Shown piece by piece: positions 1 through 64,000 of a stretch of DNA of 64,000 nucleotides. A model generated the notes under the pieces. The model made no database searches, had not been told where the DNA came from, and saw nothing but the letters and a program-made list of their open reading frames with translations. Every line of letters starts with the position of its first letter. The first letter of the stretch is position 1. This stretch comes from Dehalococcoidia bacterium. Lineage in GTDB: Bacteria > Chloroflexota > Dehalococcoidia > GIF9 > UBA5629. A program made the translations under genes and the position numbers. Where the stretch lies: NCBI GenBank assembly GCA_034429855.1, contig DAOUFT010000073.1, forward strand, positions 4,961 through 68,960. Direction: 5' to 3'.

Positions 1-164
1 TCTGCGCTCTCAAAAAGCTGTCTATATTGACTCTCGGAACATCTCAGCTCTTGCTCTATTACTTTGAATTCACTCTCCAGCTTTTTAAGTTTGCGTACCT
101 GCTCACGCAGTTGCGCCAGCTCTTCAGTCAACTGTTTTTTGGTTTTGGCCTCTTCTCCCGGCAT
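1..164 (-). CDS. 5' fragment of a minus-strand gene; ATG at 164-162 preceded by AGGGAGG. Translation MPGEEAKTKKQLTEELAQLREQVRKLKKLESEF... is coiled-coil-like and runs off the window edge.
   Basis: Read by hand from the reverse complement, which has an SD-like AGGGAGG 7 nt upstream of the ATG. The plus-strand track ORF 27..212 is its antisense shadow. Confidence 0.35.
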   Translation of the reverse strand, partial: MPGEEAKTKKQLTEELAQLREQVRKLKKLESEFKVIEQELRCSESQYRQLFESA

Positions 165-262
165 GTATGCCTCCCTGATTTCTTATACGCTAATCTATTG
201 CGATGTATATAAGATACTTTACTAAACCGCTTGCAATTTCAATTTAGTATTTATTAGGTTCT

Positions 263-283
263 TTGTCAATTTTGCTGTATAAT
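263..283 (+). promoter_or_regulatory. Candidate sigma70-like elements (TTGTCA ... TATAAT) upstream of the helicase gene
   Basis: TTGTCA at 263-268 and TATAAT at 278-283 in an AT-rich leader. Spacing is non-canonical at 9 nt, so the call is weak. Confidence 0.15.
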
Positions 284-395
284 GAGGCCATAGTTCAAGT
301 TCAGGTTATTACAAGCTTATTATAACCATTCCGAATTATCACAAGCACTGGATGGCCCGAACCCCGCTAAGTAAACTTATATATGAGGTCATTCA

Positions 396-1613
396 TTGAA
401 TTTCGAAGATTTCAACCTTCATCCGGATATCTTGCGTGGTATTGAGGCACAGGGATATGCGGAACCTACCCCTATCCAGATTCAGGCTATCCCGCCAATC
501 ATGCGAGGCCGTGATATCATCGGCTTGGCTCAGACCGGCACGGGTAAAACTGCAGCCTTCCTGTTACCGGTAATGGACCGCCTGCTGAAACTGCCGCGCG
601 GTCGCATCGCTGCTGCTGTCATATCCCCTACCCGTGAATTGGCTGAACAGACCTGTGAGGCGTTCGATATGCTGGGGCAATACACCCCATTGAAAAGCAT
701 ATCTATTTACGGCGGCGTAGGTATGGAACAGCAGATCCGCAGGCTGCGTAGCGGCGTGGATATCATCGTGGCCTGCCCGGGACGCCTGCTGGATCATATC
801 TGGAAGAGCACTATTGACCTGTCCTTTGTTGAGATGCTGGTCATCGATGAGGCCGATCGTATGTTCGATATGGGATTCCTGCCCGATATCAGGAGCATAC
901 TCAGGTGCCTTATCAGGCCACGGCAGACCATGCTTTTCTCTGCCACCATGCCGCCCGATATTAGAAAGCTTGTGCAGGAAGCGCTGCGCATACCGGTTAC
1001 GGTTCAAATCGGTCATACAGCGCCGGCCGATACGGTGTCGCACAGTATCTATCCTGTGAAACAGCATCTCAAGTCTAAGCTGTTGACGGCAGTGCTGCGT
1101 AGCTTCGATACCGACTCGGTGTTGGTCTTCACCCGTACCAAACACCGCGCCGATCGTGTGGCTCAACAGCTCAAGAGGATGGGTTTTAAAGCTACTGCTC
1201 TGCATGGGGACCTGGCGCAAAACAGACGTCAGGCGGCATTGGATGATTTCCGTGACGGTTCGGTCAAGATACTTGTGGCCACCGATATCGCAGCCCGGGG
1301 AATTGATGTTCTGAGCATCTCACATGTTATCAATTTCGACATGCCTGAGAGCGTAGATGCATATACACATCGCATCGGGCGCACGGGACGTATCGATCAG
1401 AAGGGCGATGCGCTGACATTTGCGACCGACGCTGATGCCGCCCTGGTTAAAGAGATAGAAAGAGCGCTGAAAGCACCGCTGGAACGACGCAGGCTGCAGG
1501 GTTTTGATTATAATGCGCAGGCTCCATCGGTTACTTCAGATGGTGAGAGGCAAATTTCGGCATTAAGGAGAAGAAGACGACCACAACGTACCACGGGCGT
1601 GTCGAGGAAATAG
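396..1613 (+). CDS. DEAD-box ATP-dependent RNA helicase
   Basis: Motifs AQTGTGKT (motif I), PTRELA, VIDEADRMFDMGF (DEAD), LFSATMPP (SAT) and HRIGRTGR (motif VI), with a basic RRRRRP C-terminal tail. Confidence 0.9.
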   Translation: MNFEDFNLHPDILRGIEAQGYAEPTPIQIQAIPPIMRGRDIIGLAQTGTGKTAAFLLPVMDRLLKLPRGRIAAAVISPTRELAEQTCEAFDMLGQYTPLKSISIYGGVGMEQQIRRLRSGVDIIVACPGRLLDHIWKSTIDLSFVEMLVIDEADRMFDMGFLPDIRSILRCLIRPRQTMLFSATMPPDIRKLVQEALRIPVTVQIGHTAPADTVSHSIYPVKQHLKSKLLTAVLRSFDTDSVLVFTRTKHRADRVAQQLKRMGFKATALHGDLAQNRRQAALDDFRDGSVKILVATDIAARGIDVLSISHVINFDMPESVDAYTHRIGRTGRIDQKGDALTFATDADAALVKEIERALKAPLERRRLQGFDYNAQAPSVTSDGERQISALRRRRRPQRTTGVSRK

Positions 1614-1616
1614 TGG

Positions 1617-2210
1617 TTATTTCTTGCGCCTGCCCATGATACCGTAGAGCATTATATCCAGTACGGCCGAGTATATATGTCCCACCGACTTGCCGTGCGA
1701 TAGAACCAGGGGGCTCTCGGCAACGTATAGCGTTGCTTCTGAAAGTATCGTCTGCACAAGGTTCCAGTCTGTCTCAGAAGGAGTGATCAGCCCGTCCCGC
1801 TTGGCTGCGTTAAATACACGTCTGTATATCCCACGGATCGAGGCAAGACGGGCCAGCTGGTATTCCGCAAATATATCCGGGTATAGCTGTTTGAGCTCGA
1901 GGATGCGTGCGGAAATATCCCCCTTGGGCATTGAAGACACCGCCTCTTTAATTAAAGTGGCGGATTTCTCTGTATCGTAGTATCTGTGTTTGTCCATGCT
2001 GGCCAGCGCCTCGTTAAGCACATTTACCATGTGCAGAATGCTGGCTCTTATCAGGTGCCGCTTGTCTTTAAAATAGCGGTATACAGTAGCTCGTGTCAGC
2101 CCGCAGCGTTCTGCAACGTCCTCGATAGTAGTTTTTTTTATGCCGTGAGCAAGGATAACGTACAGGGCGGCCTCGACGATCTTCTCTTCAGTCTGGTTGT
2201 ACTCAGACAT
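1617..2210 (-). CDS. TetR/AcrR family transcriptional regulator
   Basis: N-terminal HTH TTIEDVAERCGLTRATVYRYFKDKRHL. Length is 197 aa. Confidence 0.8.
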   Translation of the reverse strand: MSEYNQTEEKIVEAALYVILAHGIKKTTIEDVAERCGLTRATVYRYFKDKRHLIRASILHMVNVLNEALASMDKHRYYDTEKSATLIKEAVSSMPKGDISARILELKQLYPDIFAEYQLARLASIRGIYRRVFNAAKRDGLITPSETDWNLVQTILSEATLYVAESPLVLSHGKSVGHIYSAVLDIMLYGIMGRRKK

Positions 2211-2269
2211 GATATGATATTAACATACCTTGTTATATTTGACTACTGATTATATTGGAGGTAACTGTT

Positions 2270-2647
2270 TTGCAAAAAAAGTGTATAGATAATGATTTCC
2301 TGCTAAAGGCCGGACCTTATTCGCATATGGTTGAAGCCGGTGGGTTCCTTTTTTTAACCGGTATCGATCCAATAGACCTGGAGAAGGGACTGATAATCAC
2401 GGATGATATAGCTAAAGCCACCGAAGTCGTGATGGAGAACATGAAACGGTCTCTTGAGTCGGTAGGAAGCAGTATGGCGAAGGTGGTTAAAGTGAACGTT
2501 TTCCTGCGCGATATGGGTGATTTCGCCAGGCTAAATGAGGTCTATGCCAGGTATTTTCCCGAGCAGCCGCCGGCCCGCACTTGCGTAGCCGTGAAAGAAG
2601 TGCCCGGTAATTTTCAGCTAAAGGTAGAGGCTATCGCTATCAAATAG
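2270..2647 (+). CDS. ridA: RidA/YjgF/TdcF family reactive-intermediate deaminase
   Basis: AGPYSHMVEAGGFLFLTGIDP ... VKVNVFLRDMGDFARLNEVYARYF ... ARTCVAVKEVP. The likely start is TTG at 2270, preceded by GGAGGT 7 nt upstream. The track ORF begins at the in-frame TTG 2255. Confidence 0.75.
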   Translation: MQKKCIDNDFLLKAGPYSHMVEAGGFLFLTGIDPIDLEKGLIITDDIAKATEVVMENMKRSLESVGSSMAKVVKVNVFLRDMGDFARLNEVYARYFPEQPPARTCVAVKEVPGNFQLKVEAIAIK

Positions 2648-3941
2648 CCGATTTCTGCATTTGATTAAAGACCTTGCGCGCCGCCTTTACCGTAGCGACG
2701 ATGTCAGACCGTCTGTGGGCCAGCGAGATGAACGACGCCTCGAACTGGGAGGGCGGCCAGTAGATACCTTGTTCCAGCATGCCTCTGAAAAAGCGGGCGA
2801 AGACGGCTGTGTCACAGCTCAGTGCAGAGGCATAATCGTTAATGACCTGCTGGCTGAAGAATACCGTGAGCAGAGACCCCTGTCGTGCTATCGACAAAGG
2901 CAGGCAGCAGTCGCAGGCTGCGGCAGCCAGTCCTTCCTGCAGAAACTCTCCCCTTTCCTCCAGCTGCTCGTAAACGAATCGGTCATTCAGTATCTCGAGC
3001 GTAGAGATACCTGCGGTCATGGCCAGCGGGTTACCGGAAAGCGTGCCTGCCTGGTACACTTTACCTGATGGCGCTACCATTCGCATGATGTCCCGGCGTC
3101 CCCCGTAGGCGCCCACCGGCAGGCCTCCACCTATTACCTTTCCCAGACAGGTGAGATCCGGCTTTATCCCGTAAAGCTCCTGGGCACCGCCGTAGGCCAC
3201 CCTGAACCCTGTAATAACCTCATCGAAGATGAGCAATGCGCCGTGTTCCCTGGTCAAATGATGCAGGCCACTTAGAAATCCCCTGGCCGGATGTACCACT
3301 CCCATATTGGCGGCGATCGGCTCAACAATAACTGCTGCGATGCCGGCAGGATATCTGGCGAACAGCCGTCGCACCGAGTTGAGATCATTATAAGCGGCCA
3401 CCAGCGTATCCCGGGCTGTGGATGACGTCACGCCGGGGCAATCCGGTATTCCCAGTGTGGCCATGCCCGAACCACCGCTGACCAGCAGGCTATCGCAGTG
3501 CCCCGGGTAGCAGCCGGAGAACTTGATGATCCTGTCCCTGCCGGTGAATGCCCGTGCCAGCCGAATGGCGCTCATAGCCGCTTCTGTTCCGGAGCTGACG
3601 AAACGAATCATCTCCATGGAAGGCATAGCATCACATATCATCGCGGCCAGCCTGGTCTCCAGCTCCGTGACGGTGCCGAAGCTGGTGCCCCTGTCTGCCG
3701 CGTTTTTCAGCGCGTTTACCACGCGCCGGTCGGCATGTCCCAGAATGAGGGGACCCCAGGAGCAGACGTAATCAATGTAGGTATTGCCGTCTGCATCCTT
3801 GATTTTCGATCCGTTGCCCTCAACTATGAAGCGCGGTGTGCCTCCCACCGCCCCGAAGGCCCTGACCGGGCTGTCTACTCCCCCCGGCAGATAACGCCGG
3901 GCATCTTGGAACAGGCGCTGGGAAGTTGTCGTTGTTTGCAT
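2640..3941 (-). CDS. hemL: Glutamate-1-semialdehyde 2,1-aminomutase
   Basis: MQTTTTSQRLFQDARRYLPGGVDSPVRAF ... FDEVITGFRVAYGGAQELYGIKPDLTCLGKVIGGG. The ATG was confirmed at 3941 (cat 3939-3941). The 501-aa track ORF is an upstream in-frame extension. Confidence 0.9.
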   Translation of the reverse strand: MQTTTTSQRLFQDARRYLPGGVDSPVRAFGAVGGTPRFIVEGNGSKIKDADGNTYIDYVCSWGPLILGHADRRVVNALKNAADRGTSFGTVTELETRLAAMICDAMPSMEMIRFVSSGTEAAMSAIRLARAFTGRDRIIKFSGCYPGHCDSLLVSGGSGMATLGIPDCPGVTSSTARDTLVAAYNDLNSVRRLFARYPAGIAAVIVEPIAANMGVVHPARGFLSGLHHLTREHGALLIFDEVITGFRVAYGGAQELYGIKPDLTCLGKVIGGGLPVGAYGGRRDIMRMVAPSGKVYQAGTLSGNPLAMTAGISTLEILNDRFVYEQLEERGEFLQEGLAAAACDCCLPLSIARQGSLLTVFFSQQVINDYASALSCDTAVFARFFRGMLEQGIYWPPSQFEASFISLAHRRSDIVATVKAARKVFNQMQKSAI

Positions 3942-3942
3942 C

Positions 3943-4929
3943 TTACCGCACCTGCCCGCCAAGCCAGGCGGCTGCCTCTTTGGCGTGATAACTGATGATA
4001 ATGTCAGCCCCCGCCCTTTTAATGGCGCCCAGTATCTCCAGCGTGACCTTTTGCCCATCGATCCAGCCGCGTGCTGCAGCCGCCTTGACCATAGCATACT
4101 CTCCACTGACGTTATAGGCTGCCAGCGGATAATTGAAGCTGTCACGTGCCCGCCGTATCACGTCTAGGTATGCCAGAGCCGGCTTGACCATAACTATATC
4201 GGCGCCCTCACTGATATCCTCTTCTATCTCTCTCAGAGCCTCGCGCGTGTTGGGTGGATCCATCTGGTACGACTTACGGTCGCCGAACTGGGGAGCAGAG
4301 CCTGCCGCCTCTCTGAAAGGCCCGTAGAAGGCGGAAGCGTACTTGGCCGCGTATGATAGAATGGGTATGTGGCTGAAGCCGTTGTTATCCAGCATCTTTC
4401 TGATCGCCATCACCCTCCCGTCCATCATGTCCGACGGTGCAACCATATCCGCGCCTGATGAGGCGTGCGAAAGGGCAATAGCGCTTAGCAGAGGAAGCGT
4501 GCTGTCGTTATCGACCTCTCCGTCGACTATCAGACCGCAGTGCCCGTGATCGGTGTATTCACATAGACAGATATCGGTGATAACTATCAGCTGCGGGGCT
4601 GTCTTCTTAATGGCCCGCACTGCTCGCTGGATGACGCCCTCAGGGTCAAGGGCAGCCGATCCTCTCTCATCCTTTCGGTTCACAACGCCGAAGAGCAGTA
4701 CCGCGGGCAATTTGAGCTCGACCAGCTCATCTATCTCCGCAGCAAGCTTATCTACCGAGAAATGATAAATGCCGGGCATGGCATCTATCTCCCTCTTGAT
4801 TCCTCTACCTTCGATAACGAAAAGGGGAAAGACCAGATCGCCGGGATCCAGATGGCTTTCCCTTACTAGCGATCTCAACGCAGCGCTCTTTCTCAGCCGT
4901 CGCATACGTAATTCCGGATATATGGACAT
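3943..4929 (-). CDS. hemB: Porphobilinogen synthase (delta-aminolevulinate dehydratase)
   Basis: MSIYPELRMRRLRKSAALRSLVRE ... active-site region ... SYHAKEAA typical of ALAD. Position is between hemD and hemL. Confidence 0.9.
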   Translation of the reverse strand: MSIYPELRMRRLRKSAALRSLVRESHLDPGDLVFPLFVIEGRGIKREIDAMPGIYHFSVDKLAAEIDELVELKLPAVLLFGVVNRKDERGSAALDPEGVIQRAVRAIKKTAPQLIVITDICLCEYTDHGHCGLIVDGEVDNDSTLPLLSAIALSHASSGADMVAPSDMMDGRVMAIRKMLDNNGFSHIPILSYAAKYASAFYGPFREAAGSAPQFGDRKSYQMDPPNTREALREIEEDISEGADIVMVKPALAYLDVIRRARDSFNYPLAAYNVSGEYAMVKAAAARGWIDGQKVTLEILGAIKRAGADIIISYHAKEAAAWLGGQVR

Positions 4930-6456
4930 TCAGGCCTCCTTGCGGAAGTATCCTTCCATAGCTTCGATCAATCCCATCATCGTCTGCTCCCTGGCGATTA
5001 TGTGCACCCGCAGCCCCGCTCTTTGGGCTGTCTCAGCGGTCTTGGGACCGATACAGGCTATTTTTGTTGTTATTTGCCTGATCTCTTTGTTGCTCAGACC
5101 TGCCAGCAGGTTGGTCACTGTCGATGAACTCGTGAAAGTGATTACATCAAGATTGCCCGGTTGCAGCAGGTCTTTCAGCCTTGCCATATTGCGGCGGGGT
5201 CTTACCGTATGATAAACGGCGACCTCGTCCACACGGATACCCAGCTTCATTAATCCCTTTGTGATCTCATCGTCCGCTATATCGGCGCGGGGCAGCAGGA
5301 AGCGTTTTCCCTTTATCGCCATCTTTTTCAGGTCTTTGAGAAATCCTTCACCAGTGTGTACTGCGGGAACATAGTCCGCCGTGAGACCGTATGCATTGAG
5401 AGCCCTCGCCGTCATGGGACCGATGGCGCCTATAGTCAGTCCGGCCAGCGAACGGGAATCCATCTGCATCTCATGCATGCGCTGGAAGAAAGCCTGAACA
5501 CCGTTGGCGCTGGTAAAGGCCAGCCAGTCATACTCGTTCAAATGGTTGATACACCCGTCCAATTTTTGTGTTGATCTGATGGGTTGTATTTCGATGGAGG
5601 AGAAACGCACGGGCTGTGCGCCGCGCTGTATGAGCAGTTTTTCCAGCCCGCCGGCCTGGCTGCCTGCACGTGTGACCAGCACACGTTTGCCGAAAAGGGG
5701 GAAGGTCTCGAACCAGATCAGTCGTCGCCGCATCTCCACTACACGGCCGATGACTATAACGGCCGGCGCGGTCATATCGGCCTCGGCTGCTTTCTGCGCG
5801 ATATTCTTTAAAGTGCCGGTAACTGTGAATTGTGTCGGCAATGTGCCGTCTCTGATTATAGCCACACAGGTGCGAGGGCTCATACCGTGCTTTAAGAGAA
5901 GTGTCGTTATGGCTTGCAGATTTTGCATGCCCATCAGTATTACTATCGTGCCGCCCAATTTGGCCAGAATATCCCAGCGGATGTGGGAACCTCGCTTGGT
6001 CAGATCCTCATGACCGGTTAGTATTATCAGTGAGGATGCCAGTCCCCGCTGGGTAACGGGGATCCCAGCATAGGCAGGCACCGCCGTCGCCGAAGTTACG
6101 CCGGGCACGACTTCGTAGGGTATATCGGCGTCCCTGAGTGCTACGGCCTCTTCTCCTCCTCTGCCCAGAATGTAGGGGTCGCCGCCTTTGAGGCGTACTA
6201 CCGTCTTTCCGCAGCGGGCCAGGCTGACCAGTAGCTGGTTGATTTCATGCTGCTCGACATGGTGGCTTCCACCACTTTTGCCTACGTAAATTTTATCAGC
6301 CGAGGCAGGCGCATGGTTGAGAATGATATCGCTGATCAGGTGATCATAAACGACTACGTCGGCAGCGGCCATGCATTCACTACCCTTGAGTGTGAACAGC
6401 CCCGGATCTCCCGGGCCGGCGCCGACCAGGAAGACATTCCCTTTTTTTAGCGGCAT
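4930..6456 (-). CDS. Bifunctional uroporphyrinogen-III C-methyltransferase / uroporphyrinogen-III synthase (CobA-HemD fusion)
   Basis: The N-terminal half is SUMT (VFLVGAGPGDPGLFTLKG ... VVRLKGGDPYILGRGGEE). The C-terminal half (about 250 aa) is HemD-like. Length is 508 aa. Confidence 0.85.
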   Translation of the reverse strand: MPLKKGNVFLVGAGPGDPGLFTLKGSECMAAADVVVYDHLISDIILNHAPASADKIYVGKSGGSHHVEQHEINQLLVSLARCGKTVVRLKGGDPYILGRGGEEAVALRDADIPYEVVPGVTSATAVPAYAGIPVTQRGLASSLIILTGHEDLTKRGSHIRWDILAKLGGTIVILMGMQNLQAITTLLLKHGMSPRTCVAIIRDGTLPTQFTVTGTLKNIAQKAAEADMTAPAVIVIGRVVEMRRRLIWFETFPLFGKRVLVTRAGSQAGGLEKLLIQRGAQPVRFSSIEIQPIRSTQKLDGCINHLNEYDWLAFTSANGVQAFFQRMHEMQMDSRSLAGLTIGAIGPMTARALNAYGLTADYVPAVHTGEGFLKDLKKMAIKGKRFLLPRADIADDEITKGLMKLGIRVDEVAVYHTVRPRRNMARLKDLLQPGNLDVITFTSSSTVTNLLAGLSNKEIRQITTKIACIGPKTAETAQRAGLRVHIIAREQTMMGLIEAMEGYFRKEA

Positions 6457-7367
6457 CTCGCATCCTTGATCAGGCCGGCGGCGCCCGCCTTTAACATGCG
6501 TCGCGCAAGTTCTGCCCCGACTTCCTGCGGCTGATTTGCCGGACCTTTATAAGAGTCTCTCAATATAACATCCCCTTCCCTGTTAGACACCATGGCATTA
6601 ATGTTCAAATTATTGTTGCAAACCGTGGCCAACGCCGCTACAGGCGCCCGGCAGCCACCTTCCAGCATGTGCAGAAATTGGCGTTCGGCGGTTATGGCCT
6701 GCCATGTGGGTAAATGGTTGATCTGTTTGACGATCTCCTTAACCGCACTGTCACCCTCTCTGGCCTCAATAGCCAGTGCGCCCTGACCGATGGCTGGCAG
6801 GCATAATTCAGGGGAAAGATAATTGGTGATTCTGTCACTCCAGCCAAGCCGCAGCAGCGCTGCTGCGGCTACGATCACGCCTTCCAGTTGTCCGGAACTG
6901 ACACGCCGCAGGCGGCTGTCCACATTCCCCCGGATATTGCAGATCTCCAGATCAGGCCGGATGTGTTTGAGCTGCACTGCGCGGCGCAGGCTGCCTGTGC
7001 CTATTCTGGCGCCGGCCGCCAAGTCATTAAGCGGCGAACAGGCAACGAGCGCATCGCGGGGATCCAGCCGTTTTGTCACGGCAGCCAGACACAGCTGCAA
7101 CGGCAGTGCGATTGGCAGATCCTTGAGGCTGTGTACGGCTATATCTATGCTGCAGTTTATAAGCTGTTCCTCCAGCGCTTTGACAAAGATACCCGTATCG
7201 CCGGCCATATCGATGCTGATGTTTCTGTTGCGGTCGCCCTCCGTCACGATCTTTCGTATCTCGATATCAATTTGGGGGTGCAAGTGTCTGATCTCACAGG
7301 CCACCGATTCCGTCTGTATCATGGCCAGTCTGCTGCCGCGTGAGCCGACCACAAGCTTGTTTTTCAC
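6447..7367 (-). CDS. hemC: Hydroxymethylbilane synthase (porphobilinogen deaminase)
   Basis: KLVVGSRGSRLAMIQT ... dipyrromethane cofactor region. The start is GTG, overlapping the hemA stop as GTGA. Confidence 0.9.
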   Translation of the reverse strand: MKNKLVVGSRGSRLAMIQTESVACEIRHLHPQIDIEIRKIVTEGDRNRNISIDMAGDTGIFVKALEEQLINCSIDIAVHSLKDLPIALPLQLCLAAVTKRLDPRDALVACSPLNDLAAGARIGTGSLRRAVQLKHIRPDLEICNIRGNVDSRLRRVSSGQLEGVIVAAAALLRLGWSDRITNYLSPELCLPAIGQGALAIEAREGDSAVKEIVKQINHLPTWQAITAERQFLHMLEGGCRAPVAALATVCNNNLNINAMVSNREGDVILRDSYKGPANQPQEVGAELARRMLKAGAAGLIKDARCR

Positions 7368-8620
7368 AGGTCCTTACCGTCTCTCAATCCGAATAAATGT
7401 TTGATCATTTCTATTCGTTCATCTCCACCGCCTGCTTTAAGGTAAAGTATTGGATCTCTCAGTATCTTGTTCACAATCGACTTCGTCAGCAGGTCGACCT
7501 GGATTTTATCATTTTCGGAAAGGGAGGCCATTTTTTTTAGGGAGTTTTGATACTGCGCAGAGCGTATCTTCTCTGCCCTGGCCATCAACGATTTTATGAC
7601 CGGGCGTGTGTTATATGACATCCACCATTTAATCAGTATATTTGTCTCTTCTTCTATGATCCTTTTAACGGACGTCACCTCAGATTCCCTCTCCTGACGG
7701 TGGTTCTCTGCCAGCTCACTAAGATCGTCGATATTGTAGAGATGTACGTTGTCGACGGTGCCGACCTCGGGCTCGACATTGCGCGGCAACGCGATATCTA
7801 TAATGACCAGTGGTGCTCGCGGCCTTGACCGCATCGCCTCGATGACCTGTACTGTGCGCAGCACAGGGTGGGGTGATGAAGCGCATGTGATAATTATGTC
7901 TGCGCTGCGCAGCTCTTCGGCCACTTTATCCGGGCTGATGGGACGTCCTCCGCAACTGCCCGTTATACCTATAGCGCGTTCCAGCGTTCTACTGACAACT
8001 GCTATATCGGTTGCGCCCCTGCTTAAGGCCACCCTCAGCGCAAGTCTGCCCGCCTCACCCGCTCCTATAATAACGATCTTGCATCGGCCGATGTTATTCA
8101 CGATATCCAGGGCTTTGTTAACTGCGATGGAACTGATGGATAACGGATTTCTGCTGATGCCGGTTTCATTGCGGGCCCTTCTGCCGGTGATGATAGCGCT
8201 TTCGAAGATGTGCCTCAAGGGAAGATTAAGTGTGCCGCATTTTTCTGCCGCTGCCAGTGCCTGACCTACCTGGCCCAGCACCTCGTACTCACCAATCACC
8301 ATGGAATCGAGGCCGCAGGAAACTTCGAAAAGATGTTCGATAGCGACCCTGTCGCTCATCACATATAGATATGAGGCGGCCCCGTCGGTTATTCCCATGG
8401 TTTTGCTCAGGAAATCGACACATGCTTGCTCCAGCTCAGCGGCCTGGCTGCCTAAGGTATATACCTCCGTACGATTGCATGTAGAAAGCAGGACACCGTG
8501 CTGCAAATCACGTCGTAAGAGATGCAGATATGCAGTCAGACCATCCGCAGTGAGGGCGGCTTTTTCACGAACCTCCAGCGGCGCCGTGCGGTGATTGACA
8601 CCGGCGAGGCTAACATGCAC
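7364..8620 (-). CDS. hemA: Glutamyl-tRNA reductase
   Basis: VNHRTAPLEVREK ... LSTCNRTEVY ... NAD-binding IIGAGEAG. The start is GTG at 8620, with GAAGGA about 9 nt upstream. Confidence 0.85.
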   Translation of the reverse strand: MHVSLAGVNHRTAPLEVREKAALTADGLTAYLHLLRRDLQHGVLLSTCNRTEVYTLGSQAAELEQACVDFLSKTMGITDGAASYLYVMSDRVAIEHLFEVSCGLDSMVIGEYEVLGQVGQALAAAEKCGTLNLPLRHIFESAIITGRRARNETGISRNPLSISSIAVNKALDIVNNIGRCKIVIIGAGEAGRLALRVALSRGATDIAVVSRTLERAIGITGSCGGRPISPDKVAEELRSADIIITCASSPHPVLRTVQVIEAMRSRPRAPLVIIDIALPRNVEPEVGTVDNVHLYNIDDLSELAENHRQERESEVTSVKRIIEEETNILIKWWMSYNTRPVIKSLMARAEKIRSAQYQNSLKKMASLSENDKIQVDLLTKSIVNKILRDPILYLKAGGGDERIEMIKHLFGLRDGKDL

Positions 8621-8641
8621 CGGTATATTCCTTCTGTGTGG

Positions 8642-9274
8642 TCATTTTGCACATTTCCTGAGTTTTTTAACTATTATTTCCCCGGCTTCTTCTCCTCGCC
8701 CTTTCCTGATAAGCGAAATCAGTCGATCTATATCAATGGTTCTTTGCCAGTCGCGGCTGCTGACCTTGAGCCCCTCTTTTCTAATGCGGTGGCGTACGTC
8801 CTCGATAATCGTGACCAGCGACGCATATTCCTTGCCGAATTCTTCTTCCAGCCTGTTGCGTATCTTGCGCGCCAGCGCGGGGCTTTTAGCGGAGGTTGAC
8901 ACCGCGATGGAAAGATCGCCTCTGCGCAGTATTGAAGGTACGATGAAATCGGATAGCGCAGGGTCGTCTACTACATTAACAGGCACCTTGCGTTTTCTGG
9001 CCTCCTCTGCTGCACTGAGGTTGATCTTATGATTACTCGTAGCGATGACTGCAACAGATATGCCCCTCATATCGCCGCCGCGATAAGGCCTGTTGATGGT
9101 TTTTATCCGTCCCTCCTCCGCAAGCCGGCGCAGGCCGGCACAAAGCCTGGGGCTGACAACGGTCACCTTGGCGCCGTGTTCCAGCAGCGAGGCAGCCTTA
9201 CGTAATGCGACCTGGCCGCCACCTGCGATAAGGCATTTCTTGTCCTGCATATTCAGGTATACCGGATAATACAT
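8642..9274 (-). CDS. sirC: Precorrin-2 dehydrogenase (possibly also sirohydrochlorin ferrochelatase; SirC/Met8/CysG N-domain type)
   Basis: Rossmann motif KKCLIAGGGQVALRKAASLLEHGAKVTVVSP. Length is 210 aa. Position is between hemA and the ahb genes. Confidence 0.75.
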   Translation of the reverse strand: MYYPVYLNMQDKKCLIAGGGQVALRKAASLLEHGAKVTVVSPRLCAGLRRLAEEGRIKTINRPYRGGDMRGISVAVIATSNHKINLSAAEEARKRKVPVNVVDDPALSDFIVPSILRRGDLSIAVSTSAKSPALARKIRNRLEEEFGKEYASLVTIIEDVRHRIRKEGLKVSSRDWQRTIDIDRLISLIRKGRGEEAGEIIVKKLRKCAK

Positions 9275-9278
9275 CGTT

Positions 9279-10271
9279 TTAAACCCTGTAATTTATTCTT
9301 GTTTTTTTAAATTCCCTTATACTGAATAGTATGATGTAATCTTTAAGCTCCGTATCGGCTGCCATTTTTTTAATTATTTCGTGACAGGTTTCCTCATCTG
9401 TGCTGTGCACCATGGCAAACAGGTTGTAGTTCCAGGCATTGCTGGTCGCTCTTTCATAACAATGACTTACACGCCTGTTGGAAGCCAGAACACGGCCAGC
9501 TTTATCAACCTTGCCGGCGGGAACATTCCAGCATGTCATGGCGTTAGCCCTGTATCCCGCATTTCGATGGTTGATGGAAGCGCCGTAGCGTCTGATGATG
9601 CCGCGACGAAGCAGCGACCGGCTGCGCAATAGCAACTGGTCCACGTCCATTCCAAGGCTGTGGGCCATCGATGCAAAGGGGTCGGCGCTCAGCGGCAGGT
9701 CCCTCTGCAGGCTGTTGATTACATGCCGGTCCGTCTGTGATAACCTCACCCTGCCGGGCAATCCGTTTCCTCTCAAAACATCATCTTCTTCAATGGTGTC
9801 ATCCATATGGCTGAAATTGGTTCTGAGCTTAAATACCTTTATTGCCGGAAGGGTTATAACAGCTTCGGCTTGAGAACCGGCGCAGACGTTAACTACCTCA
9901 GAGTGTAAATCCGTGCGAGGCGGTACCGACAGCGTCACCCAGATATTATATTCATGCTCTCTCTGATAGCCGTGGCTGATGCCCGGATGCGAAATCAGGT
10001 ACTCCTCTGCTTTTTTTATCCTAGGCCCCTTAACCTTCAGTGCAATCAACGTGCTCTGGAATCCGAGTTTTCTGGCGTCCAGAACCGGGCTGATCTGGCG
10101 TACAATGCCCCTCTTTTTCAAACCGGCTATCTTCCTGATTACATCCTTGCCGCTGATGCCGAGTCTTGTGCCGATATCTTCATAGGGTTCTCTGGACAGA
10201 GGGAACGATGACTGGAGCATGCCCAGCAGCCTGTTTTCAATGGAAATACGAGTACTGTCATGCATTGACAT
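9279..10271 (-). CDS. Siroheme decarboxylase, fused AhbA/AhbB (NirD/NirL/NirG/NirH-like tandem Lrp/AsnC-type domains)
   Basis: Two repeated halves, each with an HTH plus an AsnC-like C-domain. The first is LSREPYEDIGTRLGISGKDVIRKIAGLKKRGIVRQI ... and the second is LPLSADPFASMAHSLGMDVDQLLLRSRSLLRRGIIRRYGA. The start was trimmed to ATG 10271 to remove the long overlap with the upstream gene. Confidence 0.7.
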   Translation of the reverse strand: MSMHDSTRISIENRLLGMLQSSFPLSREPYEDIGTRLGISGKDVIRKIAGLKKRGIVRQISPVLDARKLGFQSTLIALKVKGPRIKKAEEYLISHPGISHGYQREHEYNIWVTLSVPPRTDLHSEVVNVCAGSQAEAVITLPAIKVFKLRTNFSHMDDTIEEDDVLRGNGLPGRVRLSQTDRHVINSLQRDLPLSADPFASMAHSLGMDVDQLLLRSRSLLRRGIIRRYGASINHRNAGYRANAMTCWNVPAGKVDKAGRVLASNRRVSHCYERATSNAWNYNLFAMVHSTDEETCHEIIKKMAADTELKDYIILFSIREFKKTRINYRV

Positions 10272-11379
10272 ATTCTTCTGTTGCACCGTGCGGTTGATAG
10301 ATACAATAGGGTTCGGCCGCAAGGTAATCTCCTGTACTCTCAAGCGCGCGCGCCCGGCAGCCGCCGCAGACTCGCTTGTATTCACAGACACCGCATTTTC
10401 CCTTGAGGGCACTCAGGTCGCGCAGTTGCTGGAACAAAGGCGAATCGCGCCATATCTCGCCGAAAGACTGGTGCTGGATATTGCCTGCGGCAACATCCAG
10501 GTAACCGCACCCCTGCACCCTGCCTGTATGCGATATGAAGCAGAAACCGCTGCCGGCCATGCAGCCCCGGCTGATAGAATCGGCCCCCCCACGGCGTCCG
10601 TGCGGTGCGCGGGTGGGCGGAGCTTTCAATTCCTGATTTCCATTACGCTGCCTCAGTATGCGCATATAGTGCGGGGCATCGGTGGGTTTAAAGAAGATCT
10701 TGTCTCCCAGATCTAGTTGTTTATCGTAGATCCAGTTTAAAGCTTTTTCGTATTCCTCTGCACTGAGCTCAACATCGCTTAAGCCCCTGCCCCTGCCTGT
10801 GGGCACCAGGAAAAAGGGATGGAAGGCTACCGCCCCCTCGTTCAGAGCCAGGGAAAGCAAATCGTTCAGGTAGGCGATGTTCAGTCTGGTGAGTGTGCAA
10901 TTGACCTGAACCTCCATGCCTGACTGGCGTATGCAGCGGATACCGGAAAGGGCTGCCTCAAATGCGCCCTGCTGCCCGCGGAATCTATCCTGTGTCTGCG
11001 CCGAGGGAAAATCCAGGCTGACCGAGATTCGCGATAATCCTGCGTCTTTGAGCCGGGCTGCGACTCTGGGTGTAACCAGAGTGCCATTGGTTCCCATGAC
11101 CACACGCAGGCCGCTGACCGTTGCATATTCGGCTATGGAATACACGTCGGAGCGTACTAGCGGCTCACCTCCGGTCAGAATGATGATAGGATTGCCGACT
11201 TCCCTGATCTGGTCGATTAAGGTAAATGCCTTCTGTGTGGACAGTTCGCCCTTGTAACTGCCCGTTGTGGAGGACGCTCGACAGTGCGCGCAATGCAGGT
11301 TACACGAGCGAGTAATCTCCCATGCCACCAGCTGAAGCTCGGGTTTTATTAGATTCAAACTTGAGATATCGGCGCTCAT
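10258..11379 (-). CDS. NirJ-like radical SAM/SPASM protein (AhbC Fe-coproporphyrin synthase or AhbD heme synthase)
   Basis: The radical SAM motif is CNLHCAHC within AWEITRSCNLHCAHCRASS. The C-terminus is SPASM-like (CGVCEYKRVCGGCRARA). The start at ATG 11379 overlaps the upstream stop as ATGA. Confidence 0.7.
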   Translation of the reverse strand: MSADISSLNLIKPELQLVAWEITRSCNLHCAHCRASSTTGSYKGELSTQKAFTLIDQIREVGNPIIILTGGEPLVRSDVYSIAEYATVSGLRVVMGTNGTLVTPRVAARLKDAGLSRISVSLDFPSAQTQDRFRGQQGAFEAALSGIRCIRQSGMEVQVNCTLTRLNIAYLNDLLSLALNEGAVAFHPFFLVPTGRGRGLSDVELSAEEYEKALNWIYDKQLDLGDKIFFKPTDAPHYMRILRQRNGNQELKAPPTRAPHGRRGGADSISRGCMAGSGFCFISHTGRVQGCGYLDVAAGNIQHQSFGEIWRDSPLFQQLRDLSALKGKCGVCEYKRVCGGCRARALESTGDYLAAEPYCIYQPHGATEEYVNA

Positions 11380-12542
11380 TCTATTAAACCTATCTCTTTG
11401 TCGCTCAGATAACAGGCAGGGTCCTCTGCCCATATATCCCCGTGTACAGCCTCGGCACGAACGCGCAGGTTACCGTTGCACAGATCCAGATGGGCGCAGC
11501 GGGCGCAGCGGCCTTTGAGCAGGTGCTTGCGGTTTTTCAGCCCTTTCAGCACCGGCTGTGACATGTCCGTCCAGATTTCGCCGAACTTTCTCTGTAAAAC
11601 ATTTCCCGGCGAGTAGCTCTGCCAGAACTGGTCAGGGTGGACGGCCCCTCTATCGTCTACCGCTCCAATCCTTATCCCAGAGTTATTGCCACCATTAAGT
11701 TTGAGCAACTTTCGTATTCGTTCAGCTTTCTCACTCCCCTGTTCCCTCATCTTCAGATACAGGTATACGCCGTCAGCATGGTTACCCACCGTGAGCACTT
11801 CTATGGGATATCCTCGCCTGTGCATTTCCAGTGTCCGGTCACAGATCATGTCCACAACTCTTCGCTTTTCGGAGTGAGGGAGGTCATGTTGTCTAAGTTT
11901 ATCGCCCCGTCCGGAATAGGCCAGGTGGTAAAAACACACACGGTTGATATTTTCCCGTTCTATCAGCGAGAAGATATCGGGAATATCTGTGTGGTTGTAT
12001 CTTGTTATAGTGAGCCTGAGAGATACCCTGATGTCCCTTGCCACGCAGGCACGGATACCATCCAGGGCCTCTTGATAGGCACCATCTTTACCGCGAAAGC
12101 GATCGTTGGTTATGCTTGTGCCATCCAGGCTGATACCGACCTCGGCAAAACCAGTCTCACCGATCTTGTCTGCTGTTTTATCATCTATTAATGTGCCGTT
12201 GGTTGATAGAGCAATGCGTAGATTACGGCTGACGGCATGTTGCGCCAGATCGAAGATGTCGCTTCTCATCAGGGGTTCACCACCCGAAAATAGAATTACC
12301 GGCACATTGAAATCAGCTAGGTCGTCGATGAATCGCATACCTTGTTCGGTGTTCATCGAGGGCGCATCTGCACGGCTGCTGGAGCCCGCATAGCAATGTA
12401 TGCATTGAAGGTTGCACCGGCGGGTGCAATTCCATACCACCACCGGTCCCGGCTCCCTTTTAGCCTGGACTGCCGGGTCGCGGTAACGCAGAACGTCGCC
12501 TGGGCTTACGGTGCCGCAAAGCAAACGGGATATCGATATCAT
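11376..12542 (-). CDS. NirJ-like radical SAM/SPASM protein (AhbC/AhbD, paralog of the previous gene)
   Basis: VVWNCTRRCNLQCIHCYAGSS ... C-terminal CARCAHLDLCNGN. It overlaps the MerR-like gene by 4 nt. Confidence 0.7.
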   Translation of the reverse strand: MISISRLLCGTVSPGDVLRYRDPAVQAKREPGPVVVWNCTRRCNLQCIHCYAGSSSRADAPSMNTEQGMRFIDDLADFNVPVILFSGGEPLMRSDIFDLAQHAVSRNLRIALSTNGTLIDDKTADKIGETGFAEVGISLDGTSITNDRFRGKDGAYQEALDGIRACVARDIRVSLRLTITRYNHTDIPDIFSLIERENINRVCFYHLAYSGRGDKLRQHDLPHSEKRRVVDMICDRTLEMHRRGYPIEVLTVGNHADGVYLYLKMREQGSEKAERIRKLLKLNGGNNSGIRIGAVDDRGAVHPDQFWQSYSPGNVLQRKFGEIWTDMSQPVLKGLKNRKHLLKGRCARCAHLDLCNGNLRVRAEAVHGDIWAEDPACYLSDKEIGLIE

Positions 12543-13192
12543 TGATGCGCCGCTCTGCTGCCAGCATTCTTTTGATGTTCGTCAATCATGGAAATAAGTG
12601 TCATATCTATCAAGTGGTTGGCAAGTGGTATGGCCTCTGCAATGCGGCCCCCACGTGCCTCCCGTTTTCCTGCCAGGCCGGCTGCCGACTGCATGATCAG
12701 CTCCCGGTGCATGAGAAAGGCTTCCGTAGCTTCGGTCAAAGGCATTCCCATCTCGGCCAGCAGAATGCCGAAACATCTGCCCGTGTCGCGGGCAGCGGAG
12801 AGCGATTCCTCCCTTCTGGCTGGCTCGCTGATGTATCTGGCCGTCAGGTGAAGCAAGCGGCGTCCCAGCTCTGCCAACCGTAGCTGGTGCTCTTTACATG
12901 GCTTGACCGCTTGTGGAGACCTGTCGAAAAAGCCGCGCGCTATCTCCCGGTGTCGGGGTGTGGTATCTTCCAGCTCGCTGACCAGGTCTTTGATGCCCAG
13001 CACCTTCTGCCCGGAACGTGTGAGCTTCTTCAGGTCGGATTTAAAATAACGCCTGTGTCCTCCCGGGGTTACGAATGCGCTGAGCTTGCCCTCGTCCGGC
13101 CACTGTCGCAGTGTTGCTTCGTTGACCCCCAGTATCTGGCTGGCTTCTCTTATGCTGATTACGTCTGTTCTTTTCACCGCAAAGCCCCTCAT
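12539..13192 (-). CDS. MerR/excisionase-type HTH transcriptional regulator with a C-terminal domain of unknown function; first gene of the ahb/hem operon
   Basis: N-terminal VISIREASQILGVNEATLRQWPDEGKLSAFVTPGGHRRYF is a MerR-family HTH. The C-terminal ~140 aa has no recognised motif. Confidence 0.55.
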   Translation of the reverse strand: MRGFAVKRTDVISIREASQILGVNEATLRQWPDEGKLSAFVTPGGHRRYFKSDLKKLTRSGQKVLGIKDLVSELEDTTPRHREIARGFFDRSPQAVKPCKEHQLRLAELGRRLLHLTARYISEPARREESLSAARDTGRCFGILLAEMGMPLTEATEAFLMHRELIMQSAAGLAGKREARGGRIAEAIPLANHLIDMTLISMIDEHQKNAGSRAAHQ

Positions 13193-13234
13193 ATTTGAAA
13201 TAAGTTCATCCGCTCAAGATTTAATGGTAAAGAA

Positions 13235-13264
13235 TTCTATAGAAATATGCAATTTTCTATAGAA
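13235..13264. promoter_or_regulatory. Two copies of the perfect 10-bp palindrome TTCTATAGAA, 20 bp centre-to-centre, in the promoter of the MerR-ahb-hem operon
   Basis: TTCTATAGAA is at 13235-13244 and again at 13255-13264. The minus-strand reading has a TTGCAT / 17 nt / TACCAT promoter-like arrangement that brackets one copy. Confidence 0.4.
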
Positions 13265-13292
13265 TCACATGGATAAGGCTGGGATGGAAGTA

Positions 13293-14588
13293 TCAGGATT
13301 CCATTTGCAGCTCTATTTTTTCGACCTTGGCATAGTCTTTTTTATAAAAGAAGGAGCCTGCGAAAAATAGAGCCGCAGCGACGATAAGGTAAATGGGAAG
13401 AAAGCTCATGGCCGTCTTTATGCCATAGGCGTCGGAGAAAGCGCCTGTCACTATCGGGCCCAGTGACGACCCCAGCAGGTGCTGGATAATCACAGCCAGG
13501 GCGACGGAAGTGGCGCGCAGACCGGCGTGCACCACATCCTGGCAGACTGCCAGAGCGGCGGGTATGAAGCTGGTGATGGCGATACCTACCAGAAGCAACA
13601 TTAAATACTGTACCATGCCTTCCAGCAACGAAAATGATAAGTAGACCAGCGCGGCGGTGATTATGATCGAGATGGCGCAAAACAGCAGCCGCGCGCGCAG
13701 GTCTTTTTTATACCACAGGTCGGCCAGGAATCCGCCTAGCGGTGCCCCTATGATCGCAAGTGCCATGATTGCGCTGGCGCGCAGTCCGGCCTGATCCTCT
13801 GCTATACCTCCGACGCGGAAGAAATAGGTCGGCAGCCAGGTGATGAGAGAGGTGGTAACGAATACTACAGCGGCGAAACCCAGATAGGTGAACCACAGAC
13901 TGGGAGTCTTGAGGAACTCCCTGCTGATATCACCAAAGGTCATTTTTTTCTTGCCTGTTCCTTTATCTGAATCTACCGTCTTGACCAGTTCAACGGTTTT
14001 ATAGTCCTTTACGAAGAAAAATAGGATGGCCACGATCAGACCAGGGATGGCTACCAGTCCAAAGGCATGCTGCCATCCCAGTGATTTGGCGATTATCCCG
14101 CCCAGGGCAATACCTACCGCACTGCCCAGCGGTATGGAGGCGTTCCAGATGCCGAACATTCGGGCACGCTGCTCCTCGGGATATATTCCGGCTATCATGG
14201 CGGATCCGCCGGGAGCGTAACCGGCTTCGCCGATGCCGATGGCCGTCCTGGCGCCGAAAAGCGCTTTAAAGTTGGGCATAAAGGCGCAAGCCGCAGTGGC
14301 CAGGCTCCAGAAAACGGCCATCAGTCCGATAGTTTTCTTTCGGCTCCAGCGATCGACAAGTATGGATACCGGAAAGGTAAAGATCAGGATGGCCCAGTAA
14401 ACCGCTGAAACCAGCATGCCGCATTCGGCATCCGATATTCCCCAGTCCCTTTGAATAAAGGGAAAAAGCGAGGTGACTACCGTGCGATCCACATAGTCGA
14501 AAAAATAAAGCAGGAAGAGCAGGACGAATATATACAGCCGTGAGGCTGACGACAGCTGGTACCGTTGAGCGTCAGGCTGATTATACAT
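13293..14588 (-). CDS. MFS transporter
   Basis: 431 aa with about 12 predicted TM segments. MFS signature-like GRxxDRxGRK-type loop (VDRWSRKKT). Confidence 0.75.
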   Translation of the reverse strand: MYNQPDAQRYQLSSASRLYIFVLLFLLYFFDYVDRTVVTSLFPFIQRDWGISDAECGMLVSAVYWAILIFTFPVSILVDRWSRKKTIGLMAVFWSLATAACAFMPNFKALFGARTAIGIGEAGYAPGGSAMIAGIYPEEQRARMFGIWNASIPLGSAVGIALGGIIAKSLGWQHAFGLVAIPGLIVAILFFFVKDYKTVELVKTVDSDKGTGKKKMTFGDISREFLKTPSLWFTYLGFAAVVFVTTSLITWLPTYFFRVGGIAEDQAGLRASAIMALAIIGAPLGGFLADLWYKKDLRARLLFCAISIIITAALVYLSFSLLEGMVQYLMLLLVGIAITSFIPAALAVCQDVVHAGLRATSVALAVIIQHLLGSSLGPIVTGAFSDAYGIKTAMSFLPIYLIVAAALFFAGSFFYKKDYAKVEKIELQMES

Positions 14589-14623
14589 CCTGCTCCTCCT
14601 TTTTCGTCTTTCCAGAACAGAAG

Positions 14624-15547
14624 CTATTTCTTCTTCAGGTGCAGTAGTTCCCTGGCTTCTTCAACCGTGGCAATCTCGAAATCCAGCTCCCTTGCTATCC
14701 TGACAGCCTTTTCAACCAGTTCGGCGTTGGATTTGGCCAGCACACCATGTGAGATATAAATGTTGTCCTCAAGTCCGACACGTACACTGTCAGCGCCCAG
14801 CAGCATGGCAAGGGTTATCATGGGGAACTCATCTTTACCGATACCCAGCGCCTGCCACTTGGAATTGGGGAACATTCTCTTGCCTTCTTCGGCTATATAC
14901 ATTAGCTGCCTCGGTGTGGCGGGCTGGCCACCGGCTACACCCAGCGGGTAGTCGATGTGAAATACCATGTTTTTATCAAACAGACCTTCCTCGCACAATG
15001 CCATTGTATTGTAGAGATGGCTGACATCCCAGATCTCTAACTCCATGCCCCAGCCTTTTTCCAGGATGCCCTTGATCACTTTTCTCTGGAAGGGCGGAGT
15101 GTTGCTGAATGTAGAAAAACCATATTTACCGATGGACATGTCGAAGGTACCCATGTTGACCGTAAGCATGTCCGGTTCAGGCTTGATGTCAAGCAGCGCC
15201 AGCTTTTGTTCTTCGGAAGCCGGGATGATCTGCCAGGTCTTGGTATCGACCCAGGCACCGATACCGCCACCCGCTTCGATAATGATCGGACACTTTTCCC
15301 GAATGCGTTCCACTACCTGCCCCCATACCTTGATATCGGGGGTTGCCAGCATGCTTACAGGGTCTCTGGCGTGGATGTGGCAGAGAGTGGCGCCGGCGTT
15401 ATACGAACGGTATGCCTCCTCCGCGACTTCTTCTGGTGTTATTGGCAGATAAGGCGTTCTTTTGCCGAGATTGGGTAAATTTGGCGTTTTTTCATGCAGT
15501 GTATTGGAGCCGAATGGTGCCACCTGGATGATAAGTTTCTTGGCCAT
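14624..15547 (-). CDS. BKACE-family beta-keto acid cleavage enzyme (3-keto-5-aminohexanoate cleavage enzyme-like, DUF849)
   Basis: KLIIQVAPFGSNTLHEKTPNLP ... ITPEEVAEEAYRSYNAGATLCHIHARDP ... IIEAGGG. Length is 307 aa. Confidence 0.8.
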   Translation of the reverse strand: MAKKLIIQVAPFGSNTLHEKTPNLPNLGKRTPYLPITPEEVAEEAYRSYNAGATLCHIHARDPVSMLATPDIKVWGQVVERIREKCPIIIEAGGGIGAWVDTKTWQIIPASEEQKLALLDIKPEPDMLTVNMGTFDMSIGKYGFSTFSNTPPFQRKVIKGILEKGWGMELEIWDVSHLYNTMALCEEGLFDKNMVFHIDYPLGVAGGQPATPRQLMYIAEEGKRMFPNSKWQALGIGKDEFPMITLAMLLGADSVRVGLEDNIYISHGVLAKSNAELVEKAVRIARELDFEIATVEEARELLHLKKK

Positions 15548-15578
15548 GTGATTATGAACCTCCTTTGTGTGAAAATTG

Positions 15579-16613
15579 TTATTTTAAATACGCAATGATG
15601 CTGTCGAATTCTATTAAGTTGGCCGGTTCAGGCTTTCTCTTGCCATCCTCTATCTCCTTGACAACTCTGGTTACCATCTCGTTGGCCGGTGTTTTCAGTC
15701 CGACCTCTTTCCCCTTCCTGACCACATAACCGTTGACGAAATCAACCTCGGTCTTGCGGCCCTTCTCAATGTCCTGCCACATGGACGGCTTGGTGGCCTT
15801 GTGATTTGCAAAGCCTATCTCCATCAGCTTGGATGCCTTCTCGAAGTCCTCCTTATTGCGCACCAGTACCACGGAGGGAGAGACGCCCATCAGGTCGGCG
15901 AATTTAACGCCAGCCTCGATACCGACGTCGTAAGTCTCAGTTATCACGGGCAGCGCCACCTTGCGGGCTGTCTCGTTCTCGATAACGCCTCCGTATGTCA
16001 GTCCTGCCGTTGTGCCTACGCCGGTCAGCGAAACGGTGATCAGCAGCTTGGTCCAGCGGTCACCGATGATGTTGTCCGATACCTCGGTATTGAAGGCCTT
16101 GGAAAGTAGAGCGGCCGTATCATCCACTATTTTGCTCTTGCCCGTGGGCCATTGTCCGATGATGAATCCGCCGTCTGTGGTCTGCATCAGCTGGCCCGGA
16201 CCCTTATTGGTGCTGCCCCAGGTGATGCTGCAGGCGATTGTGCGCTCGATGCCGACGATTTTGGAGATTGTCTCCTCGTTGATGCCGTTCTGCAGTGAGA
16301 CGACGGGAGCAGTCTTTGATATCGCCGGTAAAACGGATTTCAGCGCATTTTCAGTGTGCAATCCTTTGACTGCCAGAAGGACGATATCAGCCCAACCGGC
16401 GTTTTTCTTGTCCACGAAATCGCCGGGTAGCATGGCCTTTACAGGCACGGTCAGCTCTCTGAAGCCGCTGATCTCCAGGCCGTTGTTCATACGTTTGACA
16501 TGCTCTTTATCGGCATCCAGCACTACCACGTCCAATCCCTGTTTGCTTAGCAGTGCTGCTGTGATGCCGCCGATAGCGCCTCCGCCCACCACTAAAATCT
16601 TATTGAATCCCAT
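15579..16613 (-). CDS. Ketopantoate reductase (PanE/ApbA) family NAD(P)-dependent oxidoreductase
   Basis: KILVVGGGAIGGITAALLSKQGLDVVVLD Rossmann fold. Length is 344 aa. It overlaps the upstream dehydrogenase gene by 14 nt. Confidence 0.7.
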   Translation of the reverse strand: MGFNKILVVGGGAIGGITAALLSKQGLDVVVLDADKEHVKRMNNGLEISGFRELTVPVKAMLPGDFVDKKNAGWADIVLLAVKGLHTENALKSVLPAISKTAPVVSLQNGINEETISKIVGIERTIACSITWGSTNKGPGQLMQTTDGGFIIGQWPTGKSKIVDDTAALLSKAFNTEVSDNIIGDRWTKLLITVSLTGVGTTAGLTYGGVIENETARKVALPVITETYDVGIEAGVKFADLMGVSPSVVLVRNKEDFEKASKLMEIGFANHKATKPSMWQDIEKGRKTEVDFVNGYVVRKGKEVGLKTPANEMVTRVVKEIEDGKRKPEPANLIEFDSIIAYLK

Positions 16614-17571
16614 GGGTCAGAGTACCTCCTTTCGTCCCCGAGGGACGGTTTGTCACTATCTCCAGCAGTTGACGGTCGATCTCCTGCATGGTTTCGTCAC
16701 GGCTGCGTCCGCCATAATCATAGAAGCCCCTGCCTGTCTTCATGCCGAAGTGGCCTGCCTGAACCAGCTCGCGCAGATGGGCGGCGCGCGGGTCGCTGTG
16801 CGCGTTGGGATCTAAGTTCAGTATCGCCTGCCAGATCAGGTCCAGGCCGATCAGGTCCATGGTCTTGAAAGGCCCCATGACCGATAGGCGCGGGCCCAGT
16901 CCCTGTGTAAAGGCAAAGTCTATCTCCTCCAGGGTGGCTACCCCACGTCCCAGGAAATCCAGCGCCGCGGCCATTATCGCCATGTTGAATGAGTTGACCA
17001 GATAGCCGGGCACAACCCTGTCGCAGATAATCGGCCTCTTGCCGATTTGTTCTATCAGGTCAGTAGTGTCTTTAAATGTTTTATCGGAAGTAGAGCTGCC
17101 CCGAGCCACCTCAACTATCGGCATAACTTCCGGTGGATTGATAAAATGCGCCAGGATCGTCCTGTCTTTGCCAGAGACCTTTTCGGCTATTACGTCTATG
17201 GAGATGGTGGAGGAATTGCTGGCCAGAATTGCCCGACGCGGGCAGGCTTTTTCCAGGTCGGCGAAAACACGGCTTTTGATCTGTATATCCTCTTTAATGG
17301 CCTCAAGAATAAAGTCAGCTTCGGCCGCTGCCTCCGATAAGGATGCTGTAAGGTTTATTCTGCCCGCGATGTCCTTTCCACCGCGATTACTCGAATTCGA
17401 GGTATTCTCGAATAGACGGGCAATGGAAGTGATGCTGCTTGCAGCACGCTCGAGCGCAGCGGAGTCTATATCGGCCAGTACAACGGGGAAACCGTGCCGG
17501 GCGAACGATACGGCGATACCCGGGCCCATTACGCCCGCCCCGATGACGGCAATACGCTCAATTCCGGGCAT
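16600..17571 (-). CDS. 3-hydroxyacyl-CoA (3-hydroxybutyryl-CoA) dehydrogenase family protein
   Basis: IAVIGAGVMGPGIAVSFARHGFPVVLADIDSAALERA ... C-terminal dimerisation domain. Length is 323 aa. Confidence 0.8.
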   Translation of the reverse strand: MPGIERIAVIGAGVMGPGIAVSFARHGFPVVLADIDSAALERAASSITSIARLFENTSNSSNRGGKDIAGRINLTASLSEAAAEADFILEAIKEDIQIKSRVFADLEKACPRRAILASNSSTISIDVIAEKVSGKDRTILAHFINPPEVMPIVEVARGSSTSDKTFKDTTDLIEQIGKRPIICDRVVPGYLVNSFNMAIMAAALDFLGRGVATLEEIDFAFTQGLGPRLSVMGPFKTMDLIGLDLIWQAILNLDPNAHSDPRAAHLRELVQAGHFGMKTGRGFYDYGGRSRDETMQEIDRQLLEIVTNRPSGTKGGTLTHGIQ

Positions 17572-17601
17572 GACTTGTCGGCTTCTCCTGATCAGGCCGG
17601 G

Positions 17602-19044
17602 CTACAGCAGGCTGGCAGGCCTGATCTTTTTTCTCGCTTTCTGGATGTAGTAAAGTGCCAGTCCCACGATGATGGCCAGAACAAACAGTATGATAGGCCA
17701 GTAGACCTTCTGCATCAGCATGAACACTATGAGCAGCAGCATGAATATTACATTCAGCACGGCGGCGGTTATGGCTGTGAAGGATACCACGCCCGGCTTG
17801 AATTTATATTGCGACAATTTAACCTCGTTGGGGTGGGTCTTGTGCAGTCTTGATACCGCTATCAACACCAGCGTCACCATCCACAGCATACCGAAGTTGA
17901 GCATGGCTCCGTAGATGGCCAGGCTCTCGCCTGCCAGCAGCAGTGTGATCACGGTCAGCGCCCAGGGCAGAGTGAGCCCCCAGTGTGGCGTGCCCCAGCG
18001 CTTGTTTATATCGGCCAGAAACTTGGGGAAAAAGCCGTCTTGGGCATAGACCATGACATAACGGCCGGAGACGGTCATCAGCGCGTGCAGAGTGGAAATG
18101 CAGGCCATTACCGCGCCGCCGATGATGAAGAAGAAGAACCAGAAGGAATTGGCGCCGAATATCTGCCTGCTGACAGCGCCCAGGTCCTTAGATGCCGCAA
18201 GCTGGTCCCAGGGCATGACACCTACCGCCACAAGCTCTACAAAGAACGTGAGCAGAAACACTCCCACCATCGCCAGGAACAGTCCGCGGGGTATGGTGAC
18301 CTTGGCATTCTTCACCTCCTCGCCCAGCTCGATGCCGAAGCGTCCGCCGGCAATCAGCGTGTAGCAGATAGCCGCTGCCGCGATCAATCCCACCGTCACG
18401 CCCAGTGTGGGAGGCATGCCGGGAAACTTCAGATTGCCTGTGAACATGGTCGAGAAGTTGGACCACTCGATCTGCGGAAAACCGCCGAAAATGAAAGCTA
18501 ACAGTGCGACAATCAACAGAAATACCATGCCGAACTGCACCCAGGCGGTGGGCTTGATACCCACAATGTTGATGATATAGAAGATGGTAATCGAGATTAT
18601 CGCGATCAGCACCACCCATGAGATGCCCAGCCCCGGCACCATCGCAGGGGCGTCCGGGAACAGCATCATGAGGAAACGCGCATTCGTGATGGCGAAGAGG
18701 GGAAGGCCGCCCAGCGGCACGGCTACCAGCAGCACTATAACAGTCGCTACTGCCAGTGGATACGAGGCTAGCTTGCTGTACTGGTAGCTGGCTGCCGACT
18801 TGGGAGCGATGGAGGTAATCAGCATGTAAGGAATTATGGCTAAAAATACGGGCAGTGAGCAGATTAACTGCGCAATGATAATTGAGGGGCCGGTCAGACC
18901 GGCGGCGACCGTGGTCAGCGTGAACAGCGAGCCGCCGATATTCAGGCCTATCATGAGGAAAACCAGCAGTAGTAAAGTTAGCTCTTTTCTGAGTATGCCC
19001 TGGCCTTGCTGTGTCTCTTCTTTCATCCCTGTCAACTCCTTCAT
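17602..19044 (-). CDS. APC-superfamily amino acid permease
   Basis: 480 aa with about 12 TM segments. APC-type architecture. Confidence 0.75.
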   Translation of the reverse strand: MKELTGMKEETQQGQGILRKELTLLLLVFLMIGLNIGGSLFTLTTVAAGLTGPSIIIAQLICSLPVFLAIIPYMLITSIAPKSAASYQYSKLASYPLAVATVIVLLVAVPLGGLPLFAITNARFLMMLFPDAPAMVPGLGISWVVLIAIISITIFYIINIVGIKPTAWVQFGMVFLLIVALLAFIFGGFPQIEWSNFSTMFTGNLKFPGMPPTLGVTVGLIAAAAICYTLIAGGRFGIELGEEVKNAKVTIPRGLFLAMVGVFLLTFFVELVAVGVMPWDQLAASKDLGAVSRQIFGANSFWFFFFIIGGAVMACISTLHALMTVSGRYVMVYAQDGFFPKFLADINKRWGTPHWGLTLPWALTVITLLLAGESLAIYGAMLNFGMLWMVTLVLIAVSRLHKTHPNEVKLSQYKFKPGVVSFTAITAAVLNVIFMLLLIVFMLMQKVYWPIILFVLAIIVGLALYYIQKARKKIRPASLL

Positions 19045-19138
19045 CTTATTTGTAGCTGCTGAGAAAAGGGTGGGTCAAGGCATTATACAATTTCCATTTC
19101 CCCTGTCAATATACCTGTATGAACAACATTTATATCTA

Positions 19139-20488
19139 TTACCTGTAAATGCCGAATGCTGTAACAAAAGCCTGCCGGCTATTCTGTATGTCCTTTTCGG
19201 TCATGACGCCCGACATATAGACATGTCCGGGCAGCACCACTGCGCCCGGATTGCCCAGCAGCAGCCCCAGCCTGATCATCAGGTCGAACTCGTAGACCTC
19301 CAGCACCTGGCTCATGTCGAACTTTCCGTTCAGGCCGAAGTGCACGATGCTGTAGATGGCGTGGGCCGAGACGTCCATCTTCAGCTCGGCTGCCACCTCG
19401 TTGATCAGTTTGGCCAGGTCTGCGGCCCGCTCGACGGAGTTCTGAATGTAGTTGCCTTTCTCAAGCTCCTCAATGAAGGCGATGCCGGCCGCCATGGCCA
19501 GCGGGTGTGCGCAGAACGAGCCCATGGGGAAGAGCGGTCCGAAATGCTCGGCCCTGGGATCCAGCGCGCCGACCACCGACATCACGTCCTCGCGTCCTCC
19601 CACCGCTCCGATGGGTATGCCCCCGCCGACCGGTTTGCCCAGGCAGGTAAGGTCCGGCTTTATGCCCAGCAATTGCTGTACCCCGCCGATGGCCACCCTG
19701 AAACCGGTGGCCACCTCATCGAATACCAGCAGGACGTTATATTTGGTCGTCAGTTCGCGCAGCTGCTGCTGGAAGCCCTCGGCAAGCGGTGTGCCACCGG
19801 ACGAAGCGCCCAACGGCTCCAGCACGATGGCTGCTACCTGCTCCTTGTTGTCCTTAAGTGCCTTCTCCACGATGCCTATATCGTTGGGAGGCAGGTTGAT
19901 CAGGTTGTCCCAGTGGTTGTTGGGTATGCCCGCCGTGAAGAGTGTGCCTGAGCCGGCCGCCAAAGCATCGTAAGACAATACACCGTTCCAGCCGTGATGA
20001 TGGCCGGCGAACTTTATGATCTTGTTTTTACCCGTGAAGGCCCTGGCGATCTGACAGACAAGCTCGGTGGCCTCATTGCCTGAATTAACGATTTTTATTT
20101 TCTGGATGGACGGGTAATGCTGCATCACCTTCTGCGCCCACCTGGTGGCCAGCTCCTCGCACATCTCCAGGTGGAAACCGTATTTGTCCAGCGTCTTATC
20201 GATGGCCTTGCGAATGGCGGGCGCCTTGTGCCCTATATAGGAGATGCCTTGGTCGATGAACATATCTATATACTCGTTTCCGTCCACGTCGTAAAGGCGG
20301 GAACCTTTGGCGCTGTCTATGAAGAGAGGATACGGCCTGTGCCAGATCATGTAGGCGGGTGCGCCCATGGGCACTATGAACCTGCGGGATTCCTCGTTGA
20401 GTTTCTTGGATTTAGGGGTTTTCTTCTCGTATCTGGCTATGACTGCCTTGTATTTCTCATCACTCAGTTTCGGTATGCTCATTTTCAC
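19139..20488 (-). CDS. Class-III PLP aminotransferase / aminomutase, HemL (GSA aminomutase)-like paralog
   Basis: SGNEATELVCQIARAFTGKNKIIKF ... FDEVATGFRVAIGGVQQLLGIKPDLTCLGKPVGGGIPIGAVGGREDVM. This is closely parallel to the hemL product in this window. Confidence 0.8.
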   Translation of the reverse strand: MKMSIPKLSDEKYKAVIARYEKKTPKSKKLNEESRRFIVPMGAPAYMIWHRPYPLFIDSAKGSRLYDVDGNEYIDMFIDQGISYIGHKAPAIRKAIDKTLDKYGFHLEMCEELATRWAQKVMQHYPSIQKIKIVNSGNEATELVCQIARAFTGKNKIIKFAGHHHGWNGVLSYDALAAGSGTLFTAGIPNNHWDNLINLPPNDIGIVEKALKDNKEQVAAIVLEPLGASSGGTPLAEGFQQQLRELTTKYNVLLVFDEVATGFRVAIGGVQQLLGIKPDLTCLGKPVGGGIPIGAVGGREDVMSVVGALDPRAEHFGPLFPMGSFCAHPLAMAAGIAFIEELEKGNYIQNSVERAADLAKLINEVAAELKMDVSAHAIYSIVHFGLNGKFDMSQVLEVYEFDLMIRLGLLLGNPGAVVLPGHVYMSGVMTEKDIQNSRQAFVTAFGIYR

Positions 20489-20666
20489 CCCCCTTTGTCC
20501 GTCCGGCCCAAGATGGCCCTGCAGGTGGCGGACTCCGTCATTTTAATCCACGGTGTTACAAAAAACAACTTTTTTGTATAAATTGTTTAGCTCCAGCTAC
20601 GGCGTCAGTATTGTGCTGCTCCTTCGGCTGAGTTATACTTACCATAACGCGCGATGTGAGAAGTTG

Positions 20667-21452
20667 ATGGAAATAGGAGATCAAAAGAAGAAGTCCACCG
20701 GGCACAAGTTCAGCCATCGCTGGTTGATGAATCTGTTAAAACAGGTCAGGTCGGGTGATCTATCTCTACAGGATGCCGTCGGGCAGCTCAGCGTCCTGCC
20801 TTACGAAGATATGATGCATGCCAAGCTCGATCACCACCGCAGTTTGCGCACTGGCTTTCCCGAGGTAGTCTACGGGCCGGGCAAGACGCGCAGACAGGTG
20901 GTGGATATAACAGAGAGATTGGCGGCACGTTCGGACAGGGTGCTCATCACACGAGTAGAGGACGATGTGTTCAGGGCTGTTAAAAGAAAATTGCCGGATG
21001 CCGTATATAACACGCAAGCCCGGGCCATAATCGTAGACCGCACGGAGAAAAAGACGGGTAAACCGGGTATTACCATCGTAACAGGAGGAACAGCGGATAT
21101 ACCGGTAGCCGAGGAAGCTGCTGTAACAGCGGAAATGATGGGCAACAAAGTTGAGCGTATCTTTGATGTAGGAGTGGCCGGCATCCATCGTCTTTTCGAT
21201 CATTTGGAGCAGATCAGAAGCGCCAGGGTGATCGTGGCGGTGGCTGGTATGGATGGAGTGCTACCGGCAGTGCTGGGCGGGCTGGTGACCTGTCCCGTCA
21301 TCGCGGTGCCCACCAGCGTCGGCTACGGGGCCAATTTTGAAGGCATCGCACCCCTACTGACCATGCTCAACAGCTGCGCGCCGGGTGTTGCAGTGGTGAA
21401 TATCGACGGGGGGTTCAACGCCGGCTATCTTGCCGGACTGATTAACAGATGA
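20667..21452 (+). CDS. larB: LarB, nickel-pincer nucleotide biosynthesis carboxylase/hydrolase (PurE-like)
   Basis: PurE-like GITIVTGGTADIPVAEEA ... VIVAVAGMDGVLPAVLGGLVTCPVIAVPTSVGYG. The ATG was confirmed at 20667. The track ORF is extended upstream. Confidence 0.8.
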   Translation: MEIGDQKKKSTGHKFSHRWLMNLLKQVRSGDLSLQDAVGQLSVLPYEDMMHAKLDHHRSLRTGFPEVVYGPGKTRRQVVDITERLAARSDRVLITRVEDDVFRAVKRKLPDAVYNTQARAIIVDRTEKKTGKPGITIVTGGTADIPVAEEAAVTAEMMGNKVERIFDVGVAGIHRLFDHLEQIRSARVIVAVAGMDGVLPAVLGGLVTCPVIAVPTSVGYGANFEGIAPLLTMLNSCAPGVAVVNIDGGFNAGYLAGLINR

Positions 21453-22282
21453 AGTCACGGAAATTGAGTGTTGAAAGCAAAACACCGGATAAAGTCGCTC
21501 ACCTGGAAAGCATTATAGATAGAATGGGCTCCGCTATGGTAGCGTATTCAGGAGGGGTGGACAGCACGTTTTTATCCGTCACTGCTTTCGAAATTCTTAA
21601 GGACAAGGTGCATATCGTTCTGGCAAAATCCCCACTGATGGAGCTGGAAGAATTCAACGCGGCAAAAAATCTGGCAACTTCGCTCAAATTGAATCTAACT
21701 GTGATAGAGTTCAACCAGCTCGATATTCCGGACTTCGCGGTCAACAACAAGGACAGCTGCTATCACTGCAAGTTGAATATGCTTGGTATATTGAATGAGA
21801 CTGCCCGGGCAAAGCATATAAGATACGTGTGCGATGGGACCAACTACGATGATCTCAGCGATTTTCGACCGGGCCTGGTTGCCATAGCTGAGCTCGGTGT
21901 ACGCAGCCCGCTGGCGGAATCTTTTCTGACCAAGCGGGAGATAAGGTCTCTTGCCAGAAAAAAAGGACTTTCGAACTGGCAGAAACCGGCTAATCCCTGC
22001 CTGGCCACCAGGATACCTCATCGCACACCTATCACGCATGATATCCTCCGTCAGGTGTCGGCAGGCGAGTCTTTTATCAGAGGACTTGGGATCGAGCATG
22101 TCAGGCTGAGGCATCACAGTAACATGGCCAGGATCGAGGTGGACCAGAAAGGATTGGCCAGGCTTATAAAAAAGGACAACCGTCAGGCTGTCGTCGACAC
22201 GCTCAGGAAACTCGGCTATAAGCATGTAACGCTCGACCTGGCGGGCTATCAGATGGGAAGCATGAACCGGCAGACCTCATGA
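21449..22282 (+). CDS. larE: LarE, ATP-dependent sacrificial sulfur transferase (PP-loop ATP pyrophosphatase)
   Basis: PP-loop VAYSGGVDSTFL. ATGA overlap with larB. Confidence 0.8.
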   Translation: MKSRKLSVESKTPDKVAHLESIIDRMGSAMVAYSGGVDSTFLSVTAFEILKDKVHIVLAKSPLMELEEFNAAKNLATSLKLNLTVIEFNQLDIPDFAVNNKDSCYHCKLNMLGILNETARAKHIRYVCDGTNYDDLSDFRPGLVAIAELGVRSPLAESFLTKREIRSLARKKGLSNWQKPANPCLATRIPHRTPITHDILRQVSAGESFIRGLGIEHVRLRHHSNMARIEVDQKGLARLIKKDNRQAVVDTLRKLGYKHVTLDLAGYQMGSMNRQTS

Positions 22283-23493
22283 TTAAATCAGGTAATTATA
22301 TGGGTAGACCAGCCTACTTCGACCTTTACGCCGGATGCAGTGGCGATATGATACTGGGTGCATTGCTGGACGCCGGCCTGTCCAATGTAGAACTGGAGAA
22401 AGAACTCAGTAAGCTTTCTCTGGACGGTTACAGGATTAAGTCCGAGAAGGTCAAGAGAGGTGCGCTTCGTGCAACCCGGGCACGGGTGATACTGGACGAT
22501 AGTGTAAAACAACCCGAACGATGTTATAGCGATATAGTGGATTTAATCGTGGGCAGCAGGCTTGGTGATGGGCTAAAAAAGAAGGCGCTGGCCATTTTTC
22601 GCAACCTGGGCGAGGTGGAGGCCAAAATGCACGGAGTCAAGCTGGATAAGGTGCATTTCCATGAGATCGGAGCGGTTGATTCTATAATTGACATTGTGGG
22701 CGTTGTCATCGGTTTGAACCTGCTGGGTATAGAGCGTTGCTATGCATCACCTTTTCCACTAACGGAGGGAAACGTCGAGTGCCGTCACGGCGCCCTGCCG
22801 TTGCCAGCGCCGGCTACCGTAGAGCTCATTGCTCGTGTTAGGGCGCCCGTAGTTAAACCGCGCCATGCTGCTATGCAGGGAAAGGAGCTGGTCACACCGA
22901 CCGGTGCTGCAATTCTAACTACGCTGGCTGAATTCAGCCGGCCTTTTTTAAACTTGGAGAAGGTGGGCTACGGAGCTGGCAGCAAAAATGCCGCTGAATA
23001 TCCCAACGTCATGTGTCTGTGGATAGGTTCATCATTCGGCCATGATGTCAGTGAGGACATGGTGCTACTGGAGACGAACATAGATGATATGAACCCGCAG
23101 ATTTACGACTATGTTATGGAGAGGCTGTTCGCACAGGGTGCGCTGGACGTATGGTTCACGCACATACAGATGAAGAAGAACCGTCCTGCCGTGATGCTGA
23201 GCGTGCTCTCTCCTGCTTATGCGGAGACGGAGATGGCGGAGACCGTAATGCGGGAGACCTCCACGCTGGGTATAAGGGTCCGGCCGGTATACAGACATAT
23301 CGCAGGCCGTGATATAGTCGAATTCAAATCAAGTTACGGCATGGTCAGGGTAAAGGTAAAGCGATTCGCGGAAGAGATAGTCAGTATTGCCCCGGAATAT
23401 GACGAATGCAGGAAGATCGCAGCTGAGCACGGTGTTCCCTTGAGGGAAGTTTACCGGACTGTTGAGGCTGAGGCGCGCAAGCTGATTAAATAG
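22279..23493 (+). CDS. larC: LarC, nickel insertase for the NPN cofactor (DUF111)
   Basis: YFDLYAGCSGDMILGALLDAG ... VHFHEIGAVDSIIDIVG. ATGA overlap with larE. Confidence 0.8.
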   Translation: MIKSGNYMGRPAYFDLYAGCSGDMILGALLDAGLSNVELEKELSKLSLDGYRIKSEKVKRGALRATRARVILDDSVKQPERCYSDIVDLIVGSRLGDGLKKKALAIFRNLGEVEAKMHGVKLDKVHFHEIGAVDSIIDIVGVVIGLNLLGIERCYASPFPLTEGNVECRHGALPLPAPATVELIARVRAPVVKPRHAAMQGKELVTPTGAAILTTLAEFSRPFLNLEKVGYGAGSKNAAEYPNVMCLWIGSSFGHDVSEDMVLLETNIDDMNPQIYDYVMERLFAQGALDVWFTHIQMKKNRPAVMLSVLSPAYAETEMAETVMRETSTLGIRVRPVYRHIAGRDIVEFKSSYGMVRVKVKRFAEEIVSIAPEYDECRKIAAEHGVPLREVYRTVEAEARKLIK

Positions 23494-23497
23494 CAGC

Positions 23498-26400
23498 TTA
23501 CCATGGATCGATAAACGTGCGTCCGGATGCCTGCGGAATTTTTTTCTGAACCGAGTCAAGGCTGCGCATGATCCAGCGGCGTGTCTCGGCCGGATCGATC
23601 ACGGCATCGATTTCCATGTAGGATGCCATATTCAAGCCCTTGCCCATGGCGTAGGCCTGCTCGACGAAAAATTTGTAGGTCGCCTCTCGCTCAGCAGGGT
23701 CCTTTATTGCTTCGAGCTCTTTTTTAAAGCCGTGTTTGACTGCTCCTTCCAGACCCATGCCCCCGAACTCTCCGGTCGGCCACGCAATTGTAAAAAATGA
23801 ATCATGAAAGCTGCCCGCCGCCATTGCCATGGCGCCCAAACCGTATCCCTTGCGGAGAACGATGGTGAAGTATGGGACTGTCATATGAGATCCGACTACG
23901 AACATGCGACAGACATGTCGCACCTGCGCTCGTTCCTCAATCTCAGGCCCGACCATGAATCCCGGTGTATCGCATAGTGATAGTACGGGAAGGCGATGCA
24001 CATCGCACAGCTGAAGAAAGCGTGCTGCCTTATCGGCGTCGTCTGCCTCTATGGCTCCTCCCATATGTCTGGGATCATTGGCGATCAGGCCGAACGGCCT
24101 GCCCTCGATACGCACCAGTGCTGTAATCATACCGGTTCCGAAACGCGGCCTCATCTCCAGCACGGACCCTGTATCCGCCAAACCTTCTATCACCTTCCTG
24201 ACATCATATACCCTCAGCCTGTTCTCAGGTATCAGCCAGCGCAGTTTGCGCTGGTCGGCGGATTTCCAGGAGGCGATCGGTCCCTGGAAATATGACAGGT
24301 ATTTTCTGGCAACCGATACTGCCTCAGCCTCATTGGCGACCTCTATGTCCACCACGCCGTTACGAGTTTGAACATCGATGGGGCCGATATCGTCGACTTT
24401 AACAACCCCCAGCCCTCCTCCTTCGATCATGGCAGGGCCTCCCATGCCGATATTGGATCCTCGGGTGGCGATAATAACATCACAGCAGCCCAGCAGGGAT
24501 GCATTGCCGGCGAAGCAGGCGCCCTCCACTATACCGATGAGGGGCACCTTCCCGCTCAAAGCCGCAAAACGGCTGAAGGTTGTGAGATCAAGCCCGGCCA
24601 CCACGTTGGCATCGGTGTCGCCCGGACGGCCGCCACCCCCCTCGGCAAATAAAACGATTGGGAGATGCCATCGATCGGCTATGTGCAGCATCCGATCCAT
24701 CTTCTTGTGGTTGAAAAGACCCTGTGTGCCGGCCAGTACGGTGAAATCGTAGGCCAGTACCATGCAGCGTGACCTGGCTTCGTCGAATAGATTGCGGTTT
24801 ACGGTGCCGATTCCCGTGATAAGACCGTCGGCGGGCGTTTTCCTGATAAGCTCGTCCAGCGGACGCCGGCCGCGCTGGGCAGCCACGATCAGAGCACCGT
24901 ACTCGATGAAGCTGCCGGGATCGCACAGGTCATTCACATTCTCGCGCGCCGTGCGCTGGTTCTTCCTGCGCCTCTTGGCAACAGCTTCGGGACGGCGCTC
25001 ATCCAGTGTGAAAGAATGCCTTTCTATCACCTCGGCAAGATCGGGACGGATAACGTCAAGGTCGGGTTCGCTTTCAGTGGTCTTGATATCGGCGTTGACC
25101 TCGGCTTCCTCCAGGAAAAGCAGGGGCGATCCGGCCTTCACGCTTTCATTCAGTGAAACGCTGATCGCGCGCACATATCCGCTGCAAACCGCCGTAATGA
25201 CATGTTCCATCTTCATGGATTCCAGTACGACTAATTTCTGGCCGGCTGTTACAGCATCTCCCTCGATGACCTCGATATCCACTACGCACCCTTGCATGGG
25301 CGCTTTCAGTGGTATGGTTCCTGGAGGCGCCGGGTGCTGCTCAAGCTCGGCTTGAGCTGACCGTACAGACCGGTCGCTGGAGAAAAAACGCTCTTGCCAT
25401 TTATCCTGCATCAGTGCCAGAGCATTGGCATTGTCTTCAATGAAACGCGTATGGATATCGTTATTTTTCACTTCTTGCCTGGATAACAGGTTTATCAGGA
25501 ATGGTATATTCGTTTCTACGCCCTCTATGCGGAACTCCTGCAGTGTTCGCTGCATTCGTACAACCGCATCCTGATATTTATCTGAACGAGAGGTGATAAT
25601 CAATTTAGCCAGAAGTGAATCGAAGGCAGGATTGATGGTATAGCCGCTGTAGCCGCAGCCATCCACCCTTATGCCCGGCCCGGATGGTGCCTCATAGACG
25701 CCGATCCGCCCTGCCGAAGGTATCACATTGCCGGCATGATCTATGCGTTCCAGATTGATGCGCGCCTGCAGAGCGTAAATACGAGGATGAGGCCAGTCAT
25801 GCACAAGGCCAAGTTCCGGCAGTGTCTTACCTGCGGCTATCTCTATCTGTGCCCTGACAAGGTCGATGCCGGTAACTTCTTCCGTTACGGTGTGTTCAAC
25901 CTGCAATCTGGGATTGGTTTCCAGAAAGGCAAATAAAGGTTTGCTGCCGGATGAGCGGTCGACCAGGAATTCGAAGGTGCCGAGGCTGATGTAATTTACG
26001 TGCCTTGCCATCCTCAGAGCTGCCCCTGTTAACTCAGCACGCAGTTTGGTGGAAACCGAAGGGCTCGGTGAGACTTCGATCAGCTTCTGGCCGCGTCTTT
26101 GCAGAGTGCATTCGCGTTCTCCCAGATGAATTACCTGTCTACCGTCGCCGATTACTTGTACCTCGATATGCCTGGCCTGCGGCATATACTGCTCAATATA
26201 TACGTCCCCGCACCCGAAAGCCTTAGCAGCCTCCGACCGGCAAAGGTTATAGGCTTCTTCCAGGTCATCCAGCCTGTAGACGGGACGAATTCCGCGGCCT
26301 CCTCCCCCCTTTACCGCCTTCACGACAACTGCTGCATCGTGACCCAGTGACACAAAAAAATCCAATGCTTCTTTAAGTGTGATCGGTCCCCCGCTGCCGG

Positions 26401-26794
26401 GCATCACTGGAACGCCGCATTCTCCTGCTAAATTGCGCGTGCGTGCCTTGTCCCCGAACAGTTTTAACGTTTTTGCAGACGGCCCGATGAATGCAAGATT
26501 TGCCTGCGCGCAAAGTTGCGCAAAATCGGCGCTCTCGCTTAGAAAACCGTAGCCTGGATGCACGGCATCGCATTCGGCATCAAGTGCCAGGGAAATAATC
26601 TGCTGCTTGTCCAAATAGGCGCCCGCCCCGCTCCCCATTAAAGCATAAGATTTGTCGCCGGCCAGCACGTGCAGTGATTCTGCATCGTCCTGGGAATAAA
26701 TGGTGATTGCCTGGATGCCCAGATCGGATGCCGCCCGTGCTACCCGTATTGCTATCTCACCCCGATTGGCGATAAGTATTCTGTGAAATTTCAT
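23498..26794 (-). CDS. Single-chain multidomain acyl-CoA carboxylase (biotin carboxylase + BCCP + carboxyltransferase in one polypeptide)
   Basis: The N-terminal BC domain has HRILIANRGEIAIRVARAA, the ATP-grasp fold and GYGFLSE. The BCCP domain has VVLESMKMEHVITA, the biotinyl-lysine motif. The C-terminal ~500 aa is an acyl-CoA carboxyltransferase beta-like domain (VLFAEGGGGRPGD ... FAGNASLLGCCD). Length is 1098 aa. Confidence 0.85.
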   Translation of the reverse strand: MKFHRILIANRGEIAIRVARAASDLGIQAITIYSQDDAESLHVLAGDKSYALMGSGAGAYLDKQQIISLALDAECDAVHPGYGFLSESADFAQLCAQANLAFIGPSAKTLKLFGDKARTRNLAGECGVPVMPGSGGPITLKEALDFFVSLGHDAAVVVKAVKGGGGRGIRPVYRLDDLEEAYNLCRSEAAKAFGCGDVYIEQYMPQARHIEVQVIGDGRQVIHLGERECTLQRRGQKLIEVSPSPSVSTKLRAELTGAALRMARHVNYISLGTFEFLVDRSSGSKPLFAFLETNPRLQVEHTVTEEVTGIDLVRAQIEIAAGKTLPELGLVHDWPHPRIYALQARINLERIDHAGNVIPSAGRIGVYEAPSGPGIRVDGCGYSGYTINPAFDSLLAKLIITSRSDKYQDAVVRMQRTLQEFRIEGVETNIPFLINLLSRQEVKNNDIHTRFIEDNANALALMQDKWQERFFSSDRSVRSAQAELEQHPAPPGTIPLKAPMQGCVVDIEVIEGDAVTAGQKLVVLESMKMEHVITAVCSGYVRAISVSLNESVKAGSPLLFLEEAEVNADIKTTESEPDLDVIRPDLAEVIERHSFTLDERRPEAVAKRRRKNQRTARENVNDLCDPGSFIEYGALIVAAQRGRRPLDELIRKTPADGLITGIGTVNRNLFDEARSRCMVLAYDFTVLAGTQGLFNHKKMDRMLHIADRWHLPIVLFAEGGGGRPGDTDANVVAGLDLTTFSRFAALSGKVPLIGIVEGACFAGNASLLGCCDVIIATRGSNIGMGGPAMIEGGGLGVVKVDDIGPIDVQTRNGVVDIEVANEAEAVSVARKYLSYFQGPIASWKSADQRKLRWLIPENRLRVYDVRKVIEGLADTGSVLEMRPRFGTGMITALVRIEGRPFGLIANDPRHMGGAIEADDADKAARFLQLCDVHRLPVLSLCDTPGFMVGPEIEERAQVRHVCRMFVVGSHMTVPYFTIVLRKGYGLGAMAMAAGSFHDSFFTIAWPTGEFGGMGLEGAVKHGFKKELEAIKDPAEREATYKFFVEQAYAMGKGLNMASYMEIDAVIDPAETRRWIMRSLDSVQKKIPQASGRTFIDPW

Positions 26795-26969
26795 TGAAGG
26801 TCCAGTCAGGTATTTCCAACCTCCACTCAGATATAAAAGTATAGCAGAGCTGTCAATGAAAAAGCCGGTAGACTATTTGGTGATGGAGTCGACCTCAATC
26901 GCGGTTATAGGCGTTAGCACCTTCTACCAAGCGACTCTCGCTAAGATTTACCGACACTCGCTGGCCTGT

Positions 26970-28217
26970 CTACAAACTAATGATATCCGACGGATTGTCC
27001 ACGGCAAGAAATAGGAGCAAGTATTCTTTGACATGCCTGGTTATCAGAAAGTTCTGTTTGACGTGCTCATGGCCGTTTCTACCCAGCCAGGCCGCGTATT
27101 CTGGGTTGCTCAGCAGCTGTTTGAGGGCATAGGCTGCTCCATCGACGCTGTGGCAGAGAAGTCCCGTAACCTTGTTCCTCACTTGCTGAGGTATGCCGCC
27201 CACAGCGGTGGCAACCACCGGCTTGCCTTTCCATAAAGCCTCGCTGATGGTCAGGCCGAAGCCCTCCTTGAGCGATTTCTGAAAAACCACCGTGGCGGCC
27301 CTCTGCAAAGCGTTAATCTCTAGGTCACTGCCCGGGGGAATGGCGAGTATTTTTATGTCTTCATCATTGCCGGCACATTCCCTCACATCTTCCAGCACAC
27401 GGGTCGACTCCGGATCATCCGTGGCGGTTCCACCTGCCAGCACCAGCTGGCAATCGATGCCTTTCCTGACCATTCTGAATGCCTGAATGACTCCCACGGG
27501 ATCTTTTAAGTAATCGAACCGTGAGATTTGAACCACCATCGGCTTGCCGTTGTCCAACCCGTATTTATTTAGCACTGACTGTATCTCCGATTGCGACATC
27601 TCACGGTTTTTATTGCTCAGTGGATCTATGGAAGGGGAGATCAGATATTGTTTGACCGGAAGTTGCTGGGAGAATTCGGGGGCGGAGAATACTGTGGCAT
27701 CGTATTCCACAATGTATTTCCTGAGGAAATTCCATACCTCTTTGTCCGGATGCGAAACGTCGACATGGCAGCGCCAGATCCAATCACCGCCGGATGATTT
27801 TTTTCTCTCAATCAGCATAATCGGTTGCGGATCATGAATGTAGAATATGTCGGCATCCAGCGCCATTTTTTCATTGTTCCTGCGGCTTGTCTCGACAAAG
27901 ATGTTCAGGTCATCTTTGGTGAATGTTTCTTCCTGGCCGTGAAGGGCATTGTGAAATTTTTTCGTGACATTGAAAAATTCCTCATCACCCTCAATTACAT
28001 CCCAGGATGCATCGACTCCCAGCTGTTTCAACAGCGGAACCATGCGCGCGAGAATCTCCGCCACCCCGCCGCCCGAGAAGGTGGAATTTACATTTTGCAC
28101 CTTTCTGCCGGCTAAATGAGAACCCAGGATCTTCAGTTCATCGATTATGTTCTTGCCTACAATCGGCTGGTAATCCTCCAGCCTGTTTTTATACCGGTTG
28201 ATTATCGCATTATCCAT
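26970..28217 (-). CDS. GT4 glycosyltransferase, trehalose glycosyltransferring synthase (TreT)-like
   Basis: NVNSTFSGGGVAEILARMVPLL ... FFNVTKKFHNALHG ... IHDPQP ... WIWRCHVD ... SIDPLS ... QISRFD ... EGFGLTISEALWKGKPVV. The context is otsA, otsB and mscS. Confidence 0.6.
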   Translation of the reverse strand: MDNAIINRYKNRLEDYQPIVGKNIIDELKILGSHLAGRKVQNVNSTFSGGGVAEILARMVPLLKQLGVDASWDVIEGDEEFFNVTKKFHNALHGQEETFTKDDLNIFVETSRRNNEKMALDADIFYIHDPQPIMLIERKKSSGGDWIWRCHVDVSHPDKEVWNFLRKYIVEYDATVFSAPEFSQQLPVKQYLISPSIDPLSNKNREMSQSEIQSVLNKYGLDNGKPMVVQISRFDYLKDPVGVIQAFRMVRKGIDCQLVLAGGTATDDPESTRVLEDVRECAGNDEDIKILAIPPGSDLEINALQRAATVVFQKSLKEGFGLTISEALWKGKPVVATAVGGIPQQVRNKVTGLLCHSVDGAAYALKQLLSNPEYAAWLGRNGHEHVKQNFLITRHVKEYLLLFLAVDNPSDIISL

Positions 28218-28225
28218 ATTATTCT

Positions 28226-29599
28226 CTATTTAATTCGTTTCTCGATGAGTTGAATAATTTCTGAACGCAACCCCTCGAGAGTAGTGGTATAAGGCACGAG
28301 GTTGTCGATCTTCTCGGCGAGGTCGGACTCATCAAATGAGTCCTTGATCCATACAGAGAAATCGTTGGAACGCCTTTGCAGCCGCAACCTCGATTCGAAT
28401 ACATGGTAGTAAAGGGAATTTAGGGTGATCTTGCGCAGGACTTCGACGAACTCGCGCAGATCCCATGCATAATAGTTGGTAGGAGCGATGATATTTACCA
28501 CCTTAACGAAATGGAATTCACGTTCAGCCTGGGAAAATCTGATACCCGGATTCTCAATCATATACTGTTCCATAACCGAGATCAGGGCGTTTTTTAAAGA
28601 CGCAAGGCTGGTGAACTCAAAAGTGTCTATATTGGCCAGTTTCTCCGACAGTATGGGATTGTCAAGGGCATCTCCCACCCATAATGCGAAATCGTTTGCA
28701 GGCTCGGGATTGAGATATTGATACTCCTCCAGAAAGTGGTGTGTATGGTAGTACACTATTGAGTCTGGCGCCGCTTTGAGTATGTTCACCAGTGCAATCA
28801 AATTTGTCGCTTTCAGACCGGTGAGTTCCTTCAGATGCAAACGGGTGTAGAAATGAAATGGTTCTGCGGCTTTCTTAAGCGGGCGACCATAATTCACAAT
28901 GGTTTCTCTGACCAGTTTGCTGTTGGGTATAACCATGATAATCTGGTCAGGTGTTCTGACGACAACGTTCCTCCATCCTATGTCGGTAACATAGCCTGCA
29001 TCACCGGAGCCGATTTTTATAAAGTCGCCCTCTTTCACCATGCGGCTGGCAGTGATCTCAAATCCGGAGAATATATTCAGTATCGCATCACGTGAGGCCA
29101 GGATAATCACGAGCATGATAAAGGCAACCAGAAGTATTAAAGGGGTCAGTGGCCAACCCCAATAGTCGAGCAATATCAGTAATCCAACAACAATCAGTGT
29201 CGATCGCAAAGCGATCATAATATATCTGGCCGGCCGCTTGACGTTTTTAAACTCGCTCAGGTAAATGCTTAGCAGTCTTTCACTGAGGATGATGAGCAGC
29301 CAGATAATGGAGATAATGAAAACGCTGGCGATTATTTTGATAATCAGGGTCTTGGTATCTTCCGGTATACTGGAAAATGCGATAGCAACATACAAACCAA
29401 GCAGAATAAACCAGAAGAAGAAAGGCCCGCGTGTAGTCTGAATCAGCACCTCGCGTCCTCCCCATCCTGATTTAGTCAAAGACCTGTTTAGATTGTTATA
29501 AAGCACACGCCTGGCCCAGAGACCTATGATGCAGAATGCCATAAAGATGGCCAGTGGCACCACCACCAGCAACCAATTATGTTGAAACCACTCGATCAT
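28226..29599 (-). CDS. Mechanosensitive ion channel (MscS family) with a large C-terminal cytoplasmic domain
   Basis: N-terminal TM helices, then an MscS-like beta-domain region (GDFIKIGSGDAGYVTDIGWRNVVVRTPDQIIMVIPNSKL). Confidence 0.65.
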   Translation of the reverse strand: MIEWFQHNWLLVVVPLAIFMAFCIIGLWARRVLYNNLNRSLTKSGWGGREVLIQTTRGPFFFWFILLGLYVAIAFSSIPEDTKTLIIKIIASVFIISIIWLLIILSERLLSIYLSEFKNVKRPARYIMIALRSTLIVVGLLILLDYWGWPLTPLILLVAFIMLVIILASRDAILNIFSGFEITASRMVKEGDFIKIGSGDAGYVTDIGWRNVVVRTPDQIIMVIPNSKLVRETIVNYGRPLKKAAEPFHFYTRLHLKELTGLKATNLIALVNILKAAPDSIVYYHTHHFLEEYQYLNPEPANDFALWVGDALDNPILSEKLANIDTFEFTSLASLKNALISVMEQYMIENPGIRFSQAEREFHFVKVVNIIAPTNYYAWDLREFVEVLRKITLNSLYYHVFESRLRLQRRSNDFSVWIKDSFDESDLAEKIDNLVPYTTTLEGLRSEIIQLIEKRIK

Positions 29600-29608
29600 G
29601 TTTTTATC

Positions 29609-30409
29609 CTACGCAATCTTTAGCACTTCAGCAAGTACGCTTCTAACCTCAGCCGTGTCGTTTAAATAGTAGGCGGCGTTTGTTTGCTGACCGGCATTTC
29701 CGATTAGTACCGATACTCCGCCCGCATTATTGATAGTCCGGAACGCATCTTCATCTGTAAGGTCATCTCCAAAATATATGGACAGCGAGGATGCGCGCAC
29801 ATTTTTCGGCAGGAATTTGTCCAGTATCAGCTGTACCGCCTTACCTTTATCCCAAGGAACTGCCGGCCTTACCTCATGCACTTTTTTCCCTGATGAAGTT
29901 TTGATTTTCCCCCTTTTTTTGCCCAGATCAACGGTATTGTCAAAGATCGCTTTAACCTGAGGCAGTTGCTCTGAATCAACTTGTCGATAATGTACGCTCA
30001 GGCTCAGGCCTTTATCCTCCACAACTACTCCTCCTATGCTGGTCAGAGCCCTGGACAAAACACGGCTGACTACGAGCATGAAGGATCGAATTTCATCAGT
30101 TAGAGGATATATATACCGTATTCCCGGCCCCTCGATTTCCAGGCCGTGGTTTCCGGCTAAAATGACGTTGTCTATATCGACCATATTACGTAAATCCGCG
30201 ATTGCGCGGCCGCTGATAATGCCCACCGTCACGCCCTGCTTGCGAGCAAGCTTCTCCAGTAAGTTTTTAGTTTCGTGCGGCAATAGTGCCATCTCGGGCC
30301 GATCCACTATGGGTGTCAGTGTGCCGTCGTAATCGGACAATAACACCTTGCGTTTCGCGGCCTTCAAATTCTTCCAGATACCATTCCAATCGTTAAAAAG
30401 ATATTGCAT
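29609..30409 (-). CDS. otsB: Trehalose-6-phosphate phosphatase (HAD-IIB)
   Basis: LLSDYDGTLTPIV ... HAD motifs ... YFGDDLTDEDAF. Confidence 0.8.
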   Translation of the reverse strand: MQYLFNDWNGIWKNLKAAKRKVLLSDYDGTLTPIVDRPEMALLPHETKNLLEKLARKQGVTVGIISGRAIADLRNMVDIDNVILAGNHGLEIEGPGIRYIYPLTDEIRSFMLVVSRVLSRALTSIGGVVVEDKGLSLSVHYRQVDSEQLPQVKAIFDNTVDLGKKRGKIKTSSGKKVHEVRPAVPWDKGKAVQLILDKFLPKNVRASSLSIYFGDDLTDEDAFRTINNAGGVSVLIGNAGQQTNAAYYLNDTAEVRSVLAEVLKIA

Positions 30410-30424
30410 TTATCCTGATGCTAT

Positions 30425-31915
30425 TCACTTGATCTCTACCATGGCTGCGATGATATCGGCCGCCCATCTATAGACGTTGTATTCACGCACCCTCTCGCGC
30501 AATTTAGTCATCTTCTCACGGCGCTGTTGTGGTTGCATCTCAATCGCGGCTCGAATAGTCTCGGCGATATCCTGTACCGAATAAGGGTTGACCAGCAGCG
30601 CCTCCTCGAGCTCCCTGGCGGCGCCCGTGAACCTGCTCAGTATGAGTACGCCGTCATTGTCCACTCTGCTGGATATATATTCCTTGGCGACCAGGTTCAT
30701 ACCATCGTGCAGGGAACTGACAAGGCAGAAGTGCGCAAGTCGGTTGAAAGCCAGCAGAGTAGCAGGTGATTTGTGCTCTTTTATATATATTATAGGCCTC
30801 CATCCGTCGGTCTCATGCCTGTTGTTGATTTCTTGAACCAGACTGTCGATTTCGGTATTCAGATCCTGATACTTCTTGATCTTGGTACGGCTTGGCTCTC
30901 CAAGCTGGAAAAATACCAGCCTTTTTCTGAATTTGTATTTGGGATATTTTATCAGCAGCTGGTCGATGGCCATCAGCCTTTCAGGTATACCTTTAGTGTA
31001 GTCGATTCTGTCCAGGCCGATACCGATGATCTCGTCGGTTATCCCGTACCTTTGCTTGATGGCCGCCATCTCATTTTCAACTTCAATTGTCCGGCTCCTC
31101 TCGCCGATGGACTCAAAGTCCACGCTGATGGGAAACGGTCTTACATAGGTAGTGTGATTGCCGTGCGAAACGGAAAATTTCTCGTTATCTATCCTGCATT
31201 CCAGCGCACGGTCAACGGTTTCAAGAAAATTGTGCCGGTGATAAGCAATATGGAAACCGAGCAGGTCGTTGCCGAGCAGCCCGTATAGGATCTCGTTTTG
31301 CCAGGGACATACTCTGAACGCCTCACGGTTCGGCCAGGGAATATGCCAGAACTGAGCGCTGATGGTTCTTGGATTCTTTGCTTTGATCAGCCTTGATACA
31401 AGCGTCAGATGATAATCCTGAATGAAAACAAAGGCTTTGCGATGGCCGATCACCTCCAGAACGGCATCGGCAAACTGCCTGTTGACATTTTTATAAGTGT
31501 ACCAGTCCTCTTCGTCGAATTTAGGGCGCTGGAATACTATGTGACAGAGCGGCCACATGGCCTCGTTGGAAAAACCCATATAATATCTATCGAACTCGTC
31601 TTCTGTCAGCCATACGCGTTTAAGTTCGTAGCTGCCGGATCCGGGAGGTACGGATACCATGTTCTTGATGTCAACCACATCCCTATCGGCGCTGCCGCTA
31701 CCATGGGCAACCCAGATTCCTCCGCAGGCCTGCATGACGGGATCGAGCGCAGTGGTGAGACCGCTGGCAGGTACCATGCATTCGATTCTGTCGCCAACGC
31801 GGGTATGAATATAGGGTTCTCTGTTTGAAACAACAACAAATAGGTAATCGGCCAGTTTTTGCTTCACCATGTTTTGTAAATCGATCTGATTGAACATATT
31901 CAATCTCCTCGCCAA
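30425..31915 (-). CDS. otsA: Alpha,alpha-trehalose-phosphate synthase (GT20)
   Basis: LVVVSNREP ... WVAHGSG ... FWHIPWP ... GT20 core. Length is 496 aa. Confidence 0.85.
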   Translation of the reverse strand: MARRLNMFNQIDLQNMVKQKLADYLFVVVSNREPYIHTRVGDRIECMVPASGLTTALDPVMQACGGIWVAHGSGSADRDVVDIKNMVSVPPGSGSYELKRVWLTEDEFDRYYMGFSNEAMWPLCHIVFQRPKFDEEDWYTYKNVNRQFADAVLEVIGHRKAFVFIQDYHLTLVSRLIKAKNPRTISAQFWHIPWPNREAFRVCPWQNEILYGLLGNDLLGFHIAYHRHNFLETVDRALECRIDNEKFSVSHGNHTTYVRPFPISVDFESIGERSRTIEVENEMAAIKQRYGITDEIIGIGLDRIDYTKGIPERLMAIDQLLIKYPKYKFRKRLVFFQLGEPSRTKIKKYQDLNTEIDSLVQEINNRHETDGWRPIIYIKEHKSPATLLAFNRLAHFCLVSSLHDGMNLVAKEYISSRVDNDGVLILSRFTGAARELEEALLVNPYSVQDIAETIRAAIEMQPQQRREKMTKLRERVREYNVYRWAADIIAAMVEIK

Positions 31916-31933
31916 GAAATCTGCGTACGATTA

Positions 31934-32545
31934 CTATCGGCTCTGCTGCGCTATCCCGCATTTGAACCAGATATGATTAAACCGGTTCTCCAGGTTGAAA
32001 GAATAGCCACTCAGAATCCAGGTATTGACCAGAAATTGGAGCAGGGAATAGAAAATGCAAGCTGAAGAAAACGGATCACAGTCGCGTTTAAAATAGCAGG
32101 AGGAGTAGCAGGCCCTGATAAGTTGACCAATATGAGCAACATAATGATTTATAGCCCTGAATGCTTCTTTGTTGAGTTGTTCATCCCCCATGCTGATCAC
32201 CTCAGTGAAGATCTGAAAGAATATACCGCGCCTCCTGACTACGTTGGACAGGTGCCGTTTTACCAATATGTCGACATCGGCCGTCACGGACGCGTCGCGG
32301 CCTTTTTCAGATGACAAATCTGCCAGTAGTACCTTTTCTGCGTAGCCTATCATGTAGCTGTAGATCGCCCTCTTGTTGGTAAAATGCCTGTATATGGCGG
32401 CTTCTGAAAGCCCGATTTCCGATGAGATATTTTTTATGGTTACGTGCTCACCGCCCAGCTTTACTATAAGTTTCGCAGCCGCAACCGCAATCTGCTCCCG
32501 GCGAACTGCCGACCCCCTCCTTTTAACGACCCCCTTCTCAAACAT
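31934..32545 (-). CDS. TetR/AcrR family transcriptional regulator
   Basis: REQIAVAAAKLIVKLGGEHVTIKNISSEIGLSEAAIYRHFTNKRAI. ATG at 32545; the track ORF starts at an upstream GTG. Confidence 0.75.
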   Translation of the reverse strand: MFEKGVVKRRGSAVRREQIAVAAAKLIVKLGGEHVTIKNISSEIGLSEAAIYRHFTNKRAIYSYMIGYAEKVLLADLSSEKGRDASVTADVDILVKRHLSNVVRRRGIFFQIFTEVISMGDEQLNKEAFRAINHYVAHIGQLIRACYSSCYFKRDCDPFSSACIFYSLLQFLVNTWILSGYSFNLENRFNHIWFKCGIAQQSR

Positions 32546-32573
32546 GGTCAGCACACGGCAAATCTTAATTAAT

Positions 32574-32597
32574 ATGTGAGTGAATATTCACTCACAT
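32574..32597. promoter_or_regulatory. 24-bp perfect palindrome ATGTGAGTGAATATTCACTCACAT immediately upstream of the TetR gene; candidate TetR operator
   Basis: Perfect inverted repeat at 32574-32597, about 30-50 bp upstream of the TetR start. Confidence 0.5.
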
Positions 32598-32670
32598 TGT
32601 AGCCGGTTTATATATTTTGGTCAAGGGCAGTCTAAAATGAGGGAGCTGGGAGTTGGATGTGAAGGGGTTG

Positions 32671-33939
32671 TCAGGATGGTTCGGTATTTTTCGGTTGTTC
32701 ACCGAGATTGCGGAAAAACCATATATAGAATTTTTTAAACCTGGTTTTATCGATTAAGAATACAAGTAATGAGGTGAGAATAATGCTAATCAATATTATG
32801 GCATAAGCGGTGTTCTGGATTATTTCGCCGCCTTCCATGCCTTGTTGAAAAGGGATGGACGCCAGAACCGCCGCCGCCAGCCCCCGGGGGATAACTACCG
32901 CCAGCATCGTTGCATCCATAATTGGAGTGGATTTGACAACGGTGAACTTTACTACCGGTGGACGTATTATAAAGATGAGGATGGTCAGAATGAGGCCAAC
33001 TACTATCAGCCACCAGTTCGCCAGCTGCAGAGAAATACCGATGTATACGAAGAAAAGAGTTTTAAGAATGAATACCAGCTCAGAAAAAAAAGCCTTCTCA
33101 GAGACGTTCAGACCACTGAGTCCCGAATTCAATCCGTTATACAGTTTGGGCAGCTTGAGTGAACTTATATTGCCCAGCGTAATGCCGAAGGCCAGTGAGG
33201 CTATGGCTCCGCTGTAGCCCAGCCATTCGGCAATACCGAAAATCACGAAAACAACAGCCGCGGTTGTGAACATAGAGTTTTGCAGTCCGCGCACTTTATT
33301 GAATATATAGGACCAGCCGAAAGCGCCGACGGTGCCCATCATTGCCGCCAGTAAAAACGATGCTATCATCTTGCCCATGGTAAGCCCGATATCAAATTGC
33401 GTTATATCCGTGAGGCCGGCAATATCGATAAAACTGAGAGCGGAAATTACGCAAAATACATCGGTGATCGATGACTCCAATAGCAGTACGGTCTTTCCGT
33501 CCTCCTGCATATTAAGCTGGCCCAGCATGGGCGCTATAATAGCGGAGGATATCCCTCCTACCACCGATGCCAGAATAAATGATCTGATAAGACCCAGTCC
33601 TGTCAGATAATAAGCGGCAATCCCAACTATGATCACATTCAGTATAAATGTGATGGTAGTCAATATTAGAGTTTCTTTATAGGTTTTGCGCAAAGATGAA
33701 ATGCTCAAGCCTGTGCCGGCCTCGAACAGAATTAAAACAAATGTGACAACAGTGAAAATCGGCCCGACTGCACCGAAACTGGTGGGCGTAGCTATACCGA
33801 GCAGCGGACCCAGCAGGAGACCGATAATTACCAGAGGCAGTATATCCGGTATCCTGGTATGCCTGAATAGCGCCTCGAATAGATGGGCGGCAAAGATCAG
33901 TACACCCACCAGTCCTACGACCAGTGCTGCATCATGCAT
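32671..33939 (-). CDS. Cation:proton antiporter (NhaP/CPA1-type Na+/H+ exchanger)
   Basis: MHDAALVVGLVGVLIFAAHLFEALFRHTRIPDILPLVIIGLLLGP. Length is 422 aa with 11-12 TM segments. Confidence 0.75.
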   Translation of the reverse strand: MHDAALVVGLVGVLIFAAHLFEALFRHTRIPDILPLVIIGLLLGPLLGIATPTSFGAVGPIFTVVTFVLILFEAGTGLSISSLRKTYKETLILTTITFILNVIIVGIAAYYLTGLGLIRSFILASVVGGISSAIIAPMLGQLNMQEDGKTVLLLESSITDVFCVISALSFIDIAGLTDITQFDIGLTMGKMIASFLLAAMMGTVGAFGWSYIFNKVRGLQNSMFTTAAVVFVIFGIAEWLGYSGAIASLAFGITLGNISSLKLPKLYNGLNSGLSGLNVSEKAFFSELVFILKTLFFVYIGISLQLANWWLIVVGLILTILIFIIRPPVVKFTVVKSTPIMDATMLAVVIPRGLAAAVLASIPFQQGMEGGEIIQNTAYAIILISIILTSLLVFLIDKTRFKKFYIWFFRNLGEQPKNTEPS

Positions 33940-33989
33940 TGTATGCTGCCTGCTTTGTCGTGATAAAAGGTTTTTCCGGCATAAGTGGT

Positions 33990-34574
33990 TTAAACCAACC
34001 CTTTTTTCAGCGTGCTCAGGACTGCATTAAATCGTGCCTTGGGATCGAAGCTGTAATTACTCAGAGTCCATACATTGGATATACCCTGCATTATACTGAA
34101 CGTTAGAAAAGCTGTTGCATCTATATCTATATCTTTGCGCAGATTGCCCTGATTGACCTCTTGCTGAAGTACAGCTTTTAGATGCTCCACATATTTTTGT
34201 ATGGTGTCATATATTCGCCTGTTTAATTTTCGGTCACCCAGGCTGATGATTTCCGCGATTACCTGGAAGGATATGCCGCGCCGCATCTCGATGGATGATA
34301 GATGGCGCTGCAGGATAGTTTCAAGCACATCGCCATCCTGGCCGCCCGTAACGGTTAAATCGGCGATCAAGCTTTTCTCAATGTTCTCAACAAGTAAATG
34401 CAATATGTCCTTTTTGCTCTTAAAATGCCTGTAGATAGCTGCCTCGGTGAATCCGACTTCCTCAGCAATCCGCCTGACCGTCACATTCTCGCTGCCTACC
34501 TCGATAACCAGCTTGCGCGCTGCATTGACTATTTGCTCTTTTCTGGGGATCTTATTGGTAGCGATGCTGTTCAT
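33990..34574 (-). CDS. TetR/AcrR family transcriptional regulator
   Basis: KEQIVNAARKLVIEVGSENVTVRRIAEEVGFTEAAIYRHFKSKKDIL. It is a paralog of the 31934 TetR (shared IISLGD, LSS and VWTLS motifs). Confidence 0.75.
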   Translation of the reverse strand: MNSIATNKIPRKEQIVNAARKLVIEVGSENVTVRRIAEEVGFTEAAIYRHFKSKKDILHLLVENIEKSLIADLTVTGGQDGDVLETILQRHLSSIEMRRGISFQVIAEIISLGDRKLNRRIYDTIQKYVEHLKAVLQQEVNQGNLRKDIDIDATAFLTFSIMQGISNVWTLSNYSFDPKARFNAVLSTLKKGLV

Positions 34575-34872
34575 TTATACTTATCCCCGTATTAGATTCC
34601 GAACCGTTATGAATGTTGATTACGGCTATTATATATTTTTTTTAGGTTAGTTAACAGCGGTTGCAGTGTGTAATAACAAGAGAATGGAGACAAGCATGCC
34701 GCCTGTAGCCATCCGCAAGGTCGTAGCTTTAGAATCGAGGCCGTAGAATCGGTCATGACAAGCGGCTCCAGATACGCCGGGGCGCAGCAAACAATGTCTT
34801 TACGGATAATGGTATACAAATTAGTGGATAGGTTTCCGATTACAAGGTCGTGGATTTGGACTCTACCTGACG

Positions 34873-35148
34873 CTAAGCCCTTATCTTCAACTTGTATCTG
34901 GGAGTACCCTTCTCAATGTAGAAAAGAAATTTTACCTTTTCGCCTGCCTCAAGATGTCTTTCAGACTCCTCACGAAGTTGTTTGAAATCCATTTCCTTCA
35001 ATAATAAGGTTAGCAGTTCCAGCTTTCGTTTAAGTCTCTCGTTTTCGGACTCACCCGACAATAGCCGACCAAGCGTATCCGCATATTCTTTCTTGGTGAC
35101 CGTGTGGATACAATGAGAGAGACTCGGCTCCAGCTCTATCTTTAACAT
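34873..35148 (-). CDS. Small hypothetical protein (91 aa), paralogous to the C-terminus of the 37177-37548 product
   Basis: C-terminal block LELLTLLLKEMDFKQLREESERHLEAGEKVKFLFYIEKGTPRYKLKI aligns with LLSLLESPDLERLRGEAERLLSEGKQVKVRIDYGEGDPRFELI. Confidence 0.4.
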   Translation of the reverse strand: MLKIELEPSLSHCIHTVTKKEYADTLGRLLSGESENERLKRKLELLTLLLKEMDFKQLREESERHLEAGEKVKFLFYIEKGTPRYKLKIRA

Positions 35149-35174
35149 AACAGCGACGGATTCATGTTACTATA

Positions 35175-36005
35175 TTACTTTAATGTAATCCTGGAACCGG
35201 CGTTATTCAAGAAAAATATGCCTGGAAATTCCTGCGCCAGCCGTGCCGAGGCAGCGAAACCTGTGCAGTGGGATACACCCAGTTTCTTGATCCCCATTTC
35301 GTTAAGTTCTGCTATAGTCCTTTCAATCCGTTCCTCGTTGGCAAAGATAAGATGGGTGCCTCCGATTACAGCGTATACATTGTCTTTGCCGGTTATTCTC
35401 TGTGCCTGGCGTAGCGTATTGATCATTCCACGATGGGCACAGCCGAGTATCACTACCAATCCGAAGTCAGCATTGACAACCAATGAAAGGTCATCGGCAA
35501 GAGCGTCGGGCGACATGCCGTCAGGATCCTTAACGAAAAGGTTCCCGTCGATATTTTCATAATCGGTGACCATCTGGATTTCTCCGGTTGTGGTTATATG
35601 CTCGCTGATGGATACGGGTTCGCGGCTGATTTTAAAACGCGCGCCGCACTTCTCCAGCTCTTCTCTGGAAAAGGGTGCAGCGATGGAGATATAGTTCTCC
35701 GGACCGAAGCCGACGTGTTTGGCAGACCAGAGGTCGGGATGGCAGATAACTTCGGCACCCCCGCATTTGGTTAAAACCTCGTGCAGTCCACCTGTATGAT
35801 CCGCATGCCCGTGACTTAATACGATGGTATCGATAGTTGTCATATCGATGCCCAGCCGTTGGGCGTTATATGCAGTGGATAGACCTCCTCCCGCATCCAT
35901 AAGCACCTTTCTCCCATCAGCCTCTACCAGTATGCTCAGCCCCCATTCACCGAGAAAACCAAAACCGGCGGTATTCTCGCTCAGGGTGGTAATCTGGACT
36001 TCCAT
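35175..36005 (-). CDS. MBL-fold metallo-hydrolase family protein
   Basis: VLMDAGGG ... IDTIVLSHGHADHTGGL ... a further His and Asp. Length is 276 aa. Confidence 0.7.
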   Translation of the reverse strand: MEVQITTLSENTAGFGFLGEWGLSILVEADGRKVLMDAGGGLSTAYNAQRLGIDMTTIDTIVLSHGHADHTGGLHEVLTKCGGAEVICHPDLWSAKHVGFGPENYISIAAPFSREELEKCGARFKISREPVSISEHITTTGEIQMVTDYENIDGNLFVKDPDGMSPDALADDLSLVVNADFGLVVILGCAHRGMINTLRQAQRITGKDNVYAVIGGTHLIFANEERIERTIAELNEMGIKKLGVSHCTGFAASARLAQEFPGIFFLNNAGSRITLK

Positions 36006-36048
36006 TGTTACCTCCTCACTGCGTTGTTAATGCATTAATCTCAGGTTA

Positions 36049-37056
36049 TCACTGTTGCCTGCGTTCTAAGGGTGGAGAGACAAGATAATCGCCTATTTGA
36101 TCGATAAGGCTGGACTGGTATTGTTCTATGTGCCCGGCATCGCATAAGGCAGCCAGATCGGGGTCAACCGGTATTTTCCCAAGGAGCGGCGCTTTTGCCT
36201 CTGCCGCCATTTCTTCTCCCCTGCTTTTACCGAAAAGCTCAATATCCTTGTCTATCTGCTTGACGTGTAGATAGCTCATATTTTCGACCACACCGAGTAT
36301 TTTCTTATTCATCTGCCCGGCCATTTTCACGGCCTTCCTAACGATCATGGCTGTCAAATCCTGCGGTGTGAAGACAATTATCACACCCGTAATCGGCAGG
36401 GACTGCATAACGGTAAGAGGTGCATCTGCAGTGCCGGGCGGCAGGTCAACAATCAAATAGTCCAGATTGCCCCATACGACTTCCTCCCAGAATTGAGTTA
36501 TGGCCTTGCCTATCAGGGGACCTCGCCATATGACGGCATCATCCTCATTCGGCAATAGCAGATTGATCGACATGATTTCTATGCCGGACTTTGAAGTTAC
36601 CGGTAATATGCCGCTCTCGCTTCCGCCGGGACGGTCGGTTATGCCGAACATCTTCGGTATGCTGGCGCCGGTAATATCGGCATCGAGTATACCGACTTCA
36701 AAACCCTTTCTTCTCAGTGCTACAGCTGTTATACCGCTGACCAGTGACTTGCCCACTCCGCCTTTACCGCTCATGACGGCTATGATATTGCCGATTTTAT
36801 TGAGATCAGTGGGTTTGGATTCTATATAATCTACGCTGATTTTCTTGACGTCGTACAAATCACTTAATGAATCCTTTATTTTATCCCTCGTCCAGGTTTG
36901 AGAGTATTCATCCAGCGCCGTCGAAGCCAGCGTGATTTTTACCGAGTTGTCAGTAACTATAATATCGCGCAGCAAATTCATTAATGTCAGGCTGCGAACA
37001 ACGTGAGGTATGAGGATTTCCTCAAGCCTGGATTTAACCTGTTCGGGTGAAGACAT
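36049..37056 (-). CDS. Mrp/NBP35 (ApbC) family iron-sulfur cluster carrier ATPase with an N-terminal DUF59/MIP18-like domain
   Basis: Deviant Walker A IAVMSGKGGVGKS; a CxxC-type cluster-ligand region. Length is 335 aa. Confidence 0.85.
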   Translation of the reverse strand: MSSPEQVKSRLEEILIPHVVRSLTLMNLLRDIIVTDNSVKITLASTALDEYSQTWTRDKIKDSLSDLYDVKKISVDYIESKPTDLNKIGNIIAVMSGKGGVGKSLVSGITAVALRRKGFEVGILDADITGASIPKMFGITDRPGGSESGILPVTSKSGIEIMSINLLLPNEDDAVIWRGPLIGKAITQFWEEVVWGNLDYLIVDLPPGTADAPLTVMQSLPITGVIIVFTPQDLTAMIVRKAVKMAGQMNKKILGVVENMSYLHVKQIDKDIELFGKSRGEEMAAEAKAPLLGKIPVDPDLAALCDAGHIEQYQSSLIDQIGDYLVSPPLERRQQ

Positions 37057-37176
37057 ATTGGGTACTCCTTCTTTAAAATCCTATAAAAGGTCGTATTAAT
37101 AAGGTTAATTCGATTCTAAAAACACTTTTTCAATTCAACCTTTCCATCAGGTTTACCCTGCGCTTTCTACATAATG

Positions 37177-37548
37177 TTACTCAGAAATCAATTCAAAGCG
37201 GGGGTCGCCCTCGCCATAGTCAATCCTGACCTTGACCTGTTTGCCTTCGGACAATAGCCGTTCCGCTTCGCCTCGCAACCTTTCGAGGTCGGGAGATTCC
37301 AGCAGCGACAGCAGCGCTTCATAACGCCTCTGCAGTTCTTCATCGCTTGATTGCTCGCTGAGCAAGGAGAAAAGGCAGTTGTCCAACTCTTTCTCCGCAA
37401 GGCATTTCAGGCATCTGCCCGGAACCTCGTTACATGTATAATCGGGCTGAAGGTTAATCCGTTCCATTGTAGTCATCGCCACCTGCTTAGTTTTACCGGT
37501 ATAGGCATTCTGAATTGTCGGCACCGGTATTATCGAATTGTACATCAT
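37177..37548 (-). CDS. Small hypothetical protein with an N-terminal 4-Cys motif (CNEVPGRCLKCLAEKELDNC) and a C-terminal domain paralogous to 34873-35148
   Basis: See the paralog alignment above. The true start may be an internal Met (MTTMERIN...). Confidence 0.4.
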   Translation of the reverse strand: MMYNSIIPVPTIQNAYTGKTKQVAMTTMERINLQPDYTCNEVPGRCLKCLAEKELDNCLFSLLSEQSSDEELQRRYEALLSLLESPDLERLRGEAERLLSEGKQVKVRIDYGEGDPRFELISE

Positions 37549-37613
37549 GCCTGGAAAGCAAACAAAAGGGCGGGGCCTTGATGCGAATCTTATTGCGATT
37601 GAATGCCTGATTA

Positions 37614-38393
37614 CTACCGGACATTTTTTTTGGCCTCCGGTCTGCGACGCTCTGTTTGCTGCTGATTGAGCGGTATGGTAGTCGGTTTAGAAGCATCGTA
37701 AACGGTTATGACGTGTTTGAACCCGGAGAAGCTCCTGCTTATTTGAGACAGCTCAAATGAATTTAATGGTTTGACCGGGCAAGATCTAAGCGGTGTGTTG
37801 ATCTGGATCTCATCCGGGAAAAAGGTCTTTGCCATTTCGGCCAGCCCAGGCCCTTTCTCTTGATTTATCTGCATGAACATTAACTGGATAGCCAGCTTTC
37901 CGTCGAATATGCTACGAAATGATCTGATTCCTTCAGCTAACCGTTTAACAGAAAGGTCGAATACTGGCCTGTTTATACCTGCTAAAAGGTCGTCGTCGGG
38001 CGCATCCAGCTTGGCAACAACCATGTCCGCGCCTGCCAGCGCCTCGCGTACGGACTGTTGATATAGTAGAGATGAATTCGTCAATACGGCGATAGGGATA
38101 TGCAATGAACGTCGGACCATAGCGATGGCCTGGTCGATATTGCTGGCAAGTGAAGGCTCGCCGACACCGGAGAACGTTGCATAATCGGCCTCTATCGGCG
38201 GCAGCGCATCAAGCTCATGCTCCAGGCTATCAAGCGAAACAAACTCCTGTCTGTCTGCTTGCCTATTCACCGTGCTTCCTAACTGGCAGTAGATGCAATC
38301 GAACGAGCAGGTTTTAGAGCGGGTCGAAACCATGTCTATACCGAGGGATCTCCCCAGACGCCAGGATGGAACAGGGCCGTATATAATAGACAT
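37614..38393 (-). CDS. Radical SAM protein of unknown function
   Basis: MSIIYGPVPSWRLGRSLGIDMVSTRSKTCSFDCIYCQLG (CxxxCxxC) ... FSGVGEPSL. ATG at 38393; the track ORF is extended 15 codons upstream. Confidence 0.7.
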   Translation of the reverse strand: MSIIYGPVPSWRLGRSLGIDMVSTRSKTCSFDCIYCQLGSTVNRQADRQEFVSLDSLEHELDALPPIEADYATFSGVGEPSLASNIDQAIAMVRRSLHIPIAVLTNSSLLYQQSVREALAGADMVVAKLDAPDDDLLAGINRPVFDLSVKRLAEGIRSFRSIFDGKLAIQLMFMQINQEKGPGLAEMAKTFFPDEIQINTPLRSCPVKPLNSFELSQISRSFSGFKHVITVYDASKPTTIPLNQQQTERRRPEAKKNVR

Positions 38394-38400
38394 GTTAACA

Positions 38401-38853
38401 TTACCACTGTTTCTTGTAACTTCGTTTCCACTTGTCAAGCTTGTATTCGTAATAGTCCCTGATTGCTTCCTTGAGCGTGTTGGATGCCAGCAGGGCGCAA
38501 TGCTCGCTTTCCTCAGGCAGCCCGTCTAACGCTTTTAGTACATCCTGCTGGCTTATCTGCATGGCTGCTTCTACCGGCTTGCCTTTGGCCATCTCAGTGA
38601 TCATGCTCCCCGCAGCTATGGTGGTTGTACAACCATCGGTCATAAAGGAGGCTTGTTCTATGATCTCGTTATCGATGCTTAACCAGATCTCCATTGTGTC
38701 TCCGCAGGGACCTGTGATGCGGGCGTAGCCGCTGGCTATATCTATGCTTGCCATGTTCCTTGGCCTTAAAGCATGTTCCACCGTCTTTTCGCTGCAAGTT
38801 TTGCGCAGCTCCGATTCCAGCATCTGCTGATACTCTTTTCTGGTAACGCGCAT
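38401..38853 (-). CDS. IscU/NifU N-terminal-domain-like Fe-S cluster scaffold protein
   Basis: The three conserved scaffold cysteines are present in GPCGDTMEIWL, DGCTTTIAAGS and EHCALLASNTLKEAI. Confidence 0.75.
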   Translation of the reverse strand: MRVTRKEYQQMLESELRKTCSEKTVEHALRPRNMASIDIASGYARITGPCGDTMEIWLSIDNEIIEQASFMTDGCTTTIAAGSMITEMAKGKPVEAAMQISQQDVLKALDGLPEESEHCALLASNTLKEAIRDYYEYKLDKWKRSYKKQW

Positions 38854-38894
38854 GGCATGATCTCCGATCAGAGTTTATTACCGTCTTAGTAACC

Positions 38895-39233
38895 CTAGTG
38901 GTCGCAGCGGTTGTCACCGGTTACGAGGTTTCCGTTCAAATAATTGATAACCACCAGCTCAGGATCGTCTGCCGGCGCTCCCAGCACGACATCGATGTCA
39001 TTTTGTCTGAACAATGAAATTGCGTTGGCGCCCATCCCGCCGGCGATTACGACCTGCACGCCCTGCTTGGCCAACCATGGTGGTAACAAGCCCGGCTGGT
39101 GGGGAGGGGCGGCAACCATCTCTTTTTTGTGTATTTTTTTATTGTTTTCGTCGGCATCAATAAGGGCAAACTGCTCACAATGACCGAAATGCGCTGATAG
39201 TTTTCCCTGGCTTACTGGTATTGCATATTTCAT
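38895..39233 (-). CDS. NifX/NafY/NifB-C-terminal-like dinitrogenase FeMo-cofactor-binding family protein
   Basis: MKYAIPVSQGKLSAHFGHCEQFALIDAD ... GVQVVIAGGMGANAISLFRQNDIDVV. Length is 112 aa. Confidence 0.8.
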   Translation of the reverse strand: MKYAIPVSQGKLSAHFGHCEQFALIDADENNKKIHKKEMVAAPPHQPGLLPPWLAKQGVQVVIAGGMGANAISLFRQNDIDVVLGAPADDPELVVINYLNGNLVTGDNRCDH

Positions 39234-39271
39234 GATAAGCTCCTTGATTTAGTAATTTGATCATCCGGTTG

Positions 39272-39511
39272 TTATCTGTGACACTGTCCTTCTGAGGAAC
39301 AGGGAGGTTGATCACAGCGTTCTGCTCGTCCGCAGCATGTTTGCCCTCCCTGTCGTCTGTTCGTGTTTTTGATGAGTCCCGGCACAGAGATTAATTTACT
39401 GACTGAACTGCTGCCGCAACTCGGGCATTTCACCATCGCATGGCCTGCCATTTCGTGATTATGTTCGAAGCGGTGCCCGCAATCGGTGCAGGCGTAATCG
39501 TAGATAGGCAT
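39272..39511 (-). CDS. FmdB-family zinc-ribbon protein
   Basis: MPIYDYACTDCGHRFE ... VKCPSCGSS, then a Cys-rich tail. ATG at 39511 with AGGAG 7 nt upstream. Confidence 0.7.
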   Translation of the reverse strand: MPIYDYACTDCGHRFEHNHEMAGHAMVKCPSCGSSSVSKLISVPGLIKNTNRRQGGQTCCGRAERCDQPPCSSEGQCHR

Positions 39512-39527
39512 AACGTTCTCCTGATAA

Positions 39528-40391
39528 TTAGTTAAGCGATATTTTGTCTTCAATATTCTTCCACAGGTTTATGATTTCACCGGCTGCCGGTCCGTCGTTA
39601 TATTCCACCAGGGGGACTCCATTTGCCACCGCCCGGTTCACAGACGTGTCGAAGGGGATTTTCCCCGCCACATAGACACCGATATTCGAGCAGAATTCTT
39701 CTATTTGTAAAGACTTTTTCCTGTTGATGTCGAATTTATTGATACATACTGCGGCGGGCACCTTGAAATGGCGGCAGACCTGGATCACTCGCTCCAAATC
39801 GTGCGCGCCCGATACCGTCGGCTCGGTGACCAGCAGCGCAAGATCGGCGCCGGAAAGCGATGAGATTACCGGGCAACCTATGCCGGGGGGCCCGTCCGTA
39901 ATGATGGTGGTAAATCCCTTATCCGCGGCTATTTTCCTGGCCTGCTGCCTTACCAGCGCAACCAGTTTGCCGGAGTTCTCCTGTGCAATGCCCAGACGGG
40001 CGCGGACCAGGAAACCGTATTTTGTATCGGAGATGTACCAGTGTCCGGCCATATTATCAGTCATGGTAATGGCATCAACCGGGCAGATACGCGAGCAAAA
40101 CCCGCATCCTTCGCAGGCAAAACGGCTGACCTTGAAATTGTGAATGGCATCGAAACGGCATAGATCCTGACACAGGCCGCATTCGGTGCAAGCATTTTCA
40201 TCAATGCGGGCAATCTGGCCGCTCCAGAACTTCTCAATATGTTTGGCGGTGGGGTGCAGAAGCAGGTGTAGAGCGGCGGCGTCCACGTCACAATCCGCCA
40301 TCACTTTATTGCGCGCCAGGGCAGCAAAACAGCCGGCGATAGATGTTTTACCGGTACCTCCTTTGCCGCTAAGCACAACGAGTTCTTTCAT
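39528..40391 (-). CDS. MinD/ParA-superfamily P-loop ATPase with an inserted 2x[4Fe-4S] ferredoxin domain
   Basis: Walker A VLSGKGGTGKTS. Ferredoxin motifs CTECGLCQDLC ... CEGCGFCSRICP. ATG at 40391 with AGAGGA upstream. Confidence 0.8.
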   Translation of the reverse strand: MKELVVLSGKGGTGKTSIAGCFAALARNKVMADCDVDAAALHLLLHPTAKHIEKFWSGQIARIDENACTECGLCQDLCRFDAIHNFKVSRFACEGCGFCSRICPVDAITMTDNMAGHWYISDTKYGFLVRARLGIAQENSGKLVALVRQQARKIAADKGFTTIITDGPPGIGCPVISSLSGADLALLVTEPTVSGAHDLERVIQVCRHFKVPAAVCINKFDINRKKSLQIEEFCSNIGVYVAGKIPFDTSVNRAVANGVPLVEYNDGPAAGEIINLWKNIEDKISLN

Positions 40392-41229
40392 GCGATATCC
40401 TCTTGATTTCATCGTAAACACTGACGAATGCGCCCTGCCACTGCGGCTTGCCTTCAGCCAGCGTGATTCCTTCGGAGTATATGCTGGCGATACTCATGTC
40501 CAGCGGTATTTTCAGCAATACCGGAATGCCCTCTTTTATGCAGTATTCATCTATAGACATTTCACCTTCAACGGCGCGGTTAATAATCACTCCACAGGGG
40601 ACATCCAGCTGCCTCACTGTTTCTACCGCCAGTTTAAGGTCATGCAGACCGAAGGGAGTTGGCTCCGTGACCAGCACGCAGTAGTCGCTTTTATCTATAG
40701 CCTCGACCACTGGACAGGATGTGCCGGGCGATACATCAAGTATGGCAAGCACGTCGCGTTTGATCTTGGTTTTCACCCGGCGGATAACAGGAACAGCCAT
40801 TGCCTCACCGACTGTTAGACGTCCCTGCACAAAATCGATGTCATCCGCGTTTCCCGACTCTACCACACCCATCTGTCTGTCCTCCTCCAAGATCGCTCCT
40901 TCGGGACATAGATAAGCGCAGGCGCCGCAACCGTGACATAACTGATCGAAGACGAGCACACCCCGTGGTACCACGGCAATTGCCCTGTAGGCGCACACCT
41001 CGGCACACAGGCCGCAATATGTGCACCTGGCGAAGTCCACCTTCGGCACAGGTATGCAAACCGGTTCACTGGCTGTGATGGTCGGTTTAAGGAACAAGTG
41101 ATCATTGGGCTCCTCGACATCGCAGTCAAGCACCTGAACCTTTTCCCTGCCCCTCAGAGATACGGCCAGGCTGGTGGCCACCAGTGTTTTTCCGGTCCCA
41201 CCTTTGCCGCTGGCTATAGAAATGATCAT
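40369..41229 (-). CDS. MinD/ParA-superfamily P-loop ATPase with an inserted 2x[4Fe-4S] ferredoxin domain (paralog)
   Basis: Walker A IASGKGGTGKTL. CTYCGLCAEVC ... CHGCGACAYLCP. Confidence 0.8.
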   Translation of the reverse strand: MIISIASGKGGTGKTLVATSLAVSLRGREKVQVLDCDVEEPNDHLFLKPTITASEPVCIPVPKVDFARCTYCGLCAEVCAYRAIAVVPRGVLVFDQLCHGCGACAYLCPEGAILEEDRQMGVVESGNADDIDFVQGRLTVGEAMAVPVIRRVKTKIKRDVLAILDVSPGTSCPVVEAIDKSDYCVLVTEPTPFGLHDLKLAVETVRQLDVPCGVIINRAVEGEMSIDEYCIKEGIPVLLKIPLDMSIASIYSEGITLAEGKPQWQGAFVSVYDEIKRISHERTRCA

Positions 41230-41445
41230 TCAGGCTCTTACCATCTTTGTAGAGCATTTCGGGCAGCTGATGCTGTAGCAGGGTTTACCAACCTGGTGTG
41301 GAACCCTGGCGCCGCAATTAGGGCAAACGCACTCGCCGCCGGGTCCTGCACCGGGACGGTTTCCCCCCATCCTGCCGCCTCTGCCACCACCCATTCCTCT
41401 ACCGGCTCCACCCTGTGGCGGTCCGGTCATATCTCCTCTTGGCAT
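41230..41445 (-). CDS. Small Gly-rich protein with a DUF5320-like N-terminus (MPRGDMTGP...) and a C-terminal 4-Cys zinc ribbon
   Basis: MPRGDMTGPPQGGAGRGMGGGRGG ... CVCPNCG ... CPKC. It abuts the ATPase gene. Confidence 0.5.
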   Translation of the reverse strand: MPRGDMTGPPQGGAGRGMGGGRGGRMGGNRPGAGPGGECVCPNCGARVPHQVGKPCYSISCPKCSTKMVRA

Positions 41446-41501
41446 TTGGATTACCTCCTTATTTCATAGATATTTTTGTTTGTATTCTGGTATTGCCGCT
41501 A

Positions 41502-41864
41502 TCAACCCGATTGGCCGTGATGAGGCTGTACACTGGGCTTACTGATGGTCTTGTATTTACCGGCTTTGAAGGTATTTATCACGTCTTTGACTTTCCCTGA
41601 AACGCCTGTGTAGACCTCTATGCCGGCGGCCGCAAGTACCTGAAAGGCATTAGGCCCGCAATCGCCCGTCAATACAACTTTGGCGCCGTGCTTGACTACC
41701 GTTTGGCCGGCAGCTATGCCGGCCCCGCCTGCGGATGCATTGTTGGCAACCGCTACGAAATTCATGGTATCCGGGTCGACAAAAATGAAATAATTGCATC
41801 TGCCGAAGCGCGGATCGACATCGGCATCTAGATCTGGTCCGGCGGCGGTAATCGCCAGTTTCAT
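41502..41864 (-). CDS. NifX/NafY-like dinitrogenase FeMo-cofactor-binding family protein (second copy)
   Basis: MKLAITAAGPDLDADVDPRFGRCNYFIFVD ... GAKVVLTGDCGPNAFQVLAAAGIEVY. Confidence 0.8.
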   Translation of the reverse strand: MKLAITAAGPDLDADVDPRFGRCNYFIFVDPDTMNFVAVANNASAGGAGIAAGQTVVKHGAKVVLTGDCGPNAFQVLAAAGIEVYTGVSGKVKDVINTFKAGKYKTISKPSVQPHHGQSG

Positions 41865-41921
41865 ACTTATCCTCCTTTCACTATTTATATTGCCTATATT
41901 GCCTGTCCGGCTACACGCGAA

Positions 41922-42182
41922 TTAGCGTTTCTCCATTTGACTGATTCTTGCCTCCAGATTCTCAAGCTCATTCAATAACTGGTTAATATCGTTTCTGAGC
42001 TGTAAGATGTCCTGCTGGTCGTAGGGAGCCTGGTAAATCGGCCCATAAGCCGATCCGTAGCTGCGATAGCCAAACCTGCGACCGTAAGCGCCGATATTGC
42101 CTGACGGCGCTACGCAAAAGCCTCTTGCTCCACCTGTCATAGGACCAAGACCCCGTGGCCCGGTTCCATCAAACCCTGGCAT
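41922..42182 (-). CDS. DUF5320-type Gly-rich protein with a C-terminal coiled coil
   Basis: MPGFDGTGPRGLGPMTGGARGFC ... LRNDINQLLNELENLEARISQMEKR. Confidence 0.55.
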   Translation of the reverse strand: MPGFDGTGPRGLGPMTGGARGFCVAPSGNIGAYGRRFGYRSYGSAYGPIYQAPYDQQDILQLRNDINQLLNELENLEARISQMEKR

Positions 42183-42244
42183 TTTAATACCTCCGTTTGT
42201 TCATTTATTCAAGTGATCGAGATAAGCGATAAAAATTCCGCCGT

Positions 42245-42511
42245 TTAAGACCTTTCCCGCTCCATCTCGCTGACCGCTGCCTGCATTCGTGACAACCTGT
42301 CTTTCAACACGTCTATTGTTTTTTTCAGGTCGCTCAGATCATAAGCTGCGGCAGCGGGAGCTGTACCCTCATAACCCGGCATGTAATATGACGGGTTATC
42401 GAAGTAATACCCGCACCTGGGGAGACCTCCGCGGCCGCGACCTATATACGGCCACGCAGCATATGCTCCCCTGAACCCGCCACCCATCCTGTAGCCTCTT
42501 CCATATGGCAT
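42245..42511 (-). CDS. DUF5320-type Gly/Arg/Tyr-rich protein with a C-terminal coiled coil (paralog)
   Basis: MPYGRGYRMGGGFRG ... LSDLKKTIDVLKDRLSRMQAAVSEMERER. Confidence 0.5.
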   Translation of the reverse strand: MPYGRGYRMGGGFRGAYAAWPYIGRGRGGLPRCGYYFDNPSYYMPGYEGTAPAAAAYDLSDLKKTIDVLKDRLSRMQAAVSEMERERS

Positions 42512-42553
42512 TGTTCACCTCCTTTTGTATTGGAGTTTACGTTGATCGACCTA

Positions 42554-43057
42554 TCAACGGTTGCGTCCTCCTCGATGGCACCTGCCGCCCCTGCCGCGGC
42601 TCCAGCTCATATCAATTGCCGGCACGGGTGGTGGTGTAGCAGTATTACATACGGGGCAGTATTGCAGAGGACTTTTAGTGGACTGTTCAAGCGGAACCTC
42701 CCACTGGTGTCCGTGTGCACAGATATAACGCTGCGGCAGCACTTCGAAATCCCCGCCCTCGATTCTGATCGCTTTGCCGTTCAGCAATGCATCGGCGATC
42801 TTTGTGCGCGCGGATTCCAGCACACGTTGAAATGTCGAGCGGGAAACGTTCATTCGTTCCGCCGATTGCTCCTGATCGAGGTCCTCCATATCTTTGAGGC
42901 GCACGGACTCCAGCTCCTCGAAGGATAGACATACTTCATCTAAAAAGCGCAGCGGCACGCCGGCCGGTTTGTAATAATTCACACCTGGCATGAATGCAAC
43001 CCTGCGGCATTTCCTCGGTCTCGGCATAAATGTCTCACGCAGTTTTATTATGGGCAT
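42554..43057 (-). CDS. DUF134 (UPF0251) predicted DNA-binding protein with a C-terminal Cys/His zinc-ribbon extension
   Basis: MPRPRKCRRV ... GVNYYKP ... FEELESVRLKDMEDLDQEQSAERMNVSRSTFQRVLESARTKIADALLNGKAIRIEGG, then HGHQWEVP ... CPVCN. The start may be the ATG at 43027. Confidence 0.7.
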   Translation of the reverse strand: MPIIKLRETFMPRPRKCRRVAFMPGVNYYKPAGVPLRFLDEVCLSFEELESVRLKDMEDLDQEQSAERMNVSRSTFQRVLESARTKIADALLNGKAIRIEGGDFEVLPQRYICAHGHQWEVPLEQSTKSPLQYCPVCNTATPPPVPAIDMSWSRGRGGRCHRGGRNR

Positions 43058-43067
43058 ATGCCCATAA
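43048..43067. promoter_or_regulatory. 20-bp perfect palindrome TTATGGGCATATGCCCATAA at the DUF134 gene start; candidate operator for the whole downstream cluster
   Basis: Perfect inverted repeat that overlaps or immediately precedes the first gene of the minus-strand cluster. Confidence 0.45.
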
Positions 43068-43188
43068 ATAGTATAAGGTGCATTGGATATCCGGTCAAGT
43101 GAGATATTAGAGCCGGTCTATGCGGCACCGGTTCACGATTGACCATGACCGATAAAGGGCTTAAAATTTAAATCGGGAGGCCGAGAAT

Positions 43189-43395
43189 ATGAAGAGAAAT
43201 GAAGGTACATTGGATCGTATAATAAGGGTAATAGTCGGAATTAATTTGATCGGTCTGGCGATGTATTTTTTGGGATCTTGGGCTTTGTGGTTGGTCATTG
43301 TGGTCGGCATACTGGGGCTGATCGCTTTGATCACGGGCATAACCGGCTATTGCGGTTTATACACCCTGTTTAAATTCTCTACTATCAAAAAATAG
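43189..43395 (+). CDS. DUF2892 (YgaP-like) small inner-membrane protein
   Basis: Two TM helices and the conserved TGYCGLY motif. RBS GGGAGG upstream. Confidence 0.6.
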   Translation: MKRNEGTLDRIIRVIVGINLIGLAMYFLGSWALWLVIVVGILGLIALITGITGYCGLYTLFKFSTIKK

Positions 43396-43463
43396 CTGTT
43401 CGGGCCGGGGCTGTTTGCTACATGAGATAATTCTCTATCCTGATGATAACGCAGTATTAATGA

Positions 43464-44636
43464 TTATCTGACCGCCGATTCGTAGATTATCGCAGTGATA
43501 TCCACTACTTGTAGTTCGTCTTCCATGTTTTCTGCCTTTATAGCATCGGAGAACATTACCATGCAACCGGGACAAGCCACTGCCAGCTTGGAAGCTCCGG
43601 TCTGTCTGGCTTCACGCAACCTGGCCCGCGCAGGGCTGTCCTTTCCGCCTGCCAGGTAGTCGGTCACAAAATTACCACTGCCGCCGCCGCAGCAAAAGGC
43701 ATCCGCTCGGTTTCTGTCCATCTCAATGAGATCCATGCCGTCGATGCCCTGCAGTGCTTTGCGTGGTGCGTCATATACCTGATTGTGACGACCCAGATAG
43801 CAGGGGTCGTGGTAGGTGATTTTCGCTTTAGTACCCTTCAGCTTGATCCGATTGTCTCTCAGCAGGCTGTCAAGTACATGCGTGTAATGGTAAACTTCGA
43901 ATGGATAGCCCAGTCCCTGGTACTGGTTTTTCATGATATTGTATCCATGCGGGCAGAGTGTAATGACTTTTTTTATATCCAGTTCCTTAAATTTATCGAC
44001 ATTCTTTTTCGCCAGTATATTGAACAGATCGGTTTCTCCCAGGGAATATACCTCGTTTCCACAGCATTCTTCATCCTTTCCCAGTATGCCGAACGATAGG
44101 CCTGCCATTTGCAGCAGGGTCGCCAGGTTCCGGGCCGTTTTCTGTCCATTTTCATCATAGGAGCCCAGACAGCCGACATACAGGAGGAAATCATCTCCTC
44201 TTGCATAGGTTTTAATTCTATTGGCCCAGGCGCCCCTGTCTTCACGCAGGTTTTTTAACGGATTTCCATAGGTATATACTGATTCAAGAAAGCGCTTGAC
44301 CCGGGTGGGAATTTTACCCTGATCTACCATATCGCTCCTGGCGCCGATGATCCATTCAACGATGTCCGGGGCAAACTTCATGGGGCACTGTTGACTGCAG
44401 TTCATGCAGGTGGTACACGTATAGAGAATCTCTGCCAGGTGCTCCGACCAGGGCAGTTCCCCTTTAAGCCATGCGTTAGTCAGCCATAATCTGCCGCCAG
44501 TTGAATAGGTATCGAATTTAAATCTGTTGTAGGATGGGCAATTAATGGCTGAATAGTCCGTGGGAAATTTGCAGTAACCGCACCTGAAGCATCTGTGTAT
44601 CTGAGACTGGTATTTCTTCATCGGGCCACCTCCCAA
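43464..44636 (-). CDS. GlcF/HdrD-like (Fe-S)-binding subunit with CCG domains
   Basis: CFRCGYCKF ... CPSY and CTTCMNCSQQCP, two CCG-type Cys-rich domains (CCGNE ... CCGGGSG). It overlaps the upstream GlcD-like gene by 19 nt. Confidence 0.75.
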   Translation of the reverse strand: MGGGPMKKYQSQIHRCFRCGYCKFPTDYSAINCPSYNRFKFDTYSTGGRLWLTNAWLKGELPWSEHLAEILYTCTTCMNCSQQCPMKFAPDIVEWIIGARSDMVDQGKIPTRVKRFLESVYTYGNPLKNLREDRGAWANRIKTYARGDDFLLYVGCLGSYDENGQKTARNLATLLQMAGLSFGILGKDEECCGNEVYSLGETDLFNILAKKNVDKFKELDIKKVITLCPHGYNIMKNQYQGLGYPFEVYHYTHVLDSLLRDNRIKLKGTKAKITYHDPCYLGRHNQVYDAPRKALQGIDGMDLIEMDRNRADAFCCGGGSGNFVTDYLAGGKDSPARARLREARQTGASKLAVACPGCMVMFSDAIKAENMEDELQVVDITAIIYESAVR

Positions 44637-46003
44637 TTGCCGGGATTCATGATTCCGTTGGGATCGAGCAGTTTCTTGATCCGCATCATCAGATTGAGTG
44701 TCTCCGGGTCCATTCTGGCCATAATTAGCTGCTGTTCATCGATGTTGGGTTTCCACATCACTCCGCCATTTTCAAGTGCAAAGTCGGCCGCTTCATCCAG
44801 CGCCTGCTTGGCCCTTTTCATCGTATCCGGATCGGCCCGGTTGAATGTATAGGAGAAGGAGAACATCATGCTATGCCCTCCGTCGATCATACGGGCGGCC
44901 GATGAGTAAAAGAGGTCGTATTTATTTGCAAGTTCGGCCAGTTTTTTAACGTATGCCGGGTACTTTTCCAGTGGTGCTATGGGACCGCTGTACTCAAATC
45001 CACCACCTTTGCTCACATCGGCAAACCTGGTCGTGTCTTTGGAAGGCATGGCCAGCATGGGCGCCTTCATGTCGGGGGGCAGGCTGACGAACCCGCCTTC
45101 TCTCCTTTCGAAGTAATCCCATAGCGCACGCCAGGCCATTTTCTTTTTAAATTCAACTTCCTCTTCAGTGTCGCCTGTTATATAGAAAAGAATGTAATAG
45201 TTGCCTCTGAACCTGAGCGGCAGCGGCTGTGCTGTCACGACCAGGTCTTCGATCATTTCTGTTCGACCGAGCTTGCGCATGATCTCCGGCACCAGCTCGG
45301 CCTCATCGGTCAGGAAAAGCATGGCATCGCGAATCTTCTTGCAGGGATAGAGTCTCAGCGCTAACTTGGTGATGATACCGGTGGTGCCAAACCAACCGAA
45401 AAACAGGCTGCTCAGGTCGGGCAGAGGCGGCCCCTTGGAGAACCAGTATGGCGAAACAGCGCATGAGCCGATTTTGCATTTCTCTCCCGTGGGCAGCACT
45501 ACCTCAAGCCCGCAGACCATGTCGGAGTTGAACCCGTGTTGCTGTGTAAGTCGCCCCTGTCCGTGTATTACCGCATTGGCTGTTATAGTTGCTATGGGTG
45601 GAGAGTCGGGAATGCTGTGGCGGAGATGCGGGTAATTCTTTAACAGGTAGCTTTTCAATGCGCCGTGAGTGGTACCTCCTTCCACTATCACATATCCTGC
45701 AGACTCGTTTACCTCCAGTATTTGTCCCATGCGCTTCATATCCAGCAGGATGCCTCCTTTCTGCGGGATGACCAGGCCTGTTAGCGAGAGGCCTCCGCCT
45801 TTGGGAATAACAGGTATCTTCGCTCTGTTAGCCAGCCTGACTATAGCCTGCACCTCATCCACCGTCGAAGGCATGACGACAAAATCCGGCTCATGCGGGG
45901 GCATCAGGCCTGGATCTCGCCCGTATATGTACAGCTCCTCTCTGTTGTTGGATACGTAATCCTTATCGGTTATTTGGCTCAGCTCTTGATATACATCTAT
46001 CAT
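44618..46003 (-). CDS. FAD-binding oxidoreductase (GlcD / D-lactate dehydrogenase family)
   Basis: FAD-binding PCMH domain VVMPSTVDEVQAIVRLANRAKIPVIPKGGGLSLTG. Length is 461 aa. Confidence 0.8.
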   Translation of the reverse strand: MIDVYQELSQITDKDYVSNNREELYIYGRDPGLMPPHEPDFVVMPSTVDEVQAIVRLANRAKIPVIPKGGGLSLTGLVIPQKGGILLDMKRMGQILEVNESAGYVIVEGGTTHGALKSYLLKNYPHLRHSIPDSPPIATITANAVIHGQGRLTQQHGFNSDMVCGLEVVLPTGEKCKIGSCAVSPYWFSKGPPLPDLSSLFFGWFGTTGIITKLALRLYPCKKIRDAMLFLTDEAELVPEIMRKLGRTEMIEDLVVTAQPLPLRFRGNYYILFYITGDTEEEVEFKKKMAWRALWDYFERREGGFVSLPPDMKAPMLAMPSKDTTRFADVSKGGGFEYSGPIAPLEKYPAYVKKLAELANKYDLFYSSAARMIDGGHSMMFSFSYTFNRADPDTMKRAKQALDEAADFALENGGVMWKPNIDEQQLIMARMDPETLNLMMRIKKLLDPNGIMNPGNWEVAR

Positions 46004-46008
46004 CTTGC

Positions 46009-47058
46009 CTACACCTCAGCTTCTATTTTCGTCAGACAAAGGCTCTGCGATTCACCGATCGCAAGCCGGCAAAGATCGATAATATGAATGGGCTTCAATC
46101 CAAGTGCGGCCACCTTATGCGCCAGCGAATCCCAGCAGGCCGGGCAGTTGAATACCACGTATTCGGCGCCTGATTTCTGCATATCGTCCAGGTTCCTTTT
46201 CTGAACATCGTCAGCCAGTTCCGGTCCCATCCCCATCCTGAAAATCTCCGCACAGCACAGCGCTTTCTGCCTGTCGTACTCCCTGCTAACCCTTTCTACA
46301 CCTATCATGCCGAAGATGTCATCTATTAAAGGATCAACCTGGGGTATTAACCTTGTGGAGCAATTGCGCTGATATGCAGCTTTCACATTCAATGGCTTCA
46401 ACTCGGATCGAAGTTTATTTAAACGTTCCAACAAGTATTCAAAGTAATGCACCGGCTTAAAAGGCACTTCAATACCGTAGGCAGGCGCAATCGAAGAATA
46501 AGTTGCAAAACATTCATCATGTAGGCACACCAGTTCCTTGATGCCCAGCTTCCTAACATTTTCCAAGACAACAGGCAGCCTTTCTTTGATCAGCGACATC
46601 TTTGCGTAATGCAGGAAAACCGCATTGCAGAAAAATTCCTGGCCGAAAATCACTGAATATTCGATGTCCTCAAATAGCTTGCCGTGAGCGAGAGTGTTGA
46701 ATTGAGGCAGGAGACAGTACGACAGCGCCTTTTCCTGCAGCATACCTACCATGTATTTGCCTACAGGCTGGCACTGATTGACCCACATGGTAATTATCGG
46801 CCTGGGGGCGGGAAGGATGCCTTTTTCTTCCTGCCGTTCCACCAGCATGTAAAATGGATGGTTGCCGGAAGGGCAGTACTCTTCACAGGCATAGCATGTC
46901 GTGCAGGCTTCCAGCACCAATGAATTCTCTCCGTTGATTATTTTCGACCATTGCTGTTTAGCCTCTTTTACATCAAGCTTGATGTACTGGCATTTGGTGA
47001 GGCAAGGGACCGATTTGCACTTCGCGCATTTATCTTTGTCGAATTGAAGCTGAAGCAT
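46009..47058 (-). CDS. HdrD-like (Fe-S)-binding protein with a CCG domain
   Basis: CAKCKSVPCLTKCQ ... CTTCYACEEYCP, then CCAE and CPAC. Confidence 0.7.
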   Translation of the reverse strand: MLQLQFDKDKCAKCKSVPCLTKCQYIKLDVKEAKQQWSKIINGENSLVLEACTTCYACEEYCPSGNHPFYMLVERQEEKGILPAPRPIITMWVNQCQPVGKYMVGMLQEKALSYCLLPQFNTLAHGKLFEDIEYSVIFGQEFFCNAVFLHYAKMSLIKERLPVVLENVRKLGIKELVCLHDECFATYSSIAPAYGIEVPFKPVHYFEYLLERLNKLRSELKPLNVKAAYQRNCSTRLIPQVDPLIDDIFGMIGVERVSREYDRQKALCCAEIFRMGMGPELADDVQKRNLDDMQKSGAEYVVFNCPACWDSLAHKVAALGLKPIHIIDLCRLAIGESQSLCLTKIEAEV

Positions 47059-47128
47059 GGCTCTGCTAACCTCCTGTGCCCTAATTATGTAATTATTTTC
47101 TATCCCGATTATACGCTTTGTTGCCGTG

Positions 47129-48328
47129 CTATATAGTGGGCCTGAAACGTGAGGGAGATAATAGTCTGGGTGTCTGGTGGATCAGCGTACCGCTGAACAT
47201 GGTGAGGGCTCTCTGCCTGATTCGGCGCTGAGGTCTCTCGCCGGTTGCCATCTGCACAAGTTCGAGCAGGTGATAAATCTGCTGGGCTCCCGGGTACAAC
47301 AGTGAACCGGAGCCGAGCATTTGCAGGCATCCGGCGCAATAGACGCAGAGTATATCCGCATTCGTCCGTTTGGCCTCGCCCAATCTTTTCAGCGTGGAAC
47401 GTGTAAGTTCGATGGTGTTATAGCAGCTTTCTATACTGAAGCCGGCTCCGATGCCGCAACATACCATTCTTTCCCGGCTGCGCGGCATTTCGATCACATC
47501 AACCCCTATATGATTGAGTATCCGGCGCGGCAGCTCTAGATAATCAGGCTCCAGAAACTTGGAATAACAGGAATCCTGCACTGTTGCTGTCAAGTTGAGT
47601 TTTCGCTCTACCTTGATCCTGCCGCTCTGCAACTCCTCCCAGAGGTAGCGCACAAGGGGTTTGAATTTAGCATCGAATTTAATGCCCAGGCGCTCGGGCA
47701 TAACCCTGGTGAAGAGGAAGGTGCCTGCTGTGCACATCATAAGGATATTTTTGGCGCCCATATCTTTAAAGCGTGTCTGCATGCGCTTGCCCTGAGCTTC
47801 CGCCAGGTCGAAACAGCCGGTGCGGAAGTAGGTTTCAGCGCAACACCAGGAGAGTCCGCCTCGAATTGGTATGCTGGGCAGCAAGGATGTCTGCGTGAGG
47901 TAGGGGACGGTGCAGACATTGCAGCCGGGATAGATGAATTCCTCGCAGCGTGACGTATCGTCCCAGCTGGCCAATCTGGCCTTCTCGTCTGCAGGCAGGC
48001 GCTGTGTAACATAGCTGCGGAAATTCAGCGGCTCCAACGGCTGAAAATAACGCGCCCGTTCCGGAAGGCCGCGGCTGCGGTAGACCTCCCACCAGTGATG
48101 CACGATGGTCTCGCATGGATTGGCCTGATTCGGACAGTAGAAATCACAGTTGAAACAGCCCGTGCAGGCTTTGGACACATAAGAACTGATCTCGCCCCGG
48201 TTTATTTTTAGCTTTTCCTGTTTGGCAATTTCCAGCGGCAGGTTGAGCTCCGGACAGCGCGACAGGCATTCCCCGCAGAGCATGCAGTTCTCTATATCAT
48301 GAAACTGATATTCGCCCTTAGCTGCCAT
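47129..48328 (-). CDS. HdrD-like (Fe-S)-binding protein with a CCG domain (paralog)
   Basis: CMLCGECLSRCP ... CTGCFNCDFYCP ... CCGIGAG ... CAGC. Confidence 0.7.
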   Translation of the reverse strand: MAAKGEYQFHDIENCMLCGECLSRCPELNLPLEIAKQEKLKINRGEISSYVSKACTGCFNCDFYCPNQANPCETIVHHWWEVYRSRGLPERARYFQPLEPLNFRSYVTQRLPADEKARLASWDDTSRCEEFIYPGCNVCTVPYLTQTSLLPSIPIRGGLSWCCAETYFRTGCFDLAEAQGKRMQTRFKDMGAKNILMMCTAGTFLFTRVMPERLGIKFDAKFKPLVRYLWEELQSGRIKVERKLNLTATVQDSCYSKFLEPDYLELPRRILNHIGVDVIEMPRSRERMVCCGIGAGFSIESCYNTIELTRSTLKRLGEAKRTNADILCVYCAGCLQMLGSGSLLYPGAQQIYHLLELVQMATGERPQRRIRQRALTMFSGTLIHQTPRLLSPSRFRPTI

Positions 48329-49691
48329 TCTTCACGCTCCTTCTTAAATATATGATCGACCTGACGGCAAAATGCAGCATGCCAAGAACCAGCCTGTTAT
48401 TGAAGGCCGCACTTTTATAGAGTCTGTTGAAAAACCTCGTCAGCCGTGTTGATCCCGAGCCGATATCTTCAGGTAATAGCTCGCGGTCAAACAGGTTTAA
48501 ATCTATATGGAATCGGCGGCGGGCAGCGCTGCTGAAGGCCATGCGCAGGATATTGGCTGTTATAATAGCGATGATCTGAAAGGCTCGCTGACGTGTGCGG
48601 TGCAGAGGTTTATTTCCTCTTGCCAGATCAACCAGCTCAAGCAGGTGGTAAAGCTCCAGCTTGCTGCCGTATAGCTCCCTCACAACCGAGAATATGAAAT
48701 AGCAGGCGGAGCAATATGTCACCAGACAATCTGCGCCCGTCTGCTCGGCTTCTTTAAGACGTTTGGATCCATGCTCGATCAGGTCCAGCAGTCTGAATCT
48801 GCCGGCTGCAGCTCCGAACCCGCAGCAAAGCGCGTCCCCACAATTATGCGGCATCTCTACCACGTCGGCTCCGCAGGCTGATGCTATTTCCCGCGCTGCC
48901 TGCCATAAGCTGTCCCCCTCGCTCTTGGAGAAGCAGTTGTCATGTATGGCGACGCGTCGTCGGAAGGGTGTGGTAAGCGTTAGATTGCCTGAATGTAATT
49001 GCTGCAGAAGCCATTGCTCCAGTGTAATGATCTCGGTGTCGAAACCTATAGCGAATTTTTCAGGCAGAATGCGGGTCAGCATGGCGTGTTCTGCCGCCAT
49101 CATGGTCACAACTCGTCGGGGCTTCAATTCACCTAACACTTTTTTAACCCGCAGTCCGGCTTGCTCAACGACATCCAGCAACCCTAGTTGATAGATATGC
49201 CCTCCGCTGCACCAGAGGCGTTCATCCCCGTAGATCGTTAAATCTTTCAGGATAGTGTTTGCAGCCAGATAGGGTGAAAAAGAGCTGAAACAGCCGGTCA
49301 GTAAAATCTCTTTTCCCTGCTTCCCTGCCGTCCTCCGCCAGGTTCCGATCTGTTCTTGCTCATCAGGGGGAAGCAGGGGGTACAACTGGTTCCAGATGGA
49401 AGATGGATCATCCGGTATCACCATGCGTGCGATAGCCGGCAGGCCCAGCCTTGAATAGCGCTCATGCCAGCGCAGCAGTATCAATTCGTAAGGATGGCAG
49501 TCGTTAGGGCAGTAAGAATTACATGAAAAGCAGGTGGTGCAACGGTCGAGTACAACGCTTTCAAGACCGCGGTTGAGCCGATCCTTGGCTGCGCGCGCCG
49601 TCTCCAGTTTGAGATTCAGGACGGGACAAGTGGAAAGGCAGGTGCCGCATAGCTGGCAACAACCTGCATCGATAAAATTTTGATTGACCAC
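48318..49691 (-). CDS. HdrD-like (Fe-S)-binding protein with a CCG domain (paralog with an extra ~60-aa C-terminal tail)
   Basis: CQLCGTCLSTCP ... CTTCFSCNSYCP ... CCGFGAA ... CSAC. The tail overlaps the next gene start by 11 nt. Confidence 0.65.
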   Translation of the reverse strand: MVNQNFIDAGCCQLCGTCLSTCPVLNLKLETARAAKDRLNRGLESVVLDRCTTCFSCNSYCPNDCHPYELILLRWHERYSRLGLPAIARMVIPDDPSSIWNQLYPLLPPDEQEQIGTWRRTAGKQGKEILLTGCFSSFSPYLAANTILKDLTIYGDERLWCSGGHIYQLGLLDVVEQAGLRVKKVLGELKPRRVVTMMAAEHAMLTRILPEKFAIGFDTEIITLEQWLLQQLHSGNLTLTTPFRRRVAIHDNCFSKSEGDSLWQAAREIASACGADVVEMPHNCGDALCCGFGAAAGRFRLLDLIEHGSKRLKEAEQTGADCLVTYCSACYFIFSVVRELYGSKLELYHLLELVDLARGNKPLHRTRQRAFQIIAIITANILRMAFSSAARRRFHIDLNLFDRELLPEDIGSGSTRLTRFFNRLYKSAAFNNRLVLGMLHFAVRSIIYLRRSVKNGS

Positions 49692-49877
49692 CGCGACCTC
49701 AACGAAAATTCTTGTTTGGAGATAATGCCGGTATATTAAATTAATGCATAAATCCTCGTTTCATTTTATCAGTTTAGGGAAAAGACCGTACTGCCGTATG
49801 AATGGGATTAAATAATCGTGTCGTTAAAAAGCCGGCTTTCCAGCGTCAAATACCGTATAATTTATGAGTTGTAGATG

Positions 49878-51482
49878 TTATGCTTCCCAGCGGATGAACT
49901 GCCCTTTTATATCCAACATGGCATTGACTATTAATTCAACCATGCCGCCGTAATGTATGCCATGCTTTTCAGTGAGTTTATAACGTGACAATAGATCGCG
50001 TATCATCCCCTTACAATTGGAACAGGGAGCGCATACGTACTTGTGAACTTCGGGACTCATCACATCGCTGAACGTTGTTAGAATCTGCTTGAGTTTCATA
50101 CGGCCGGCCACCGATGATCTCCAATCGGAGAAGTTATTCGAGTCCATGATGGCGAAACCGCTTCCACCGCCGCAGCAATAGTTATCCACTCCGTGGGGTT
50201 CCATTTCGCGGAAATCAGGGCATATTTTTCTGAGGATGCGGCGTTGCGGCTCGACGATCCCACTCAGACGTACCAGATTGCAGGGATCATGTAACGTTAC
50301 AGGGAAGTTATTTTTAGACCTGTCCAGGTTAATTCTACCCTTTAATACGATATCCTCCAGCAGGGGTATTGCGCTCTCGCGTGGTATATTCAAATCGCCG
50401 GTTAATACGCGGTCCGATACCACCAGCATCGCCTTGTGGGCATGCCCGCATTCTCCGACCATCATGCGCTTAACCTTGAGGTCCCGGGCTGCCTCAGCGT
50501 GGCGAACTGCTATGCGAGCCAGCTGAACGTCATCGTACCAGACACCATAATTGACAGCATCATAGGCTACCAGTTTGCTTGAAAGAGTCCAATCGATGCC
50601 GGCGGCTTCAAATATGATAGCGAAGGCCTCAACATTTTCCGGCCAGGAGATAAACTCGCCGGCATTATGCAGTAATAATATGTCGGCACCCTCTTTATCA
50701 ACTGGTATGCGGATGGGTTTGCCGGTTATCTCCTCAAGCTCTCCCTCCATGAAGTTGATGAAGCTGGCCAGGGCTTTGGGTGATGTGCCCGTGCTCGACC
50801 CGACTTTAAGTTGCTGGACGGTGCCCAGCTGGTGCAGCTCCTTGGGCGCTATGCCCATCTCCTGACTGAAAAGTTTGCGCAGCTCGTGTGTGATCAGGCC
50901 GTTGTCTACACCGATGGGGCACGACTGTGCGCATCGGCGACATAGGGTGCAGCGGTAGGCCAGCTCTGCCAGCCTGGCTACAGTCTGATAATTGAGCTCA
51001 ATATCGCCTCCTGTGAATTTGGAGAGAAGTTTGCCCTCTTTCTTGACGTATTTACGTATGATGCGCCGAAGAATCTCAGATCGGTAAGTGGGACGGTATA
51101 TCTCCTGCCTGCCGCTCTCGGTGTATATGGGGCATGCTTCCGAGCAGTTCTGGCATTTAGCGCAGTTTTCCAGTGAGAGCATCAACGGTTGGAGAAAGGT
51201 CCAGTTGTCCTGCTTCGACAGAAGTTTTCTCAGGCCGGTGATGAATTTTTCGACGAATTCCTCTTCTCCCTGCTTGGTCTGCGGTTTGATCAGCCCGATG
51301 GCTGATACACCATCCAGAGAAGTATCGAATCTGGCCCCCTGCTCGCCGGTCAACTGTTTTATACCCGGTTCATCCACAGGATCATCGAGCGGGGGAGGAA
51401 GATTGCTGAGGTCGGCCTTGTCGATATCAACCATCCGACCTTCAACCTTACTGATGTCTTTGAGGCGAATATTCCTCTTCAT
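49878..51482 (-). CDS. dsrK: DsrK-like (HdrD-type) cytoplasmic catalytic subunit of a membrane-bound heterodisulfide-reductase-like complex
   Basis: CAKCQNCSEACP ... CTLCRRCAQSCP, then a CCG domain (CCGGGSG ... CAPCSNC). It overlaps the dsrM-like gene by 4 nt and is adjacent to dsrC. Confidence 0.7.
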   Translation of the reverse strand: MKRNIRLKDISKVEGRMVDIDKADLSNLPPPLDDPVDEPGIKQLTGEQGARFDTSLDGVSAIGLIKPQTKQGEEEFVEKFITGLRKLLSKQDNWTFLQPLMLSLENCAKCQNCSEACPIYTESGRQEIYRPTYRSEILRRIIRKYVKKEGKLLSKFTGGDIELNYQTVARLAELAYRCTLCRRCAQSCPIGVDNGLITHELRKLFSQEMGIAPKELHQLGTVQQLKVGSSTGTSPKALASFINFMEGELEEITGKPIRIPVDKEGADILLLHNAGEFISWPENVEAFAIIFEAAGIDWTLSSKLVAYDAVNYGVWYDDVQLARIAVRHAEAARDLKVKRMMVGECGHAHKAMLVVSDRVLTGDLNIPRESAIPLLEDIVLKGRINLDRSKNNFPVTLHDPCNLVRLSGIVEPQRRILRKICPDFREMEPHGVDNYCCGGGSGFAIMDSNNFSDWRSSVAGRMKLKQILTTFSDVMSPEVHKYVCAPCSNCKGMIRDLLSRYKLTEKHGIHYGGMVELIVNAMLDIKGQFIRWEA

Positions 51483-52405
51483 TTCTCTGTATTACCGGTG
51501 GCGCCGCTGCTTTTCACCTGCTCGGACCAGCTTTGTCCTGTCTGTATATGCGGTGCAGACCAGCCGGCTGACTGATCAAGCTGTGCCTGCAATTTACGCT
51601 CGAGACCGGTGCCTGGTTTGTTTGGTTCATCGTCCCAGCGTACCTTGTGATAGGTGAAATATTTGGCTACATAGTGCATCATGCGAGTAAACGGCATATA
51701 CGCCAAGAAAAGGCATGAGAGCACTATATTAATTGTCATTATAAGGCCTATTTGTGGAGAGTCGAAAGTGAGCAGGCTTTTAATAAAGCCGCGCGCTATG
51801 TTAAAGGAGGGATCTTCGATAATCCAGAAAAGAAGACCGGTCAGGAAAATGAATAATATGCCTGTGAGATTGAAATAGTCAATGGGCGCAGTGTAATTTC
51901 TCAGGTCTTCATCGTGAGTGCGTTTTATTAGCAGACCAATGGTTCCGAGGACGCCAAGCATAAAGGCGGCAACGCCGGATATGAGAGTAATGTAGTATAT
52001 CAGCTGGCTCCACACATCAGGCGACACCGCGTTAATTGTCAAACCGTTCAATGTAATGATTGAACCCAACAGTAGCATTACTGCCCATACCACCATCAGG
52101 AACAATCCGAGATGGAAGGGATAGACAAAGCTCCAGAATCGGCGGTTGCTGAAGAAATACTCGCGAAAAAACATTATCTCTCGCAGGAACACGGTTGATT
52201 CGCTTATCAAGTTTATTTTACGTGGCCGGTGCCACCAATCTTCCTCTTCCAAGTACGATCCGCCATAGGGCTTGCCCACTTCGTGCGCGACGGGATAAAG
52301 CTCCCAGCGCAGGTGGACGGGCAGCGAGGCGTATTTGTATGCCCTCCAGATGATACCGGTGACGAAAATTATCAGACAGATATATGTGAACAGTAATAGC
52401 CACAT
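51479..52405 (-). CDS. dsrM: DsrM-like NarI-family membrane di-haem cytochrome b subunit
   Basis: N-terminal YKYASLPVHLRWELYPVAHE is NarI/HdrE/DsrM-type, with about 5 TM helices and conserved His residues. Length is 308 aa. Confidence 0.7.
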   Translation of the reverse strand: MWLLLFTYICLIIFVTGIIWRAYKYASLPVHLRWELYPVAHEVGKPYGGSYLEEEDWWHRPRKINLISESTVFLREIMFFREYFFSNRRFWSFVYPFHLGLFLMVVWAVMLLLGSIITLNGLTINAVSPDVWSQLIYYITLISGVAAFMLGVLGTIGLLIKRTHDEDLRNYTAPIDYFNLTGILFIFLTGLLFWIIEDPSFNIARGFIKSLLTFDSPQIGLIMTINIVLSCLFLAYMPFTRMMHYVAKYFTYHKVRWDDEPNKPGTGLERKLQAQLDQSAGWSAPHIQTGQSWSEQVKSSGATGNTEK

Positions 52406-52417
52406 AAAAGATCAGAT

Positions 52418-52735
52418 TTATACGCAGCCGGTTGGTTTAGGCAGGCCGGCTACTTTGCATCCACCCTTGGCCGGTCCTCCGGGGAAAAGCTTGTAAATGG
52501 TCTTCAGATCGAAACCGGTCTGTTTGGTTACCATGCGGATAGGCGGCGCGATGCCGAATTCCAGAAAATAGTTGCGCAGGTAATTCACGATCTTCCAATG
52601 GTCGTCATTCATGGGATAGGCGTCTTCGGTTTTGGCCAGGTCTTCTGCAACTTCTTTATTCCATTTCTCCGGCTCCTGGATGAAACCGTCCTCGTCAACT
52701 TCAATTTGCTGTCCACCGAGTGTTACAATTGGCAT
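52418..52735 (-). CDS. dsrC: DsrC (TusE/DsrC family), dissimilatory sulfite reductase co-substrate protein
   Basis: Length is 105 aa. The C-terminal arm CKVAGLPKPTGCV carries both conserved cysteines, including the penultimate Cys. Confidence 0.9.
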   Translation of the reverse strand: MPIVTLGGQQIEVDEDGFIQEPEKWNKEVAEDLAKTEDAYPMNDDHWKIVNYLRNYFLEFGIAPPIRMVTKQTGFDLKTIYKLFPGGPAKGGCKVAGLPKPTGCV

Positions 52736-52748
52736 TAATCTCCTCCAA

Positions 52749-52901
52749 GCTATTTTTTATCAGTGTATTGTTGCGGGGCTTCGTCGAACTGCTTCTTGCA
52801 GGCCTTGCAGCAAAAGTAGTACGTTTTACCGTCCAGCTCGCTGGTGCCCCGGGCTTTATTGTCTTCAATCTCCATTTTGCATACCGGGCAGATTGTCATC
52901 A
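52749..52901 (-). CDS. YHS/TRASH-type small metal-binding protein (50 aa), not in the ORF track
   Basis: Hand translation gives MMTICPVCKMEIEDNKARGTSELDGKTYYFCCKACKKQFDEAPQQYTDKK. The ATG was confirmed. Confidence 0.5.
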
Positions 52902-52917
52902 TGGCCTATCCTCCATG

Positions 52918-54336
52918 TCATATTAGTGCTTTGATTGCATTCATTTTATGCGATAAAGAGAGGTTGACAAAATCGCCGGCCCAACCGGGTGCAGCCAGCG
53001 CATGTAAATGCATATAGGTGGCCAGTGTATTGTTGATTGCCAGTCCGTCAGTGCGGCCGTCAATGCCGTGACCGCGTCTGACATCGAATTTGGCATTCGC
53101 CGCTGTGTGACCGGTCAGCCTGGAGTAATGGAATTCGTGCCCTTTTAGTATGGCGCCCGGACGGAAAAAGGGATTGCCCTTTCTGGCTTCCACCACCATG
53201 TAGCCGTGCCCCTGGGGTCTGTCGATTATTTCTACTTCCTCATTAAAGACACCTGCCATGTGGTAGCGTCTATTGCCCTTGACAATGTTTCGGCACAGGT
53301 ACATTAAACCCGCGCACTCGGCATAAATCGGTAGGCTCCGCTGCGCGGCCCGGGCTATATCTCTTCTCAATCGGGCGTTGGCCTCAAGCTCGGCCGCATA
53401 AAGCTCGGGGAAGCCTCCTCCGATATAAAGGCCGTCTACATCCGGGAGACAGTCAGTGAATGAATTTATGAATACAAGATGGGCGCCGTTGTTCCGCAAC
53501 GCTTCCAGATTGTCAGGGTAGTAAAAAGAAAATGCTTTATCGTAAAGGACGCCTATGGTCACATTCGGGCCGATGGACTGTTTAGATACTCCACTGCCCG
53601 CACAGAAATCTAAAGGTTCGTACCCTCTAACCCCACATGTTGCCGCGGTTTTAGCTATGTCATATACGCGTTGGATGTCGATGTTGTTTTCTACTACGAC
53701 GCAGGCCCTCTGGATTATATCTGCTGAATCATCCTGTTCGACGAAAGGCACTATGCCGATATGTCGTTCCTGAAGAGAGAGACGCTTGTCCGAGGGAATG
53801 CAGCCCAGTACTGGTACGCTGCAGTATTTTTCAATGGCTGTGACCAGTTTGCTAATGTGACGCAGTCCTGCCGTGTTATTGAGTATTACACCTTTAATTC
53901 CAGTGCCCGGTTCGAAGTTCATATAACCTGAAACCATAGCGGCTGCGCTGCGTGTCATGCGGGCCGCGTTGATTACTAGTATCACCGGGGTTTTAAGCAG
54001 CCTGGCCAACCAGGCAGAACTTCCGACACCGTCCTCGCTGGGGCTGTCGTATAACCCCATGCTGGCCTCAATGAGCGCAATATCCATGTTATCGCAGCCC
54101 CGCGAGAATGCTTGATTCAGGGCTATTTCACCGAACATAAAAGGGTCAAGGTTGCTGCAGATATTTCCCGCGGCCGCAGCCAGCCATGATGGATCAATAT
54201 AGTCAGGCCCTTTTTTAAAGGGCTTGACCTTTAATCCTCTTTGACGGAGGGCCGCACAAAGCCCCATAGTGACTGTGGTCTTGCCTGAGCGCCCCTGTGG
54301 GGCTGCTATCATTAAAGATGCTACAGCTCTGGACAT
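52918..54336 (-). CDS. dsrN: Cobyrinic acid a,c-diamide synthase homolog; in this context a DsrN-type sirohaem amidase
   Basis: N-terminal P-loop domain AAPQGRSGKTTVTMGL plus a C-terminal glutamine amidotransferase domain. Length is 472 aa. It lies downstream of dsrABD. Confidence 0.75.
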   Translation of the reverse strand: MSRAVASLMIAAPQGRSGKTTVTMGLCAALRQRGLKVKPFKKGPDYIDPSWLAAAAGNICSNLDPFMFGEIALNQAFSRGCDNMDIALIEASMGLYDSPSEDGVGSSAWLARLLKTPVILVINAARMTRSAAAMVSGYMNFEPGTGIKGVILNNTAGLRHISKLVTAIEKYCSVPVLGCIPSDKRLSLQERHIGIVPFVEQDDSADIIQRACVVVENNIDIQRVYDIAKTAATCGVRGYEPLDFCAGSGVSKQSIGPNVTIGVLYDKAFSFYYPDNLEALRNNGAHLVFINSFTDCLPDVDGLYIGGGFPELYAAELEANARLRRDIARAAQRSLPIYAECAGLMYLCRNIVKGNRRYHMAGVFNEEVEIIDRPQGHGYMVVEARKGNPFFRPGAILKGHEFHYSRLTGHTAANAKFDVRRGHGIDGRTDGLAINNTLATYMHLHALAAPGWAGDFVNLSLSHKMNAIKALI

Positions 54337-54345
54337 TCAGTTTGC

Positions 54346-54546
54346 TCAAGCTTTTAATTTGACGTAGGAGGTTTCAAGATACAAGTATTCTATCTTTCCT
54401 TCCTTTGCCAATTCACCGATGGCCTTGTCCACAATAGGCTTGTCCACCTCGATAGCTCTGGCGACATCGCGGTTTTTAGCCTTGCTGGTGGTCGATAAGT
54501 ACTTGAGGATCTTTTCTTTAATCTCTTCGGTCACTCCTTCTGTCAT
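54346..54546 (-). CDS. dsrD: DsrD, small winged-helix protein of dissimilatory sulfite reductase operons
   Basis: Length is 66 aa, Lys-rich and directly downstream of dsrB. EIKEKILKYL ... KIEYLYLETSYVKL fits the winged-helix DsrD pattern. Confidence 0.65.
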   Translation of the reverse strand: MTEGVTEEIKEKILKYLSTTSKAKNRDVARAIEVDKPIVDKAIGELAKEGKIEYLYLETSYVKLKA

Positions 54547-54558
54547 GGCTCAGCCTCC

Positions 54559-55623
54559 TTACCAGCGAAATTGCGTCGTGGTGCGGTAGGTATCTACTGC
54601 GTGAGTGAAATCATCGATATGATGCTCGGTGAATTCTATTCCGGTCAATTTAAAAAAGCTTTCCCAGCCGATACGCTCGATCCATTCACCCAAGCGTTCT
54701 TCCTGCCGGGCATTCTTGGCGTAGACTTCAACGATATTCTTAATGGCATTCACAGCCTCAGGCCAGCGAGGCGGGTTGTTGGGAAGATAGGGGATGGCCA
54801 GGCGTGAGAACATGGGTGCGCTGCGGGCATTGGAAACCTTGCCGCCCACGTATATTGCCACGCCGTCTCCTGTGCTGTCGGCCAGCGGCATGGCCGGGCA
54901 GACTGTGAAGCAGTTGCCGCAGTACATGCATTTTTCATCATTGACCACCAGACCTTTTATATTAGGGTCGGGGCTCTTGCGGATGGCTCCCGTGGGGCAG
55001 GCCGCCATGGTAGTCGGTATCTCGCACATTGCACTCAGCTTGGAGTTGTCCACCTTGGGGGGTTTCGTATGTATGCCCACTATGGCTATGTCCGAACAAT
55101 GAACCGCACCGCACATATTGATGCAGCAGGCCAAAGCCACGCGTACCCTGGCCGGCAGGTTCATACTGGTGAAATAGGGATATAGCTCATCCATGATGGC
55201 TTTAACCAGGCCTGAGGAATCGGTGGCTGCACTGTGGCAGTGAGCCCATCCCTGTGTGTGTACTATATTCGAAATAGATTTACCCGTGCCGCCCACCGGC
55301 AGTCCGAGCTTCTTGACCGCTTCGATTATGGGCTCCACATTCTCTTGCTTGGGAGTCATCAGTTCTATGTTGTACCTGCTTGTGAAGCGTAGATGACCAT
55401 CGCAATATTTATCTGCTACATCGCATATGTCGCGGATAAAATCAACGCTTACCAGCCTTGGAGAACCCGCTCTCACCGTCCACACTTCGTCGCCTGTTTC
55501 GGAAACGTGTTTGAGCACACCTGGCTTCACTATTTCGTGGTACTTCCATTTTCCGTAGTTCTTCTTGATAACCGGGGGGAGCATTTTCCTGAAATCCGGA
55601 GGACCTATATCACTTTTACCCAT
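54559..55623 (-). CDS. dsrB: Dissimilatory sulfite reductase beta subunit
   Basis: SiR ferredoxin-like and sirohaem/[4Fe-4S] binding regions; inserted ferredoxin [21 protein letters not shown]. Length is 354 aa. Confidence 0.9.
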
Positions 55624-55643
55624 CGCTGCGCTCCTTAAAAAAT

Positions 55644-56813
55644 TTAATCGAAGAATACATAGGGATTGGATCGGGGTTTGTATACCATCTGCGGAGTGGG
55701 TTTAATACCGATTGCCCGCAGAAAAGCTCGCATTCCCAGACGTTCAATTAGTTCCGCTACCCTTTCACGTGTTCGACCGTTCTCATCCCACCATTCCCAT
55801 ATTTTACGTAATAACTCCTTGGTCTCGTCGTAAGGGGGTTCCATCTTCATGAAGGGAACCAATACCCACGACAGGTAAGCACCCTTGATTATAGGGGCCT
55901 TGCCGCCTATCAGAATGGTGGCTCCCCTATCCAGTCCCGGCCTCAGCGCTTTGGGCATTTTGTTGATGCAGTGCATACAGCGCACACAATCTTCAGCCCT
56001 AAGATTGAGCTTCTTCTTTTTCTCGTCCCAGTCCAGCGCTCTGGTCGGACACTTATCTATGACGATGGTTCTAATATCGAATCCGCTCTTTACGTAATTA
56101 CGCACCTCGTCCTGGTCGATTCGCAGCGAGTCACGCCATGTGCCGATGATAGTGAAATCAGCTCTGGCTATAGCAGCAACACCGTCATTGGGACAGCCCG
56201 ATACCTTGATTTTAAATTTATAAGGCCATCTGGGGCGGTGTAATTCATCCTGAAATTCCTGTGTCAGGTTATTGCATATATCCAGTGTATCGATGCAAGA
56301 CCATTCGCACCTGGCCGGTCCAACACAGGCGCTGGGGGTACGCAACGCTGAACCGGAGCCGCCTAGGTCGAACCCGGCCTCCGTCAATTCATCAAAACAC
56401 GGCTGCAGGTTCTGGGTATTGGTTCCCAGAAGAATGATATCCCCCGTGGAACCGTGGAAGTTGGTCAGTCCACTGCCGTGCTTCTCCCAAATATCGCATA
56501 CTTTGCGTAAAGCCTCTGTGGTATAAAACCAGCCGGAGGGCATGTTGATGCGCATGGTATGGAACGCCTCTACATTGGGGAACTGCTCCGGCACATCGGT
56601 ATAGCGCCCGATCACCCCCCCACCGTAGCCCGTTACTCCCACTATGCCACCATGCTTCCAATGAGTTATACGGTCTTTAAACGATAGTTCCAGCACACCC
56701 AGCAGATCACCGGCTGCAGCGTTGTTCTTGGCAGCCCGTTTGATCTCCTTTATATAGCTGGGCCATGGGCCATACTCCAGATTGTTGATTAAGGGTGTGT
56801 CTCTGTCCGCCAT
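55644..56813 (-). CDS. dsrA: Dissimilatory sulfite reductase alpha subunit
   Basis: N-terminal [19 protein letters not shown] ... [20 protein letters not shown]; ferredoxin insert CPTRALDWD ... [21 protein letters not shown]. Confidence 0.9.
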
Positions 56814-57030
56814 TTACTGCACCTCCTGATAATATAATCCACCCGACTCCGATATTAGAATGATAACACTTCCAGGCACAGATGCGCCCGCGCCCACTTT
56901 ATTTGTCGACAGTTAAATTATACATTATTTGTATAATTTGTAAACTGGTATAATTAAGTGCGGGATTTCAGATTATCGGGCCACCCCAATATAATTTTAT
57001 CAGCGGACTGAGAAAGGGGGAAATCGGTCA

Positions 57031-59700
57031 ATGCACGAAACTGTATATTCGGCAACCGAATCGAAGAACTCGCTGCAAACCCTGCCGCGGCTAAAAAAAT
57101 TGAGAGAAGATATTCTCAACTCTCCTTATCACGTCTGTACACAGAAGGCGTCGCTGCTTACCTGCTATTACTCAAGCCATATGCGGCGCGATGTATTGGA
57201 TAAGCTGCTTTCCTCCGTTCAATACCGCTTTTACCGTCGCAGCCTTGAAAAGTCAGCCAAATCTATTCCCCAGAAAAGCTGGCAGGTGGCTGCCAACAAC
57301 CGTATCAACTCCTTTCTGCTCAAGCGGCGCCGAGTTACACAGGGCGACCCGATCATGCGGTGTGCCGAAGCTTTCAGATATATTCTGGAGAATATGGAGC
57401 TAAAGGTGTACGACAGTGAATTGATCGTGGGAAATCCTTCGGCCTGGCGCGTGGGTGCTCCCATACATCCCGATCTGGGCGGATTGCTGATGCTGCCGGA
57501 GATAAAAGGCATATCCTCACGTATGAATAATCCCATGAAAATCGAGCCTGCTCAACTGAAAGAACTTGAGGAGGATATTTTCCCATTCTGGTTTAACCGG
57601 TCTGTGCTTGCATTGACGCCTCTGATGAGCAGCGATCCAGACCTGTTTAATACCATGCTGGAAGGCAGGTACTTCATACTGACGCAGTTCTCGGGAATTT
57701 CGCATGTAACTCCCGATTATCCAACCGTGCTAAAAAAAGGATTCAACGGTATAGCACGGGAGGTCAGGGCAAGACTGGATGAAATAAGGGCAGCTCTGGA
57801 AGAATTGGTTTCGGACGGGTCTAAGGACCCATCACTATATGTTGGTGCGGATCTTCAGATCCACCCTGTAGTTAATAAAACACGGGAGTCGTATCTGCAT
57901 CTCAACCAGAAGTTATCCTTTTATAAAGCAGCCCTGGTGTGCGCCGAGGCTGCAGCCGATTACGGTAAACGCTGGAGTAAATTTCTTGAACGGGAAGCTG
58001 CAGCAACAGTGGATGAAGTGCGCAGACAGGAGTTGCTCCGATTGGCGCAGGTATTTAACCGCGTGCCTGCCGAGCCGGCCGAAACCTTGTATGAGGCGCT
58101 GCAATGCGTCTTTATCACACATGTCATGTTGCACTACGAAAGCTTCCAGCACGGCATCTCTTTCGGACGTATGGACCAGTATCTTTACCCTTACTATAAG
58201 CGTGATATCGAATCCGGCCGGCTCACCCGCTCCGAAGCGGGCGAATTACTGGGGTGTTTCATAGCCAAGGCGGGCGAGCTGCTGCCGCTCTTCTTCGACC
58301 GTGCCACGGAGTACTTCAGCGGCTTATCCTCGGCCTCGGGTATCACCCTTGGGGGACGTACCGCCGAAGGCAAAGACGGTGTAAATGATCTGTCCTTCCT
58401 GTTTCTGCAGGCTTATGACCAGGTCAGGCTGAGGCAGCCGAATTTTCATGTCAGGATCAACCAGGATACTCCAGTCGAATTCACTGACCTCTGCTGGGAG
58501 TTGCTTAAGAAAGGTGGGGGATTGCCAGCCTTCTTCAACGATGACGAGATACCGCTGGCGCTGCAGAGATTCGGCATCGCTGAGAAGGATGCGCAGGATT
58601 ACTCAATCGTCGGCTGTGTCGAATGGGGTGTGCCGGGTAAAAGCTTCCCGGCGGCGGGGGCGATCTTTATCAATATTCCCATGGCCCTTCACCTGGCTCT
58701 GCATAACGGCATGTATAACGGCCATCGGTTTGGACCGCAAACCGGTGATATCCAGGCTATGAAAGATATGGAAACACTTATAAATGCCTTCAGGATACAG
58801 CTTGAGAATATGGTTAAGCGAGCGACGGAGGGCAATACCGCTATTGAGCGTGCACATGCCATATTCCGTCCCACGCCATTTTTATCGACGGTTGTCGATG
58901 GTTGTATAGAGAAGGGTTTGGAGATAAATGCAGGCGGCGCCAGGTACAATTCCACCGGCTGCCAGGGTGTGGGCCTCGCCGATACCGTAGATGCGCTGAC
59001 TGCCATCGAGCAGGTCGTGTTTAATGAAGGCAGGCTTTCTCTGCAGGAAATGATACAGGCTGTGGATGCCGATTTCCTGGGATATCCGGAACTTAATGCT
59101 CTGATCCTGAACCGTGTACATAAATACGGCGAAAATGAGGAAAGACCCAATTACTACGCCGGACTGGTTTCCGGTATATATACAGGCCTGGTAGCTCAAT
59201 GCAGCAATCCCCGAGGAGGCCAATACTATCCCGGATTCTGGTCCATGACCACGCATCAGGGCTTCGGTGCGCGCATGGGCGCATTGCCTGGAGGGCGCCG
59301 GGCCGGGCAGCCGCTGGCCAACGGCATATCGCCCTGCAACGGCCGCGATAGAAATGGTCCCACTGCCTCGCTGTCTTCAGCCGCCTGCGTTGATAACAGT
59401 CTTGTATCCAACGGATATGCGCTCAATGAAAAGCTCGACCTGGCGCTGGTTAAAGATCCCTCGCGAAACCGCCTGGTAGAATCGTTGATCTTTGGTTTCT
59501 TTGCCAGCGGGGGTATGCAGGTGCAGTTCAACGTCATTGATCCTGCCGTTCTGATCGATGCCAAAGAACACCCCGATCAGTACCGCGGCCTGGTTGTTCG
59601 GGTATCCGGATATTCGGCCTATTTCAACGATCTGACGGAATCGATGAAGGATGAGCTGATACAGCGCACGGCGCACGATATCAACTCTTGTCTGTGTTAG
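57031..59700 (+). CDS. Glycyl radical enzyme (PFL2 / glycerol-dehydratase-like family); substrate not assignable from sequence
   Basis: Length is 889 aa. Glycyl radical motif RVSGYSAYF near the C-terminus; Cys loop VGCVEWG. RBS AGGGGG. Confidence 0.85.
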   Translation: MHETVYSATESKNSLQTLPRLKKLREDILNSPYHVCTQKASLLTCYYSSHMRRDVLDKLLSSVQYRFYRRSLEKSAKSIPQKSWQVAANNRINSFLLKRRRVTQGDPIMRCAEAFRYILENMELKVYDSELIVGNPSAWRVGAPIHPDLGGLLMLPEIKGISSRMNNPMKIEPAQLKELEEDIFPFWFNRSVLALTPLMSSDPDLFNTMLEGRYFILTQFSGISHVTPDYPTVLKKGFNGIAREVRARLDEIRAALEELVSDGSKDPSLYVGADLQIHPVVNKTRESYLHLNQKLSFYKAALVCAEAAADYGKRWSKFLEREAAATVDEVRRQELLRLAQVFNRVPAEPAETLYEALQCVFITHVMLHYESFQHGISFGRMDQYLYPYYKRDIESGRLTRSEAGELLGCFIAKAGELLPLFFDRATEYFSGLSSASGITLGGRTAEGKDGVNDLSFLFLQAYDQVRLRQPNFHVRINQDTPVEFTDLCWELLKKGGGLPAFFNDDEIPLALQRFGIAEKDAQDYSIVGCVEWGVPGKSFPAAGAIFINIPMALHLALHNGMYNGHRFGPQTGDIQAMKDMETLINAFRIQLENMVKRATEGNTAIERAHAIFRPTPFLSTVVDGCIEKGLEINAGGARYNSTGCQGVGLADTVDALTAIEQVVFNEGRLSLQEMIQAVDADFLGYPELNALILNRVHKYGENEERPNYYAGLVSGIYTGLVAQCSNPRGGQYYPGFWSMTTHQGFGARMGALPGGRRAGQPLANGISPCNGRDRNGPTASLSSAACVDNSLVSNGYALNEKLDLALVKDPSRNRLVESLIFGFFASGGMQVQFNVIDPAVLIDAKEHPDQYRGLVVRVSGYSAYFNDLTESMKDELIQRTAHDINSCLC

Positions 59701-59703
59701 GTC

Positions 59704-60342
59704 TTATTCGGACAGTGGAAAATAGTTGTCCAGATCGCGCCGTCGGACCTGCCTAACCGCCTCTTCCATCCTGGCCACGAACTCCTTCGCCTCTGGATTC
59801 TTACCGGCAAGCTGTAGAGCCGCCCGGTTGACCTCTTTTTCGGCTGCGCTCAATCGGCTTAGAAACGATTCGAATGAGGCTCGGTCCGCATATGCGGCCC
59901 TGACCATCTCAGGATAGGTTTTACCCTCGGATGTGATTAATTTTTGATAGTGATCGATCAACAGGCGCACTTCCAGTATCTGTTTCAAACGCACCTTCTC
60001 CGAATAAACGCCTTTCCTGTCGGCGCTGAGGATCGAAGACGTTCTTTGCTCCACCTCCGCCACACTCGCTTCTTTAGTAAGCCCGGATCGCAGCATGTTG
60101 CCGGCTGCCTCCAGCGCAAGCTTCTTGGTGAAAACGAAATTGAGTGTAAAGGCTTCTTTGGAACGCTGATGTTTGAGCAGGTTTATGATAAAGAGCGGCG
60201 GAAGCAGGAAATCCCAGACCCCTACTGCCATTGTACCGATTACATCGTTGGCCACTGCCCTGGCTGTCTCCCGTTCTTCGCCCTGGATATTTTTTATCTT
60301 GGTATCCAGCACAGTGGGGAGGATCTCTCTCAACACGCTCAT
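59704..60342 (-). CDS. Hypothetical protein (212 aa), convergent with the GRE gene
   Basis: Clean ORF with no recognisable motifs. Confidence 0.35.
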   Translation of the reverse strand: MSVLREILPTVLDTKIKNIQGEERETARAVANDVIGTMAVGVWDFLLPPLFIINLLKHQRSKEAFTLNFVFTKKLALEAAGNMLRSGLTKEASVAEVEQRTSSILSADRKGVYSEKVRLKQILEVRLLIDHYQKLITSEGKTYPEMVRAAYADRASFESFLSRLSAAEKEVNRAALQLAGKNPEAKEFVARMEEAVRQVRRRDLDNYFPLSE

Positions 60343-60446
60343 GGGTCGAAATATATCACACGTATTCCGAGCCGGTCAAAGGCCGGGCGGATTATTTGGA
60401 TATTGTGTTAGAATTCGTTTAGAGGATTGCTTGGAGGTTAAGACTG

Positions 60447-61541
60447 TTGCGGCCTCGTATTATCCAGGTTGAAGTATCCACCAGGTGCCAGCTTCGCTGC
60501 ACCTTTTGCCCGCATACGCTGTTTCATGACCGGTGGATCGCAAAGGATATCAGCTGTGAAATCTTTTCTAATATCCTTCCGTATGTGGGTAAAGGATTGC
60601 TGGTGCACCTGCAGGGATGGGGTGAGCCATTGCTTCACCCGCAGATATGGGATATGGCGGCGGCGGTCAAAGAGAAGGGAGGCAGAGTGAGTATGACCAC
60701 AAATGGCCTGCTGCTGGATAATGACGCCGTCCGGAATATATGCGAGATTGGCTTCGATTTCATTGCGATTTCCTTGGCGGGCGCCAGATCAGCTGTACAT
60801 GATTCCCTGCGTATTGGATCGAGCCTTGCGTATATCTGTGAAAACATCGCTCGGCTGAGCGCAGCCAGGTTTCACCCGCACATACATTTGGTCATGCAGA
60901 TGATGAAACCGAATATCGCCGAGCTGCCTGCGCTGGTGGATCTGGCGGCAGAATTGAAAGTCGACAGGGTAATTGCACCCAACCTTGATTACATAACGGA
61001 TGCGAAAACGGAGCAGTTGAAAGCCTTTAGTGCTATATCTGATCCCAAACTGAAACACATTGTCAGGGAAGCGCAGCTGCGGGCGCAAAAAATAGGGATC
61101 CCATTACATGTATTTCCATTGCAGCCAAGTGAAAATTTTCCTGTTTGCAGTGATGATCCTCTGCACAACATCGTGGTAAGTGTGAATGGCGAGATCTCTC
61201 CCTGTGTATACCTCTGTCTACCAATAGAAGGCAGTATTCCCAGATGGGTTCAGGGTGAAACACATTTCGTCGATCGCTTCATCTATGGGAAAGTCGATGA
61301 CGGACTGCATGAGGTGCTGGGAAACAGAAGCGCAGAGCAGTTCATGGCTGCATTTGAGCAGCGGATTCAATCCTCCAAATTCAATGCGGCCGAATCAATG
61401 GCGATTTTAACTCTGCCCGGTTTACGCAGCGCACGTAAAGCATTGCAGCATGCAAATAGTCGAAACCAGCCGGAGCACCCGATCAAGATTCCGGATGCGC
61501 CACCTCAGTGCAGTACATGCTACAAGCTGCTGGGAATATAA
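60447..61541 (+). CDS. Radical SAM protein (not a canonical GRE-activase architecture)
   Basis: VSTRCQLRCTFCPH (CxxxCxxC) ... LQGWGEPLL ... TTNGLLL. It lacks the clustered ferredoxin-type Cys motifs of GRE activating enzymes. Confidence 0.65.
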   Translation: MRPRIIQVEVSTRCQLRCTFCPHTLFHDRWIAKDISCEIFSNILPYVGKGLLVHLQGWGEPLLHPQIWDMAAAVKEKGGRVSMTTNGLLLDNDAVRNICEIGFDFIAISLAGARSAVHDSLRIGSSLAYICENIARLSAARFHPHIHLVMQMMKPNIAELPALVDLAAELKVDRVIAPNLDYITDAKTEQLKAFSAISDPKLKHIVREAQLRAQKIGIPLHVFPLQPSENFPVCSDDPLHNIVVSVNGEISPCVYLCLPIEGSIPRWVQGETHFVDRFIYGKVDDGLHEVLGNRSAEQFMAAFEQRIQSSKFNAAESMAILTLPGLRSARKALQHANSRNQPEHPIKIPDAPPQCSTCYKLLGI

Positions 61542-61599
61542 AAGAAAAAAATGGTTATTCAGGAGGGGCTCATGAGCCCCTCCTGAATTGTCCTGTCGG

Positions 61600-62901
61600 T
61601 TAATCGGGGAGTATGGGGGGCACAAAGAATACTCCGGACCATAGTATCCAGACGATGAGCAGCGTCCACACTACGTTGAATCCCTGCCCTATCCAGTATA
61701 CGGCTGCCGGTTTTCCGCCGCCCACTGATAGCAATTCCTTGAAATTAGTCTCCAGTCCGATGCAGACAAAGCAAAGGGCAAAGAACCAGGTACGGTAGGT
61801 TGTCAGCAGGCCGGTGATGGTTGCCGCTGATTTGGCTCCCATGACGGGCTCGATATAGAAGGAGGCTATTAAGGAGGCGATGATAAAGCCTACGATGAAT
61901 TTGGGGAAACGGTACCATATCTCCATAAAGGAGGGTCGTTCGCTGGCTGACTTTTTATCCAGCTTTAAAGTCGCCCATACCGCTAGGAAAAAGGCAGCGA
62001 ACCCGATCAATATATTCTGAGCCATCTTAACCAGTGCGGCTGTATCGAGCGAGGCCTTGCTTTTCATGACTTCGCCGGCTGCCACCACCGCACCGGTATT
62101 GTCGATCGTTCCGCCCAGCCAGGCGCCAGCCATATTGGTAGGCATATTAACTGCCTTGGCTATGGGAGGCATGACTATGATCATGATAACTGCGCCCACC
62201 AGCAGCCAGGCAATGATATAGCTGGTTTCTTTGGGATCACCCTGTACAGCGCCGCCCGCTGCAATCGATGCCGACACGCCGCAAATGGACACGCCCGTAG
62301 CCATCGTGCTGGAGAATCGTTCGGCCATTCCGAACCTTCTGCCCAGCCAGTAAGTGAAAAACCAGACGGCGGCCACTACCAATAGAGCCTGCAGCATGCC
62401 TACTCCGCCCGCCTTTATGATAACTGAGAAAAGTATGGTTGCGCCCATGCACACAAGGCCGATCTTGATATAATACTCCGTCAGAACGGCCGGTTTCAGC
62501 CAACCGGGTAGTCCTACAGTGTTGCTGATCAGCAGACCGAAGATCAATGCCCAGATAACATACTCCAAACCCCAGGCGTTGATAACGGATTGCTTGCCTA
62601 CGAAAATCGCCAGCCAGGCGAGGATAAAAATAACGATAAATGCGGGGACAAAACGCTTAAGGTCCTTTTTCATAAAGATTAGGCCGATTAAACATAGTAC
62701 GGCCAGCAGAACGAATATGATCAGAGTGTCCCAGATAGTAGCGATACCCGACGGGAAGGCTTTATCGATGGTTGGCCATGTGCCGAACTTGGGACCTGCG
62801 GGCAGTATTCCGATCATGGCTAGGATCAGTATGATAAAGCCGAGCCAACATGCCCACCAGTCCTCTTTTGTCCATAATGAAGACCAGTCGATTTTCTGCA
62901 A
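61600..62901 (-). CDS. Polytopic membrane protein, YeiH/UPF0324-like putative transporter
   Basis: Length is 433 aa with about 11-12 TM segments. VSICGVSASIAAGGA resembles the YeiH-family SICGxSA motif. Confidence 0.45.
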   Translation of the reverse strand: MQKIDWSSLWTKEDWWACWLGFIILILAMIGILPAGPKFGTWPTIDKAFPSGIATIWDTLIIFVLLAVLCLIGLIFMKKDLKRFVPAFIVIFILAWLAIFVGKQSVINAWGLEYVIWALIFGLLISNTVGLPGWLKPAVLTEYYIKIGLVCMGATILFSVIIKAGGVGMLQALLVVAAVWFFTYWLGRRFGMAERFSSTMATGVSICGVSASIAAGGAVQGDPKETSYIIAWLLVGAVIMIIVMPPIAKAVNMPTNMAGAWLGGTIDNTGAVVAAGEVMKSKASLDTAALVKMAQNILIGFAAFFLAVWATLKLDKKSASERPSFMEIWYRFPKFIVGFIIASLIASFYIEPVMGAKSAATITGLLTTYRTWFFALCFVCIGLETNFKELLSVGGGKPAAVYWIGQGFNVVWTLLIVWILWSGVFFVPPILPD

Positions 62902-63089
62902 CCTCTCACCTCCTATTATTATGAATATAAATGCCTTCTAGATTAAATGAATGAATTCGGAATTATTCAAAAGTGAAACAATTGTTAAGTCTATCACCTC
63001 CTAACCTGACATTGCCTGGCCGTGAACTACTTTATACAATATCAGGATGTTGCTGTCAATAAAAGCAGGCAGCATAGATTAATTATGTT

Positions 63090-63917
63090 ATGAGCCGAAT
63101 TGAGGTCGTCGCATTTGTTACCGCGCTGGTGGCGCTTCAGCTTGCTCTGGTTTTTTACGTTTGGGGATTTATCTCAATTCATACCGGGAAAAGCCCTCCG
63201 GACAAGGCTGTCTCGCGTTGTTCCCTGCCTGTTCTCTTGATTGCCTGGCTGGCGCTCACCCTTTCTCTTGTCCTGCATGCCGTTCAGGCCGGTCATATCC
63301 CCGCCACCGACATGTACGAATTCTCAGTCTCCTTCGCATGGGGCGTGCTGACAGCTGTAATGGTTTTCAGGTTGAAGCAAAAGAACGACATGGTTAGTGC
63401 CGCGGGTGCGCTGACTTCTCTCGCATTGCTGATCTACGCGTTCACACTGCCTGTTCAGCATCAGCCGCTATCACCGATTTTGAACCAGACCTGGCTGCTG
63501 CCCCTCCATGTTTCCTTCGCCATCATCGCTTACGGCTTGTTTGCGCTGGGATTTGTCAGCGCTGTGCTCTACCTGGCAGGGCAGAGATATGCGGCTTCCT
63601 TTATGCCCTCGACGACCACGCTTGACCGGTTGGGATACCGCTCGTCTTTGGTTGGATTCTGTTTCATGACACTGGTAATTATCATCGGCTCAGTATGGGC
63701 TAGAATAGCCTGGGGCAGCTACTGGTCATGGGATCCCAAGGAGACCGCTGCACTTGTTACCTGGCTGATCTATGCGTTCTATCTGCTCACAAGGTGGACA
63801 CTCGCCTGGAAGGATTCACGCAACGCCTGGTTCCTGGTAGCCGGCTTCCTGGCGGTGCTGCTAACATTTTTCGGTAACCTGTTCTTCGGCGGGCTGCACA
63901 GCTATGCAGGAGGGTGA
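63090..63917 (+). CDS. ccsA: CcsA/ResC-type cytochrome c biogenesis (haem-handling) membrane protein
   Basis: Trp-rich WWD motif WGSYWSWDPKETAALVTWL with flanking conserved His residues. Length is 275 aa. Confidence 0.75.
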   Translation: MSRIEVVAFVTALVALQLALVFYVWGFISIHTGKSPPDKAVSRCSLPVLLIAWLALTLSLVLHAVQAGHIPATDMYEFSVSFAWGVLTAVMVFRLKQKNDMVSAAGALTSLALLIYAFTLPVQHQPLSPILNQTWLLPLHVSFAIIAYGLFALGFVSAVLYLAGQRYAASFMPSTTTLDRLGYRSSLVGFCFMTLVIIIGSVWARIAWGSYWSWDPKETAALVTWLIYAFYLLTRWTLAWKDSRNAWFLVAGFLAVLLTFFGNLFFGGLHSYAGG

Positions 63918-64000
63918 TACTGGCGTATAACCGACGAGCAAGCTTCTCTATGGTAATCAGGGCATATCAGTCTAACGGCCAGCCAGGGATAATATCATCT

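Follow-up and report, generated by a model that had tools for sequence, protein, structure and literature searches.

A Dehalococcoidia bacterium carrying dsr genes retains an intact and strongly selected glycyl radical enzyme (GRE) back-to-back with its sulfite reductase genes, and no activase is adjacent. Among proteins of established function, sequence comparison places this GRE nearest to the B12-independent glycerol and propanediol dehydratases (GD and PD). The explanation that we favour, with a confidence that is about evenly balanced, is that the protein would be a dehydratase-type eliminase of an uncharacterised subfamily, activated in trans and acting on a larger substrate. Dehydration chemistry, a larger substrate and trans activation are what we infer here. 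On another side, the invariant adjacency to dsrA, a shared operator, an SsuABC-like importer and TauE/YeiH-type transporters point towards sulfur chemistry. Since the GRE is not of a known sulfite-releasing type, a role in sulfur respiration is put forward only as a testable idea.

The enzyme and its active site

The gene is located as follows in the 64-kb window, that is, the whole stretch of DNA that was analysed:

57031-59700, plus strand: GRE of an uncharacterised eliminase-type subfamily, 889 aa (PF02901, 543 bits; PF01228, 92 bits); key residues Cys529-x-Glu531, His225 (beta1), His374 (beta2) and Gly860 (radical site)

The preliminary description had recognised a PFL2-family GRE of this length with RVSGYSAY and GCVEW motifs, and this assignment is borne out. 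The protein has a PFL-like barrel and a C-terminal glycine radical domain, with both characteristic loops: the Gly loop RVSGYSAY at aa 857-864 (RVSGYSAYF at aa 857-865) and the Cys loop GCVEW at aa 528-532. RVSGYSAYF and GCVEW are invariant across 118 homologues. The AlphaFold2 model (pLDDT 90) gives TM values of 0.9+ against solved GREs. Because of its CXE motif (C529-V-E531), the protein belongs to the 1,2-eliminase and isomerase classes of GREs as defined in PMC13450708.

Among sequences of the PDB, the best scores are those of Archaeoglobus fulgidus PFL2 (AfPFL2, 524 bits), GD (473 bits) and PD (457 bits). The C-S lyases HpsG, IslA and IseG follow with 362, 327 and 326 bits, and BSS and MASS with 199-234 bits. 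Foldseek with the GRE model gives a similar picture: GD, PD and AfPFL2 occupy ranks 1-10, HpsG, IseG and IslA ranks 38-44, BSS and MASS ranks 45-50. Residues were mapped by pairwise HMMER alignments and a published motif table, and not from a substrate-bound structure. In this mapping, C433, E435, H164 and H281 of GD (1R8W) are kept as C529, E531, H225 and H374. The two catalytic His residues of GD and PD, on beta1 and beta2, are therefore both found, and they vary little or not at all across the family. In GD, the beta1 residue H164 protonates the leaving hydroxyl; H225 fits C-O cleavage, without proving such chemistry. On the other hand, S282, Y339 and D447 of 1R8W, which we take to be the glycerol ligands seen in structure 1R9D, are replaced by G375, A435 and G543. 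Because these gripping residues are now Gly and Ala, a substrate bulkier than a C3 diol is likely. The score on the GD/PD family model TIGR01774 stays below cutoff as well (658.9 bits for a cutoff of 678.2). The active-site signature is near-invariant in 29 clade members and in 89 members of the wider family (48-60% identity), and defines a wide, uncharacterised diol-dehydratase-like subfamily.

In the reading that we favour, the radical on Gly860 would be installed by a canonical activase whose gene lies at another place in the genome, and would then be transferred to Cys529. The resulting thiyl radical would take a hydrogen from the carbon whose hydroxyl is held by Glu531, and His225 would donate a proton to the leaving group next to it, for which a hydroxyl is the most likely candidate. 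Overall, this would amount to a dehydration giving an aldehyde or a ketone.

A sulfonate sulfite-lyase had been considered a tempting inference in the preliminary description. The alignment of substrate residues with those of IslA, HypD, CutC and GD, set beforehand as the test, went against it. The sulfonate triad of IslA (R189, Q193, R678) is not found, S221, H225 and G735 standing there instead; at these positions the family has A or S, H (118/118) and G (118/118), and the mapped strands show no other obvious conserved Arg or Lys. As these lyases are also the lowest-ranking eliminases both in sequence and in predicted fold, an IslA/IseG/HpsG-type enzyme was rejected. The accompanying caveat that non-sulfonate subclasses should be kept in mind proved justified. 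The catalytic residues match those of C-O-cleaving diol dehydratases. Other subclasses did not fit either. HypD was rejected on its model (NF043068, 470 bits for a cutoff of 1100) and on Ser221 at the position of Arg156, four residues before the beta1 His. CutC was rejected on TIGR04394 (440 for 1050) and on His225 replacing Asp216 at the beta1 common site. The DHPS dehydratase HpfG scores 455 on NF048009 and 437 on NF048011, both with cutoffs of 1000.

It may also be imagined that the GRE activates hydrocarbons in the manner of X-succinate (alkylsuccinate) synthases. Such a role was once proposed for AfPFL2, the closest solved relative, and some neighbourhoods contain XylR/V4R-type regulators, an enoyl-CoA hydratase and a TetR of the FadR-like kind. 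However, GCVE in the Cys loop includes the eliminase Glu that the BSS Cys loop lacks, inspection of the adjacent ORFs without dedicated models reveals no small subunit beside the GRE, and the above scores and ranks put BSS and MASS at a much greater distance. We consider this possibility very unlikely.

Activation in trans and the downstream cassette

Downstream of the GRE, the following features were identified:

59704-60342, minus strand: NF038143 'HYxxLL' family protein, 212 aa (177 bits for a cutoff of 50), first gene of an optional three-gene cassette
60447-61541, plus strand: radical SAM protein with a partial SPASM/twitch Cys pattern, 364 aa
61557-61588, no strand: terminator-like hairpin with a 14-bp stem, between the convergent radical SAM and YeiH genes
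61600-62901, minus strand: YeiH/PF03601 membrane protein ('putative sulfate exporter' family), 433 aa, third gene of the cassette
63090-63917, plus strand: ccsB, cytochrome c biogenesis

As the preliminary description had stated, no canonical activase (AE) stands beside the GRE, and none was found in the 64-kb window, where the other radical SAM ORFs (ahbD, ahbC/NirJ1 and a generic 274-aa protein in an Fe-S assembly neighbourhood) are not activase-like. No AE occurs within 10 kb of the GRE in any of 27 clade loci; SDR and extended SDR partners are likewise absent from these intervals and from the window. On the long contigs of the clade (up to 1.2 Mb), no AE appeared among the best 120 of more than 7,500 homologue matches. 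In the wider family, the usual operon order is regulator-GRE-AE-SDR-extended SDR, with a regulator of the TetR or XylR type. There, a canonical AE adjoins the GRE in 9/10 distinct loci, and an SDR and an OleD/HpnA-like extended SDR do so in 8/10.

These absences might be taken to mean that the GRE is a stranded, non-functional relic having lost its activase and partners. However, dN/dS values are 0.07-0.19, indicative of purifying selection, with dS reaching up to 2.2; the GRE would thus be functional. The frames are intact, with no internal stop in the 13 genes of the selection analysis, the catalytic and Gly-loop residues are invariant in the clade, and the ribosome-binding region and promoter elements are conserved in the clade alignment. 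A relic is strongly disfavoured, to the point of being hardly credible. Rather, the gene is presumably functional and activated in trans.

The preliminary description had left the activase as either remote or non-canonical; the first alternative is favoured by the present data and the second is not. A local candidate would be the radical SAM protein at 60447-61541, alone or assisted by the HYxxLL protein. It is the radical SAM gene nearest to the GRE, no canonical AE is found nearby, and the cassette (HYxxLL, radical SAM, YeiH), where present (12 loci), always lies directly downstream of the GRE. The earlier observation that this protein is devoid of twin ferredoxin-type Cys clusters holds: it carries CxxxCxxC at aa 14-21 and no CxxCxxCxxxC motif, of which a real family activase has two. 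Neither a Fer4_12 domain nor a glycine-rich motif before CxxxCxxC is found. It matches the generic PF04055 model and no PflA/PflC-type model; its top NCBIfam matches are SPASM maturases, below cutoff, and its closest solved relatives are the SPASM/twitch enzymes PqqE and BlsE. Comparison with a family AE by BLASTP gives E = 2.1. Furthermore, 13 of 25 clade loci are without the cassette and still keep an intact, selected GRE. Because the cassette is thus optional and its radical SAM protein shows no similarity to activases, and with canonical AEs serving the wider family, this candidate was rejected and we regard a non-canonical activase of this kind as highly improbable. A remote activase is preferred since AEs adjoin the family GREs elsewhere and since other GRE loci of Dehalococcoidia are mostly without an adjacent AE too.

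The dsr neighbourhood and the origin of sulfite

On the other side of the GRE lie dsrA and the following genes and sites:

49878-51482, minus strand: dsrK (DsrK model, 327 bits, under the equivalog cutoff of 400)
51479-52405, minus strand: dsrM-like (Pfam Nitrate_red_gam matches on orthologues)
52418-52735, minus strand: dsrC, both C-terminal Cys kept (…GGCKVAGLPKPTGCV)
52918-54336, minus strand: dsrN-like sirohaem/cobyrinate a,c-diamide synthase
54346-54546, minus strand: small 66-aa ORF at the dsrD position, probably DsrD from position and size; found at the equivalent spot in loci L001, L003, L088 and L089
54559-55623, minus strand: dsrB, 354 aa (TIGR02066, 517 bits)
55644-56813, minus strand: dsrA, 389 aa (TIGR02064, 576 bits for a cutoff of 393)
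56814-57030, no strand: dsrA/GRE divergent intergenic region, 217 bp, GC 0.406 for 0.515 window-wide
56916-56938, no strand: putative operator, a perfect 23-bp palindrome, AATTATACA-N5-TGTATAATT
56917-56944, minus strand: promoter-like site for dsrA, TTTACA-16-TATAAT (11/12), conserved, overlapping the palindrome
56947-56995, plus strand: candidate GRE promoters, from consensus matches only
56947-56955, plus strand: conserved extended -10 TGGTATAAT, candidate for the GRE
56967-56995, plus strand: TTCAGA-17-TATAAT, candidate GRE promoter

The AT-rich region common to dsrA and the GRE, noted earlier, is indeed one with divergent promoter-like sites: consensus matching reveals sigma-70-like sites back-to-back, 11/12 toward dsrA and 10/12 toward the GRE. 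The palindrome sits in a core of about 45 bp that is nearly invariant clade-wide (alignment of 20 loci). It occurs once in the window, for a chance expectation of 0.02. The lineage has a second operon, ssuABC-like-rsbRD-dsrMKJOP, and the palindromic operator recurs upstream of it (ssuACB-like-rsbRD-dsrMKJOP): in loci L088 and L095, this second copy precedes the ssuA-like gene. In relatives, dsrMKJOP comes after ccsB and runs on the opposite strand. A divergent layout of GRE and dsrA is seen in 22/22 informative loci, down to 64% identity, an informative locus being a distinct related locus whose contig extends upstream of the GRE; this recurrence argues that the arrangement is not due to chance. 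It may be proposed that, in one dsr-carrying Dehalococcoidia lineage, the GRE parted from its AE and its SDR-type partners. As it now lies between two dsr operons, its promoter would abut the operator and promoter of dsrA.

Considering this layout, another model is that the GRE is a new sulfite-generating enzyme feeding DsrAB and co-regulated through the shared operator. It could be a C-S lyase that binds its sulfonate with other residues than the arginines of IslA, or else a dehydratase similar to HpfG with a sulfonated diol as substrate. The substrate sulfonate would enter through the SsuABC-like transporter and its cleavage would deliver sulfite to DsrAB. Besides the invariant synteny and the repeated operator, several observations are in keeping with this model. 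With the SsuA model, the substrate-binding protein reaches 151 bits, for a cutoff of 163.5. TauE/TSUP transporters of two types adjoin family GREs in 3/10 loci, and a gene of the 'sulfate exporter family', YeiH, belongs to the optional cassette. Ser, Thr, His and Trp are abundant in the pocket; the periplasmic sulfate-binding protein holds its anion through hydrogen bonds alone. Finally, the source of sulfite in dsr-carrying Dehalococcoidia is an acknowledged open question (PMC4959651).

However, all three residues that hold the sulfonate in every known GRE C-S lyase are missing, with a His where these enzymes carry Gln and no obvious conserved replacement Arg or Lys in the mapped strands. Of all eliminases, the C-S lyases lie farthest from this GRE, in sequence as well as in fold. 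The same active site is present in Myxococcota, Binatia and others, in operons without any sulfur gene, and in deep members of the clade a FadR-like TetR and an enoyl-CoA hydratase accompany the GRE. Moreover, synteny within a single lineage may reflect inheritance and not selection, and SsuA-family binding proteins also carry non-sulfonate ligands. We therefore consider a sulfite-generating GRE rather unlikely. Nevertheless, given the lineage-wide synteny, the operator and the SsuABC-like importer, a connection with Dsr through a different, novel sulfonate role is conceivable.

Comparison with known systems

AfPFL2 (PDB 2F3O) is the best solved match in sequence (about 34% identity), with an rmsd of 2.4 Å to the GRE model. 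It shares GCVE, a GISHV beta1 motif with the His and an eliminase-type architecture, and its host is a dsr-carrying sulfate reducer too. Its own function is debated between glycerol dehydratase and alkylsuccinate synthase. Unlike the present family, which has Gly at the position of GD D447 and HG on beta2, AfPFL2 has Asp and QA, respectively. It is also about 110 aa shorter, without the N-terminal extension and the 251-283 insertion of the present GRE.

GD (1R8W) and PD (5I2A, 9RCO) head the Foldseek list (TM 0.93-0.95 on the target) and come next after AfPFL2 in sequence score, with the catalytic Cys, Glu and both His conserved. They differ at the three positions discussed above and at Y640, which is Trp in the present GRE. 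No equivalog or subfamily cutoff is reached. The present GRE is also found without a bacterial microcompartment or aldehyde dehydrogenase context, the operon of its family having two SDR-type enzymes instead.

IslA/IseG and the DHPS sulfolyase HpsG (7KQ3, 5YMR, 6LON) share the GRE eliminase fold and CXE, and their hosts are sulfite-reducing bacteria in which these lyases feed Dsr. They differ by Arg189/Gln193/Arg678, by the lowest eliminase scores and by an activase adjacent in their loci.

Finally, the Dehalococcoidia single-cell genome DEH-C11 (Wasmund et al., 2016; PMC4959651) belongs to the same class and has the same dsrABDN-C-MK order, and the same question of sulfite origin was raised for it. 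Its cluster was reported without DsrJOP; the text names neither formate lyase nor radical enzymes and reports no genes for the production of sulfite from sulfonates. In contrast, the present lineage adds the ssuABC-like-rsbRD-dsrMKJOP operon, with the GRE between the two operons.

Gene organization and conservation of the locus

Domain and motif searches bear out in every detail the preliminary description of a PFL2-type glycyl radical enzyme (GRE), with its Gly loop (RVSGYSAYF, aa 857-865) and its Cys loop (GCVEW, aa 528-532). The AT-rich character of the 217-bp region from which this gene and dsrA diverge is also borne out (40.6% GC vs 51.5% in the window). Putative sigma-70-like sites, found as sequence matches, are arranged back-to-back in this spacer.

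Features of the dsrA-GRE locus (window coordinates)
57031..59700, + strand: GRE ORF, 889 aa, PFL-like domain and glycine radical domain
55644..56813, - strand: dsrA, divergent from the GRE gene; dsrB is next on the same strand
54346..54546: 66-aa ORF, dsrD-sized, after dsrB
56910-56957: conserved core of the spacer, from the spacer alignment
56916..56938: perfect 23-bp palindrome AATTATACA-N5-TGTATAATT, inside the conserved core

Beyond the 66-aa ORF lie genes for a dsrN-like amidase and for DsrC, which retains its two C-terminal cysteines, followed by dsrMK.

In public genomes, GREs closely related to this one (71-80% identity) come from Dehalococcoidia MAGs. In all, 27 distinct clade loci were collected, each with a GRE of 64% identity or more. 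The divergent arrangement with dsrA is observed in all 22 clade loci whose contig extends upstream. On the other side, ccsB directly follows the GRE in 13 loci, and an optional cassette is inserted in 12 loci, window included, always between the GRE and ccsB. Its three genes (59704-62901 in the window) encode a 'HYxxLL' protein of NF038143, a radical SAM protein in which the SPASM/twitch pattern is partial, and a membrane protein of the YeiH/PF03601 type. Between its convergent radical SAM and YeiH genes, a strong GC-rich hairpin with a 14-bp stem (61557-61588) is a probable bidirectional terminator; an Rfam match at this hairpin is miRNA-like and spurious, and the search for known RNAs or riboswitches in 54000-64000 gave nothing credible.

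In the two deepest clade members (L088 and L089, 64-65% GRE identity), the upstream region differs from that of the others. A FadR-like TetR gene, co-directional with dsrA, is located 26-72 bp ahead of it (L088 5925-7647; L089 6969-9983). Divergently from the TetR gene, an enoyl-CoA hydratase gene precedes the GRE in one operon, with DUF1214/DUF1254 also ahead of the GRE in one of the two. With two or three palindromes of the GAACAC(C/T)GTTC type in their spacer, these genomes may couple dsrAB and the GRE through a different regulator.

Enzyme subclass and active site

None of the NCBIfam equivalogs is reached by the GRE (HypD, 470/1100; HpfG, 455/1000; CutC, 440/1050), and the broad PFL2-3 subfamily model is narrowly missed (658.9 vs 678.2). 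Solved structures were ranked by sequence score.

Sequence bit scores of the GRE against solved structures
A. fulgidus PFL2 (AfPFL2): 524 bits
Glycerol dehydratase: 473 bits
Propanediol dehydratase: 457 bits
CutC: ~410-426 bits
HypD: 407 bits
HpsG: 362 bits
IslA: 327 bits
IseG: 326 bits

An AlphaFold2 model of the GRE, built from 64 homologues (pLDDT 90, pTM 0.92), was compared with known folds using Foldseek. Glycerol dehydratase, propanediol dehydratase and AfPFL2 occupy ranks 1-10, and the C-S lyases HpsG, IseG and IslA ranks 38-44, in agreement with the sequence order. The function of AfPFL2 is itself debated, glycerol dehydratase and alkylsuccinate synthase having both been proposed (PMC13450708); for the present GRE, an X-succinate synthase activity is unlikely.

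A 2026 review gives two arginines and one glutamine as the sulfonate anchors of every GRE C-S lyase; in IslA, they are R189, Q193 and R678 (PMC13450708). A common beta1 site is occupied by Q193 in IslA, D216 in CutC and H160 in HypD; four residues before it, R189 of IslA coincides with R156 of HypD (PMC8473560). The corresponding residues were mapped from HMMER alignments to the two dehydratases and AfPFL2, complemented by the IslA structure paper, its text as well as the motifs tabulated in its Fig. S3 (PMC8473560).

Residues of the GRE at IslA substrate-binding positions
beta1, FSGISHVT in the window: Ser221 at the R189 site; His225 at the Q193 site
beta8, YYPGFWSMTTH in the window: Gly735 at R678; Trp737 at V680; Met739 at F682

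Thus, none of the three sulfonate anchors is present. The preliminary description had favoured a sulfonate sulfite-lyase role of the IslA type and had proposed this alignment as a check. Residue mapping, together with the low position of IslA, IseG and HpsG in both the sequence and the fold rankings, rules out such an assignment.

The residues that do match are those of glycerol dehydratase. Its catalytic set C433, E435, H164 and H281 is retained as C529, E531, H225 and H374; H164 is the proposed proton donor to the departing hydroxyl (PMC13450708). Its S282, Y339 and D447 are replaced by Gly375, Ala435 and Gly543. We take these three residues to be contacts of glycerol in 1R9D. Conservation of the catalytic set combined with shortening of the glycerol contacts suggests a pocket roomier than that of glycerol dehydratase, in which the same chemistry would occur.

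A conserved subfamily and the question of the activase

The GRE belongs to an uncharacterized subfamily that is large and sharply conserved, and that can be defined here by a sequence signature and a recognizable four-gene operon. No paper dealing with this subfamily, with NF038143 or with GREs of dsr-carrying Dehalococcoidia was retrieved in a literature search. The signature (LTQF[AS]GISHVTPDY, FQHG[VI]SFGR, FSGLSSASG, VGCVEWG, SFPAAGA and PGFW[ST]MTTH) hardly varies among 29 proteins of the clade and another 89 homologues, 48-60% identical, the latter from Myxococcota, Binatia, Schekmanbacteria, Desulfobacterota, Bradymonadales and others. Proteins bearing it are very probably isofunctional.

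Ten distinct neighbourhoods of the wider family were compared. In nine of them, a canonical activase (298-324 aa, Fer4_12, Radical_SAM, two ferredoxin clusters) adjoins the GRE on either side. Eight contain a classical SDR and an extended SDR, the best models of the latter being OleD 2-alkyl-3-oxoalkanoate reductase or HpnA, below cutoff. The regulators are of the TetR or XylR/V4R sigma-54 types. A TauE/TSUP permease adjoins the GRE in three loci (L005 13639-15766; L170 11628-13755; L171 10699-11433); these permeases represent two distinct sequence types, which makes an independent association probable. An unannotated 12-TM protein of 461-463 aa is also encoded in two of the three loci, and in L005 nrfAH and a gene for a CBS/HPP membrane protein are close by. 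At E < 1e-8, the window yielded no SDR, extended SDR, TauE, TetR or enoyl-CoA hydratase partner. In the clade, accordingly, the activase and the two SDRs have disappeared from the vicinity of the GRE.

How the GRE is activated can be considered in this light. The earlier observation that no canonical activase lies beside it extends to the whole 64 kb, where the radical SAM ORFs apart from that of the cassette are ahbC, ahbD and one encoding a generic 274-aa protein. Nor was an activase found in any of the 27 clade loci, for which flanks of at most 10 kb per side were available. The 274-aa protein (37614-38438) was rejected as a PflA-like activase: it matches generic PF04055 only, has Fe-S assembly neighbours and leaves the PflA and NrdG models unmatched. 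The radical SAM protein of the cassette (60447..61541) was likewise rejected, activation of the GRE by it being unlikely. As initially remarked, this protein lacks the twin ferredoxin-type clusters; it has CxxxCxxC only, within a partial SPASM/twitch Cys pattern, and a real activase of the family has two clusters. It has no similarity to a family activase (BLASTP E = 2.1), most resembles PqqE and BlsE with SPASM maturase models below cutoff, and is missing with the cassette from about half of the clade (13 loci). The idea that the GRE is a dead relic is unlikely too: purifying selection (dN/dS 0.07-0.19 at dS 0.3-2.2) and the absence of internal stops argue for a working gene.

The search was extended to the long contigs of the clade (1,218,527; 1,208,048; 654,462; 118,812; 118,532; 97,700; 81,903 and 77,612 bp), using a family activase and a Dehalococcoidales activase as queries. 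None of these contigs was represented among the best 120 of more than 7,500 matches in each search. The same activase/GRE comparison recovered at least 14 activase-GRE pairs in the wider family. Other Dehalococcoidia GRE loci mostly have no adjacent activase either, yet canonical activases are present in some (L111, L161). A remote activase shared between GREs is thus the simplest reading.

A second GRE group (35-39% identical, ~788 aa) is common in Dehalococcoidia, Chloroflexota and Syntrophales, mostly with no adjacent activase (L027, L030, L037, L103, L106-L111, L114-L119, L133; GRE near position 10000 in loci with 10-kb flanks). Its Cys loop is GCVELAL and its Gly loop, RVSGYCAYF, is one residue off RVSGYSAYF. 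Both GRE types are found in MAG PPR_0282.

The dsr supercluster and a possible origin of sulfite

Alignment of the dsrA-GRE spacer from 20 clade loci shows that a core of about 45 bp is almost invariant and that the remainder drifts: CAGTTAAATTATACATTATTTGTATAATTTGTAAACTGGTATAATTAA. The palindrome within this core is unique in the window (0.02 expected by chance). It overlaps the putative dsrA -10 and the -35/-10 spacer, and abuts a conserved rightward extended -10 (TGGTATAAT). In relatives, a second copy is located about 12.5 kb away (L095 22395-22413; L088 19398-19416), directly upstream of a gene for an SsuA-like binding protein (151 bits on TIGR01728, cutoff 163.5). This gene heads a leftward operon, ssuACB-like - RsbRD_N - dsrMKJOP, divergent from larA; the region lies past the window's end and is known from relatives. 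Matches to the palindrome before a different GRE (L044, L103) belong to a longer GC-flanked hairpin and are not the same element. Because it overlaps the dsrA promoter and recurs before the second operon, the palindrome is probably an operator through which a common regulator would control both dsr operons. The GRE, flanked by two leftward operons with one operator, thus lies inside a dsr 'supercluster', one operon of which begins with an importer of the sulfonate/taurine family. The SsuABC/TauABC-family transporter is directly upstream of RsbRD_N-dsrMKJOP and co-oriented with it in three loci (L088 16806-19349; L095 19815-22343; L089 19015-19791).

Elsewhere in the window, a complete sirohaem and alternative haem block (2640-12542; hemA, hemC, a cobA/hemD fusion, hemB, hemL, precorrin-2 dehydrogenase, fused ahbAB, ahbC/NirJ1 and ahbD) fits a need for sirohaem in Dsr and for haem in DsrJ and c-type cytochromes. 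The larB-larE-larC genes of nickel-pincer cofactor synthesis (20553-23493), the GlcD-like FAD and HdrD/CCG-type iron-sulfur proteins adjoining dsrMK (43464-49691), and larA, past the second operator in relatives, suggest that lactate oxidation is coupled to sulfite reduction in the host. Separately, 14624-20488 encodes a beta-keto acid cleavage enzyme (BKACE), a 2-dehydropantoate reductase-like protein, a 3-hydroxyacyl-CoA dehydrogenase, an APC-family amino acid transporter and a class-III aminotransferase; the family GRE of L171 has a comparable BKACE-permease-SDR set as its neighbour, possibly by coincidence.

According to Wasmund et al. (PMC4959651), the sulfite source of dsr-carrying Dehalococcoidia is unresolved. 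A GRE between two dsr operons offers a concrete candidate for where these abundant subsurface bacteria might obtain it. The main rival to a dehydratase-type enzyme, a new kind of sulfite-yielding GRE, draws on the supercluster with its common operator and SsuABC-like importer, on the TauE genes beside some family members and on the YeiH gene of the cassette. These features leave room for a novel sulfonate role. However, they are circumstantial and at odds with the residue evidence, and we regard this alternative as rather improbable. In its full form, which we would put forward as doubtful, the GRE would be the missing sulfite source, either as an Arg-independent sulfonate C-S lyase or as a sulfonated-diol dehydratase feeding one; its substrate would be imported by the SsuABC-like system, and it would be co-repressed with both dsr operons via AATTATACA-N5-TGTATAATT. 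The wider family, in which some members stand by TauE exporters, would in that case form a third, so far unrecognised lineage of sulfonate-acting GREs.

The reading that takes about half of our confidence is that of a functional, trans-activated eliminase with dehydratase-type catalytic residues, acting on a substrate probably larger than a C3 diol and belonging to an AfPFL2-related subfamily; the adjacency of its gene to dsrA would be lineage-specific and perhaps a matter of co-regulation. Were the GRE such an ordinary dehydratase, it would caution against calling sulfonate lyases from dsr adjacency alone. No class of anaerobic radical enzymes is growing faster than the GRE eliminases, for which every new substrate (choline, hydroxyproline, isethionate, DHPS, anhydro-sugars) has opened a pathway. 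Within this class, the subfamily described here is the bacterial counterpart of the long-puzzling PFL2 of A. fulgidus.
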